DNA of 56,159 bases, filler included, from Perkinsus olseni (taxonomy: Eukaryota), in NCBI GenBank assembly GCA_013115125.1. It is 3 parts of 3 records of this genome, joined end to end, with 100 filler letters (N's around TTAATTAATTAA, not from the genome) between each part and the next. Parts side by side here need not be neighbours in the genome. Positions count along the whole stretch, not along the records: positions 1 to 18,765 come from JABANN010000610.1; 2 more parts are not named here. One strand, written 5' to 3'. The notes beneath the pieces were generated by a model that did no database searches, was not told where the DNA came from, and worked only from the letters and a program-made list of their open reading frames with translations. A program made the position numbers and the translations under genes. This document shows, in pieces, positions 1-56,159 of the stretch. The number at the start of each line of letters is the position of its first letter. The first letter of the stretch is position 1.

Positions 1-1
1 C

Positions 2-1060
2 CCTTGGATGTGGAACCCGGATTTGTCGCCGTGGACTTGGAACCCGGAAAGGCTTAGCACTTTAATTGGCTCCCTGACTGTGACTGGGCGCAGTACACGC
101 AGTTCGTGTTCTCCTCGCCCGTCTGTTGGTGTATATGTGAGCACAGCCGAAGCCCGCCTTCCTTGTCTACTCGCGCAGACCAGCGTCGAGGTCACCTCGA
201 CAGGCGATGGGCGAGCAACCTACGTCGACTTGATGTTCTACTTCAGACACGGCTCAATCAGCAAACTGCTGGAACTAGAACTCCGGCAACCCTATATCGG
301 AATCTCCAGGAATGAAATGGGGACCCTGAGAAGGTACATCCAAGATCATTGCTACTCCTTGGGGAGGAAGCGCGACATTTGGCAGTTCCAGGAAAATGTG
401 CTGGGCTACGTGTCCTTCTTCAAACCCGCTTATACTCACATATGCGTGGATGAGTCATCTTACCGTGATGGCGTGTACTGGAGGGCAAACCTCCTTCTTG
501 GTAGGCTGAAGGGAGGAGAGGAGATTCAGTACTTCATCCCAATGGTGTTTGACGAGCCCCGGGCAAACAGCGGAGACCTTCAAAAACTCGGCGCATTGTT
601 CGACCACAGCTACAACGCACGTCCTCTTGAGGAGCCGAGCGGCATGGTCGAAGGTAATGGTGAAGGGAGCGTAGAGAGCCGTGGACATCTCCAGCAAAGT
701 CAACCCGATGCTCCAACAGAGATGGAGCCTGGGAGTCAGCGTGGACCCGACACCTCCGCGGAATTTTAGAGTGCCAGCCTGCTCCGCGCTGAAGAAATGG
801 AAGGTTTGACAGAAGCATCCCGAGCTGATGGTCAAAAAGCCGTGCAGGACCGCGAACATCCATCCCACGGGCAACCTGACGGGGCAACCTCGGACTCGCC
901 TGGCGCGCAGGCTAAGCGAGCACTCGAGATCTCAGGCGGCAGGGGTCGCCAAACGTCGAGGAAGAGCAGCAATCCGCAACACTTAGTGCCCATATCGGAA
1001 ATGGGTAAATATTTGAGAATTGCTCCGTCGACGGCTGTACAGATGAGTGAACATGAATGA
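2..1060 (+). CDS. 5'-truncated hypothetical protein (lineage-specific family) interrupted by one in-frame TAG at 767-769; possible pseudogene
   Basis: ORFs 8..769 and 797..1060 share a frame (SAEF*SASLLRAEEMEG...). The frame is open to the window edge, with a PWxWNP repeat at the N-terminus and a low-complexity C-terminus. Confidence 0.5.
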
Positions 1061-1597
1061 GTTGTTCGACTTTGAGCGGTGCGTTGAGTTAGTCTCTCTG
1101 GCACGGGGTGTTTCCATCATCATGATAACAAACGGTTAAACAAGGGTGTAAATTGATGCAGTCGTATATTCGCCTACTAGGCAATGCCTAGGTCTGCAAT
1201 TATCTAAGCGGGAGATGCATGCATGCATGCGCATACCCTTTTAGTCATAGCTATTAGTCTTAGTATCAGCCTGCCATTAGTCTATGGTTGGATCATTAGA
1301 CCCAGATCCGATTTCTCCATTCCCTGTGTGTCGTCCGTATCTGCTGTCTCGCGCTAAGGAAGCTCCACAATGGAGCACACGGAGCACACGTTATCTCCGA
1401 GCTCCCCTTGAATCCACTTGCGTCACTGTCTGAGCTCCGTCTCACATCTGCCGTATTGTCCCTCATCGGGCCGTGACGATGCGCCTGAGAGCTTGCATAC
1501 CTATTCTGTACGAATTCCTGAATTCATTCACGCTAGGCCGAGGGTTACCAATGGGTGCATTCGAAGCCGGCATCCCAGGTTGCTTGTCGGCTGTATA

Positions 1598-2629
1598 ATG
1601 GTATTCCAACTTCCCCATCATTTTGAGGCCCTCCGTTGTACGGCCATCGAGAGGCTATGGGATGGTCAGCAGGGTAGGGAGCCGATGCACGACCTCATGG
1701 GTGATATCATGGAGTATTGCAGGAAGCCTGAGCTGAGGTTGGATTGTCCCCGCGAGGACGTATTCGTTGAGAAGCCGGCCAGGGCGGACTTCATGTTCAT
1801 CGACTGTGGTGTTGTGTACGGTGTCTCCCGGGAGGGGAAAAGCCTCGTTCTATACCGCATGTGCACTGCTGTCGGCCTTGCGCCCTCTACTACGAAGCTC
1901 TCGGATCTGTGTCTTCTTGCTTCCGAGGGAGTTGCTTGGAGATGTTACTACGACGAGGGCACCCGCCACCTGGTCGTGCTATATGATAATGGCGGAACCC
2001 TGTCGATCCGTGACATGGCGAACGGTAAGACGAAAAGGCCTATCATGCTTCCATGCCTAGCTTCGCGCAGTGGTAGACTCGCTGGCGTCATTGTTATTGG
2101 GGACTTGCTCTATGCGGCGATGGTGTTCATCAAGAAGGGCTTGTATTGCAGATTCGAGATCCGCTATGTGCAGTGCCGTAAGGCCCAGGAAGTCAGGCTA
2201 GCCTACGAATTCCATGAACCAGGTGATGACCCCAGCTTTTCTTTCATCCGTTTCTCCCCGGTGCCCGATCGCCCTCGCGCTGTCGACTTCATCTATAAGT
2301 CCGATTCGACGTTGCATTCGATGAAGATCGACGTGGTCAGGGAAAGTGGTCCCACACTATTCAGCACAAGGAGGGATGAAATGGTGGAGTCTGAGAGAAT
2401 ACGTGGCAGTCTTATAAGGAACACGCCGGGACTCGGTTTCCTTTTGATCGAGGAGGGCGATTTCTACGTGCTCCGTCATGGTAGAGGACTGAAGAAAGCA
2501 GCAAGGATTGCCAAGTGCGGAACAACTCTGCCATCTTCGGTGGTATTCGGCGACTGGAGTTTTCGGTATACCTTGAAGCTCATCACTGAAGACCTTGCTG
2601 TGGTGAAGTACCATCCATACCTTCTGTGA
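1598..2629 (+). CDS. Intronless hypothetical protein (about 343 aa), probably from an expanded lineage-specific family
   Basis: Long uninterrupted ORF with protein-like composition. First ATG at 1598 (MVFQLPHHF...). No recognisable catalytic motif. Confidence 0.65.
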   Translation: MVFQLPHHFEALRCTAIERLWDGQQGREPMHDLMGDIMEYCRKPELRLDCPREDVFVEKPARADFMFIDCGVVYGVSREGKSLVLYRMCTAVGLAPSTTKLSDLCLLASEGVAWRCYYDEGTRHLVVLYDNGGTLSIRDMANGKTKRPIMLPCLASRSGRLAGVIVIGDLLYAAMVFIKKGLYCRFEIRYVQCRKAQEVRLAYEFHEPGDDPSFSFIRFSPVPDRPRAVDFIYKSDSTLHSMKIDVVRESGPTLFSTRRDEMVESERIRGSLIRNTPGLGFLLIEEGDFYVLRHGRGLKKAARIAKCGTTLPSSVVFGDWSFRYTLKLITEDLAVVKYHPYLL

Positions 2630-3357
2630 GCCGCCACCGAGGAGCTGCTTCCGAGTGAGGCCTCGAATGTTGTTATTGCTCCTCGGCTGGCATCATGGTG
2701 TCTGAGAATATCATCGAATACCGTCGAAGGTCTAAAATCTGAGTTCCAGTTGAACACTGCCTTGTGTGTGGTAGTTTGAGAGCTGCTCGTCTCGAGTCTG
2801 ACTCGGGAAGGCAAGCATCCGCTTCCGTTCGGTGCTCGTCGATTGATGGGTGATCGGCCAACCAGCAACATGCTTTGAGCATGATGCTTGCCTAGGGTAA
2901 CTTGTTGTAACTATCATTACAGTTCATACGGGTCACGTGCTTGGAAGTTCGAACCTCGGTTGCGCACACTTCAGCGATCGAAAACCTGCTGGCGATCGTT
3001 CTTTACATCGAAACCATTCCACTTGACCTCCACTAGAATGCCCCAGTTCGGGAGTAATGACCACTTCTAACACTTGCTGACTCCGCAGGTGGCACTTACT
3101 GCTCAGGGGCCTATTTCATAGGACGTTTTTCTTAGGATCCTGAGCGGTTAGGACCCCCCAGACAAATCGGGCACTCTAAGTGTCCAACTAGGCTAATTCT
3201 CACACTGAGCGTAGCTTACTAAACCCGAGCTTATCCTAATGGGGGATACGTAGGCGCAGTGGTCGCCCAAGTGACCCTCTTCGATGCGTACTCGTATCCC
3301 ACAGGACTTACTTCTCCGCGGACTTCATGTTATCAGAAGCCGAGTACAAAATAAAAT

Positions 3358-3429
3358 TGATTCACGGAGGGATCGAACCTGAGTCAACCGTATGCTTGTC
3401 ACATGCTCTGTCCGCTACGCCAGATGCAC
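3358..3429 (-). pseudogene. Degenerate tRNA-like sequence (possibly Ala-AGC derived)
   Basis: Minus strand reads ...CTGGCGTAGCGGACAGAGC... (A-box-like) and ...CAGGTTCGATCCCT (B-box) at tRNA spacing. Stems pair poorly. Confidence 0.45.
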
Positions 3430-3801
3430 AGGAAAAACTATAAAGTGGATCAGGGTCTCAAGTACCGACGGACCATTTTCGAGATCGAAACATTCCACAT
3501 ATCTTAGCGACTTGCAGCACCCAACTCGCAAGTAAGGAGAGTTTATGCAAGAAAATCGATAGTAATTCCTCAGTCGGACACGGCGTATGTCACCACTGCT
3601 AATAAGCACCCGCAGACGGTAACGTTGTTCCACTGAATGCATTACTCCCGTAGACAGGCATTGTGACTTGGAGTAACTCTATGATGACGCTAGCGCCTGT
3701 TATCTGCCTGTGAGTAATTCGCATCACCTGCGGCCAACGCCCTCGATGCTTCGAATAATCGTGCGTTAGCCTTTGCGAGATCTTGTTTGATTTAATCGAC
3801 C

Positions 3802-6289
3802 ATGTTAAGTCCATCGAGAAGCGTATTGGGACCGGCAGCGTTGAAGTCGTTCCAGAATTTGGGCAAGGCGGCGTTCTCTACGCATGGCACACGGAGTGTC
3901 AACGTAGCTGATTTTTATAATAAGGCCAGGGCTTGCGGTGTTGGTTACTTCACAGGAGTACCCGACTCTCTTTTGAAGGACTTCTGCGCGTAAGATAGAC
4001 GCGACTTCATTTGTATCTTTCATGCTTCGACTTTAGATACGTTACAGATCACGCGAAGTCTGATGAGCATGTTATTGCTGTCAATGAAGGGAGCGCAATC
4101 GGACTTGCTGCCGGATACCATTTGGCTACCGGCAAGCTCCCCATAGTGTAGGTCGATCAATTCGGGGTCTAATGTTTTTTCTGACACCTCTAGCTGTCTT
4201 TAGATACACTCAGAACAGTGGCTACGGCAATATGGTCAATCCTCTCCTGTCCTTGGCTCATCCAGGAGTATATGGGATTCCGATGCTTGTAATATGAGGG
4301 TATCTTTGAGTTGACCGTGCAAGATACAGAAAGACTCAATTGACGGAGGTGAACTTCTGGCGGTTCAGGTACTGGTGGGCTGGCGTGGAGAGCCTGGCGT
4401 GAAGGACGAGCCCCAACATAAGATTATGGGGAAGTTACAGGCGGGTAATATCGCTGAGTGTAGGGGTAGAACTTGGGTTAAGCGGTCACGCGTAGGTATA
4501 ATTCAAGCTATGGATCTGGCTTGCACGGAGTTGCCTACGGAGAACACAGAGGCACTTGAAGCGCTCGAGGCGGCAGCGGCACAGGTAATATACTGGTTTC
4601 TCTAGCTGAAGGTCCTCGGTTCGAATCCCATGTGCTTCCTTTCAGTCTATGGAGAGCAAGAGTCCCCATTTATTGCTGGTGCGGAAAGATACTTTCTCGA
4701 GGTAGGTTGCGTCGGATATTCGAGGTTGTCGACCACAACTTGTGGTGATCTGCTGCATTGGAAAGATACGCTTTGGAAACCGCCGTGGATTATGACCACA
4801 CTTTGCCGATGACGCGAGAGAATGCGATCCAAGTGGTACTCAAGTCTGGCGGTGATCAGGCCACTTATGTTGGCACTACGGGATATCTAAGGTAGAAGAT
4901 GGCAAGTTGCAGAATAGGTCGTCGATGTTGCCAACAGTCGGGGTATTTATTCACGAGTGCCGTTGTTTTCCTTCAGTCGTGAATTATTCGAAATTCGAGC
5001 TAACGAGTACGGCGGAGACCATTCCCACGACTTCCTCTGCGTTGGTAATATGGGCCATGCTGGATCGATCGCCGAAGGTAATACCCCCGGGTCTGCTTCT
5101 CCCTCGCTTCGACCTAAGATACTCTTTCATTTGATTAACTTATAATTCATCGCCATAACCTCTCTTTGATGGTGATTGAAAATTTTTGCTGTGTATTAGT
5201 ACACGGGTTAGACGCGGGAGTTCTGATCCGCTGTGGAGTATTAAAAACTGAATTACTGGTTAACTTGCCCATAGCGGGACTATTATCATCGGTTGCAGAA
5301 CCTCCCTTCGTTTGCGCTTGGATTTTCCCTTGTAATCATTGCTCTTCATTTTTATAGGTAATTATCCGGTCGCTCGTTTCTCCACGTTCAGCCTGGACTT
5401 TTCGCTGTCTCTGGAGAGAGTTTCGTGCTTGTCAGGCTTGGCCACCCACATGCCGTCCGACTCGCCGGTGGTGTGCATGGATGGTGATGGAGCTCTCCTC
5501 ATGCACATGGGGTCGATGGCCACCAACAAAGCTAAGAACTTAATTCACGTTCTGGTAGGAGTTGCCGGGGATCGAACCTGGGACCTTTTGTATGTCCTCG
5601 CTTAGGTGAATAATGGGATGCATGAGAGCGTCGGAGGCCAACCAACGGCTGCTGCCGGTTTGAATTTGTGCGGCATCGCTCGAGATGCTGGGTAGTCGAA
5701 AGGTCGCCGGTTCGATTCCCGGCAGAGGTTTTTTATTTGTTCAGTTATCCGACTGCAATTCGTGTGCGTACTGAGGAGGAGCTGTCAGCAGCAGTATCGA
5801 ATGCCGTGGCGCATCTCCGTGCCGGGCCTGTGTTCATCGAGGTGCTGGTCAAACCCGGGGTCCGAAGCGATCTTGGCAGACCTACTACCACGCCACAGGA
5901 GAATAAGGTAAGATTTTTCGGGCGGAATACTTTCCAATATGACAATCTATTCTGCCAACTAAACGTCCGCATGTTCTTTTTTGTGATTCGCTGGCGATCC
6001 GCTTTCGAAAAGGACTCTTCGTAGACTAACACAGCTGCGGTCCATCCCGACTCGTCTCGATATTACAGTGGCCTCATGCCGCTCATACATCGCACCATTT
6101 CAAATCTCAGAGATATCTGCCGTTGGTCCCACCATTCAATGACATGAGATTCAACACTTTGTCGCATTGTCGTTCTATTCTCGGGTCTTCAACCGACTTA
6201 GCTCTCCTCTTCCACAACGGTTGTGGCTTTTTCAGGACGCTTTCATGCACCGAATTGAGAAGATACAGGGAGGAAGTAAACAAGCGTGA
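3802..6289 (+). CDS. aepY: Phosphonopyruvate decarboxylase (ThDP-dependent), 12 exons
   Basis: Spliced exons give [110 protein letters not shown] and [19 protein letters not shown]. All junctions are GT..AG. Confidence 0.93.
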
Positions 6290-7559
6290 TGTCGTGGAGA
6301 TGAAAGATCCTCCTTATTCTTATCGTCGTATGATCGAGTTACTCCACTGGTATATTTCTGTTCTTTTTGTGTCATATGTGCTGCGCTTCTCTCCAGTAGT
6401 TTTGCATTTCTGCTGTGTGAAAAGTAGTAGTACTCGGAATCCGAGCTACTATCCTCCGAAACTGTGCTTTCTTTCTTGTCCCCTCGAGGTAGTTCTCCTG
6501 GAGAACTTCTCCATCACGTTGTGTGGCAGTTGTCAATTCTCGGGGCTTTTTGAACAGGGGGCGTTCAGATTTCAATTGGTGGTTGCGTGGTCTCTCTTCG
6601 TCGATGGCCGGTGTCCCTAAATTCCCCGATTGGCATGCCATGACGTGGAGCTGAGATACAATCACCGCTCTCAGAGTGAATCACTATCGCGAGCTGGAGG
6701 GGGCCGAACTGCCGAGTGTAGAGATTGTCCCTGTATTACACAATAATTGTCTTCGATTTCAAGTTTTTGCTGTGTTGCATATAGCGTGACGCTAGAGCGC
6801 ATTACTCAGATGTTATTGTTATTTAAGCTCGTGTAAAGCCTACGACCTTTACTCATAACGAGTGTCTTGGGTTCGGTTTAATTTACTACAGAGTGTTGTG
6901 CTGAAGAGTTGTTGAAGCGCTGTGTTTGTATGCCAGAGGCTTCACGATAGTAATTTAGGTGTTCGCAATTGAGGATCCAAGTTGGATCATCCAACTGCTG
7001 GTTTTGTTATGGATGCAGTTCACGAGATGCAGAGGGAATGGTAGTGAACGGGTGGGGTGGGCTGCGGACACTAAAATGGGGAATTACCTAAGGGAGGCTC
7101 ATGTAAAAACTGGAACTGTGGAATCCTGATTTTCCGCTTTTTCTGGTTGTAGACGGGAACTTCGTGTGCGAAGTGCACTGTTTGGATAGAACCGAATGCT
7201 CGAAGCGAGATATCTTGAAAGTTTTACGTTAAAACCGCGAACTCCTGCATTGAGTCGGCTCTAAAGTGTTCACCGAAAAAGGACATCATGGTTTTTCCCG
7301 CAGAAGGCCAGCCTGTGGCGGATGTCGGTAGCTTCCCGAAGGTTGGCCTTGAGTCTCGGGAGTTTACAATTGGTGCCATTATAGTGCGCAAGGCGCTGCT
7401 CGCGAGAGCCGATGTTCTGAAAGTATTGGTTCGAGGATTCTCGTGGCTTCGAAAGATGCGTTGTAGCCACGTCTCTCATAAAATTCACAGATATCCGAAT
7501 GAGTTGTCAGGTCTTCACAGTTTCTTCATAGTGCGGGAATGTGTCCATTGTAGTGCAAC

Positions 7560-8330
7560 TGGTCGACGTTTCCGCTGTGCATCGACAGAAGGTTTAGTGC
7601 CGAATGGATTTGGTCGTCGCGCAGTCAGCGCCTGACCTGAAGCTCGAAGCCGGTCCTTCAGTTGGTTACTTTGACTCGCAGGTAACCAACCGAAGTAGTC
7701 GCGGAATTTTCCTGCCAGCAAAGCCTCCGAGTGCTCTCGGCAGTTTCTGACAATGGCGAATAACTCGGTTATACGCGCGCGGAGTCTTCGATGGCTGCGG
7801 TAACAATGCACTTGGCTCGTATATATAGAGAGAGCTGGCGCAATGCGCTGGGCGCATGGCCAAATCACTCGGCCTGAATGTATAGCTGTTTCGGCTATTC
7901 TTATCAGCGATCGTTGAACCTCGCATGACAGTCACTGTCAGACACTTGGCGGAGTAACGGAGAATTTTTGGTCTTCGACCAGAGGTCTTTCATGGGGATT
8001 TTCCTATCGTTCGAACCCTATGATGGAGCAACTTCGCAATATGGGCGAATTGCCCAGCGAACCGACAACTATGTGACTCACACGATATGACCTTGGTTGG
8101 ATCATTCGTGGTCGAATACTTCCGTGAGCTAACGTGGCTACTTCACGGAAACCTGGCTCCGCCACAGAGCAAGCTGGTTCCAGAGGTGCTGAGGACATCC
8201 CGAAGAGTGTGCCGAGTCACAACAACGCCATCGAGGCAATGAACAGTGGACTGAAGAACGGCGGAATCAACCCGAACATAAGCCTGGCGTCTCTGCTCGG
8301 GGAGTTGCTTGCGGCTTGCGCAGACTAAAC
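7560..8330 (+). mobile_element. Decayed Mutator/MULE-type DDE transposase remnant
   Basis: GYFTETWLRHRASWF, then a frameshift, then GAEDIPKSVPSHNNAIEAMNSGLK. This matches the MULE YF..TW...W...P.TNN..E..N..K region. LCID and FDG upstream are candidate catalytic Asp motifs. Stops and frameshifts present. Confidence 0.55.
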
Positions 8331-10979
8331 TCATCTTGGCGCTATGCCGGAAGAAAGGCTTGCCTTCAACCATGGACAGTACGTCGATGCCAGTGGCGAC
8401 TGATTAGCGCAATTCCATCCAAGGTCACTGAAGCTTACGCTGTCTATGAACACTGCCGAAAAGCAAGGTCGTGTCACACGACTCGTGTGGTAGCATAGGT
8501 TTCCGGCGTCGCAAAGTCAGTTGAGAGACTGCGGTGCTTTAGGAGGGGGGATAGTTGCTCGCTTTGAGCTATAGGAAGAAGACTATGCTCTCAACCGTTG
8601 TGTCGTGTTGACAACTTTCTTCGATACTTCGCTCTTGTTGGCGTTGCGTTGTGGAGCGTAGCCTGGAGCGTATGGAAGCTACCGCACGCCAGATTAAATC
8701 GAATCTATTTTCTTCAATCTCTTCTGAGGGATTCCTCGAATGGTTTGAGTCGAATCTGGCATTCGACATTTATGGTATATATTTTATGCCGTTGGTCCTT
8801 CTCATTGTCAAGGTACAATGAGTTTTAATCTGGCTAGTGCTCATCTCCGCCTTTCTCGCAGAATTGGCGCTGGGACACGCCTCTGGTCAGAGACGAGCCA
8901 GCTTGAATGACGTCGGAAGTTCCGACTCGAAAGGTAAGTGGGTATCTTGTAGAGATAATGTGACAGTTTCACACTGGGGCCCAGTGGGTCGGGCCCACTG
9001 TCTGGATTTTCTGGATGGTCTCCGGTTCACCTGGAGTGGACCCCTACTGAGGGGGGAGTACTGGGCGGTCACCACTCGCAGCTTGGTCTGAGCGAGTTTG
9101 TCAGAACTCCGGGTTAGAGATACCGTCTGATGCTTTCAGGCTAGTCTTGGAGAGGCTTGGTTCGGCCGGCTAGCAGACTCTGCTAAGCAGAGACTCTTTG
9201 ACGGCAGTAGTAGGGACTCCCTACTAGGGGGATGGCTCCGCTAGGTGCACGGATTTTCTCACTCCTGTCACAGGAGTCATCAACAACATTCGTTGCATCT
9301 GAACTTCTCGCAGTACATAAGAGGTAGAAATACGCCATAACTTACTGCAAAAACGTGTCGTCGTGAAGCGGTTTCACAGTGAAACTTTCATTTCACTTTT
9401 CGTTTAGGACTTGGTACAATAATCGACGCTATTCAGAACATTGGGCGAGCTCCGAGCGAGTCGGCCTTTGCAAGAGGCGATGATGGGCTCTCTACCATCT
9501 CGGCGAAACCAGAGTGAAGCTGTTTTTTCGCCACTCAGTGGAACTGACGTCGCCTTCGTCATATCTGATACTGCTGCCGACCGCGGGCGAGCAGTCCATG
9601 AATGATGCCATCATTATGGTGGTCTGGGATAATACAAGATGATATCTCGCTGACATCCCATTGAGGATTGCCCGGTGTCATTTTCAACAATTATGCGACG
9701 TTTATTCCCACTGTTCGGCATGGACTCATGGTGCCTCGCTCGGGTCGTTCGCTAGGCCGCATCGCTTAGCTTCGGTGTCTTTCATGCAGAGGAAGCGCCG
9801 CTTCCGAAGCGGCTTCCTGGAAGCCCAGGATAGCTTCATCAACCCATGTCGTAATGCTCAGGCTTGCAGACTGTCATAGTGTGATAACGTTTGGGTCCCA
9901 AACTTTGGGACTGAATAACTTGGGTCATTTCCGGTAATCACATCGTGATTCTCGAATCTGCAGGATCGAGCAGAATGGAGAACCGCGAACCCTGGGCCCC
10001 CAAGGTGGGGCACAGTTCATTAACTGAGGGTTCGCAGTGTACGCGGAGCTGGCGAGTATTCACTGGAACAGGTAGGCTAGATCCTCTGGAATGCGGAGAC
10101 TGCGTGGAGCGCTCTCTGGGCTGGGTCATGCGAAAATCTCGAACTGAGATTCAAACATAGTTACTGGCCACGTATACTGCTTCAATCGATTCAACAACTC
10201 TATTTGAGAGAGCTTATGCCTCGCTAAGAGGAATGTCTGTGACGATTATATCACTACTGCATCGATGTGTCATCACATTAATAATGTGATATTAGTTCAC
10301 CGGATCCGTGTGTGCTCGTCTAGGTCGCCTCAGTAAGCTCAGCTTACACGGACGGATAACATCGTTATCCCAGCTTGTTTGAACGCCGTCTCTGAGCCCC
10401 AGAGTCTGGGGCAAATGGAATGAAGTGTGATCAATGATCACTGATCAAGGATAGCAGCCGCTCCTTCGCATTGGGGTCGCTCAGTTGCGTCGCTCCGCGA
10501 CAAATGCACCCCGATGATGCATCAAGATACTGGGAGTCCCAGCCAGAGAATGCTATGTCCCAGTCTGAGACATAGCATTCCCTCAGAGAGAATCTCTCCG
10601 ATTAGAGCGGTTTGGCAGTAATTCCTACCTTGGAAGCTGCATTTCGACCTGTGATGAGTATTACCATCACCCATTGGGTAACGGTCGGCGATCGTCGGTC
10701 GCTGACAATCGACAACAGATGAAGGCTCCGAGATCGATGATTTCGAGCCTCGAAATTCGAGGTGAGATACCTCTGGTCTCGAAATCTCTGCTAGACAGTC
10801 TGTCTAAGACAGATGCTCACTTGAGAGTCGACGAGACTCCCTAGGAGACAGTTAACCTCCGCGGTCGGTGAAGACAGCATTCGTGATTCCCATGCCAGCT
10901 GCCAATGGCTGAGTGGCGCGCTGGTACCGATTGGGCGTGTGAACTGAATTCACTCTTCTCGCAGAAGTTTCAGAGAAGA

Positions 10980-11277
10980 GTGTATCTCGGCTCGTCTTGG
11001 TGATGAAGTGTGTGACGCCATCACAGTGATGGCGTTCAGCCGAGCTACCGTAACTGTTGTGACCGTTCTCACCGACAACGCGAGCAACGTAACCAAAGCC
11101 CGCAGGACTCGCATTATTCTGCTTGAGCGCTGCTGCAAAGTCACTGCACTGACCGGCTGCGTTTCGGTCGGCTGCTTGGCCCATCACAACGCTCTGCTCG
11201 CGGAGAGACTAATGAAGGAAAGGCGCAAAGAGAGTCCACAGGGAAGAGCAGCTAACTCGCGCAGTTTGCCGAGATGA
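10980..11277 (+). mobile_element. hAT-family transposase remnant
   Basis: VLTDNASNVTKA followed by VGCLAHHNALL matches the hAT TDNA.N and CxxH motifs. Flanking frames are broken. Confidence 0.6.
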
Positions 11278-14095
11278 CTGTTGCCAGCGTGCTTCACCAA
11301 AATGCTATAGATGATAACCTTTTCTTGAGAGGTCGGGCCTCTGAGGCCATGCGAGAACCCCTCCCGAGCGCTAGGGCGTTGCGCAGCTAGCGGCCAGCCC
11401 AACAGATTTTTTGGTTCAGGATCCTGGAAAACTGAACTTCTCAGTTGTAAGTCGGCTGCAGACGTCGCTACTGATCCTTCTGCAACTTCTGTGACACAGA
11501 TCTTGTGTTGTCATCTCCCAAGTTGGGAGTCCCAACGGACTTGCGTTCTGTACGTGGTTGAGAAACCTCCTTTACGTAGAAGCCTCAGTAGGGGTTCGTG
11601 AGAGTCCCTTACTTTGCTGAGGGCCACGGCCTGCGTGTTCTCCATGTAGGCTAGAGAGCCTCTAGAAATCCATGTCCATGACCTTCAACAGTCGGATGGT
11701 CGTGTCTCTTGAATGACATGATACCGAAAGCGCTCGTGTTGACCGGATTATTCGTCCCTTATTCTTCACTGGCTCTTTTTTATTCTACCCTCGTCTTTGG
11801 CGCGGTCCCGTCTGTACCGGCATGCTGCTTGTTGCGAGATATCTAGACGGCTGGATGGAGTGTCATCACGAGACTTATTGCATGACTCGTGGTCACCCCA
11901 GGTGCGCTAGAGGATCATATCTGTGAGCAAATGGTGGCAGTTGATTCGAGTTCTGAGGAGAGAGTCTAGGAGCAGGCTAGCGCCTCCAGCAAAACGAAAA
12001 CGGCTGGATTCGGAACAGAAGAATCGGAGGGCAGCTGGAGGTGGGGCGCGTCTCCCGCTATGCGATAAGAGCATCGCTCCGCCGCCTCTAACGTTTCGAT
12101 TTCGCTATAGCTCAAATGGAGTCTTCTACGGTAAAAGTTCTACCTAACTTCGTATTACAGGGAGCCACTCTCTATTGAATACTGCTTGGTATTCGAGCCT
12201 GCGTTGATTATGAGTTTGTGGGAGGAGCTGGAGGAAGCACGCAGCGCAACTCAGGGAATGACGGTCAAACATTGACCGATGAAGAGTCGTCCATTGACCG
12301 GAACTCTTCCGAGCAGTTCGCCATCAGAACATCGAAGGTCTTCTTCTAAAGTCCTGGCACAGAGCGGATTCACGATTATAACTACAGCGGCCAGGCGCTC
12401 TGGGCAACTTTTGATGAGACCTATGGCCTCACTCCTCCGCTGGGCTGTGCGAGGGTAGCTGCGTGACGACTCCGTCCTCTCCCCATGATGATTCCACACA
12501 TGCGCCGCCCTGAGATTGTGCAACATGGTGCTCAGCCGTTTCAGCATAGTGCAGCATAGTGGTCAAGATCCTCCTCTATGGAGGCTTTGGTGCGATTCCT
12601 AGACAGACCGGAGTCTGATCAACTGCATGTATTCTGGAGATGTGCTCAATGCTAAGGCTATGAACGTCGAGTTGAGACTCCTCTCCCTGAAGGAAAGCAG
12701 CCCTTAATGCGCCCAGGTTGGAAGGTCAACGACGAGGGAACTGAGGAACCCTCACTGAGGAGGGAACCAATGAGGGTGCGAGCGAAGAAAATGGTGCAAC
12801 GTTTGATGCTCCTGCGTACTACTGCGGGGTAATTGCTAATTCTGCACAATCATGAGCAGGATATTTCGTGTTGAGTTTTGAGCGCCCGAGCTTGATGTAT
12901 GGAGTCCTTATATCCGATAGTCACTGACTGTTTATCATAAATGATGAACCCATTAGAGACTGTTCAATGAAAATATGGGATCTCAATTCAAATCGTTTCA
13001 TTGGGAAAATTGAGAATCTCATGAGCTCGAGCCTCGAACTTGTCCAGGAAACCGGGAGAAGTGTTCCCGCCCAAGTTTGCGAGCCCCCGGAAGGCCCGTA
13101 CAATATTTTATCAAATACACTTGTCAGCGGTCTTGAAGAACTTCCTCGGAGAGCTTCTTACTGAAGGTTGCATAGTCGTGCGGGTTTTTTTCATCTATGC
13201 AATGTGAGTGGATTCTCATGTTCCTGTTTTTGGCAGGTTGCGTATACTCTTAATGCTCGCTATCCCCATAGAAGTTCAAGAAGTACTTTATGGACGGGGA
13301 AAGCAGCTTCTACAGGTGAAGGTAAAGCTTCTTCCTCGTCAACTTTGTCGAAGTTAGGAGCTTCAGGAATCAGTCCGGAAGCTGCGGAATCTCTTCGGTA
13401 GGGAAGAAATATGACTCGAGTTAACGGCCATTCAGGAATTTGAATGATGGAAGTATCGCTCCGAGAATTGATCACCCAGGCAGAAATGTCGCACACCACA
13501 CGGCAATGCACGCGACAGCATTTCGGAGCGTGCATTTGTTGGCATTTTCAAGGCTATAGAGTAAACAGTGCCACTCACTGTGTTGATCGCATCGAGAACC
13601 CAGCTGAGCCGTTATAATCTCATCGCCGATGCGTTTGAAGACAGCCTATGAAAACTGAGCAGATTCAAGGCTGGTGGTGATGCTTATCGCAACCTTAACC
13701 TTGAGAATACGCTTTGCGAATCTAGAACCTGTTTTCAACAACCTTGTATCAGAGAGGTTAACCAAACATCTTAACACATAACTAACTGAGAGCTTGAGAG
13801 CTTCATGAGAGCTTAACACATAACCAAACCGCCGACGGCCTAGACGTGATACTATCCGAAGTCCCCGCTAGCCATATCTTCCCCGTATGAGAAGTCTCTA
13901 CTGGACGCGGCGATAGTACTAGCGACCAGTCCGGCGGCCCCTCCGGTCATTTCCCGGGGTTGAGGTTTGCCGTGCGTCATTGGAGTAGAGGCATGAGATA
14001 TTCACTCCCTCAGTCGACAATTTGTCCCGAGTTGATAACGACCGTCTGTAGCGTGAATCGTCTCGGAGATCAGTTTGTTTAAAGTTTCGTTTTTT

Positions 14096-16347
14096 ATGGT
14101 AACGAAACGGCCGCTGATATACGAAGAGGATGGTCTGCGATGCGTTACACCCTATGAAAGGAGCTTCGAGATTAGGATCAAGGAACGCTGGGCAGGAAAG
14201 ACGATAGCGGAGCTGTTTGCTGATGATTTTCGATTTCTAGGCCGTGGGCTGGCAGGGTAAGTTTTGACTGAGACCCACTAGTGGGAGGCTCTCGTGGAAA
14301 TCACCAACGATTGGTTTGCAGTGTGAACGAAGAAGCAACAACGACAGCGTGATTGTATACCGCTGGTCTATTTCATTGTTCAAGTTGCTCAAAAATGAAC
14401 GTTTTTCACGGTCAGGTCGGCCTTCAGGCTGCTGCGGGATGGTGATTTGAAGCTCGCGCGTGGTAGGGAGGAACTCAGAGTGAACGAGGGCCATCGAGTC
14501 GCCCCGGGTGAAAGTCTGTGGCTGAAATCGATAAGTGAGACTGGGTGGACGCTTGCGAGTCAGCCGTAGAGGTACCCCCGGTGGTGAGCCCCCGCGATAT
14601 CTCTAGGTGCTGATGAGTATGAAGTTTATAGGATGAAGTCCAGAAATGGCTCTTTCTGTCTCAGGTGTGGAGAATCCTATCCCAGCAACGCCGATGAAAA
14701 TTTTAATGGAGACGGATGAGTTCCTGGCTGTCGATAAGCCTTGTGGTCTCCCGGTAAGTAGCTGTCACTACACCGACTTGGTCGTGTTGTGTTTCGGCCC
14801 ATGACAGTAGACCAAGAGCCGCTCCATGGCCTGGAATGCCTGGAGAGCCCGGAATCCAGTCCCTCCCGTCGTTTGTTTTCCTCGAGTTGAACCCTCGTCG
14901 TTACTTTCGATGGTGTTTTCTTGCACACGCGAATAAACTTCTGTTTCTGCTTGCCCATCTACTTTTATTCTTCTCAGATGCTGAATAGGTTTTCCCTCTA
15001 ATCAGGTGCATGAATGTGTGGGTTATTACTACAACACCTGCGTGAAGATCCTCGAGGCTTCCCGTGGATACCACCTTTTTCCGCTACATCGACTTGATGG
15101 GGTCACTTCGGGGATAGTAAGCACTTTCTCTTCGTGGTGCGCTAATATCTTTCTGTCGGTCGTCCGATGACATCCCTGAATTCGGGAGGTTATCTAAAAT
15201 AACTTAAGAGACTACCACCAAATACTTGACACTACTTTTAGCTACTAGTTAATTACTTAACTTTATGATTGACTCATCCGATATAACCGGGGAGATATCT
15301 TATCTCCCCGGTGAACTTACAAAGAACTGAAAGAGAACTTTTCACCATTTCCTGATGAAGCACATCGTAAATTCGTGAGAATGTTTCCTGTTGACGTAGA
15401 GCATGGAACAACTCCCATCAGCGGCATCCCTCACGCTGTGTAGGTAGTTTTTGCGAAGACCGCCAACGCAGCTCGTGAATTCGAACAAGTCCAGCGAAGA
15501 CGTAGCGCGAATAAGACGTATATTGCAAGAGTTTCCGGAAGATGCCCTGCTGGCGACGGTGAGTTACGGGTCGCGGTGGGTTGCTATAATTGGCAAATTT
15601 CGTAGTTGTTGTTGCTGCACCCCTCCGAGTCGATCGTACTGATGGTACTGTAACCATCAGCGAAGACGGTCGACCATCCCTAACACGGATAAGCTTGATG
15701 AAGTACATACCTGATCTGGATGAGAGCATCGTAAAGTGCATTCCCGTGACGGGGAGAAAACATCAAATTCGAGTAAGTCAGCGGACCTTCGGGAACTCGG
15801 AGAGATACCCGAGTACCTCTACAGTTCACAGCGGTGTATCGCTGAATGCTCTCCCATCATTTGCTCTGTTCGACTGCTCGCTACCAGTGAGACTCTCACC
15901 GTGAGAGGCGTTCTTGCATGTGATATCGAGACTGATATCGTTATGGTCAAATAGCGATGGTTTTCTACGCTTCCACGCGGACTGCGCCCTCATTTGTGAA
16001 AATCTGTTTCCTTTCTTCCCTTATGATTGATACTCGTCAGCGAACTGAGTGAATTCTCCCAGCCTTGTCGCGCTATCTTATCTCAGATGCGCTATCAGGT
16101 GCATCTGCAGTCGATTGGCTTGCCAATCGTTAATGACGAGAAGTACGGTGGGATCTTCGATGAGGAGCATCCATTCGCTGTTCGCCGACTGCCTGGCCGA
16201 GGAGGCCTCTCTGACGTCACCATCCCTGGAGGTATCTTTCTGCACGCGTGCTCATACTCGGCCAGGCTGGACGATGGCACGGAGTTCCACTTGCGGACAG
16301 ACGCCCCTGTTTGGGCTGAAGAGCCCTGCCCAGCTTGTATGAAGTAA
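14096..16347 (+). CDS. RluA-family pseudouridine synthase (RPUSD2/Pus9/Rib2-like), multi-exon
   Basis: Exons encode YEEDGLRCVTPYE..IKERWAGKTI, AVDKPCGLP|VH, catalytic LHRLDGVTSG, PVTGRKHQIR|VHLQSIGLPIVNDEKYG and IFLHACSY. Confidence 0.88.
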
Positions 16348-17044
16348 GTTGTATCTTTCAATATTGCGAATTTAATGGGTTTCATTTTACCGGTACTAAC
16401 TTTGTTTCGTTGAGCTGCTGACGATTCATTCATTTCTTGCGGGAAAGGATGAGAAGTAGTTCACTTCGCGAATCTTCGCGATCTTCTAAACAGCAAGTGC
16501 GGATCTTGTAAGGGTTGTGTAGCTCACTAGGTCATACTTCTTCGGAATGAGACACTCACACGGGAAGAGCGCTTCTCTTACAACTCACCGTCACGAAGAG
16601 AGGGATAACTTTCTCGTGATGTGCGGATGGCTCCGGTATGATCAGAGCAAGGGCCATGACTCGAGACTCTCAAGTGAGCAGCCTGCTCTGTTGGCAAGGC
16701 AGGAATACCCAAGGCAGCCTGCCTAACCACTTTTCAGAGCAGGCATGAGAGCAAGGCGCTCGGGAACCGAACGAGCGAGTGAAGCCCCTCCGCGCCAACT
16801 GGTCAGTCAATTTTCGCCGTCACATATGCCGGGACTGATCGATCCACTGCGCGCGGCCCTGTTGGGCAAAGTCAGCTGCGCCACCACAGGATACACTCCG
16901 CGAGTTCGGGTCACGGTGTCGCATTCCGCGCCGTTAGTTATCGCCATAGATCGTTCAGTGTGCCCGAAAAGTTCGTTTTCCATCTCCAGCCTGCGCGGGA
17001 CGAGGTTCTGTTTTTGAACGTCCTCAGTCTCTGCTCTTCGCTTG

Positions 17045-18470
17045 ATGCATGGCCATTACCTTCTCCTTCTAATTGCGTCCCACATCATCCGAGCGCTGGC
17101 TCAGGAGTTCTACGGCACCTACTGTCACAGCAAGAGGCTTTTCCCTTATCCTGAGGTCCCATTCGATACCTTCTGTGCGGATTTGAGCCTGCGTAACGAG
17201 GTGGATGTCGATGCGAGGCTCCGCTTTTCGACGAGAAACAACGTTGAAGTCGCGACGCCTGTGGTGCCCTTCGAATGGGAGACGGAAGAGATCCAAACTT
17301 TCGAGGTTCACGAGTTGGTCGTTAATAGCACAGAGCTGAGAAATGGTACGGGGCTTACTGAGTGGCTGAATGAAACGAGAAAGTTGTTAAAAATCGACGC
17401 CAAACTCAGCCCGGAGTCCCTTCGAATTTATCCAACACCATCAACGCGGTACCGATACAAGTATCGTCTTACTGTGGCGATAGGGAAATACCACCTCGTC
17501 TTAGACGACGAGGAGCCAGTCTTATACAGAGAATTCGCGAGGAGGAACAAATCACCCGAGGAGGGCGTTCTGACACCCCGGCCCCGCACTGCTGTTGCTG
17601 TGAGCCCCTCCGAAGGGCGCGTGGAAGTAGGGAGTTACGAGGTGCATGGTCAGCCGAGCGGCTGCTTGTCAACGGAGGTGGATATTCGTGAAGGAGACGA
17701 GGCTTTAGAAGCTAAGTTCACCTTTAAGCTCGCTGGTGGAAGCGAGGAGATAACGGATTACATGATGTTGAGAGGCGATAAAGTTATGAAGGTAGACAAG
17801 GAAGTGACAGACCCGATGATTGTGATGCTGTCCGAAATGTACGTCTGGAGCGTGCAGGCAGCTACCAACATTCGAGGGTTAGCCCTCTACCATCACCATT
17901 GAAGCGAAGGGGAATAAGCAAATCCTTGTGAACCTTGGGAGGGCTCGTGATGGGTCACCTGATGCGACGGTGATTCTGGATAAGGTCTCCGGAACAGGAA
18001 GGGAACCCACAATACTTGACGACCGCGCTGCAACCGCACCCCTCAGCACCGCTGCGGTGTCTCCTCGCGTTTTGACTCCCTATGTGGCCCCGGTGAAGGC
18101 TGGCACCTACAGCGTCTTTGGTCACCCGAGCGGGTGCTTGTCAACGGAGGTGGATATTCGTGAAAAAGACGAGGCTTTGGAAGCTAGGTTCACCTTCGAT
18201 CTCCCAGAAGGCAACGGGGAGACCATCGACTATATGAGGTTGAGCGGTGATAGAGTTATGAAGGTAGACGAGGGAGACACGGACCCTACGGATGTGATGA
18301 TGGCCGAGATGCAAGTTTGGAACGTGCAGGAACATACTGGGGTCCGAGACCTTGCTCTCAATAACATCGCCATTGAACCCACTGAAGACGATCGAATCTT
18401 GCTCCATCTCGGAGTGGCCCGTGATGGGTCTCCTGCAGAGACGGTGGAGCTCGCCAAGGTGTCGTCGTGA
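17045..18470 (+). CDS. Secreted protein with a duplicated domain of about 125 aa; frameshifted near 17890
   Basis: Signal-peptide-like MHGHYLLLLIASHIIRALA. Two copies of G.Y.V.G.PSGCLSTEVDIRE.DEALEA.FTF. Copy 1 lacks 2 nt relative to copy 2. Confidence 0.75.
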
Positions 18471-18765
18471 GTAGTTTGATACTCGAATTTATCAGAATTT
18501 ATCATGCTGTTGATGTTGTAAAGGAGCTGCTAGCATTGTGCTATCCAATCAGATCACCCCGGCACACCATTGCCCGATCGATTTCATGAACTTTCACTTC
18601 CGTTTCAATTCCGGGGAATTGACCTCTTCCATCCCCGTTTCATAAATTATAAATCATAATTCCTTTGTCAATAATTTCGCAACGAGCACTTTCTATACCA
18701 TTCAGAAATCTATTTGGCGGATAAGGCCGCCTATTTGGGGGTCGAGGATTTCACGTTAGCGTTTG

Positions 18766-18865
18766 NNNNNNNNNNNNNNNNNNNNNNNNNNNNNNNNNNN
18801 NNNNNNNNNTTAATTAATTAANNNNNNNNNNNNNNNNNNNNNNNNNNNNNNNNNNNNNNNNNNNN
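18766..18865. other. Assembly gap with artificial TTAATTAATTAA contig linker
   Basis: N44-ttaattaattaa-N44, which places stops in all six frames. Confidence 0.97.
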
Positions 18866-20247
18866 ACATAATTTTGTTCATCTCGAGGCGGGCGAGATTG
18901 TCGTTCACCACTTCCAGGGTTTCACCACTTTTAGTGGGCCAAAGCCTCACAAATACGGATTTTCTCGCCCTTCACCATTTTCAGGATTCACCATTTTCAG
19001 GCGGGACCGGATGAATGGAGCTTACTTAGAACGACCGCCTCGGCCTACGGGGCCGGCGGTTTCAGATATACATGCGAGTATCTTGGCGAGCGATAATGCA
19101 ACAATAGGGATACACAAACAATAGTAGCAACGGTCATATACTCGCATCGTCGTACCCAACATGCTCTATACGTCATCAAAACCCCAGGTCTCCGAGATGA
19201 AGCAACTCGCGGCACCGCGGTTACGCCAGTAGGGTCGACATGATCTCACAACGGCAACGAAGGCAATGCGAACGCAAACTGTGCCGAGGCCCAAGGCGAT
19301 GCTGCAAATGGCAATCGCGGTTCGGCAGACCTCTCGAAGACCTTAGTTGAAACTTTCTCATACAGCTACAGCGTGGCTGCCACACTGCCAGGGGGGCTTG
19401 AGAGGATTGAAACCTCTAACTACGGGGACTGGGAGTCGGGACGGTGGCCGCGGCGCACTTGCAGGCGGTGAGGGCGAGAAGGGGTTACGCCGAATGCCCT
19501 TCCTGTGGCCTTGGGCCAACAGTTCCTGCGTTTGGCTGCGCACAGCGGGTACACAACCCAAGTCCCGTCTAACCGGCTTCCGTCACGGAAGTTCTGTGGC
19601 AAGGCGGGAGCGTCCGTGCGAAGACAAACGCAACGAAGCCGGACGTACCAGAAGGGTCCCAAACTCTCGGCTTACCCGTTCGTGGGTGCTGCCTTTACCT
19701 CGGAAACTTGGTGTGCAAGTCGTGGAATTAGACCAGATGCGTGACGCACCATGCGTCTCGAAGATACTTCTCAACCTAAGTTCCGCTCCATCGCCCGAGG
19801 GCGATCTTTTCAACTGGCAAACCCTGACGGAAGGCAATGAATCTCATTGCATGAGAGCACCCGATCTACGCATTGTATGTAGAGTGCCGCGTGCAACGTT
19901 TCGAGGAGTGATACAAAAGTCGTACGGAAGCTGCCGGGGAAGGGCCTCGTGGTTTTGACGATGAACAGTGGAATAGATAATTCTGATACGAGGCTGTTTG
20001 CGGAGAGCCACTAAATGGCTCTTAAAACTGTCTGCAAATGTTCCGGGACGAACCAACTCATCGAAACGAAGCAACTCTACTGTTCTCAGGAGGAACATGA
20101 TCCCATGTTGACAAGATAAGCTGTCGATTACTACTGAGGTAAATCTTCCTCGACGAACGGGAGGCGGTTCTGCTCAACGCGTGAACCCAAGCCACCTTTC
20201 GTTTGTCAGTTTGTCATCATGTTTTCTCGGTAACGATTTGAGCGACC

Positions 20248-20538
20248 CTGCAGCCTCTGCGCGAGTCGATCAATTTGTCTTCAAGATAATGCGGTCATAG
20301 CCGCAGGACTCCCGGTGGCTGGTCTGCACCTCGCCATAGAGGACGACGTGACTAGCCCCTAGTCCCCTCTCTTTCCTTCTAGTACCCCAATCTGAACGGC
20401 TCTGCAGCCTTTGCGTGAGCCGATCAATGTGTCTCAAGACATGGCGGTCTTAGCCGCACGACTCGGTATACAGTGGCTGGTCTGCGCCTCAGCATAGAGG
20501 ACGACGTGACTAGCCCTCTGTCTGCTCTCTTCTAGTAC
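20248..20538. repeat. Two-copy tandem duplication (about 154-bp period) with conserved hairpins
   Basis: Copies 20248-20385 and 20402-20538 share ctgcagcct, gatcaat, gtggctggtctgc, catagaggacgacgtgactagccc and ttctagtac. Confidence 0.85.
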
Positions 20539-21614
20539 AAGACGTATTCCACATTACGCACTCTGAGTTGCGTCAGGGCCACGTCCAATTTTCCTTGCCA
20601 GCCAGCATTGGATACCCGAGCAGAGGTCTGGATCTCGTTGGCTCCGCGATCGTCCGCTAAGCTTCTGCGCAACGGACAACCAGTTTGTGCCACGCACTTA
20701 CTATTGAACAGCAACCCCTCGTAAAAAACTCTGCTAAATGTCCCCTTGTGCGGGTTACAAGCCGCGGCATTTGATCTGCATATCGTGGTAGCAAGGAGCT
20801 ATGCGCATATCATTATTGCCCTCTTCAATCGGATGGCACTGTGGGAGCGCCTCAGCGTGATCCGGATGGGAACTCAACATGAGAGAGAAGAAGAGCTGTC
20901 GCGGCCGGCGGTAGACGACGACAGGCCGATTAGCTATATGATGCACGCGTACGCAGTCGCGCGCTGACTCTACAGGCACTAGTTGAGAATTGGGCTGCGG
21001 CGTTCGCCCTCAATTACCGGTACCGATAGGACGGCTCCCAACCGTGCAAAGCATCATCTCTGTCTTCTCAAGCAAACTCCGCACAAAGAAGGTAAACCCT
21101 TCCCATGGAACTGAATCCTTATGAGAGGGTCTCGCGTGTCCGGCCGTATCCCAGTCGACGTATATCTTCACACCTTGGGAATCAAAAGAAGTGCACTTGC
21201 AGCGTGGAAGCCCGATTTAACCGCACCATTCCTATCATGTTGACGCACGGTTGTCGATCGAGTATTATAATCTATTCACCACGTATATGAACACCAGGGA
21301 CAAACACGTGGCTGGGACACGGTGGCTCGCTGTATCCGTAGCAGTATACTATGCTAGTCGATATATACTACGGTGGCTGCTGTATACTCCGCTGGATATC
21401 GTGCTAGTCGATGCCCTGACTGTGTTAACCCGCGCAACACTCATGGAAAGATGAGGAGGGCAAGACAGACTTCATGGGTGTTGTCTTGTGCGAATCACTG
21501 CCACACAATGAAAGCTGCGCAGCTGATAGAAGCTGTGGAAACTCTATCGCGAAACTGTTTTGCACATTGTTGTAGCAAGCCGCCATGCAAACCCTCGTCG
21601 GGATCCTGTGCTTC

Positions 21615-22304
21615 ATGAGCTTTCGCAGCTTTGCTGTGGATTGGGAAGCCCCAGAGTCTCCCAGATTATACTTGTAAGCAGAAGTAACATTCATGCCGCT
21701 GACATTTGTTACGTCTCGTTCAGGAAAGTATTCTCGCAGCCTGATGCGTTGCCGGGAATAGAGACATCAGTCAATGCATCCGGAGGTAAGAACCTTGAGT
21801 CCGATGCCGGTACCACAGATGTCATCCTACCTCAGAAGGCGGCGTGTACGAGAGACCTGTAGGTAAATGTAAACAGCAAGGGCCTGGTAAAGTTTCCGGC
21901 TGCAGCTGTAACCAACCTTATACTATGGCGGGAGTCCAGGTGAGCAGGGAATCGCTGAAAATTGCTCCGAGGTATCCCGGTGGAGATGTATTAGCCGACG
22001 ATCGATCTGTACCTTCAATAGACATCTACACTCAGAACGATGCCGGCAAACTCCTTGCGGTCGTCTGTACAGAGAAGTGCTCAGAAGCTAGCAGCTGCCC
22101 CGAGCCTCCTAAGGGGTCGGTGGAATGCAAACCTTTCAAGTTTTGCCTCATCAACTGCGAAAATGATAAGGTGGGGCGGTTCGAGCTGTCTCAGGGAAAG
22201 TGACGTACATGATTTCTTCCTTTTGCCAGGACTGCCCCGGGAAGGGTGCACTCTGCAAGTCGACTGATGACCCTAAGGGACACGCTTGTATGTACCCCCT
22301 CTAG
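21615..22304 (+). CDS. Small cysteine-rich protein, multi-exon (start uncertain)
   Basis: Exon segments GKCKQQGPGKVSGCSC, VCTEKCSEASSCPEPPKGSVECKPFKFCLINCENDK and DCPGKGALCKSTDDPKGHACMYPL* separated by GT-AG introns. Confidence 0.65.
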
Positions 22305-22454
22305 CCCTAGCACGCTTACTGTACGGATAACGTCCAGGCGTCCGCCGCTCACAGTCGATTCAAACTTAACTCTGAGTAATTTTCAGTATTTGTCCATCCC
22401 ATTGATGGCTCAGTCCATCGTCTAGTCACACTATTACCTTAAAGATAATCATTG

Positions 22455-25258
22455 TCAGAACTTCATCTCGGTAGAGCTTAGTCGCACCGAATCACCGGGC
22501 TCGTTGGAGCCTCCATTTGTTGTAGCAAAGAGATATCCGCCGCATTCGCCAACTCGGCCACGAACGTTAGTTGTTTGAGGTCCTTGAGGTGGAAGTGCGG
22601 AGGCTCTTCTAAGTTCACTTTGTCGCGTTTTGCCCAGTGCCGCGGACAAACAAACAAATTCCTGCTTTTTGGAATCGCCGAATGCCCGCGTCCTATCAAG
22701 TAAAGGTGGGCCATACGAGGGCCACGGAAGTGATTTGTATAGCTCTTCCACTTATTCCCAGAATTGCACAGGACCGAACGGAGCCTGCAAATCGTTCCAC
22801 CACCCTCAGGAGAGGGGCGATTCCGCAAGTCCTAGCTTTGGCACTACTCCTACAGGCAAGTCGTATAGGGCGAAGAAGTTGCAGGGAGAGTGCTCTAGAG
22901 AGGTCAATGACCTCAGGTCATGTGCGGCAGAAACAATGGGGCATTCCTCCAACTACTCTTCGAATCGAAGACTTCGATCGTGCACGATCTGTGCTCTCCT
23001 CCTCGCTGCTCGTTTCTTGGCGCCTCCGTCTGTACTCGACTCGACTAACTCGAGGCTTGGACCGCCGTCACGGCGGCGCCGTACCTCATGCTACGGGTCT
23101 CTGTGACTCGCCAGATCCCACCGTTCCCAGTGTTGTGCCAACACTCTCTGCACGTTGTGGGAACTTCCTTGGCGCCGTGTTATAGTCTGTTCTCCTGCAA
23201 CTTCCCAGCTGACCACCACCTGTAGCGACATGCCCGCCGGTTCTGCGCCTCAGGGGTGCACAAGCCTCCCACAGGCTGTGGGAGTCTTTCACACCTGGCA
23301 GACTACGCGGTTCACATCCGCCATAGCAGCGGTTGACGTCGGCCGCCGCCTCCCTCTTCGCCCCGACGTTCCCGGCGGACGCTTCCCGCCTTCCGGACTT
23401 GCGGTTCCCGGGCTTCCTCGCTTAGCCTTGAGCGCCTTATCGGCTGCTCGGTTTCCCGGCGGGGGATCCCGACAAGCCGTGGTTCTCCTTCCCTGATTAC
23501 TCCACTACTACACGTCTGCTTCGGCCTAGTTGCTCCCTGAGGACAGTTCCCTCTTAGAGGGACTACTCCTTCTCGGGCCCCCCCAGGCTCGGGGGTTCGT
23601 AGTACCACCTTAGTAGACGCCTCTACGCCTTTCGTGGCACATCATTCCTCTCTTGCGGTCTTGAGTATCCCTTCGAGGGGGCTTCGGCCGCTTTAGCTCC
23701 GCTTGTTACTCTAGTCACGTACACCTTCGAGCGGCTTTGCCGCTATCTTGTGCCAAGCTTCTTGTTCCCGTCCCCTCCCAGTGGGCTATTGGGTGGCACC
23801 CTCTATCCGCTTCGTGTCTACTAGCTGGCCTGCTCCTCGGCTCCCCTTCGCCGTTACTGCTTCTGCGTCGCGATGAGTCTGCTTCCTTACCCTGCGGGGA
23901 TCAGTACCTACCATCGTCCAGCTCGTACGCCATAATCTGGCTCTCTGTCTTGCATTTCTTCTGCTCTGGGACCGCCCAAGTGGTCACGTCACGGGCCTCA
24001 CGTGGATCTGAGGTTCTCGAGGACGTGCCCCTAGAGGTCTCGAGGCTCCTTGTGTCTTGCTCCTGTGACAGGCCGCCTCGCTCTCGTCGCGTACTCTTAC
24101 TTCGGGCGGCCCGCCCGATCGAATCCTGGGTGGACCCGGGATCCACACTAGGACATCTCCGAATTCACGGTTCCGCGTCGCGTCACGACGACCCGTGCAC
24201 TGTACACTCCCCGCGCCTGGCAAGCATAACCCTAGTAGGGTTACCCTACCCTTCTGCCGCACCGGCTGCACCAGCACATATCCGGCACTGAGTCCACGCT
24301 GTGCCTACCCCAGAGTTGGTACCTGTGTGTTCCGCAGTGTGGACAGCGCAGGTTTCCGCTTCGAGTATGGCTGTTCGCTCGCTTCGAGTACCTGCGGCAG
24401 TCCCTGCACACCGCGTCGGTCCTTTCCGCTCTACCCCAGTCCGTTGCCCGGCAGTGGTTCGGATCGCCTGACGCAATTGGCCCGGCCATGTTGGCCCCAC
24501 TGCACCTTGCACGGGTCAGGGCTCTCAGATTCGGGATGACTCACTGCTCTGCACCATGGCACCTGGGTGGACGGCCTTCATCCTGTGCATGATGGCGTCC
24601 TGCTCAATGGAAGCTTCCACTGATAGTGTCCTGCTCTTGCAGACTAGCGGAACGGATTACTCATTCGCTCTCAGCCTCCGAGCCAGAGGTATCCTCCCGC
24701 TGGGTTCCCGCCCGCCCGCGAGTCGAGAAGGCGGTCGCGGAGGTGAACTCCTCGAGTAACTCCAGGCTCCGCTGACCTGTTCAGCCACCGCGGCTACTCT
24801 ATCGTTTGTAGCGCCTGCGCGGACTCATTCTCTACTTTCGTGACGCTAGTTGCGTCATGAGCTTCGGTGTCGTTCTCGCCAGTGGCGGCTCGCCACCATT
24901 TGTGTGTCAACTTTATACGCGTGATTTGTGACAACTACTTTGTCTCATACCCAAGGCTCTGGTCCACAGCTGTGGAGCTTGCTTGCGTGCGTCGCTTCCC
25001 CGACGTGGGATGGTCTCGCCCCTCTGTCTGTGGAGCTTGCTTGCTTGCGTCGCTTCCCACCGTCTGGTTCGCGAGCTAGCGAGATCGTAGACGGAGTTTT
25101 ATGTTATTAAGCTATTGTGGTGCATATTTTAGCATCAGATCAGTATCTCTTCCTATATCCCTGTTACCGGCTCTGCTATCGCCTGCAGAGCCATCGAAGA
25201 GAGAACGGAATGCACCAAAAACACTCCGAAACACTCCCAGCGTCGTTACAACTCAAGC
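22455..25258 (-). mobile_element. Heavily decayed retroelement-like sequence that hosts the LTR insertion; probably continues at 31371 to about 31650
   Basis: Protein-like minus-strand frames are broken by many stops. They include Cys clusters (CRDC, CPHC, CSRC) and a weak RT N-terminal-like segment (AIPKSR...VNLEEPP...KDL). A 31-bp direct repeat lies at 24970 and 25028. Confidence 0.4.
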
Positions 25259-25262
25259 GTAC

Positions 25263-25456
25263 TGTGGTTGATTCCGAGCCCCTTCAACTGACTCCTCATC
25301 ATCGGGATACAACGCAACTGGCATAAGTGTGCAAAGAACGGATAAGGAAAGTAACAACAATAACAACTACAAGGTCCGGGAAGACCTAGCCTAGGCTAGG
25401 CTAGGTTCGGGGACAGGCGTCACAAAAACACAAGGGTTTGCGTGCTGACAGTGACA
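25263..25456 (-). repeat. 3' LTR
   Basis: Direct repeat of 31173-31366, with TG..CA ends. Preceded on the minus strand by a G-run PPT (plus strand cgcccccccagc from 25457). Confidence 0.96.
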
Positions 25457-25510
25457 CGCCCCCCCAGCAAACCCTGCTTGTAGAGCGGAAGGTCGTTAGC
25501 ACAGCCAAAC

Positions 25511-28500
25511 CTACAGATCAATACCATAATCAGAGAACCACGCCTTAACCGAACGGGGGATTCGCCAGCCTCCGCGGGTTGGCAGGAAACCACGCCCGCC
25601 CAGAATGTCCTCAGAAGAAACCACCGCCTGAGTCCGCTTTCGATCCCTCGTTGGCGGCAACTTGAAAGAACCATCTGCTTGACGATCTAGTCCTTGGACC
25701 AAGAACTTGTCATTATCGTCCATCTTCCGCATAAACTTAGCAACATAGACCTTCGTAGTGAGCTCGTCACCTTCTATTGCAGCCTCCACTCGGTACAGCA
25801 ACCAGTGCTTATTCTTTTGCAACTCATCAAGTTCGACGCCGTCCGGTAACTTCCCCTTGACAGAGAAGGAGAGTCGGTCTTGAGTTGGTTTGATTGCAAA
25901 ATCATAGGTTTCTCGCTCGGCCACATCGTGATAGGGAAGTAGCTGGCTCACAGACACTGGGTCCGAACGGTCAACCAAATGGTACAGAAAGGAGTTCGAC
26001 GGGTCCCGCCGGGCGACCGTAAAAGGGCCCGAGATCTCCCTCTTGCCATTAACAAGTCGGCTCAATTTGACCAAGTCCCCAGGCTCGAAACTGAAGCGCG
26101 GGGACGTGGAAGCAACTGACCTCAATTCGGCATTGAAGGCTTCCTCTGAGCGACGGAGAGCGAAAGCTGAATAAGCCTCGCTGACGTAGTCGTGAAGCCC
26201 CGCCGCGATGGACAGGGTGGAGCTCCCGCCATCATTCTCAGTAATGGGCAGATCTAAGGGGCATGCCAGGCCAAGGGCCAGCTCGTTTGGCGTGCAGGCG
26301 GCATTACCGGATATCAAGGCGTTATTATGTACAGTGACGGCAACTTGGGCGGCAGCCCATAGGGGAAGTCTGTGGGACAGACGGCAGATCTTTTTAATTT
26401 CGCCGATGGTCCGCTCAACAAGGCCTTGGCATTCCGGCCGCCTAGCTATCCCAAGTTGGAGAGCTATTCCCCACGAGCGTAGGAACTGATCGAATTCGGG
26501 AGATGTGTGGCTCGCGGCCCGATCACATTGGATCATCCGTGGGGGGCCATACGTCCCGATCCAGTCCAGAACGCCGCTTACCGCGTCCTGTACAGAAGTG
26601 GACTTCGTAGGGACAATGCGCAGGACATGAGTACCCTCATCTATCAGCACACAGTAGTACTCGTTCGAGAGTAAGGAAGAACCTGGCGACTCAGAGCCGC
26701 GGAGTTTCATGAAATCCAGCTGAACGTACTCGAACCTGCCCCTCCAGCGGCGACGGACTAGTGGTTGAGTGTTCTGAAGATCATAGTGACGATCCATTTG
26801 ACATGTCTTACAGCCCTTAATGAATCGAGTGATATCCGCCACAATCGTAGGCCACCAGAACGCCGCCCCCTCTGTTGGGTGACGGAGGGCATGCAGAGCT
26901 TTCGCAACGCCTTGGTGAATTCCACGGAAGGGATGGTCGTGGGATTGATAAATCGCCCACAGGCGACTCCGGCGATCAGGCAGGAAAATTCGCCAGCGGG
27001 GATTTTTTTCAAGAGGGTCAGATATGAAAAGTAGGCCGACGTCGTCCTCCCAGCGGAAATACGGTCCATGGGCCGAACCTTTCACGAGGTTGTCCGCGCG
27101 CAGGGACGAATTGACAGAACGCGCGGCTGGTGAGGCCCCAAGGCTAGACAGTATTTCGCTGACGGGGACTCCACCGATATCGACATCAGCGAGTTGTCGA
27201 GGATCCTGTAGTACTTCCTTTACGTGGAGTAAAACATCATCCTCAGTCATATCGGCTACGCCTCGTAGGGTGTCAGATACAGAAGGACTCTGTGACGGAT
27301 CAGAGGTGTCACCCAAGGGGTCAGGCTCAGTGGTCAGGAGGGATATACCAGAGTGTAGAGATTGGGGCGAGGCACAGATATCAATGGGCTCGAGGTCCGC
27401 AAATTTGTGCGAGGATCCCCTATCAAAGACAGTAGCGCATTCATCAGCAGCACTAACTACTAAGAATGTGAGGGGGGAGTCAATAAGGTTCTGGGTATTC
27501 GACTCCGCCGGAGGGAGATTGTAAGGTCCGTCCTGGGAGACAGAATTCCCGAGCGGTGGCAGGTCAAGCTCCAAGGCTGGGTGGCGCGATAAGTAGTCCG
27601 CCAAATAATTATGCAAACCAGATATGTGGTACAAATCAATCGGTAATCGGTAGTCTCGAGAGATCTGTTCCCGTAAGTCATTGAGCGACCGGCTCAGCCT
27701 CTCGAGCGCAGTACGGTCGTAGCTGCGCGAGGGTTTACTAGTTTCAAGGGCCCATGATAGGGCAGAAATATTATCACAGAAAACCGCCGTGTCGAAGCGG
27801 TCGCGGGGGTCCAGGAAACGCCCTAACCAGTCGTAGACACATTGCAGGCAGCGGCTCAGAGTGTGCGCCTCTTTACGATTGATGTGCCACTTGGACGACG
27901 CATTTGAGTCGCTCCACTCGCCAGCATGGGCTTCCAAAAGGTGGAAGGCGGGATTGGAGGCAGAGAGGTCCGGGGCGCTACCTTTCGGGATAGCTGAGCC
28001 CGTGTACACAAGAAAGGCCCAGCCAGATTCGCTCGCATCACAGAAACCGAGGATGTAGCGATGGTGGGTTGGAACTGACGAATGTCGGCAATTGCCGAAG
28101 TCGTCTGATTGGCCCGCGGCTATCAATTTGTTGAGGTTCTCACGGCAGGAGTCAGAGATTGCCCACTGGGAGTCCCACCCTTTACGGGTGTTGCCGTAAG
28201 GGCTGCGTCCACCCCAGCGACGTAGTTTGTCGGCTACGTATCGGGTGATTGGATGGAGACGAACCCCATCGTACAGCGCTCCCGCAATTTGGAATATTCG
28301 CCGCCGTGATACGGGGCTACTAACCGACGAGCGGTCTTCGTCGGGGGGGAGGCACTGAATGCAGAGGCCTCCGTCTTCAGATCGCGACCAGAGACAGCCC
28401 AGGTGACGCACAGCGTCGCCCGACGGTTCAACCCAATCAGTTTTTTCCCTTGGGAAGTTCGCCCCTAACAGCGGAGCTATACTGGTCATGATCGATGCCA

Positions 28501-30961
28501 TACGGTGGCACAGGTTGGGAAGGCCGCACAGAATGATATCATCGTAGTATGGTAGGATCATCAGTCCGGGGACCAGACTGACATATTCGCGAGTGCTGGT
28601 ACAGTGGACAGGGCGGCCCAGCAATCCAGTGAGACTTGCATTCAACAATTCTCTGACCTGGCCAGCTAGGCTGGCCGGTCCGTGTGTCAGGCCAAACGCC
28701 AGACGGCCGCACTCGAAAGCGCGGCCGTCTGACAGGATTAACAGTCTCGCTCCTTCTCCCAAGTGTACCTTATAAAATGCTTTCGACAAATCCAAAAAGG
28801 CAAGGGAGAAGGAGTCCTTCCAGTTGGCTCTTATGTAGGCAATGCAGTCCGTCACTCCCCATCCCTCGTACGAGGCAGGGGGCAGGAAGGTATTGCAATA
28901 GCGGCAATCAGTAACCAATCGACAACGTGTGGATTTGTGGGCCTTCTGTATTATTGGGAAGGAGACTGCAGGATGACGAAGGGGAGAAAGCGGTTCGTCA
29001 CACAATTGCGACTGTTCCCATTCTGCTTTGACTCCCCTTACTGGCACCTCTTTCCACCACCCGTTATCAATGAAGGTTTGCAGTTCGGAGCGGAACTGGG
29101 CTTGTTGCGCTTCAGTGAGCTTATTTATCAGAGGTACACTGAAGTCGACCGGCACGCTGGGTCTCTCCGGCCTCTGTGAGTTCTTGTGGCTCACAGCGGA
29201 GTCCCACCAGACCTCGTACGCCATAGTCTGGTCAGGGTGGTCAGGGTGGTCAGGTTCCTCCGAGGATCCAGGCGCACGTAGACGGCGTATTCTACCATAG
29301 TATCGATTGGCTCCTGGCAATCGCTGGGGCTTGTCCAGTCTCCCGATCAGAGCCTCTCTAGCTCCTTGGATCTGGGAGGACAGTGTCGAAAAGATGTCGC
29401 CCCGTGGGGTGGTAGTGGTCGCGAATTCCGGTAAACTTACATTTACCCCAAGCTCGCTCAGCCAGGGTCGACCAATCAACACTTGAACAGCCGGTAGATT
29501 TTCTACCACTGCAAAGGATAGGTCCGCAGAGTAACCTCCAAGGCACACTCTCAGTCTAGTGCGCGCTATGATAGCGCGCACTAGACTGAGAGTGCGCGCT
29601 ATCGCGGTGACATTCCCCTGTATGGTCCGGACTGTGTTTGTCTCACTGACCAGCTCACACTCCACTCTAGTGGTGACATCGGAATCGATCAGATTGACGG
29701 ATGACATTGTGTCAAACCCAGCAAGGGCCGCTATGTATTGTTCCGAAGATGAGTTTGTGTTTATAAGCTTCACTGGAGCTGTCAATAGGGCGCTCATACT
29801 GGAGGCACTCAAACTCATCAACGCAACACCGCGATCAGAATAGGCGGAAGCAGAAGAAACAGTAACTCCCGATGAGCCTCTCACCGGGTTTTTGCAATCC
29901 CGAACTCTGTGTCCGGATTGCCCGCAACCCAGACAGACACCAGCTTCAAACCGGCTCTTAACTACTTCTGCTGGCAAACCCAGCTTGGCGCTAGCCAGCT
30001 CCTTCTGTGGAGCTTTCGATTGCTCAAAGCGCTGTCTCTTACCATCAGTATGAGATCGATGTTCATCGGAAGAAGGAGAGGAGAGCCCTCGCTTCTTACC
30101 GGCACCATGCGTATCCTCGGCCTGGGTGAAGCCAAGGTACTCATCAACAGTGGAGCACCCAGAAGAATCAGCAAGTCTTTGTACGGCACGTGCTAGATCC
30201 TGTGTGTCCTTGATGTTGGCCGAAACGTCACTTAAGCTTCCCACAAAGCAAGCGAAAGCAGTATCCTTCTCTCGGAAACGGGGGTAGTTTTGAAGAGTGA
30301 GTTTATATAATTCGATACGGGCCTTCCAGGATATTGTAACATGCCCAGTACAGACGGTAGATAATCGTCCGTGTAAATAGCTCTCTTCCTCGATTATCTT
30401 ACCGAGCTCCATCTTCCCACCACGGGAAGGAATATTACACCAGCGACGTAGCAGGACCACGGGGTTAGAACCTTCACGTCGTGAATCGTCTTCTAGCATC
30501 AGCTTCTCGACCTTGTCAACGATCTTATCACAGCAGGAGATCCAACCAGTGTAAAGTTCTTGAATAGTTTTCAGATACTCCTCGTTGACATCGTCATTGT
30601 CGGTGGGATCTTGGACCTTCTGCCAGTTCAGTAGGGGCGAGTCGGTGTTGACCTTGTTGTGATCATCAGCACACCTTACTTCCTCTACCAGCATTTCCTT
30701 CAGTTGAGCCACTACATATCTTGGGAGAGTAGCAGCATAGAGTAGAATACATAAAGGGCTGGCAGACCCCTCAACAGCTTGGACACACATCTCAACCTTC
30801 CGCTTATACACACTCCAAGACCACGATTTCGGCTTGTCGATTCTGTCAATGTGGAAGCCCAATTCTCTGGGGGCATCAGTATGAGCTTTGATCCCCCAGG
30901 CCTTACACACCGCGAGGACGCCACTGCCCAAGGGGCGGCCCTCACAGTTCACAAAGTTCAA
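25511..30961 (-). CDS. Gag-Pol polyprotein (zinc knuckle, protease, RT, RNase H, integrase)
   Basis: CLGCGQSGHRVRDC; FDTMSSVNLI; FLDLSKAF...YYDD; FCDASE, FCDN and NYLADYLSR; HDHP..H...CKTC; QLDF, QCD and VER; GPF motif. Confidence 0.95.
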   Translation of the reverse strand: MNFVNCEGRPLGSGVLAVCKAWGIKAHTDAPRELGFHIDRIDKPKSWSWSVYKRKVEMCVQAVEGSASPLCILLYAATLPRYVVAQLKEMLVEEVRCADDHNKVNTDSPLLNWQKVQDPTDNDDVNEEYLKTIQELYTGWISCCDKIVDKVEKLMLEDDSRREGSNPVVLLRRWCNIPSRGGKMELGKIIEEESYLHGRLSTVCTGHVTISWKARIELYKLTLQNYPRFREKDTAFACFVGSLSDVSANIKDTQDLARAVQRLADSSGCSTVDEYLGFTQAEDTHGAGKKRGLSSPSSDEHRSHTDGKRQRFEQSKAPQKELASAKLGLPAEVVKSRFEAGVCLGCGQSGHRVRDCKNPVRGSSGVTVSSASAYSDRGVALMSLSASSMSALLTAPVKLINTNSSSEQYIAALAGFDTMSSVNLIDSDVTTRVECELVSETNTVRTIQGNVTAIARTLSLVRAIIARTRLRVCLGGYSADLSFAVVENLPAVQVLIGRPWLSELGVNVSLPEFATTTTPRGDIFSTLSSQIQGAREALIGRLDKPQRLPGANRYYGRIRRLRAPGSSEEPDHPDHPDQTMAYEVWWDSAVSHKNSQRPERPSVPVDFSVPLINKLTEAQQAQFRSELQTFIDNGWWKEVPVRGVKAEWEQSQLCDEPLSPLRHPAVSFPIIQKAHKSTRCRLVTDCRYCNTFLPPASYEGWGVTDCIAYIRANWKDSFSLAFLDLSKAFYKVHLGEGARLLILSDGRAFECGRLAFGLTHGPASLAGQVRELLNASLTGLLGRPVHCTSTREYVSLVPGLMILPYYDDIILCGLPNLCHRMASIMTSIAPLLGANFPREKTDWVEPSGDAVRHLGCLWSRSEDGGLCIQCLPPDEDRSSVSSPVSRRRIFQIAGALYDGVRLHPITRYVADKLRRWGGRSPYGNTRKGWDSQWAISDSCRENLNKLIAAGQSDDFGNCRHSSVPTHHRYILGFCDASESGWAFLVYTGSAIPKGSAPDLSASNPAFHLLEAHAGEWSDSNASSKWHINRKEAHTLSRCLQCVYDWLGRFLDPRDRFDTAVFCDNISALSWALETSKPSRSYDRTALERLSRSLNDLREQISRDYRLPIDLYHISGLHNYLADYLSRHPALELDLPPLGNSVSQDGPYNLPPAESNTQNLIDSPLTFLVVSAADECATVFDRGSSHKFADLEPIDICASPQSLHSGISLLTTEPDPLGDTSDPSQSPSVSDTLRGVADMTEDDVLLHVKEVLQDPRQLADVDIGGVPVSEILSSLGASPAARSVNSSLRADNLVKGSAHGPYFRWEDDVGLLFISDPLEKNPRWRIFLPDRRSRLWAIYQSHDHPFRGIHQGVAKALHALRHPTEGAAFWWPTIVADITRFIKGCKTCQMDRHYDLQNTQPLVRRRWRGRFEYVQLDFMKLRGSESPGSSLLSNEYYCVLIDEGTHVLRIVPTKSTSVQDAVSGVLDWIGTYGPPRMIQCDRAASHTSPEFDQFLRSWGIALQLGIARRPECQGLVERTIGEIKKICRLSHRLPLWAAAQVAVTVHNNALISGNAACTPNELALGLACPLDLPITENDGGSSTLSIAAGLHDYVSEAYSAFALRRSEEAFNAELRSVASTSPRFSFEPGDLVKLSRLVNGKREISGPFTVARRDPSNSFLYHLVDRSDPVSVSQLLPYHDVAERETYDFAIKPTQDRLSFSVKGKLPDGVELDELQKNKHWLLYRVEAAIEGDELTTKVYVAKFMRKMDDNDKFLVQGLDRQADGSFKLPPTRDRKRTQAVVSSEDILGGRGFLPTRGGWRIPRSVKAWFSDYGIDL

Positions 30962-31154
30962 CTAGGTCCAGCAAGGAGACTTGCTGCGACAACCCAGCAG
31001 TGTTTCAGCCAGTTGTAGACAAGACTGTTTAGGGGCATTACTCAAAGTCTCAGCCCAAGAAACAGAGTATGTCTTGCGAGCAGCTCGCTTCAGAGCGCTC
31101 TTCAACAAATCAGAAGAAAAGTTCGCAGAGATGGGAGTATCAGCATCCAGGGCT

Positions 31155-31172
31155 TTCTCGGATGATGCACCA
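31155..31172 (-). promoter_or_regulatory. Primer-binding site TGGTGCATCATCCGAGAA (resembles the complement of a tRNA-Gly 3' end)
   Basis: Starts with TGG immediately inside the 5' LTR. The plus strand reads ...ATGATGCACCA, similar to the TGCA-CCA end of eukaryotic tRNA-Gly. Confidence 0.8.
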
Positions 31173-31366
31173 TGTGGTTGATTCCGAGCCCCTTCAACTG
31201 ACTCCTCATCATCGGGATACAACGCAACTGGCATAAGTGTGCAAAGAACGGATAAGGAAAGTAACAACAATAACAACTACAAGGTCCGGGAAGACCTAGC
31301 CTAGGCTAGGCTAGGTTCGGGGACAGGCGTCACAAGAACACAAGGGTTTGCGTGCTGACAGTGACA
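31173..31366 (-). repeat. 5' LTR
   Basis: 194-bp repeat of 25263-25456, followed by the PBS on the minus strand. Confidence 0.96.
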
Positions 31367-31918
31367 GTACCCCAATATGCAACAACATGGGAACCCGCTT
31401 TCTCATACAACAAAATATCATAGCCATTCCCATTCATTGAGCTCGCATGGGCAGAACTACGAGACATCCTTAGAGACTCACTGCGTATCTTCGTCTTTCA
31501 TACCACCTTTCCTGGATTCACTTTTCTGCCCTTCCTGGCCTCCTTTGGACTTTTCCTCGAGTTTCTTAGCTCTCTTCGTCTATTTATCTTCTTCCATCCA
31601 CTCAACGAAATGTCCCTTGCTCTGCATGTGCTTTATGAGGGCAGCACGTGCTTCCGTAGGTTGAGCGAAGTGAAGCGCAGCAACCACACAAAAAGTGAGA
31701 CCGAGCCGCATCAGAGAGAGGGGAGACAGATGAGATCTTAATGGGGAACATCGAGTGGAAAAGTATTCGTCGGGCAGAATCGACGATGCTGGGCGAGCGA
31801 TGAATCAAACAACTGCCGCTCATTCCGCCCTCTCTCGCTGGGGCTGCCCTGGCTTTCAATCGAGTTTAACGACGCAGCTAATGACAGAGAACCGTGACGT
31901 GAGGCACGGACGGTGGCG

Positions 31919-31992
31919 GCTCTGGTGGCTCAATTGGATAGAGCGTTGAACTTCTAATCCAAAGGATGCGGGTTCAAGTCTCGCCCAGAGTA
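31919..31992 (+). tRNA. tRNA-Arg(TCT), possibly slightly degenerate
   Basis: GCTCTGG/CCAGAGT acceptor stem, GCTC/GAGC D stem, loop CT-TCT-AA, T loop TTCAAGT. One A.C mismatch in the anticodon stem. Confidence 0.75.
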
Positions 31993-32119
31993 TATGCATT
32001 AGTGGTGCTAGCTTAACACATCAGATCGGAACTGTCTGTTCCTAGGACGGCCCTTCCTGACTCTAGGCTATCGTTGTCATCTCACAATAGACTAGAGTCT
32101 TTGACGCGATAGCCACGCC

Positions 32120-32191
32120 TAATCCCGGCGGGACCTAGACCCGCAACCTTCGGCTCCGGAAATCGACGCACTTCCATTGCGGTACAAGGTC
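32120..32191 (-). pseudogene. tRNA-Arg(CCG) pseudogene
   Basis: Minus strand GACCTTG..CCGCAATGGAAGTGC..TT-CCG-GA..AGGTTGCGGG-TCTAGGT-CCCGC. The T loop is degenerate. Confidence 0.6.
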
Positions 32192-32296
32192 GACTAGTAG
32201 ATGAAGGTATATGCAATCGGCAAAAGCCCGCTATATGTCCGCTATCATCAAGGAGCGCTCAGTACCAGCCAACAATGCAGCTCGCCCACGTTTTCG

Positions 32297-32370
32297 GCTA
32301 TGGTGGCTCAGTCCGATAGAGCCTTGGACTTCTAGTCCGATAGTTGAGAGTCCAAGGTTCCTTCAGAGGA
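32297..32370 (+). pseudogene. tRNA-Arg(TCT) pseudogene
   Basis: The 5' half GCTATGGTGGCTCAG..GATAGAGC.TTGGACTTCTAGTCC is homologous to 31919-31992. The T arm is decayed. Confidence 0.6.
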
Positions 32371-32609
32371 CGTTGCCAGCAACAGAAACCGCGGTCACAC
32401 GGCGTTACACATCGTCAGCCTGCTACACACGGATTCTCCTACAGTGACTCAAATTCTTCAATAAATCCGCCACACTTCGAGTCGATCGCACGCCCAAGCC
32501 CCTAACTTATCTTATTCCTGCTATTGACAAACTGGAGCTCTACAAAAAACTACTCGCTCGGAGCTTCATCACATCTTTTCACAACAACACAAGCGAACAC
32601 CCAACGGTG

Positions 32610-33791
32610 CTAATTTTCAAACAGCGCTATTTTATGAGTAGTATAATCGACATGAACACTGTAAGCCCGGAAAAATTGCGTGCCCAGCGCGCAACTGTCG
32701 GGTCGATAGATGAGGAGGAGCGCCAACACTCCGCTTCCTGCGTCCCAAGTGTAGTGTTTCGGATGTATTTTAATGGAAATACTTTTCGAGCCATCATCCA
32801 GTTGAAGTCCGAGCACGGGAAGGTAATCGAAGACTTCTTTCCTCACATACAGGGAATCATCATCATCCTCGAAGCGTATCCTCATTGCAGCTATTTGCCT
32901 ATCATCATAACCATCTCGCTTCATCCCCCTTCTGATCACTCTCACGATATCATCGTGTAAATGCGGATAGGGCAGGCTAATGGTATTGGTTCCAGTATCG
33001 ATGGTTGCCATGAAGGACCTTGGATACGATGTTTGGAATCTTTGCTTCGTGAGAAGATTCCCGTCTGTGTCGAACAGTTTCACAGACGAAACCCAAGTCT
33101 TAGTGTAAGCTCGATGGTGGCCCGGACTGTGAGAAAACTTTATGATTTTGTACTCGGATCGTGGATATCCTATCGCGTCACCAAGCGTCAATTCCCCAGA
33201 AATGTAGTTCAACGGGAGAAGCTGTTGTTCTTTCGAAAGTAGAGTGTACGTTGGTCGTCCAATTACCCGATGGCGCATGAGAGAGTTCAGCAAACTCTCA
33301 TCGCCGGGCCAACGCCGGAACGTTTTCGAAGCAGGAGGTACCATCGAGATGCCGAAGTGTCCCCATGGCCGCAAGGGATCATTCCTCCGGGCAGTATACC
33401 TCGACACTCGGAACGGAAATTTACTAACCGTACGGTTGTCCAGTGATAGCGAGCCCCAGCGGATTTCACTCACGATCGTCGAGTTGTCGGCGAAGACTCC
33501 TGTTGGCAGTTTTCTGTAGTCTTCAAACTCACATGGGTCATCTGTCGGACAGAAGTAGCAGCCAGTTCGCCGCTCCATGCAAGCGCCTTTACCGAACTCT
33601 TTCTCATACCAACCGCCGTCGAGCACGGACAAGAAGGGGTACGCGGAATCCAACAGCAGTTCAACTTCTTGACCGTCGAGGTTGATCTTCACGAAGCCTT
33701 CCTCAACCGGAAGGGATAAAGATTCCCCCGTGGGAGCGGCCGAAATGATCGGGGCGAGCATGAGCATCCCTGCTGCCGCGGCACTCGTCAT
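32610..33791 (-). CDS. Secreted pepsin-like (A1) aspartic protease, intronless
   Basis: Signal peptide. Motifs VKINLDGQEVELLLDSAY, LTLG, ATIDTGT and CALGTQFFRAYSVHVDYTTHKIAL. Confidence 0.88.
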   Translation of the reverse strand: MTSAAAAGMLMLAPIISAAPTGESLSLPVEEGFVKINLDGQEVELLLDSAYPFLSVLDGGWYEKEFGKGACMERRTGCYFCPTDDPCEFEDYRKLPTGVFADNSTIVSEIRWGSLSLDNRTVSKFPFRVSRYTARRNDPLRPWGHFGISMVPPASKTFRRWPGDESLLNSLMRHRVIGRPTYTLLSKEQQLLPLNYISGELTLGDAIGYPRSEYKIIKFSHSPGHHRAYTKTWVSSVKLFDTDGNLLTKQRFQTSYPRSFMATIDTGTNTISLPYPHLHDDIVRVIRRGMKRDGYDDRQIAAMRIRFEDDDDSLYVRKEVFDYLPVLGLQLDDGSKSISIKIHPKHYTWDAGSGVLALLLIYRPDSCALGTQFFRAYSVHVDYTTHKIALFEN

Positions 33792-34443
33792 TGGATGGGT
33801 ACAGAGGGCGAACAGCAAACACTACAAGACGCGCGATTCATCAGAAAACTTTAACACAGATAGAAGCGCCTCTTTCTATCGATTTCGCCACGTCTACGAA
33901 AGACTATCACACTAATTCAGGGGGTATAGACTCCCGACCGACAGAAGCGACCGTGGTTGACACCTGAAGGTCTGAAATTGACGGTTTCAGATATTCTAAT
34001 AGGGCGAGCGAGATTAGAGTTGATATATTTTCCCTTCAAATTTGAATACCGCGTATGCCAAGTTTATTGAATAAATGGGAAGAAAGGAGAACAGAGGACG
34101 ATGATATATAATTTTGTGGAGGGGTTCATTTTCCGTCGGAAAATTTCCAACGTACAGTTCGATCATTATCACGCCTGCCGTTTGCGCATGCGTGCTGTAT
34201 GAACGCACAGCCCGTTCGGTACTCAGTGGCTCGGCAGGCGAAGAAGCTAGTCGAAGCTTCAGTGGAACGCTCCTTTCCACGAGTGGGAATGTAAATTATA
34301 CTGATATGATAGATTACACGAGTCACAAGTGAAACGTTTACTAATGGCCTTCACGCTCAGGGGCTGTCCGTCTGCGTGCTAGTGCACGCATACCCAAGGA
34401 GAAGAACTAGGATCCTTCCAACAACTTATGTTGAGTTGAACAG

Positions 34444-34628
34444 GGGCCTATTTTACATGACCTCCACTAAACTGCTACTTAACAGTTAAGGACGGATGTT
34501 CCTAAGCGACCCTCGAGACGAATCGAACTCTGGGGGCCACTCAACGGAGGAATAGTGTAACCCACTATCCCTGACAGCGGCTAACAAGTGGGAACTCAAG
34601 CTTAGTGAAGGTCATGTGAAATAGGGCC
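34444..34628. mobile_element. MITE-like element with 27-bp imperfect terminal inverted repeats
   Basis: Left end gggcctattttacatgacctccactaa versus reverse complement of right end ggccctatttcacatgaccttcactaa (24/27). Non-coding interior. Confidence 0.7.
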
Positions 34629-36025
34629 GAAATTATGCGCCGATCATCTTGTGCAAGGTTTGCGTGTCAATTACGGGGGCAAGCATTTGTTGCTTCTCCG
34701 TTATTGCTCGTAGTCAACCCAAGACGAGAAGGAGCGTGGAACTCATCTACTGTTACTCATTGCCCGCCGACCATCTTGTGCATGCGTGCATAGCTAATAC
34801 TCCCGCCCCCCGAATAGAAGCAAGTAGAAGACTTTACACTCCTTCTCGCCTTGCGTTGACTACGAGCCTCATTCGTTCGTTCTCGATAACATTGATAATC
34901 ACCGAGCGCTTCAACAGCAATTCCATTTTTCTGAGGACTTCCGGTTTCCTGAGGGTTGCTTCGGAGCTCGCCTTACAATAGTAGCGGAAGCGTGTCGAGA
35001 AGATGATAATCTCGAGATTCACTCTGACAGGGGCAAAATGCGGCCTGGAGCCTAGGGAATCCCTAGGCTCCAGGCCCATCCCTAGGAGGGATGGTTGGTT
35101 CGGGGACCCTCGGCCTCGTGCAATTGTCATTGACTGGCTTATGCTGCTTGCGGGCGCTGTTTGACTGTTGTTGCTTCTCCGTTGTTTTGGTAAACAAGAG
35201 AGGCCGAGCGCCAATAATGCAAAGAACAGCGCCGATGAGGGGAAAATTAGCGCCCGCCCGAATACTTCAATTGTGCTTCGCTCCGCTGGGATAATGTGGC
35301 AGGATTTGCAAGTTTGTTCGTTTGTTGTTGGTGTATGCTGATGTGGCCGGCCGTACGACAGCAGCTCGGAATCTTGACCCTGGTGAGTCCCAGCGGAACT
35401 CGGTAATAATGCAAAGATACTTCTCCTATTTCTAAAGATTCCTTTCAGCTTACTTGCGCGGACCTACCTTCAACCTTGGATGCCAAAACAGTTGGATATT
35501 TTCTGTCTGAATAAACGTAGTAAGCTTCGACGACGCAAACAGCGTCGGAGGATGGGAGAACGAGTGAGCTTGAGATACCGATGATGTCGTTTCTGGTGAT
35601 GGACCATCTGAGCTGCGTTAGGAGTATCTTAGGTTCATCCTAGTCCGTGACAGAATAGGGAATCTCGCTGGTGTATTCACGTTGCGATAATAATATCGAT
35701 CGTAGAAGTCTTTATCGAACCGACTCGGATTCCGTCCGGGTATCAGCCTCATCGGCCGCTCGGGAAACTTCATATTTTTTGCCCGCTGGCAATCGAGAAT
35801 TCGTTTCGATTCAACTATGACCCTCATTCGCGACCCGTTGTTGTGAGAAACCGTTGGGGGAGAAACTCTAGTTTCGAGTTAACCACTCTCATCAGGTCCT
35901 ATAGTCAACCTTTGGATTCCCGGAGATTTTCGTGGACGGATTTTCTCCTCCGAAATTTTTTTCTTCTGCTTCCGAAATTCTCATTGGTGGTAGGCCTCTT
36001 CTTTCTTGTTGTCATCGAACTGGAT

Positions 36026-36480
36026 ATGTCCAATTCAACAGCCTCATTCGCCAGTGATCTCTTCACGTCGCTATCGGAGGGAGAGCTTGCGAGTATCTTA
36101 AGAGCTTATGCAACCTCGGGGCCTGACGTGGGGAATCTTTTGCAGTTTGTCAATTCTACACGACCTGATCTACTCGAACCAGAAGGTAGTGAGAATCTTT
36201 CCCACCTGTGAAGTGCCAGCTTCGACCTCAGATCCGGCCGGATATATAAGATACTCTATTCTCGTCGTGCTGGCGGTGCTGACCTCCACGACTGTTTTGG
36301 TCGCCCTTATCGTTGTGTTTGGAACGCACAGTAATAACGGGGCAGCACTCGCAGAGGCTTGAAACTCTTTTCAACATGTCATCGGATTTTTGCGGAAATT
36401 ATATTTTTTCTGGAAAATTCTGTTTTCTCATTCCCAGCTGATTGGCAACTACCTCGCGCTCTTCAATTATGCGATCTCGG
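36026..36480 (+). CDS. Hypothetical membrane protein, multi-exon, 3' end unresolved
   Basis: MSNSTASFASDLF...EPE|DPAGYIRYSILVVLAVLTSTTVLVALIVVFG (transmembrane helix), then LIGNYLALFNYAIS. Confidence 0.45.
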
Positions 36481-37602
36481 TTGAGTTGGAACTGCACGTC
36501 GTGGAAAGATACTCTTCGAGCGCTAGCATCCTGCGTATCTTAGGTCGACCTGCAGTGATGCATAATGATTCATATTTTGTAAGATACGATAGTAATGTAT
36601 CTTATTAATACGATAGACCAGCCTCTTGGACAGAATCTATGTAGTTCGCTGGATACAGCAGAAGGGTATCTGACGTAATTCGTCATTCGCCATGATCGAC
36701 CTAAGATATCCGTTGGTTGTTGATAGTGAAATCTGGCGGCGTATTTTCGCTGTGCGTTGCGCTCGAGTTGGCACATATGCGCGCGTTTCGCAAAAAAAAT
36801 TTGCATAATCTCGCGTGAGAGGGGCCAGGAAAATATCCTGAGGTTGAGCGTGCAAGATACAGAATAGGTCCAGTTTCGATGCATCATCCTCCTCAGAGAT
36901 CCTCCAATACCCGCTACTGATATTCTTCGGCGCCCTTTGTACTGTGGAGCTCTGCCTGTACGTTATTGTAAGTCTGGGTCTTTCCACACAACAGATGTCT
37001 CGAACCGTCGAAAATTGAAGCGCGAATTCTTGTGTGGAGCAACTTCTCAGAAAGAGTATCTAGAGGTTTAACCTTGCGTAAGATAGGAGAGCGCAGCTTG
37101 TTGTCATGACGGCCGATCGAAACTAGGTCGTAATGTGAATGCTTCGACCCGCGCGCCTTGAAGTTAGTGACTCAGATCTTCTGCTACTCTTGTAATTCGT
37201 ATTTTTCTGATACTCGTTTTTTCCGAGGGGAACTCCACTAGTTCTGAGAAAAAGTGTCACGAGCGGCCATTGTGATCAATTTCGTGGCGCGTGAAGAATT
37301 GGGCGATTTCAGGTACGACAAGTGGTCCGTGCGATGGAGAAAGTGTTTCCGGTCTTTCGGAAGAGTTGGAGGACTCGAAGACGTCAATTACGTCGGTTGA
37401 CCAGTAATACCGATCTGTTGGGCGTGGAGTGGTATGGATTAATCATAAGAAAATATCTCTTACCTCTTTGAGTGAAAGATTCCGGGTTTGGGACTATTTC
37501 ACGCACGATGATATCGACTTTCATTACTCTCGGGCTGTTCAATAGACAAGCGCGAGTTCGTTCCCAGGAACGTTCTTGAAGAACGTTGTTCAAGAACGTT
37601 CC

Positions 37603-37702
37603 NNNNNNNNNNNNNNNNNNNNNNNNNNNNNNNNNNNNNNNNNNNNTTAATTAATTAANNNNNNNNNNNNNNNNNNNNNNNNNNNNNNNNNNNNNNNNNN
37701 NN
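37603..37702. other. Assembly gap with artificial TTAATTAATTAA linker
   Basis: Same N-linker-N structure as 18766-18865. Confidence 0.97.
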
Positions 37703-37759
37703 TTGGATTCGGACGGGTTACCCCTGGGCTTTCAAGGTCTCGAGGCGACGAGTCTGTAT

Positions 37760-37832
37760 GCCTCGGTAGCTCAGTTGGCAGAGCGCGTGCCTTTTAAGCC
37801 CGTGGCCGCGGGTTCGAGCCCCGCTCGAGGTG
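37760..37832 (+). tRNA. tRNA-Lys(TTT)
   Basis: Cloverleaf GCCTCGG/TCGAGGT, loop CT-TTT-AA, GCGGG-TTCGAGC-CCCGC. T4 run downstream. Confidence 0.8.
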
Positions 37833-37903
37833 AACGTTTTGTACATTGGGAGGTGGATGAGTCACTCCTGGGTTTCCAAGGTCACGAGGCGGCGGGTTTG
37901 TAT

Positions 37904-37976
37904 GCCTCGGTAGCTCAGTCGGCAGAGCGCGTGCCTTTTAAGCCCGTGGCCGCGGGTTCGAGCCCCGTCCGAGGTG
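37904..37976 (+). tRNA. tRNA-Lys(TTT)
   Basis: Same cloverleaf, intact TTCGA, T4 run downstream. Confidence 0.8.
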
Positions 37977-38047
37977 AACGTTTTGTACATTGGGAGGTGG
38001 ACGGGTTAGTCCTGGGCTTTTAAGGTCTCGAGGCGATGGGTTTGTAT

Positions 38048-38120
38048 GCCTCGGTAGCTCAGTCGGCAGAGTGCGTGCCTTTTAAGCCCGTGGCCGCGGG
38101 TTCGAGCCCCGCCCGAGGTG
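38048..38120 (+). tRNA. tRNA-Lys(TTT)
   Basis: Same cloverleaf with a GAGT variant in the D stem. Confidence 0.75.
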
Positions 38121-38191
38121 AACGTTTCGTACATTGGGAGGTGAACGGGTTACTCTTGGGCTTTCAAGGTCTCGAAGCGGCGGGTTTGTAT

Positions 38192-38263
38192 GCCTCGGTA
38201 GCTAGTCGGCAGAGCGCGTGCCTTTTAAGCCCGTGGCCGCGGGTTCGAGCCCCACCCGAGGTA
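38192..38263 (+). pseudogene. tRNA-Lys(TTT) copy with a 1-nt D-stem deletion
   Basis: GCTAGTC instead of GCTCAGTC, plus a T-stem mismatch. Confidence 0.65.
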
Positions 38264-38546
38264 AACGCTTTGTACATTGGATTTGGACGGGTTACTCCTG
38301 GGTTTTCAAGGTCTCGAGGCGACTAGTCTGTATGCCTCGGTAGCTCAGTCGGCAGAGCGCGTGCCTTTCAAGCCCATGGCCGCGGGGTTGAGCCCCGCNN
38401 NNNNNNNNNNNNNNNNNNNNNNNNNNNNNNNNNNNNNNNNNNNNNNNNNNNNNNNNNNNNNNNNNNNNNNNNNNNNNNNNNNNNNNNNNNNNNNNGTGAA
38501 CGGGTTACTCCTGGGCTTTCAAGGTCTCGAGGCGACGAGTCTGTAT

Positions 38547-38619
38547 GCCTCGGTAGCTCAGTCGGCAGAGCGCGTGCCTTTCAAGCCCATGGCCGCGGGG
38601 TTGAGCCCCGCCCGAGGTG
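38547..38619 (+). pseudogene. tRNA-Lys-derived copy with TTC anticodon and altered T loop
   Basis: Loop CT-TTC-AA. GGGTTGAG replaces GGTTCGAG. The same variant occurs at 38334-38398. Confidence 0.65.
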
Positions 38620-38966
38620 AACGTTTCGTACATTGGGAGGTGAACGGGTTACTCCTGGGCTTTCAAGGTCTCGAGGCGACGAGTCTGTATGCCTCGGTAG
38701 CTCAGTCGGCAGAGTCGGCCCCGGAGGTGAACGTTTTGTACATCAGGAGGTGGATGAATCACTTCTCAAGCTCTTAGCTTTTAAGGCCTTGCGACAAAGG
38801 ATACGTGTGGCCCAATAGCTCGGTCGGCGAAGGGCATGTCTTTTAAGCCCTTTGACGAGGGTTGGAGCTCTTCCCATCTCGCTACGAAGAGCGCACGTCC
38901 TTTAGTAGTCTCGTTGCGGTAGCGCCGGGCATTCCAGTACTACAATTCTAACTCATTCCAGCATTC

Positions 38967-40096
38967 ATGTATCTGAAGTTTCCTCCGCATCTGTTTCTCT
39001 CGTGGACTGCTCCTTTTCAGCCTACTCTGCTGGATCTCAAACATCGGCATCTGGAGAGTATTCGCAAGGATCGAGAGGAGATGCAAGACCAGGATGGTGG
39101 CTACAAGCGTTTCCAGGTGGGGCCTCACTACGGTTTGTCTGATTCGTTTCTCGTGTGAACTCTTTGCCGATCTCGGGCTTTTGTCGAAGAGCAATGGACG
39201 GGCCCGTGGATTATTATCTCGCTTCAGATGGAGGAGTACACCAGCGAAGATAGCCATCTTAAGTCAAAGGGAAAGCTCGTTCAGTGAGTGCCAGTGAAAC
39301 TCAACGCTGGTTCTCCGGCTTTCATGAGTTTGAGGGCCTATCTGGATTACTCCGGTGACTTCTACGGGAGAGGCCTTTCCTTGGCAGATATTATTGTTCC
39401 CTATGCGGCCAGATGGCCCTGGTGACGGATTGCCCGTTGAGTGAGCTCCCTAAGCGGTCGACAGATGGTGCCCTTGCACTCGATGAGAACAAGTAGAAAC
39501 GGGCGCAATCAGAACTGCAGCTATACACTGCAGGCATTAGGCTATACGCTTAGGCATTTCCACAAGAAGTATCTAGCGCTCGGCCAGCGTGTCTGTCTCG
39601 ATCGCGCAAACGACAAGATCGAAATTCAGTACCGGTATAACTGCAAGAACAACCGCTGCGGGTAACCAGTGCTGCTGGGTGTTGTTATGCAGCATTGCAG
39701 TATCAATCATCAGGATCCCAATCGCCTATCGTACCACTTTGGAGGATACAGGAGAAACCGGTGCATCTTTGTTCACGTGAGCTGCCAACAGCCTCAGAAA
39801 TGAGTGTGATTTGGCACGTTCAGGTATATCATTAAGGGAAGCCTATTGAAGGAGCAATCGAAGGCGGCGAGGTAGTACATGTGCTGGCGGTGGAAGTAGC
39901 GTGTTCAATCGTGTTCGGAAGATTTGGTGCATTGAGTAACGGCCATTCTAGGCCTCGGGAAATATGCTGCAAACGGGGGTCACACATCTCCCGGTTGGAA
40001 AGCATCGGTTATCAGGTTCAACTCCGCGACCCGATCGAAATTCCTCGACGCCGATGGATTCGCAGCAACCAGTACCGAGGAAGAGTGAAACGTTAG
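38967..40096 (+). CDS. Multi-exon hypothetical gene fragment with a GST C-terminal-like motif; boundaries uncertain
   Basis: Several GT-AG-bounded exon-like blocks. GPYLDYSGDFYGRGLSLADIIVPYAARW resembles the GST SLAD motif. Frame not fully reconciled. Confidence 0.35.
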
Positions 40097-40370
40097 CATT
40101 TCTGCAGCGGGTGTCGCGTCGTGCTGGGGGCGGCGAGTGATATAGAGCTCTGGGGTGGTCGAACGGGAACTGGAAGTGGTCACGGCTCACGTGATTCGAC
40201 CGTCGAATATTGTTATTTTAGTTGGGAAATATTATATAGTGGTATCTCGAGACTGACTTGAAATTCAGTATCGAAAATTACTGCCTGATGTGGTACCCTT
40301 GTGGATTGATAGTCACTGGTTTCTACTAAACGCTCACTCAGCTGCCAGTCTTCGCGGTGCTTTGCTAACA

Positions 40371-41263
40371 ATGTCATCTCCTTCAAAACAAACAAGTGCG
40401 GCAGCTGTGACTCTCCCATCGAAGATTGTGGACTGGATCGGTAAAAAAGAAGAGGTACCAGTGATGCGGGCACGTAGCACGATCGACCCGGTCTTCCTCT
40501 ACAGTTGGAATTCGTTTTGATGCGAGTACCTGGTGATATGGATCTTTCTCAACTCGACGGTGTGCCGATCGAACCCGAAGAGGATGCTCAGGTGAGTTTT
40601 ATACAAACACTGCCCACTTGAAGTAGGGAGTGGCACCAGAGATTTCGGTGATCAGCTATAAGCTGAATAAAACATGGAGTGTTAGATTGACCTTTTATCT
40701 TCAGCCGATTGCTTTGCCCGAAGGAGTATACCAGGCGGACGCGCAGAAGCATCACATGATTGCAGTTGCCTCGTCGACTGACGATACCGCTGGTATACTA
40801 GGCCAGGTATGAACGAGCGTAGCCACATCAAAACTGTGTTTATACAATGCTGTGCTCAGGTGTTCCCATTGTTGCCTGATAAGTCTAAGGATGCGGCACA
40901 TCCGAAGGTAGTACGTGCCCAGTGCCCGCAGCTCCGTTCTATTATGGAGGTGAGGTCATTCCATGGTGTGGGTTTTAGGTGCTCAGTTGTCGCCGACTCC
41001 ATCGGTTTTCGCGAACTATATCCATCCATAAGGCGAGCAGGTCGGAGCGATCAATGAGAAAAAGATCTTCTACTACAGCGGCCAGAAAGAGCATTGTCAA
41101 ACAACAGGTGACGACATCACGGAGGGATGAGCTCAGTGATCGCAACCTATAGCTTGATGCAAGAGGGCTGGTTTAGGCTCCACGATCCCTCTTGGGGACC
41201 TATTCGCATTCGCTCCACGGTGGAGGGAGTAGCTCCGAAAACTCACTCTCCTTCTGGCCGTAG
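40371..41263 (+). CDS. Multi-exon hypothetical protein (weakly like RNA polymerase I subunit RPA34)
   Basis: Phase-0 exons MSSPSKQ...KKEE|LEFVLMRVPGDMDLSQLDG...|PIALPEG...|VFPLLPDK...|VGAINE...KQQ. Last exon is tentative. Confidence 0.55.
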
Positions 41264-42249
41264 AATCTCGAGCTATGTTGTGAAAGCTGTGGTATGTGCT
41301 TGCTCGTTCGGAGCGAGAGCTACGTCTTGAACGAATCGATTGATATCATGTTCAACTCAGTAAAACACCCACTCATAGAATATAGAGAATACATTGACGA
41401 AAATCAATCAACTTCTCCACTTCTCTCGCGTGTACCGAAGCCTCACTGTTTATTCGACTGTTGAGATAACGTTGCCTGTATGACCTTCGCCTCCTTATTC
41501 ACCAAATAGGTCTCTTGCCTTCTCAGGCCCTGACCAAGGACGAAGAGTAAGCCTGCCGCCATCGAGGATACTTCAACGTTGTTTCTACTACCAACAACGC
41601 TTGGTGCTATTGTGTTCAGTGATGATTGCTTCATCTGTGGGGTATGCAGTGAAATGATAGAGGGAGTGCCCAAGGATTACAAACCACGGGGTAGTGGATG
41701 TACGCCTCGAGAACGCTTAGCCCTCCCTGCTGGAGCTAACATTTTAACAGTCTCCTCCCGCCCTGGCACTTCTCCTCTCGCCGACCTCTCTTGCAGGTTT
41801 CTACGGTTGAGTAGTGCATGTCCTTTTCGTTTGATCCGCGAATTCTACTCGACGTATCACAACCCTACACTCCAGAGAAGGTCCAGGCCTTGGACCAGGT
41901 TGTCGCTGCAATGTAGTATTCATAATGGGGGCGTAGGGGAGGCGGGAGAATTTCCAGTATATCCCTCGAGTTTCGGCCTGGGTTCAGAGACCCTTCGTGG
42001 TGGGCCTGAGTAGTAACTTTTTCTATCTGACCATAGGTCGATTTTTCGTCCAATGAGCTGGTCGAGAGGCACAATTCCACTCTCGATTTTTATAATCGGA
42101 CTCAAGTTTCAGAAGTAAATACCATGCTGCTCAAAATGAGTGTAAAAATGATCTATCATATCGCGATTCGCAAGATCGTGATATCTAGTACACTGGTCAC
42201 CCATGAAAATGATGGTGTTTTTAACACTGAGATTTCTCCGCGGGAATCA

Positions 42250-45200
42250 CCGACCCGTTGACACCGAGCAGTCTGACATCTGGTGAATGCATGTATAGTG
42301 AGCACTGTTCAACTCAACGTAGGGTGATGCTTCAACTTCGTGATTATTTACGAGGTTCCAACGATGCAATACATATTATACATAGGACCTCAGGTGTAGG
42401 GTAGCGTGCCCTCGTTGCGTTAATCTTGCGTATATTCGACAGAGGCACAGAGCTCTTGTGAGCGATTGCGCCTGTTATATCTGTTGGGCAATGCGAAACG
42501 TCCATTATGGAGTGGAAACTACCTCCTGCTGTAGCGCCAACTGAAATGCCCTCCTGTCAATTGATTCGCTGGAATCCGTACACCTTCAGGTACACTGGCA
42601 CTCAGGAACAGCGACGCATCTCGGATGAGGTGTTGAGGACGCTGAAATCGAACGAAGGGTCATGGAGGCTAGTTGATGGCATCTTATCGATGAGCCAGGA
42701 CCCGAACACCAAGTTCTACGTACGTAGTCATGGGCGAATCTGTGGCATTTGCCGGACCACCCGCTTGGTCGTGGATTCATTGCATGGGCCACAGTCGTAT
42801 CTGGGGCAGACTTAGGTCGGAAGCATTCTCGGTGTTTTTTAGGCTCTCCAGTTACTGAAGGAAGCCATCAATACGCGGTGGAATACAATAGGGAAGGAGA
42901 ATCAGGTAGTGACCGTCAGCAGCGAGGAATATGTGGTATATTTGAGTATGGCCACCAAAAAAACGAATTCGACTTTCTCGTTCAAAACGGGTACCGTTTC
43001 GAATATCTTGACAGTAATGAAACCCAATAAATCTTTCTTGAGGTCTTGCATCTCGAATGATAAGAGTTTCTGCCAATCCTGCGCCTCCAAGCATCGACCT
43101 ATCTCAATTGTTATTACTCTCTTATTCGCTCATCGCTGTCGGCATTTTACTTGTATTCTTCTATCAGGAAGGTATCAAGTCCTATGTAGTGTCCCTGAAC
43201 ATCGAGCTAGCGCAGCGAGGGGCCGACCAGCAGAGTCGCCATTTCCTCATGAAGTTGAACGAGACTTTAGTATGCTTGGTTAAACAGGTAAGATGCGCTG
43301 ATACGGACCCTGCAGGAGACACGTTCTTTCAGGAGTGGCGTTTGAATGCATGGGAGTCCTTTATACCGGATCTGTGTATGCTGGCTTATCCCTACTGATG
43401 TGGGTTTAATGACTGAGTGCCAGGTACTTCCGCCAAGAGTTCCCAGAATCTTTGCGAGAACAATCTAAAGATTCTTCAAATGCTGTCGGAGGAGGTGACG
43501 ATATGTTGTCTAGTCTGTTGGCATTACGCATACTGCATCGCCCCGCTCGGTTTGAGTGTTCTTGTTGACCCGCATTGGATAGCTACGCTGACTGCGCGGT
43601 GGGTAAGTCTACCGCTGTTGGGCAGGTATTTGACTTTGGCCCAGAGACGATGACGTCAAGCCGAGTTTTGAAGATGAAGCAAACAATGAGTGCGCAGTTC
43701 GCATGCATATTCGATCTATGTATTATCCTTTTACTTTCCCGCTAGCGTCAAGTGGTCCTTCACCAGGTATGTTCCTGTTCAAGAGTTACGTAGCTGACAA
43801 GAGTTCGGTGAGAGAGGCCCTTATCAAGACCACCCTCAATACACTGTCCCACTTCCTGAAATGGATACCCTTAGGATATGTGAGTACTTCATGATGACGA
43901 CTAAGCATATGAGATGGCGAGCTCAAACCGTTATGAATGTCTTCGATATCCTCGTGCACTCTGAGACGGATCTTCAAGATGGTCGTGTGATAAGGAGAAT
44001 GATGCGAGCTTACCTCAGGTATTCGAGACCGATCTGCTCCCGACACTACTCGGCCATTTCTGGGATCCCCTCTGCTTTCGGATAGAGTGTGCACGATGCC
44101 TCAATGAAGTCGCTTGTTTGAAGATCGGAGACGACCCAGATTCCGGGAAGTAATACGATGGGGCATCGATTATCATTTAGATAGAAAAGGTATCGTGTAC
44201 GATAGAATGCATTGGGCGACACGCGATGGTTATGCTCTACGATGTGCAACGTACGAGGGCAGCCCACCAAACGTATCGACCTGGTATCGACTCTGCCGTA
44301 GAACAAGGCGCGCCATTGGATTGGATCTCCTCTGTATCAACCACTTCGAGAGAAGCTGGCAAATGGCAGTGTCCATGCACTTGGTTTTGTTACTCGGTTC
44401 AGATACGAGCCCACTCTGCTGCAATGCTTCGCTGCTGTTGTTAATAAGCTGCATAGTATTCCGGTGGAGGTCTTCCAGAATTTTGAAGGTCTCAGAGGGC
44501 ACAACCGAGTATTTTGGGAAGTGTTCATGAACCAGGTGAGGCTCAATATAGCAGCACTACTCATCTCAAAAGGTCTTCCGCAAACAATCTACTACTCTCG
44601 GCGTCGTCAGCTTCCCGCGCGGATTGACATGGAGCTGAGTGCGAATTTTTGCTGGATAGGATGAGGTGCGGTATCTCGACTCCTAACTGCCTTGCTCATC
44701 GCCGAGTTATTTTTGAATTCCTGACATCGCAGTGTTGAATTTCGACCGCCAAAGAATCGTCTGTCCACACTAATGGTTCTCAGTTGTCCCTGCTCCTCAC
44801 CAACTTCATTCGCTGTAACATGAAAGCGGTTGTCGGGGTAAGTACCAGTGATGCTGCATGTTCATACTTGCATCGACGCTTGATGAGGCTGTGTTCAGGC
44901 ATATGAGATCACGGGCCCGGCCCTTGCCACTTTGGCGAAGATCTCTACCTTACCGAACGAGGAGATTTTCAAGATATGCGTTGAGTTCTGGCAAATGTTT
45001 GCGGCTCAGCTGTAAGGTGACTTCTTGTTGGCTGAGTTGGCCTAATGGGTGTACCCAGATATCTTGATCGAGAGAAGGCCCGTAAGGAGCAGAGCCAGAA
45101 GATGAAGGCCAGTGGAGACGAACAACAACTGCCGCCGCTGATGCTCAGGTAAGCATATTTCATCAATAAACCTTCATTGCGCATGTATAAGGAAATTACC

Positions 45201-48200
45201 TATGGTGGAATAGGGAGAGCAGGCAGCTGCAGAGCTAGCTCCCTTTTTACACACTTTGCTGAAGTCTGCCGTACAATCGCAGCGATGGCCTCGCGCAGCG
45301 CGATTATTTGTTTTGTATCTTTCAGTTTGAGCGGATCTACTGGGATGTCAGTCGACGTAAAGGCCACCGGCGGGGGGCATGAAGAGGAGATCATCGCGAA
45401 GTATCAACCAATACTAGACAACGTAAGTTTGCCAGAAGACTCGCTAGCTCGTGGATGGTCGTCCTAGGTTCGGAAGGTTATGATCACGAGGATGGCGAAA
45501 CCCCCGGAGGTGACAATCAAGGAAAATGAGGACGGCGAAATCGTAAGCTAGAGGGTTCGAATGTGAACTCCGAAAAGGGGGTTCGAGTTCGCGGTGTCTC
45601 GAACGTGGATTGCTGGATGCAGCACGCTAGGGGTGCCTAATAGGCACTGCCTATTGCCCTGTACACTCTTACGATATAAAATTGTCGAAGATCTCATTTC
45701 ACTTGCACGATCACGAGATTCTGCGTGAAGCCGCATTTCTTATCAATGCATTCCTCACTAGCTCTCCCCAGCTGCAGTTCGCTATTACGCAACCACTCTC
45801 GTACCATTCTGGCAGACCCTGCATGACTTCGTGTCACGAACAATGAGGCCTCTGGGGATGGTCTCGCGTTTGCAACTTTCCTTCAGTCGTGGATCTGTAT
45901 CTTATTCGAGTCAGCATTCGGCCGCCCTCTCCTCAATATTTTAACTGGATATATGTTGACTCCTGGCAAGATGTCTGCGGCAGTGTTCGGCGTGCACTGT
46001 AGGTACGCGAAGGGGAGGTAGACACAGACGAACTAGCGATGTATCGAATGATGCGAGAGTGTTTGATCTACCTAACTCATTTGGATCCTTCCAGCATGGT
46101 GAATATTATGATGGACATCCTCAGCGAGTAAGTCTCCGGCGCTAGGTATATCATGAACGTCATCACTGCTAGGTTTGGGACCAATCAGATTGCTGCTGAT
46201 CATAGTAACAGTGAGTCCCCAGCAGATTGGAATTGCGGCTTACTCAGTCGTCTGTGCTGGTGAGGCCCCCTCTTATACGTGACGCCCTCAAGTCCTTTCT
46301 TTAGGTCGGTGGGCTCGATCTCGGGTGCTCTACCTGAGCACGACGAGAAGACGTTTGTCGTAAGTGCTCCTTTTGGAAGAGTCAGGTTGCGAATCACCGC
46401 CATGCTCATCAGGTCAACGTCATTAAGGATCTCCTCACACTGTGCGAGGTCAAGAGAGGGGTTGAGAACAAGGCGATGGTGGCGTCATGCTTGATGTAGG
46501 CCTGCCTTTCACTCTCTGCCGTGGTATGCGGCTCGCGTGTCGTCGCCCTGCACGTTTGAAACTTCTCGATTCTTCCGGGTGATACGTATCTCGCAGGTAC
46601 GTCGTTGGGCAGTATCCGCGCTTCCTGAAGGCTCATTGGCGGTTCCTGAAGAGTGTCGTCAACAAGTTATTCGAATTCATGCACGAGCAGTTCCCAGGAG
46701 TGAGTGGGGCCCGTCGTCTTGTCAGCAGTTTAGTGCTATCAGGTCAAGGACATGGCCACGGATACATTCTTGAGGATCTGCCAGAAGTGTAGTAAGAAGA
46801 TGGTCGTACTGCAGCCTGGAGAAACCTCACCCTTCGTCAATCAAGTGAGCCCTGGGGTGCATTTGATCTTTGCGATGTGCTCGAAATGGACCGCGACCTG
46901 CGGACGAACTTGCGACTACTTTTCCAACAGCGCAGGGTATCACGCTCAGCGGCTTTCTTGGGATCGCGTTTTTTCATCGTTGCTCTCGCGCAGGTGATTG
47001 AGGCCATACCCCGAGAGACCGCCGATCTCGACGTGCTACAACTCTGTAACTTTTACGAGGCTATGGGGAGAATGATATCCGGTAGAAACAATGCTCGTTC
47101 GGCAGAATGAGTTCGAGCGAGGAAAGGCTCTTGGGGACCCGTACTCTCAACCTTCCGTGGAGGTTGGGTGATTCTTGCTTATTGGGCATGTCTAGTTCTT
47201 CTCAGCGATTCCCGAGATCCCGAAGCAAACCAACTTAGTGAACCAGACCATGGCGGACGTACGGTCGAAGTGGCAAGTTGTGATAAAGCGCGCATCGTTC
47301 GGTGATGAGCGTATATTAGCAGAAGACCAGCAAGTAGGGTATAGTTGGTGTCGCACTGTTGACGCTTACCTCCTCAGGCGATCCGCACGATATCGGCCAT
47401 ACTTCGGTGTTATGAGCGCATGGCTGTTGGAGTTGGCATTGCTAGTGGAGAGGCGATAAAGGACATTTATAGTGACGTGCTACTGGTAATGTTGTTGTCA
47501 TTAGTGCACTTCAAAGATCCTTTGTGCATAGTTGGGCTTTATAGGTTTTAAGCTTATATATATAGACTCCGCAAGCCATACTGAGTGTTACAAAATTGAT
47601 AATAGTGTGCATCGTGAATGAGGGATGGTGCGGTCGAGCACAACTGCCAATAGTCTTCGGCTTGAGTCGTCATGAATCTTCATGGGAAGTAGTAGACTCT
47701 TCCACGGGCTAAGTTCGGATTTCTCAAAAAGTACTGGAGGTTGAAGTCTTCCTGTATAGCCAATGCCACGGGGAGTCACTGCACTGTGAGTTGGCATGCT
47801 CGTTGGGGTACTTTGTGTCACAGGTATACAAGCTCTATTCCCAATGCGTCGGAGCATCTCGTGGATCGTCGGCGATGTTCTCGTGGGAGAATGTGAAGCT
47901 CATGCGGAAGGTAAGAGGCCCCACTGTATCCTCTTGATGATGCTATTTCCATGCAGGTCAAGCGAGACGTGTTGAGGCTGGTGCGTTCCTTCGTGGACTC
48001 GGCGGTGGCCGAGCAGGAGAAGATGAAGGCTGCTCACATGCAGCTCCCTGGTGGGTCATGCTTCTCCAACGATACTTCATAACTCGTGCTCGTCTCATCC
48101 GTTGCTCCACTTTGGTCTGGACTCCTTTTTCGTGCCGACTTCGTTCTATACAGATGATGTCTGCGTGTTGATCTGTTCGCACTTCATCCCGCCAATGCTG

Positions 48201-49696
48201 GAACCGGTTTTAGTGGATTATAACCTAGCGCCGCCCGAAGGACGAGATCCCGAAGTAAGCTCTGCGCAAGCTGAGATTGTGAAAAGGCCTCGTTATTTTC
48301 AGGTGCTCAATCTCCTCACGACTATGTGTTCGCGTCTGTCTAGCTCCGTGGTTGGCATGCTTCCTATGATGTTCGACCAGGTCTTCGAGTCCACCTTAGG
48401 AATGATCAAGGACGACTTCACATCGTGAGCGGACGCCCTCTCAGAGTCGGCTACATCCTCTCTCTTGCAGGTTCCCTGACCATCGGCTGGCATTCTTTCA
48501 ACTGCTCAGCGCCGTTAACGAGAAGTGCTTCGAGTCGTTGTTCCTTTTGCCAAGCCAGGACTTACGGTTATTCGTCGAATCTATGGTAGGCATACTTGTA
48601 TGAGGTAGCGTCGTTTTATCCGAAGATTGATGTAGGTTTTCGGGATCCGACACGAACACCCTACGATAGCAGACATTGCGCTCAAACTCCTGTCAAAGTG
48701 AGCACAGCGCCATGGGTTGGCGTGCGGGCCTCTTTAAACACGACGCTCCCATCCACTGAGTGTTGTGACATATTCACAACGTGTAATTTTTTCTTCGTGC
48801 AGGTTCCTGACACAGGTGATGGCTAACCCGAACCTGGCTCAGTCATTCTTCTCCGAGTATTACGAGAATTTACTGAAACAGGTAGACTGGTTCGTCGCCG
48901 CGAGCTCGGCTGGGCTGAGTGTTGGTCCCTAGGTCCTATTAGTAATGACCGACCGGCATCACAAGTCGGGATTGCGACAACAAGTCCAAATCTTGGCAAT
49001 GCTGATATCCGTTGCGGCGAACTCTCAATCGGCTAACATGCCAAACAAAGAGCGTGAGTTCACAGCAGCTGTTACGGAGTTGTACTTTGAAGGGGACTAA
49101 TTTTCCAGATACAATGGAGTTTCTTGTCGGAGTACTTGCTTCTTCCTTCAACACAACTACTCGAGTGAGTCTGGGCGTAATATGCCATTCTCTAGCATGA
49201 GCTCCCTTCAGGTTGAGTTAGAGGCGTTTGTACTGTCACTGTTCGCTAAGTGCAATGGTCCACCACAAGAGTTTACTCGATGCGTAAGCCCTATGCCCAT
49301 CAATTGTGCGTTCCATGCAAAATTCCGTGATTCAGGTCCAAGACTTCTTAGTTGGCCTTCGGGAGTTCTCCGGAACGACCCCCGAGGAGCTCGACACGTA
49401 CGAGCAGGATAAGCGTAAGCTCCTCGTGCAAACGTTCTCTCTTATTAATCATGACAACGTTCCTCCGGCCTTTCTGTTTTTTTTATGTGTTCAAGGGCGT
49501 GACTCTTAGGGAAAGCGCTAAATGAGCTCCTACAAGGTCGAACTGTGCAAAACGAAGCAGCTAAGGCCGAGTTCTTACAAATGGACAAGATGGTGCCTGG
49601 TCTTGTACCACAGTAAGTTATCCTGGTCGCGCTTCCAAAGTATTACCCGGCACTACCTCGTCCATTAGGTATCATCCCTTACGCGAGGGCCAGTAG
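42250..49696 (+). CDS. XPO1: Exportin-1 (CRM1), many exons; 5' end uncertain
   Basis: [138 protein letters not shown] and [10 protein letters not shown]. Confidence 0.95.
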
Positions 49697-50169
49697 ACCT
49701 GCTGATGTAACACCAGTGCTATCTCCACGGGATACTCCGATGGTCGGCTCTCAACGTACTTGACGACAATTGTTACGATTGATAGTAAATGTGTTTCTAT
49801 CGAGGAGAGTATCCTCAGGGTGTTGATTCGTGTGAATGAAAAGCCGGTTAAAACCCGCGATGCCTCTCGAGAAAAACTATGGGAGAAATGATATAGGTGT
49901 AGGGAAAAGAAAAATACCGCTATATTGGAGTCCTAGTAAAGTGCACAATGCCGCCTCAAGTTCGAAAACTGATCAGATTCTTTCCGATTAGGTGCGAAAG
50001 GAAATCAGGGTCACAGTCCTCACTGCTAAGATACCGAAATGCTAAGCAAGAGCATACTTGTCTCACTCAGAACGCCGAAACTCTGTTGATCTCTTATTGT
50101 AAGTAACAAGTTGTCAACTTGTTACGACAATGTTGTACTGATGAAGAACAGCAAGAGATGTCAGCAAAT

Positions 50170-52532
50170 TCAACGGCGTTTCTTATGTGGGTGATGTTGG
50201 TCCTCGGGAGCTGCCGCCGATACCCTTCGCTTGTTGTCTTTACCACTGGACTGGTTCCCATGACTGTCGTAATCATCGCCATCACCTCTGAAGTCGCTGT
50301 CGCCACTCTCGGACTCGTCTATGTGATCATCAAGCCGACCTGCGAAGGTGCATGTGGATGGCGTGTACATTCGCGAGTATGTCTTCGGGCATTTCTTGAA
50401 GAGCGGCTCTTCGCTCGGATACCAGGAAGTGATCATAGACGGGATTTGACGACTCGTATCTTAGTTGCTCACTCAGTGCATCCGTTATGGAATCTTCTGA
50501 ATCGTCCGCTTCTTCAAAGTAACTTCTCACTCTCCGAAAGTCGGAAATCTGATCAAGATGAATCGAAAGTCAGAAAATTTTTTACCCTGGTAGTGAGCCC
50601 CAGGTAGTACGTTCAAGCCACATTCTCTTCGGTGAGCCGTCACTACCAGAGGTACGAGGGCATGCACGGCTAAGTAGTTCCGATGCGCTTCATCCAAGTT
50701 CGGCACGGTGAAATAATAGAATTGAGGATCTCTGACGCGACAAGCATAACCGTCTCATGTTTAGGTCGACGACCGTTGGATTATCTACAATTCTGTGCGT
50801 CGTCTTAATAGAGGGCCCCAGATGTCAGGAAAATCGAGTATCGAAATTCTTATTGAAACTCAGCGAAATTCACGAACTTCGGCTGGTATTCTGTTATGTT
50901 TCAGCATCAGTGTTTCCGTACTTACGTAGGCCAGTCCACTTTCAATCCTACAGTCGCGGCTGCCGACTGGACGGTATGGCCCCTGATGAAGTGGAGGCCT
51001 TCATACAGGTTCTTGAGCCGGAATGCACAAACTCTTTGTAAAAGATATCTGTTCACGTTGCAGACAACCTTGGTGCAGCCCTAAAACGGTCCCTGCTCTG
51101 GCCAGCGCAGGGATTCCACGTCACTAGGAGAGCTAACTCACTGAGTTGTTGAGTAACCGCCAAAGCCCTTCTGGAAGCCAGGCTCCGCCCGGCATGGCAC
51201 CCGGTAAAATGTAGATGAAGACGCCGTGATTCACGGTCGCGACAGATATCTGGAGCATCCAAGGAGTTGGGGCGAATGCAGCTTCCTTCCTCCCGGTACA
51301 GCGTGGATCCCTTCTTCTCTCTTATTGCACTGTACACCCAGGCCAACGACTCGTTGAGACAGACTAAGAGAAGGAGGAAGTGTTTGCTGCAGTTGGCGTT
51401 CGATATCCGGTTCGGGGAGTGATCTACATTATCTGGGTTATCTCGCTCGGTTCTGACTCGTTCCTCACTGCATTTATGACCGTCGTTCTCTCCAAGCTTA
51501 CCGTGTCGTAATTAGGCATAGACAGCAGAGTGAGAGATGTGGAGAACTGCGGCAAAGCCCTTAACCGGTAGTCCGCACTACTACGAGGACAGGTTTCGAC
51601 AAGAGAGGGCCGACGCAGCGAAGGTCGATTCGTGGGCGTGCATGCAAGAGACGGGCGGGTAGGACCCCGAGCAGCCGAGACGGAGACAAGAACTGTTCGA
51701 GACCTTTGACGCTCCAGTCTTCAAGCCTCTGAACGTCAACACAATCTTGCTGGCTGACCTACCGTCGTGCGGATAGAATGAAGCCACAACGGCCGAGTTC
51801 TTGCATATGGATAATACGTTTCCTGCTCGTGTTCCACAGTGGGCTCCTGCCGCTCTGCTCCGAGTAATTAGCGACTGCTACGTTGGGCATAGCCTGCTGA
51901 ATGTCTCATCTCACTTTTGGACGTCACGTCTCGCTCCTGGATGTCACGTCTTTTCGCTGTTAGACGTCGCGTCTCGTTGCGCTTGGACGACCTCACTATC
52001 ATCTACGCCTGTCAGAAGCGGCGATCGCTTCCATCGTTATGATATGGTCGTATCATGCCAGCATGTGATCTAAAATACCATGAAAGTTGCTAACTCTATG
52101 TGAGACCATATGACGAAAGACATGAGATCTGATGCAGCAGCCTCGTCGCGAGGTCAACGTACGACATCCAGGGTATGTCAGCGGCAGCGTGCTTGCACAC
52201 CTCAAGCCAAACCTTTCGGCGCAATGTGAATCACATTACGTAGCTCGGATCATGGTGGAGAGAGGATAACTACGTTCTTCATGTGTACCTGGATGAACTT
52301 ATTCGCGAGTAGCGGCGAGATAGCGTAAAGTATTTCCATCCAGTTTAATCGGTAGCACGGCGTGACTACTTCGTATGGCGTAATAAGCGACAGACTCGAA
52401 TCGAGTTTCCGGAGGTGTCAGCTCTTCATATGTGAGCTGTCTTTGTTGTGAGATCCAGCAGTCTGCTACCGCTGTCTCATATTCTGCTACGGTGTGGAGA
52501 ACGCCGCCGAGTTGTGACAGCTCAGTAAACAT
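50170..52532 (-). CDS. Probable multi-exon hypothetical gene with an acidic and basic C-terminus (..HHPHKKRR)
   Basis: Protein-like minus-strand blocks with GT/AG edges. Exon chain not resolved. Confidence 0.3.
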
Positions 52533-52641
52533 TTTCTGGTATATTGATTATTTGCGATTAGTATCGCGAAGTCCTGCTGTGGTGTTATCTATGAAGTCCA
52601 TCTTGGGCCCCCGTTCAGGATGAATTTTCCTATTGGCTGAC

Positions 52642-54916
52642 ATGAACGCTATCTCATTAATAATGCTTGCGCAGCAGGGAGGGAGCATGCTGAGCCAGAT
52701 TGGAAAAGGGGGTATGGGATTTGCACTGTGATACGGAGGCGCTATCTGACATTCTCAGGCATTCGGTCCATCGTCTCCAAGAGTTCACAGAGCGGAGGAG
52801 TCCTGTGCCCCCACAGTGTCGGTAAACAAAAGTTCGGATACATACAAGTGAATAAGCGGAACAAGTGAACATCTCGCGTATCTTTGGTTGTTACGCGATG
52901 CTGTAATGCCCTCGTCAAGGTATTTCTATGCTGTCATAGAGGCTGACATTGACCCATTAACGGCCCCGACATTCTTATATCTTGCCGGAGGACCCGGTGA
53001 GAGCAGCCTCATTGCTACAATGGGATTCGCGGGACCCTGCAATCTAGACTCTGCTTCGGACCGCCCAGTGTTGAACGAGTGAGGCCAAGCTACTCATGAA
53101 AGAGCTCGAGCCTTCGTTCCCTTAGATTCTCGTGGACTAAACGAGCCAATAGCGTCTGGGTTGATGCACCAGCTCCTACCGGCTTCAGCACAGGACCGGT
53201 AGAGCGGACCTTGAATGCCGCTGTGGCCAACTTGTAAGGGCAGCACTATGCTGAGAGTTTTCCAGCATTACCGTGTAGGATCCAGTTCGCGGATGAGTTT
53301 TTCAAGAAGAATGAGAAGCTGAATAAAAATGTGCATCTTGTCGGGAGTTCATCATCGGGTACGATTCGAGGAAGTTACTGCATGAACAGAAGAATCTTAT
53401 GGAACCTTGCAGCCTCGGTCCTGGCCATGCTGGGAGCCCGCATCCTCAAAGTGTCAGAGCGTAAGATCGATCTTAAGGGTCTGATGATGATATCGGGCGT
53501 GGTGGGACCATCTGCTCTGTAAGTGGCTCGTATGAGTCACATGAGTGTGCTTGAAAATTCAGTTACCGAGGATGTTTGGAAATTGCTAAAGAAAGGGCAC
53601 TTCTCTCTAAGAAGAAGTTGGGTTGGTGCTCTATGCGTTCCGTTCACGCAAGTGCCTCTGTTTAGCCTCGACAAGATGGAGGCCAACTTGGAGAAGTGCC
53701 TGAAGGGGATCTCTGATTGCAACGAGTTGGGCCCCGGGAGGCCCCCGCTCGGCTGTAGGTTTAGCCACAGACGCGTCGTTGCGGGGATTAGTATCTTCGC
53801 TCTCAGATCATTGTTGGAAAGCTACTGTGACCTGCGAGAGTCTACTTGTGGACCCCATTAGGAAAACCGGGACAAGCGTGTAACCTAGGCAGTGTATACG
53901 GCTGCACTATCGGAATCAATTCGTGGATCCCGTTTCTCTGTTGCATGTCCTCTATTAGCTCTCTACGACGAGGTCTCGTCCCGTAAAATTTGTTTCGTGA
54001 ACATCCATATCACTTCAGTTACGACCTCCGCGTGGACGACGGTAGCGAGGAAGACCTTTATGCCTTTGAACTTGGGGATGTAAGAGCGGCTAGTTGCCGA
54101 GCTACGTCTACACTGCGATTTATGCTGCAACTTCTCTTGCTCGTCGCTGAGTGGCTTGTCCTCCGCTACTTAGTTCGAAGACTTTCTCAATCTCGAAAGC
54201 GTTCAGGAGCACCTGGATGTGTCGAAGTGGTGGTATGTGGAGAACGAAGAAGTTCGTACAACTGACCGCTCTTGCGATCCATGGCTTGATGGCTGCGTCT
54301 GCTAGGTTTTCGAGGTTTTCGGTCAGTATACGACTTACGACACAACTCACTTCGTCACTGAGCTTCTCAACAAGGGGATGAAAGTAATCAAATAAATCTG
54401 ACTGATCCGATAAGCTGAGTCCATTGGTTCACGTTTGGTGATTGCGAACAACCATTCGCGTGAGTATGCCAGTACTGCTCAGGTACTCGTCTTCAATGGT
54501 GACCAGGACTACGTCACCAATACTCTTGGTACACTAAAGTGGCTTTCCTCTCTGGAAGGCACGGAGAAGTACGGGGAGAAGCTTCAGCGGGTTCCCATCA
54601 AAAATCTTGAGGTGAGACAGCAGTGTGATGCTAGGTCTCGCGGCATGTCGCTCATGCATCGCTCAGTACGGTGAAGGCCAGCTTATGGGGAGACTATGGG
54701 CCTCCAAGTACGCGAACGGGGCCGAACTAGCATTCATAGAGGTATGCACTATCGGATCTACTAGAGATGTATCACTCAGTAGGCAATGTCCACTAACGGG
54801 TTCAGTAGCCGCCTCAGGTCACCGAGGCAGGCCACTGCCCTGCATTAAATAAGCCACTGGGAACCCAGAGAGTATTGAATGAATTTTTATCAGGCGAACT
54901 CTGGGATAGGGCATGA
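52642..54916 (+). CDS. Serine carboxypeptidase (peptidase S10), multi-exon
   Basis: FGYI, YFYAVIEA, LAGGPGESS, GPC, FSWTKRANSVWVDAPAPTGFS, HLVGSSS, VLVFNGDQDYVTN and VTEAGH. Confidence 0.9.
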
Positions 54917-56159
54917 TCTCTCGCTCTCATCAAGAGGGAGTGCTTCTTCGGGAGGGCCTTCGTATCCAGATTAATGATAGTCTCCGTCATACTGTGGCGG
55001 AGAGAGGCTTTCAGCTCGCCGGTGCTCATGGAAGAAAAGATTATGAATTTTTTAAAGAAACAGGAACCCCGCTTTTATCGAACCGATGAAGTGAATGATT
55101 ACACGTTATTCACTGTGCTCCAACCGTGATGGCCTTTGACTGTGAATCTCCCGGGCCGGAAGTTCCGGCGAAGCTATTTTTGCACTTCTCTGTTCATATC
55201 CGGAAATTCTTCCCATTGTCCTCGTCCTATATTTTCCTATGCCTTCGCATGCTCTAGTGAGATCGGTCCGATGTAATTGCTTGGTACCCTGCTGTCAGCT
55301 CAACACATTGTCGAGTTAGTCGTGTGGCGGGCATACTGTATGCGGGTAGTTCTATTCAAGGGTTGCTCTGAGTAAGAACCTCTGACTACGGTAGGGCTCA
55401 TTTCAGCAAGGCCATGCACTGAACTGAGCTGCCGCTAGCATTCCAATTGTGATGCTATTAAAGGCGTCACATCTTTTAGTACTAGGGATGGGTGGCAATG
55501 GTGGAGTCACAGATCATCTTCCTTGGAGGAACTCGTGCCCTCAGTTGGTCCAGAGTCGTGTTACGAGTTCCTCCTCCAGTGTTGAAGAGATGAATGGATG
55601 CTGGCGAGGTGAACTCTGGAGAGGAACTTCTGAGGTTCACGGCTCAAGGATCCGGAATATTTCTGTTTGGACGTAGGTCGAGGCCGTGAAGGTATTTTGA
55701 ATATGGCATTCGCTCGTTTGTGATGACCCTGATAATAGCCTTTTTCGGTTTGGATCGCTGCGGTGACTCGCGGCCAGAAGCTCGTCACGGGCTCATCATT
55801 GGTCATACTAAGGGAAATGCGGACTTGCATATGTGCGCGTCAGCGCCAATAGGAATCAGGCTCGAATATTCATTGCGGTGTCACCGCAACGTGAGGGTCG
55901 GGTGGTCGTCGCATTGTTCCCGTAGTGATCGTATGATTCACTCGGATATTCCACGACTCGGACAGCCCAATCACCTGACGTCTGAGGTAATCTAAGATAT
56001 CGTAGCCATCCTGGCAGAGTACCTCGTAACACTGGTAGCCTCAGATACTGTGTGTGCCATTTTGATATGCAAATCGCCAAAATTGATGTAATGATTTTGT
56101 TGATTTTGATCTGGTTATGGTCACGTATTCCAGTGAGCCGATTATATTATGATACGATC

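Follow-up and report, generated by a model that had tools for sequence, protein, structure and literature searches.

tRNA-like fragments with intact B boxes in three short introns of one Perkinsus olseni gene: candidate orphan TFIIIC sites

Orphan B boxes and related systems

The A- and B-box consensus sequences make up the type 2 promoter of RNA polymerase III (Pol III), in which the A box lies upstream of the B box, and the motif AGGTC is typical of the tRNA variable region. In fission yeast, clusters of B boxes recruit TFIIIC without Pol III, and some extra-TFIIIC (ETC) sites are regarded as what is left of former tRNA genes. In a passage of PMC12409998, an ETC site is defined as a B-box locus to which TFIIIC binds while TFIIIB and Pol III are absent. 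In the present study, three short introns of one gene of Perkinsus olseni, a parasite of shellfish, are described, each of which carries a sequence resembling the 3' part of a tRNA; they lie in a stretch of 56,159 nucleotides (the window, by which we mean the whole stretch of DNA that was analysed). The locus shares with the ETC sites of yeasts and human a B-box consensus that occurs without a functional Pol III gene, independently of orientation and in a cluster. Several differences should also be stated. First, the sites found here are putative TFIIIC sites, and they belong to a perkinsid, in which an expressed Pol II gene carries them within its short introns. Second, conservation of the B box appears to hold in one of the two introns in which it could be checked (intron 10, not intron 9). 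Third, the flanking variable-loop and acceptor-like bases have also been kept, and we know of no need of TFIIIC for such flanking bases. Relics of tRNA genes and orphan B boxes are a known kind of thing; it is the setting that is unusual.

Other systems come close to this locus in one respect or another. Decaying tRNA arrays and pseudogenes are found in Perkinsus, and one decaying tRNA-Lys array, with a 144-bp period and mutated and truncated copies, lies in the window, as does a unit at 3347-3435 that would be such a pseudogene. The intronic pieces differ from these in consisting only of 3' parts, in having different parents, in being single-copy in the window and in lying within three introns of one gene. 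With tRNA-derived SINEs, which are often intronic, they share tRNA-like sequence and the B box of an internal Pol III promoter; the difference is that both the A box and a body or tail unrelated to tRNA are absent, and that no fragment is a copy of another. The SINE origin that the preliminary description had offered was not borne out, since none of the fragments recurs in the 56-kb window, no A box stands beside them, and neither tails nor target duplications were seen. When all 11 introns of the gene were compared with the window by blastn-short, introns 5, 9 and 10 gave only matches of 10-13 nt, and no intron family was observed.

Introners, which the text of PMC7789003 describes in Amoebophrya as introns derived from transposons, resemble the present case in that a short intron is largely composed of foreign DNA. 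However, introner families are near-identical and carry terminal inverted and direct repeats, and none of these features was found among introns 5, 9 and 10 in the window. Dada DNA transposons, which according to a section of PMC3706591 are 4.7-11 kb long, insert into tRNA genes of P. marinus and target the A-box region (TAGCTC), are known from the same genus and split tRNA genes into pieces. The pieces found here, in contrast, start at the variable loop and no transposon accompanies them; scars of Dada insertion were rejected as a source, the position within the tRNA being wrong. A search of the literature on tRNA-like sequences, introners or SINEs in Perkinsus, on intron gain from tRNAs and on introns made of filler DNA returned nothing that describes this case.

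The host gene and its tRNA-like fragments

The host gene (3802..6289, + strand) consists, in the exon model, of 12 exons and 11 introns, and once spliced it translates exactly into P0001, a protein of 417 aa that is a "hypothetical protein" of Perkinsus olseni according to NCBI and a phosphonopyruvate decarboxylase according to UniRef. The Pfam domains TPP_enzyme_N (PF02776) and TPP_enzyme_C (PF02775) were matched by exon pieces and are both carried by P0001, and a JGI protein named phosphonopyruvate decarboxylase is 50% identical to P0001 across the alignment. Taking the identity with P0001, the Pfam matches and the joints of the RNA contigs together, the gene encodes a phosphonopyruvate-decarboxylase-like thiamine-diphosphate enzyme, the activity of which is putative.

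All 11 introns start with GTA, and every one of them was recovered as a GT..AG joint, in one RNA contig per run, in four runs from four studies (X7, X8, X11 and X13); a variant joint at intron 4 in X11 is the sole departure from the intron model among these runs. Three of the introns are of interest here, namely intron 5 (4585..4645, +, 61 nt, phase 0), intron 9 (5555..5605, +, 51 nt, phase 0) and intron 10 (5692..5744, +, 53 nt, phase 2). The contigs of all four runs skip 61, 51 and 53 nt at exactly the coordinates that the preliminary description had proposed for these introns (4585-4645, 5555-5605 and 5692-5744), and because of this exact match the boundaries are settled: introns 5, 9 and 10 are spliceosomal and are precisely removed from the mRNA. 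The stretch itself is well represented in DNA runs, in which 0.98-1.00 of its sampled words were present; in DNA runs of other strains (X9 and X10) the share was 0.40-0.41. With regard to the related species, a passage of PMC3101222 gives a length below 100 bp for most P. marinus introns.

Each of the three introns holds one tRNA-like fragment. In intron 5, the fragment (4608..4630, +) lies in sense orientation and includes a variable-loop-like AGGTC, a B box/T loop GGTTCGAATCC (B box at 4618-4628, within an exact AGGTCNNNGGTTCGANNCC match at 4610-4628) and the 5' strand of a T stem, whose 3' partner is missing; the acceptor strand is unrecognisable and the fold contains no T hairpin. In intron 9, the fragment (5558..5588, -) is antisense to the gene, has an exact AGGTCNNNGGTTCGANNCC match at 5568-5586(-), and comprises AGGTC, a T arm that contains a single mismatch, the B box GGTTCGATCCC and an acceptor-like strand of 7 nt that adjoins the 5' splice site. 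In intron 10, the fragment (5700..5739, +) is again in sense orientation, with an exact AGGTCNNNGGTTCGANNCC match at 5701-5719, and consists of AGGTC, a T arm (5-bp stem and 8-nt loop) that forms a hairpin in the fold, the B box GGTTCGATTCC and a short acceptor-like stretch followed by TTTTTTATTTG. This T-run, which doubles as the pyrimidine tract of the adjoining 3' splice site, is similar to a Pol III terminator, and this likeness suggests that the piece came from the DNA of a tRNA gene and not from a copy of a mature tRNA. The acceptor-like strand and T-run had been noted before and were both seen, whereas the "perfect T stem" (GCCGG/CCGGC) claimed for intron 10 requires an 8-nt loop and has mismatches in the canonical 7-nt register. 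Pairing of the T stem has decayed in all three fragments. They occupy 23/61 nt of intron 5, 31/51 nt of intron 9 and 40/53 nt of intron 10, in agreement with the earlier statement that they fill much of introns of 51-61 nt, and they are as different from one another as had been said, no shared sequence among the three introns having been detected by blastn-short. The intron 9 piece may resemble tRNA-Ala and the intron 10 piece may resemble T arms of tRNA-Gly type.

The likeness to tRNAs is far above chance. The pattern AGGTCNNNGGTTCGANNCC, which has 14 fixed bases, has three exact matches in 56 kb, one each in introns 5, 9 and 10, and none of 100 shuffles contained even one (mean 0.00); AGGTC and the B box stand together in all three introns, as had been claimed. 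The B-box pattern GGTTCGANNCC alone was compared with background across the 56-kb window, where it has eight exact matches against 0.51 expected, a number reached by 0/100 shuffles. Four of these matches are inside the tRNA-Lys array and the other four are located at 3369(-), 4618(+), 5568(-) and 5709(+). With one mismatch allowed, 13 further B boxes were found outside tRNAs, which is the chance level (13.5), so that the signal is local and exact and is no diffuse property of the surrounding DNA. The four orphan B boxes lie within 2.4 kb (3369-5719), in the order -, +, -, +, and there are none in the other ~53 kb outside tRNA genes.

None of these four exact GGTTCGANNCC sites falls within a tRNA called by ARAGORN or Rfam, and at each of them the B-box consensus stands apart from any Pol III gene. 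ARAGORN called six tRNAs in the window (at 31.9 and 37.7-38.6 kb) and none in 3300-6400, and Rfam at its gathering score returned the same six; with the E-value raised to 10, Rfam gave no tRNA match in 3200-6400 and one weak snoRNA-like match (E 8.6). The A-box pattern TRGCNNARTGG has three matches in the window against 1.58 expected, none of them adjoining an intronic B box. Functional tRNA genes in the introns were consequently rejected: there is no cloverleaf, the 5' halves are absent, and no A box is present beside the intronic B boxes. Relaxed ARAGORN (-ps80) made 15 mostly spurious calls on the 18.7-kb contig, including c[3359,3435] and [4558,4639], and lower thresholds gave 71 and 145 calls; such calls are noise and were discarded as evidence of tRNAs.

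A fourth element of the cluster, overlooked in the preliminary description, lies upstream of the gene and is divergent from it. It appears to be a decayed full-length tRNA-like unit (3347..3435, -), with an A-box-like TGGCGTAGCGG (one mismatch), the B box GGTTCGATCCC at 3369-3379(-) and a T-run, without a valid cloverleaf. Neither default ARAGORN nor Rfam called this unit, and it folds no better than its shuffles (z +0.73). Cover by RNA contigs is absent over 3300-3403, which is no evidence about its transcription.

Comparison with a sister lineage

The age of the fragments can be approached through P0005, a 192-aa ORF call from a genomic P. marinus-like contig, whose exons 9 and 11 are the same as those of the P. 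marinus protein P0004. Introns 9 and 10 occupy the same places in P0005 as in the window and are both read through, and the residues of P0005 there are homologous to the window introns when these are translated in the corresponding frames. Consistency between P0005 and P0004 failed at zero mismatches and succeeded with one amino-acid difference, so that the contig is P. marinus-like and is not the exact P0004 allele. Exon 10 is read in P0005 in a shifted frame and, the protein sequence there being known, nearly every base can be determined. Compared with the window, third codon positions of this exon differ at 14/29 (48%) and first and second positions at 3/55. On these counts, the two lineages are deeply diverged at sites that are presumably near-neutral, with the qualification that third codon positions, as a neutral proxy, may overstate the neutral rate of introns.

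The two introns have changed to different extents. Within the first 33 nt of intron 9, five of the 27 informative positions differ definitely, and three of the definite changes (5568, 5573 and 5575) fall within the B box, which has been lost in that lineage. The T arm of intron 10, in contrast, differs at 2/15 informative positions and its B box is compatible with full retention at every informative position, whereas the rest of this intron differs at 8/19. When the tRNA-like parts are pooled, 7/42 informative positions differ against 14/28 informative third positions (Fisher p = 0.0039; p = 0.015 with non-degenerate positions only), a comparison that is weakened by the choice of fragments that are perfect in P. 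olseni, as the pairwise differences are then mostly those of the other lineage. Provided that two fragments are older than so deep a split, the probability that 28 motif positions remain intact in the P. olseni lineage under neutrality ranges from 0.0003 to 0.05 (at 25% to 10% change per lineage). These cross-species figures are small counts from a single ORF call, read back through degenerate codons, and cover introns 9 and 10; protein searches and an exhaustive HMMER search gave no further ORF calls that read through the introns. The alignment with P0005 makes it very probable that introns 9 and 10, together with their tRNA-like parts, predate the split from the P. marinus-like lineage.

Origin, possible role and significance

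On the likeness described above, tRNA genes appear to be the only reasonable source of the fragments, and we hold such an origin with high confidence. Herein, we propose that three different tRNA genes each left a remnant of its 3' part, with variable loop, T arm and acceptor strand, in ordinary spliceosomal introns, the remnant in intron 10 additionally including the T-rich trailer of its parent gene. As RNA the fragments would be inert, being removed with the intron, having no tRNA-like fold and, in one case, lying antisense. On the DNA, the intact B boxes may persist as orphan binding sites of TFIIIC, similar to "extra TFIIIC" sites, a role that would depend neither on orientation nor on a working tRNA. 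A role at the level of DNA would fit the independence of orientation and the lack of RNA structure. Constraint is favoured by three perfect 14-base motifs and a fourth B box that are intact although about half of the neutral sites have changed, and by the slower change of the tRNA-like parts relative to third positions and to the rest of intron 10. It is disfavoured by the loss of the intron 9 B box in the sister lineage, the decayed stems, the small counts and the selection of a perfect case. Thus, DNA-level constraint or TFIIIC binding at these candidate sites is a serious possibility that we place somewhat below an even chance. The proposal as a whole, that old tRNA-gene remnants are spliced out while their B boxes are kept as orphan TFIIIC sites, is the best explanation available and is advanced tentatively, falling a little short of even probability. 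In the preliminary description, several sources and roles had been named together; the tRNA origin has stood on the motif counts (three AGGTCNNNGGTTCGANNCC matches against 0.00 and eight GGTTCGANNCC matches against 0.51), a SINE family is not supported, no further copies being present in the window, and small RNAs are not supported, since the introns fold no better than shuffles and one fragment is antisense.

Nearly as likely is the explanation that the fragments are neutral relics, left by tRNA genes or pseudogenes that once lay in or beside the introns, that they have no function, and that the intact B boxes reflect luck and selective picking. This explanation is favoured by the broken intron 9 B box in P0005, the decayed T stems and the lack of a cloverleaf or of any Rfam or ARAGORN call. 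Sources of relics would be plentiful, since copies of some tRNA genes number in the hundreds in P. marinus (349 tRNA-Leu and 116 tRNA-Gly; PMC3706591), and a decaying tRNA-Lys array lies within the same window. Moreover, when ascertainment is allowed for, ~4 changes at ~22 informative motif positions of the sister lineage are not clearly below the neutral rate of one lineage. Neutral decay accounts less easily for three 14/14 motifs and a fourth exact B box within 2.4 kb, with none elsewhere outside tRNA genes in 56 kb. It must also accommodate two fragments older than a split across which 48% of third positions differ, and the lower rate of change in the tRNA-like parts than at third positions and in the rest of intron 10. 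We therefore regard neutral relics as a possible explanation, doubtful by itself and close in standing to orphan TFIIIC sites.

A third explanation is that the introns owe their existence to the fragments. A continuous coding sequence would have received pieces of tRNA genes, or of a tRNA-derived mobile element, through filler at a DNA break or through transposition in an introner-like or SINE-like manner, with the T-run of the trailer serving as pyrimidine tract. The large share of introns 9 and 10 that the fragments occupy (31/51 and 40/53 nt), the T-run directly before the 3' splice site of intron 10, the acceptor-like strand at the 5' splice site of intron 9 and the presence of three such introns within one gene are all consistent with this possibility. 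When metagenome contigs were scanned with P0001, 30/30 loci were uninterrupted, as intron creation would have it, although this is expected of prokaryotic or cDNA-like sequences; these loci have 32-49% identity, and no perkinsid relative is among them. However, the three fragments are unlike each other and have no other copy in the window, terminal repeats and an A box are absent, and no target-site duplication was found beyond overlaps of 1-3 nt that are common to all 11 introns. Precedent for introns made from tRNA fragments was not found in the literature searched, and the events, if there were any, are too old to be separated from entry into pre-existing introns. Intron creation is consequently judged unlikely.

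A function at the level of RNA, whether as tRNA-like small RNAs, through recognition by tRNA-processing enzymes or by antisense pairing with the 3' end of a tRNA, is considered very improbable. Intron 10 could form a T-arm-like hairpin, as could the sense strand of intron 9, and the antisense fragment of the latter shows complementarity over ~31 nt to a tRNA-like 3' end. Nevertheless, an acceptor helix is impossible with the 5' halves absent, the orientations are mixed, and intron 5 has no T hairpin. The fold energies of introns 5, 9 and 10 are not beyond those of shuffles (z -0.14, +0.33 and -0.52), and when nine short introns and the upstream unit were folded none was clearly more stable than its shuffles, the best being intron 7 (z -1.63). 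The small RNAs that the preliminary description had envisaged within this Pol II gene find no support in these folds, nor in the antisense position of one fragment; the RNA runs examined are contigs, which cannot reveal small RNAs. The branch-site consensus is of yUnAy type. A branch-point or splice signal was rejected on the ground that the B box does not resemble such a site, and a primer-binding site of an LTR element was rejected because the complementarity extends past the T loop and there is no LTR nearby. Finally, chance resemblance or an assembly artefact, to which we assign a negligible probability, is refuted by the shuffles (0/100 with a AGGTCNNNGGTTCGANNCC match against three observed), by the DNA runs (0.98-1.00 of sampled words) and by RNA contigs of four studies that splice exactly around the fragments.

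What the locus means depends on which of these explanations is correct. If the fragments are neutral relics, the case is a tidy curiosity: large and decaying tRNA families of Perkinsus would litter even introns of 50 nt, and annotators would be warned against taking every B-box match in Perkinsus for a tRNA gene or a SINE. If instead the introns arose from the fragments, pieces of tRNA genes would join the few sources from which new spliceosomal introns are documented to have come. Returning to orphan TFIIIC sites, the furthest-reaching form of our proposal is that a cluster of orphan B boxes, derived from different tRNA genes and situated upstream of a single Pol II gene and in three of its introns, has been kept by selection since before the Perkinsus species diverged, that it is the first ETC-like case in an alveolate, and that tRNA fragments with T-rich trailers make up most of the sequence of short introns. 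This combined claim is more doubtful than the proposal itself, and we consider it unlikely, yet of some weight. The perkinsids are a sister lineage of dinoflagellates with chromatin and gene expression that are unusual. Should the B boxes be bound and under selection, the Pol III-independent role of TFIIIC would extend to the perkinsids, where its sites would be nested in the introns of an active gene.

Composition of the window and its other features

The window joins three separate contigs (1-18765, 18866-37602 and 37703 to the end). Features lying in different thirds need not be adjacent in the genome. Each linker (18766-18865 and 37603-37702) reads N44-TTAATTAATTAA-N44, and a further run of 97 N is present at 38399-38495. 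Upstream of the decarboxylase gene (3802-6289, + strand), two long open frames of 255 aa (2-769, +) and 405 aa (1412-2629, +) were observed, neither of which had a match in Pfam.

An apparently intact LTR retrotransposon occupies 25263-31373 on the minus strand. Its LTRs are 201 nt long with 98% identity, a primer-binding-site-like TGGTGCATCATCC directly follows the 5' LTR, and a single ORF of 1816 aa carries integrase domains. About 550 nt from this element lies a tRNA-Arg(TCT) gene (31919-31992, +). In addition, tRNA-Lys(TTT)-like genes are arranged in tandem at 37703-38900 with a period of 144 bp. Four calls were obtained in this array; in further copies the anticodon is now TTC and ARAGORN assigns the label tRNA-Glu, yet the backbone is that of tRNA-Lys. 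A truncated copy is found near 38690 and a decayed copy near 38800.

A recurrent word in the window

The word TAAGATAC was observed 10 times in the window, compared with 1.09 occurrences expected. Six of the 10 occurrences, on both strands and frequently in the form CCTAAGATACTC, fall inside 35.6-36.6 kb; the places recorded are 35620-37090 together with 5115, 45897, 50027 and 50456. In the decarboxylase gene, AG|ATAC forms the end of three of the 11 introns, and AAGATAC is internal to introns 3 and 8. A segment of 22 nt in intron 3 (4310-4331) matches 36843-36864 at 95% (E 5e-05), on a different contig from the gene and beside a TAAGATAC-type word.

Transcript joints and 5' splice sites of the decarboxylase gene

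RNA contigs from four studies (runs X7, X8, X11 and X13) were used for the splice joints. First, all four runs have contigs whose match to the gene either stops at 4194, in intron 2, or begins at about 5105 (5102-5106), in intron 8, and which continue as unlike sequence past that point; an extra 168-nt contig from X7 lies entirely within intron 8 (5122-5288). These contigs may stem from a repeat that further transcripts also carry, from an alternative exon, or from a second transcript overlapping the gene. Second, at intron 4 (4445-4498) the joint is GT..AG and skips 51 nt in three runs, whereas X11 shows a variant joint that skips 52 nt, with TA..GT ends and one G between; this variant may come from a difference between strains or from an error in the contig. 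Third, the 5' end is GTA in every one of the 11 introns (3990-6235), four of which start with GTAATA, and the common GTAAGT or GTGAGT start was found in none of the 11. This pattern may be a local preference of the organism at its 5' splice sites.
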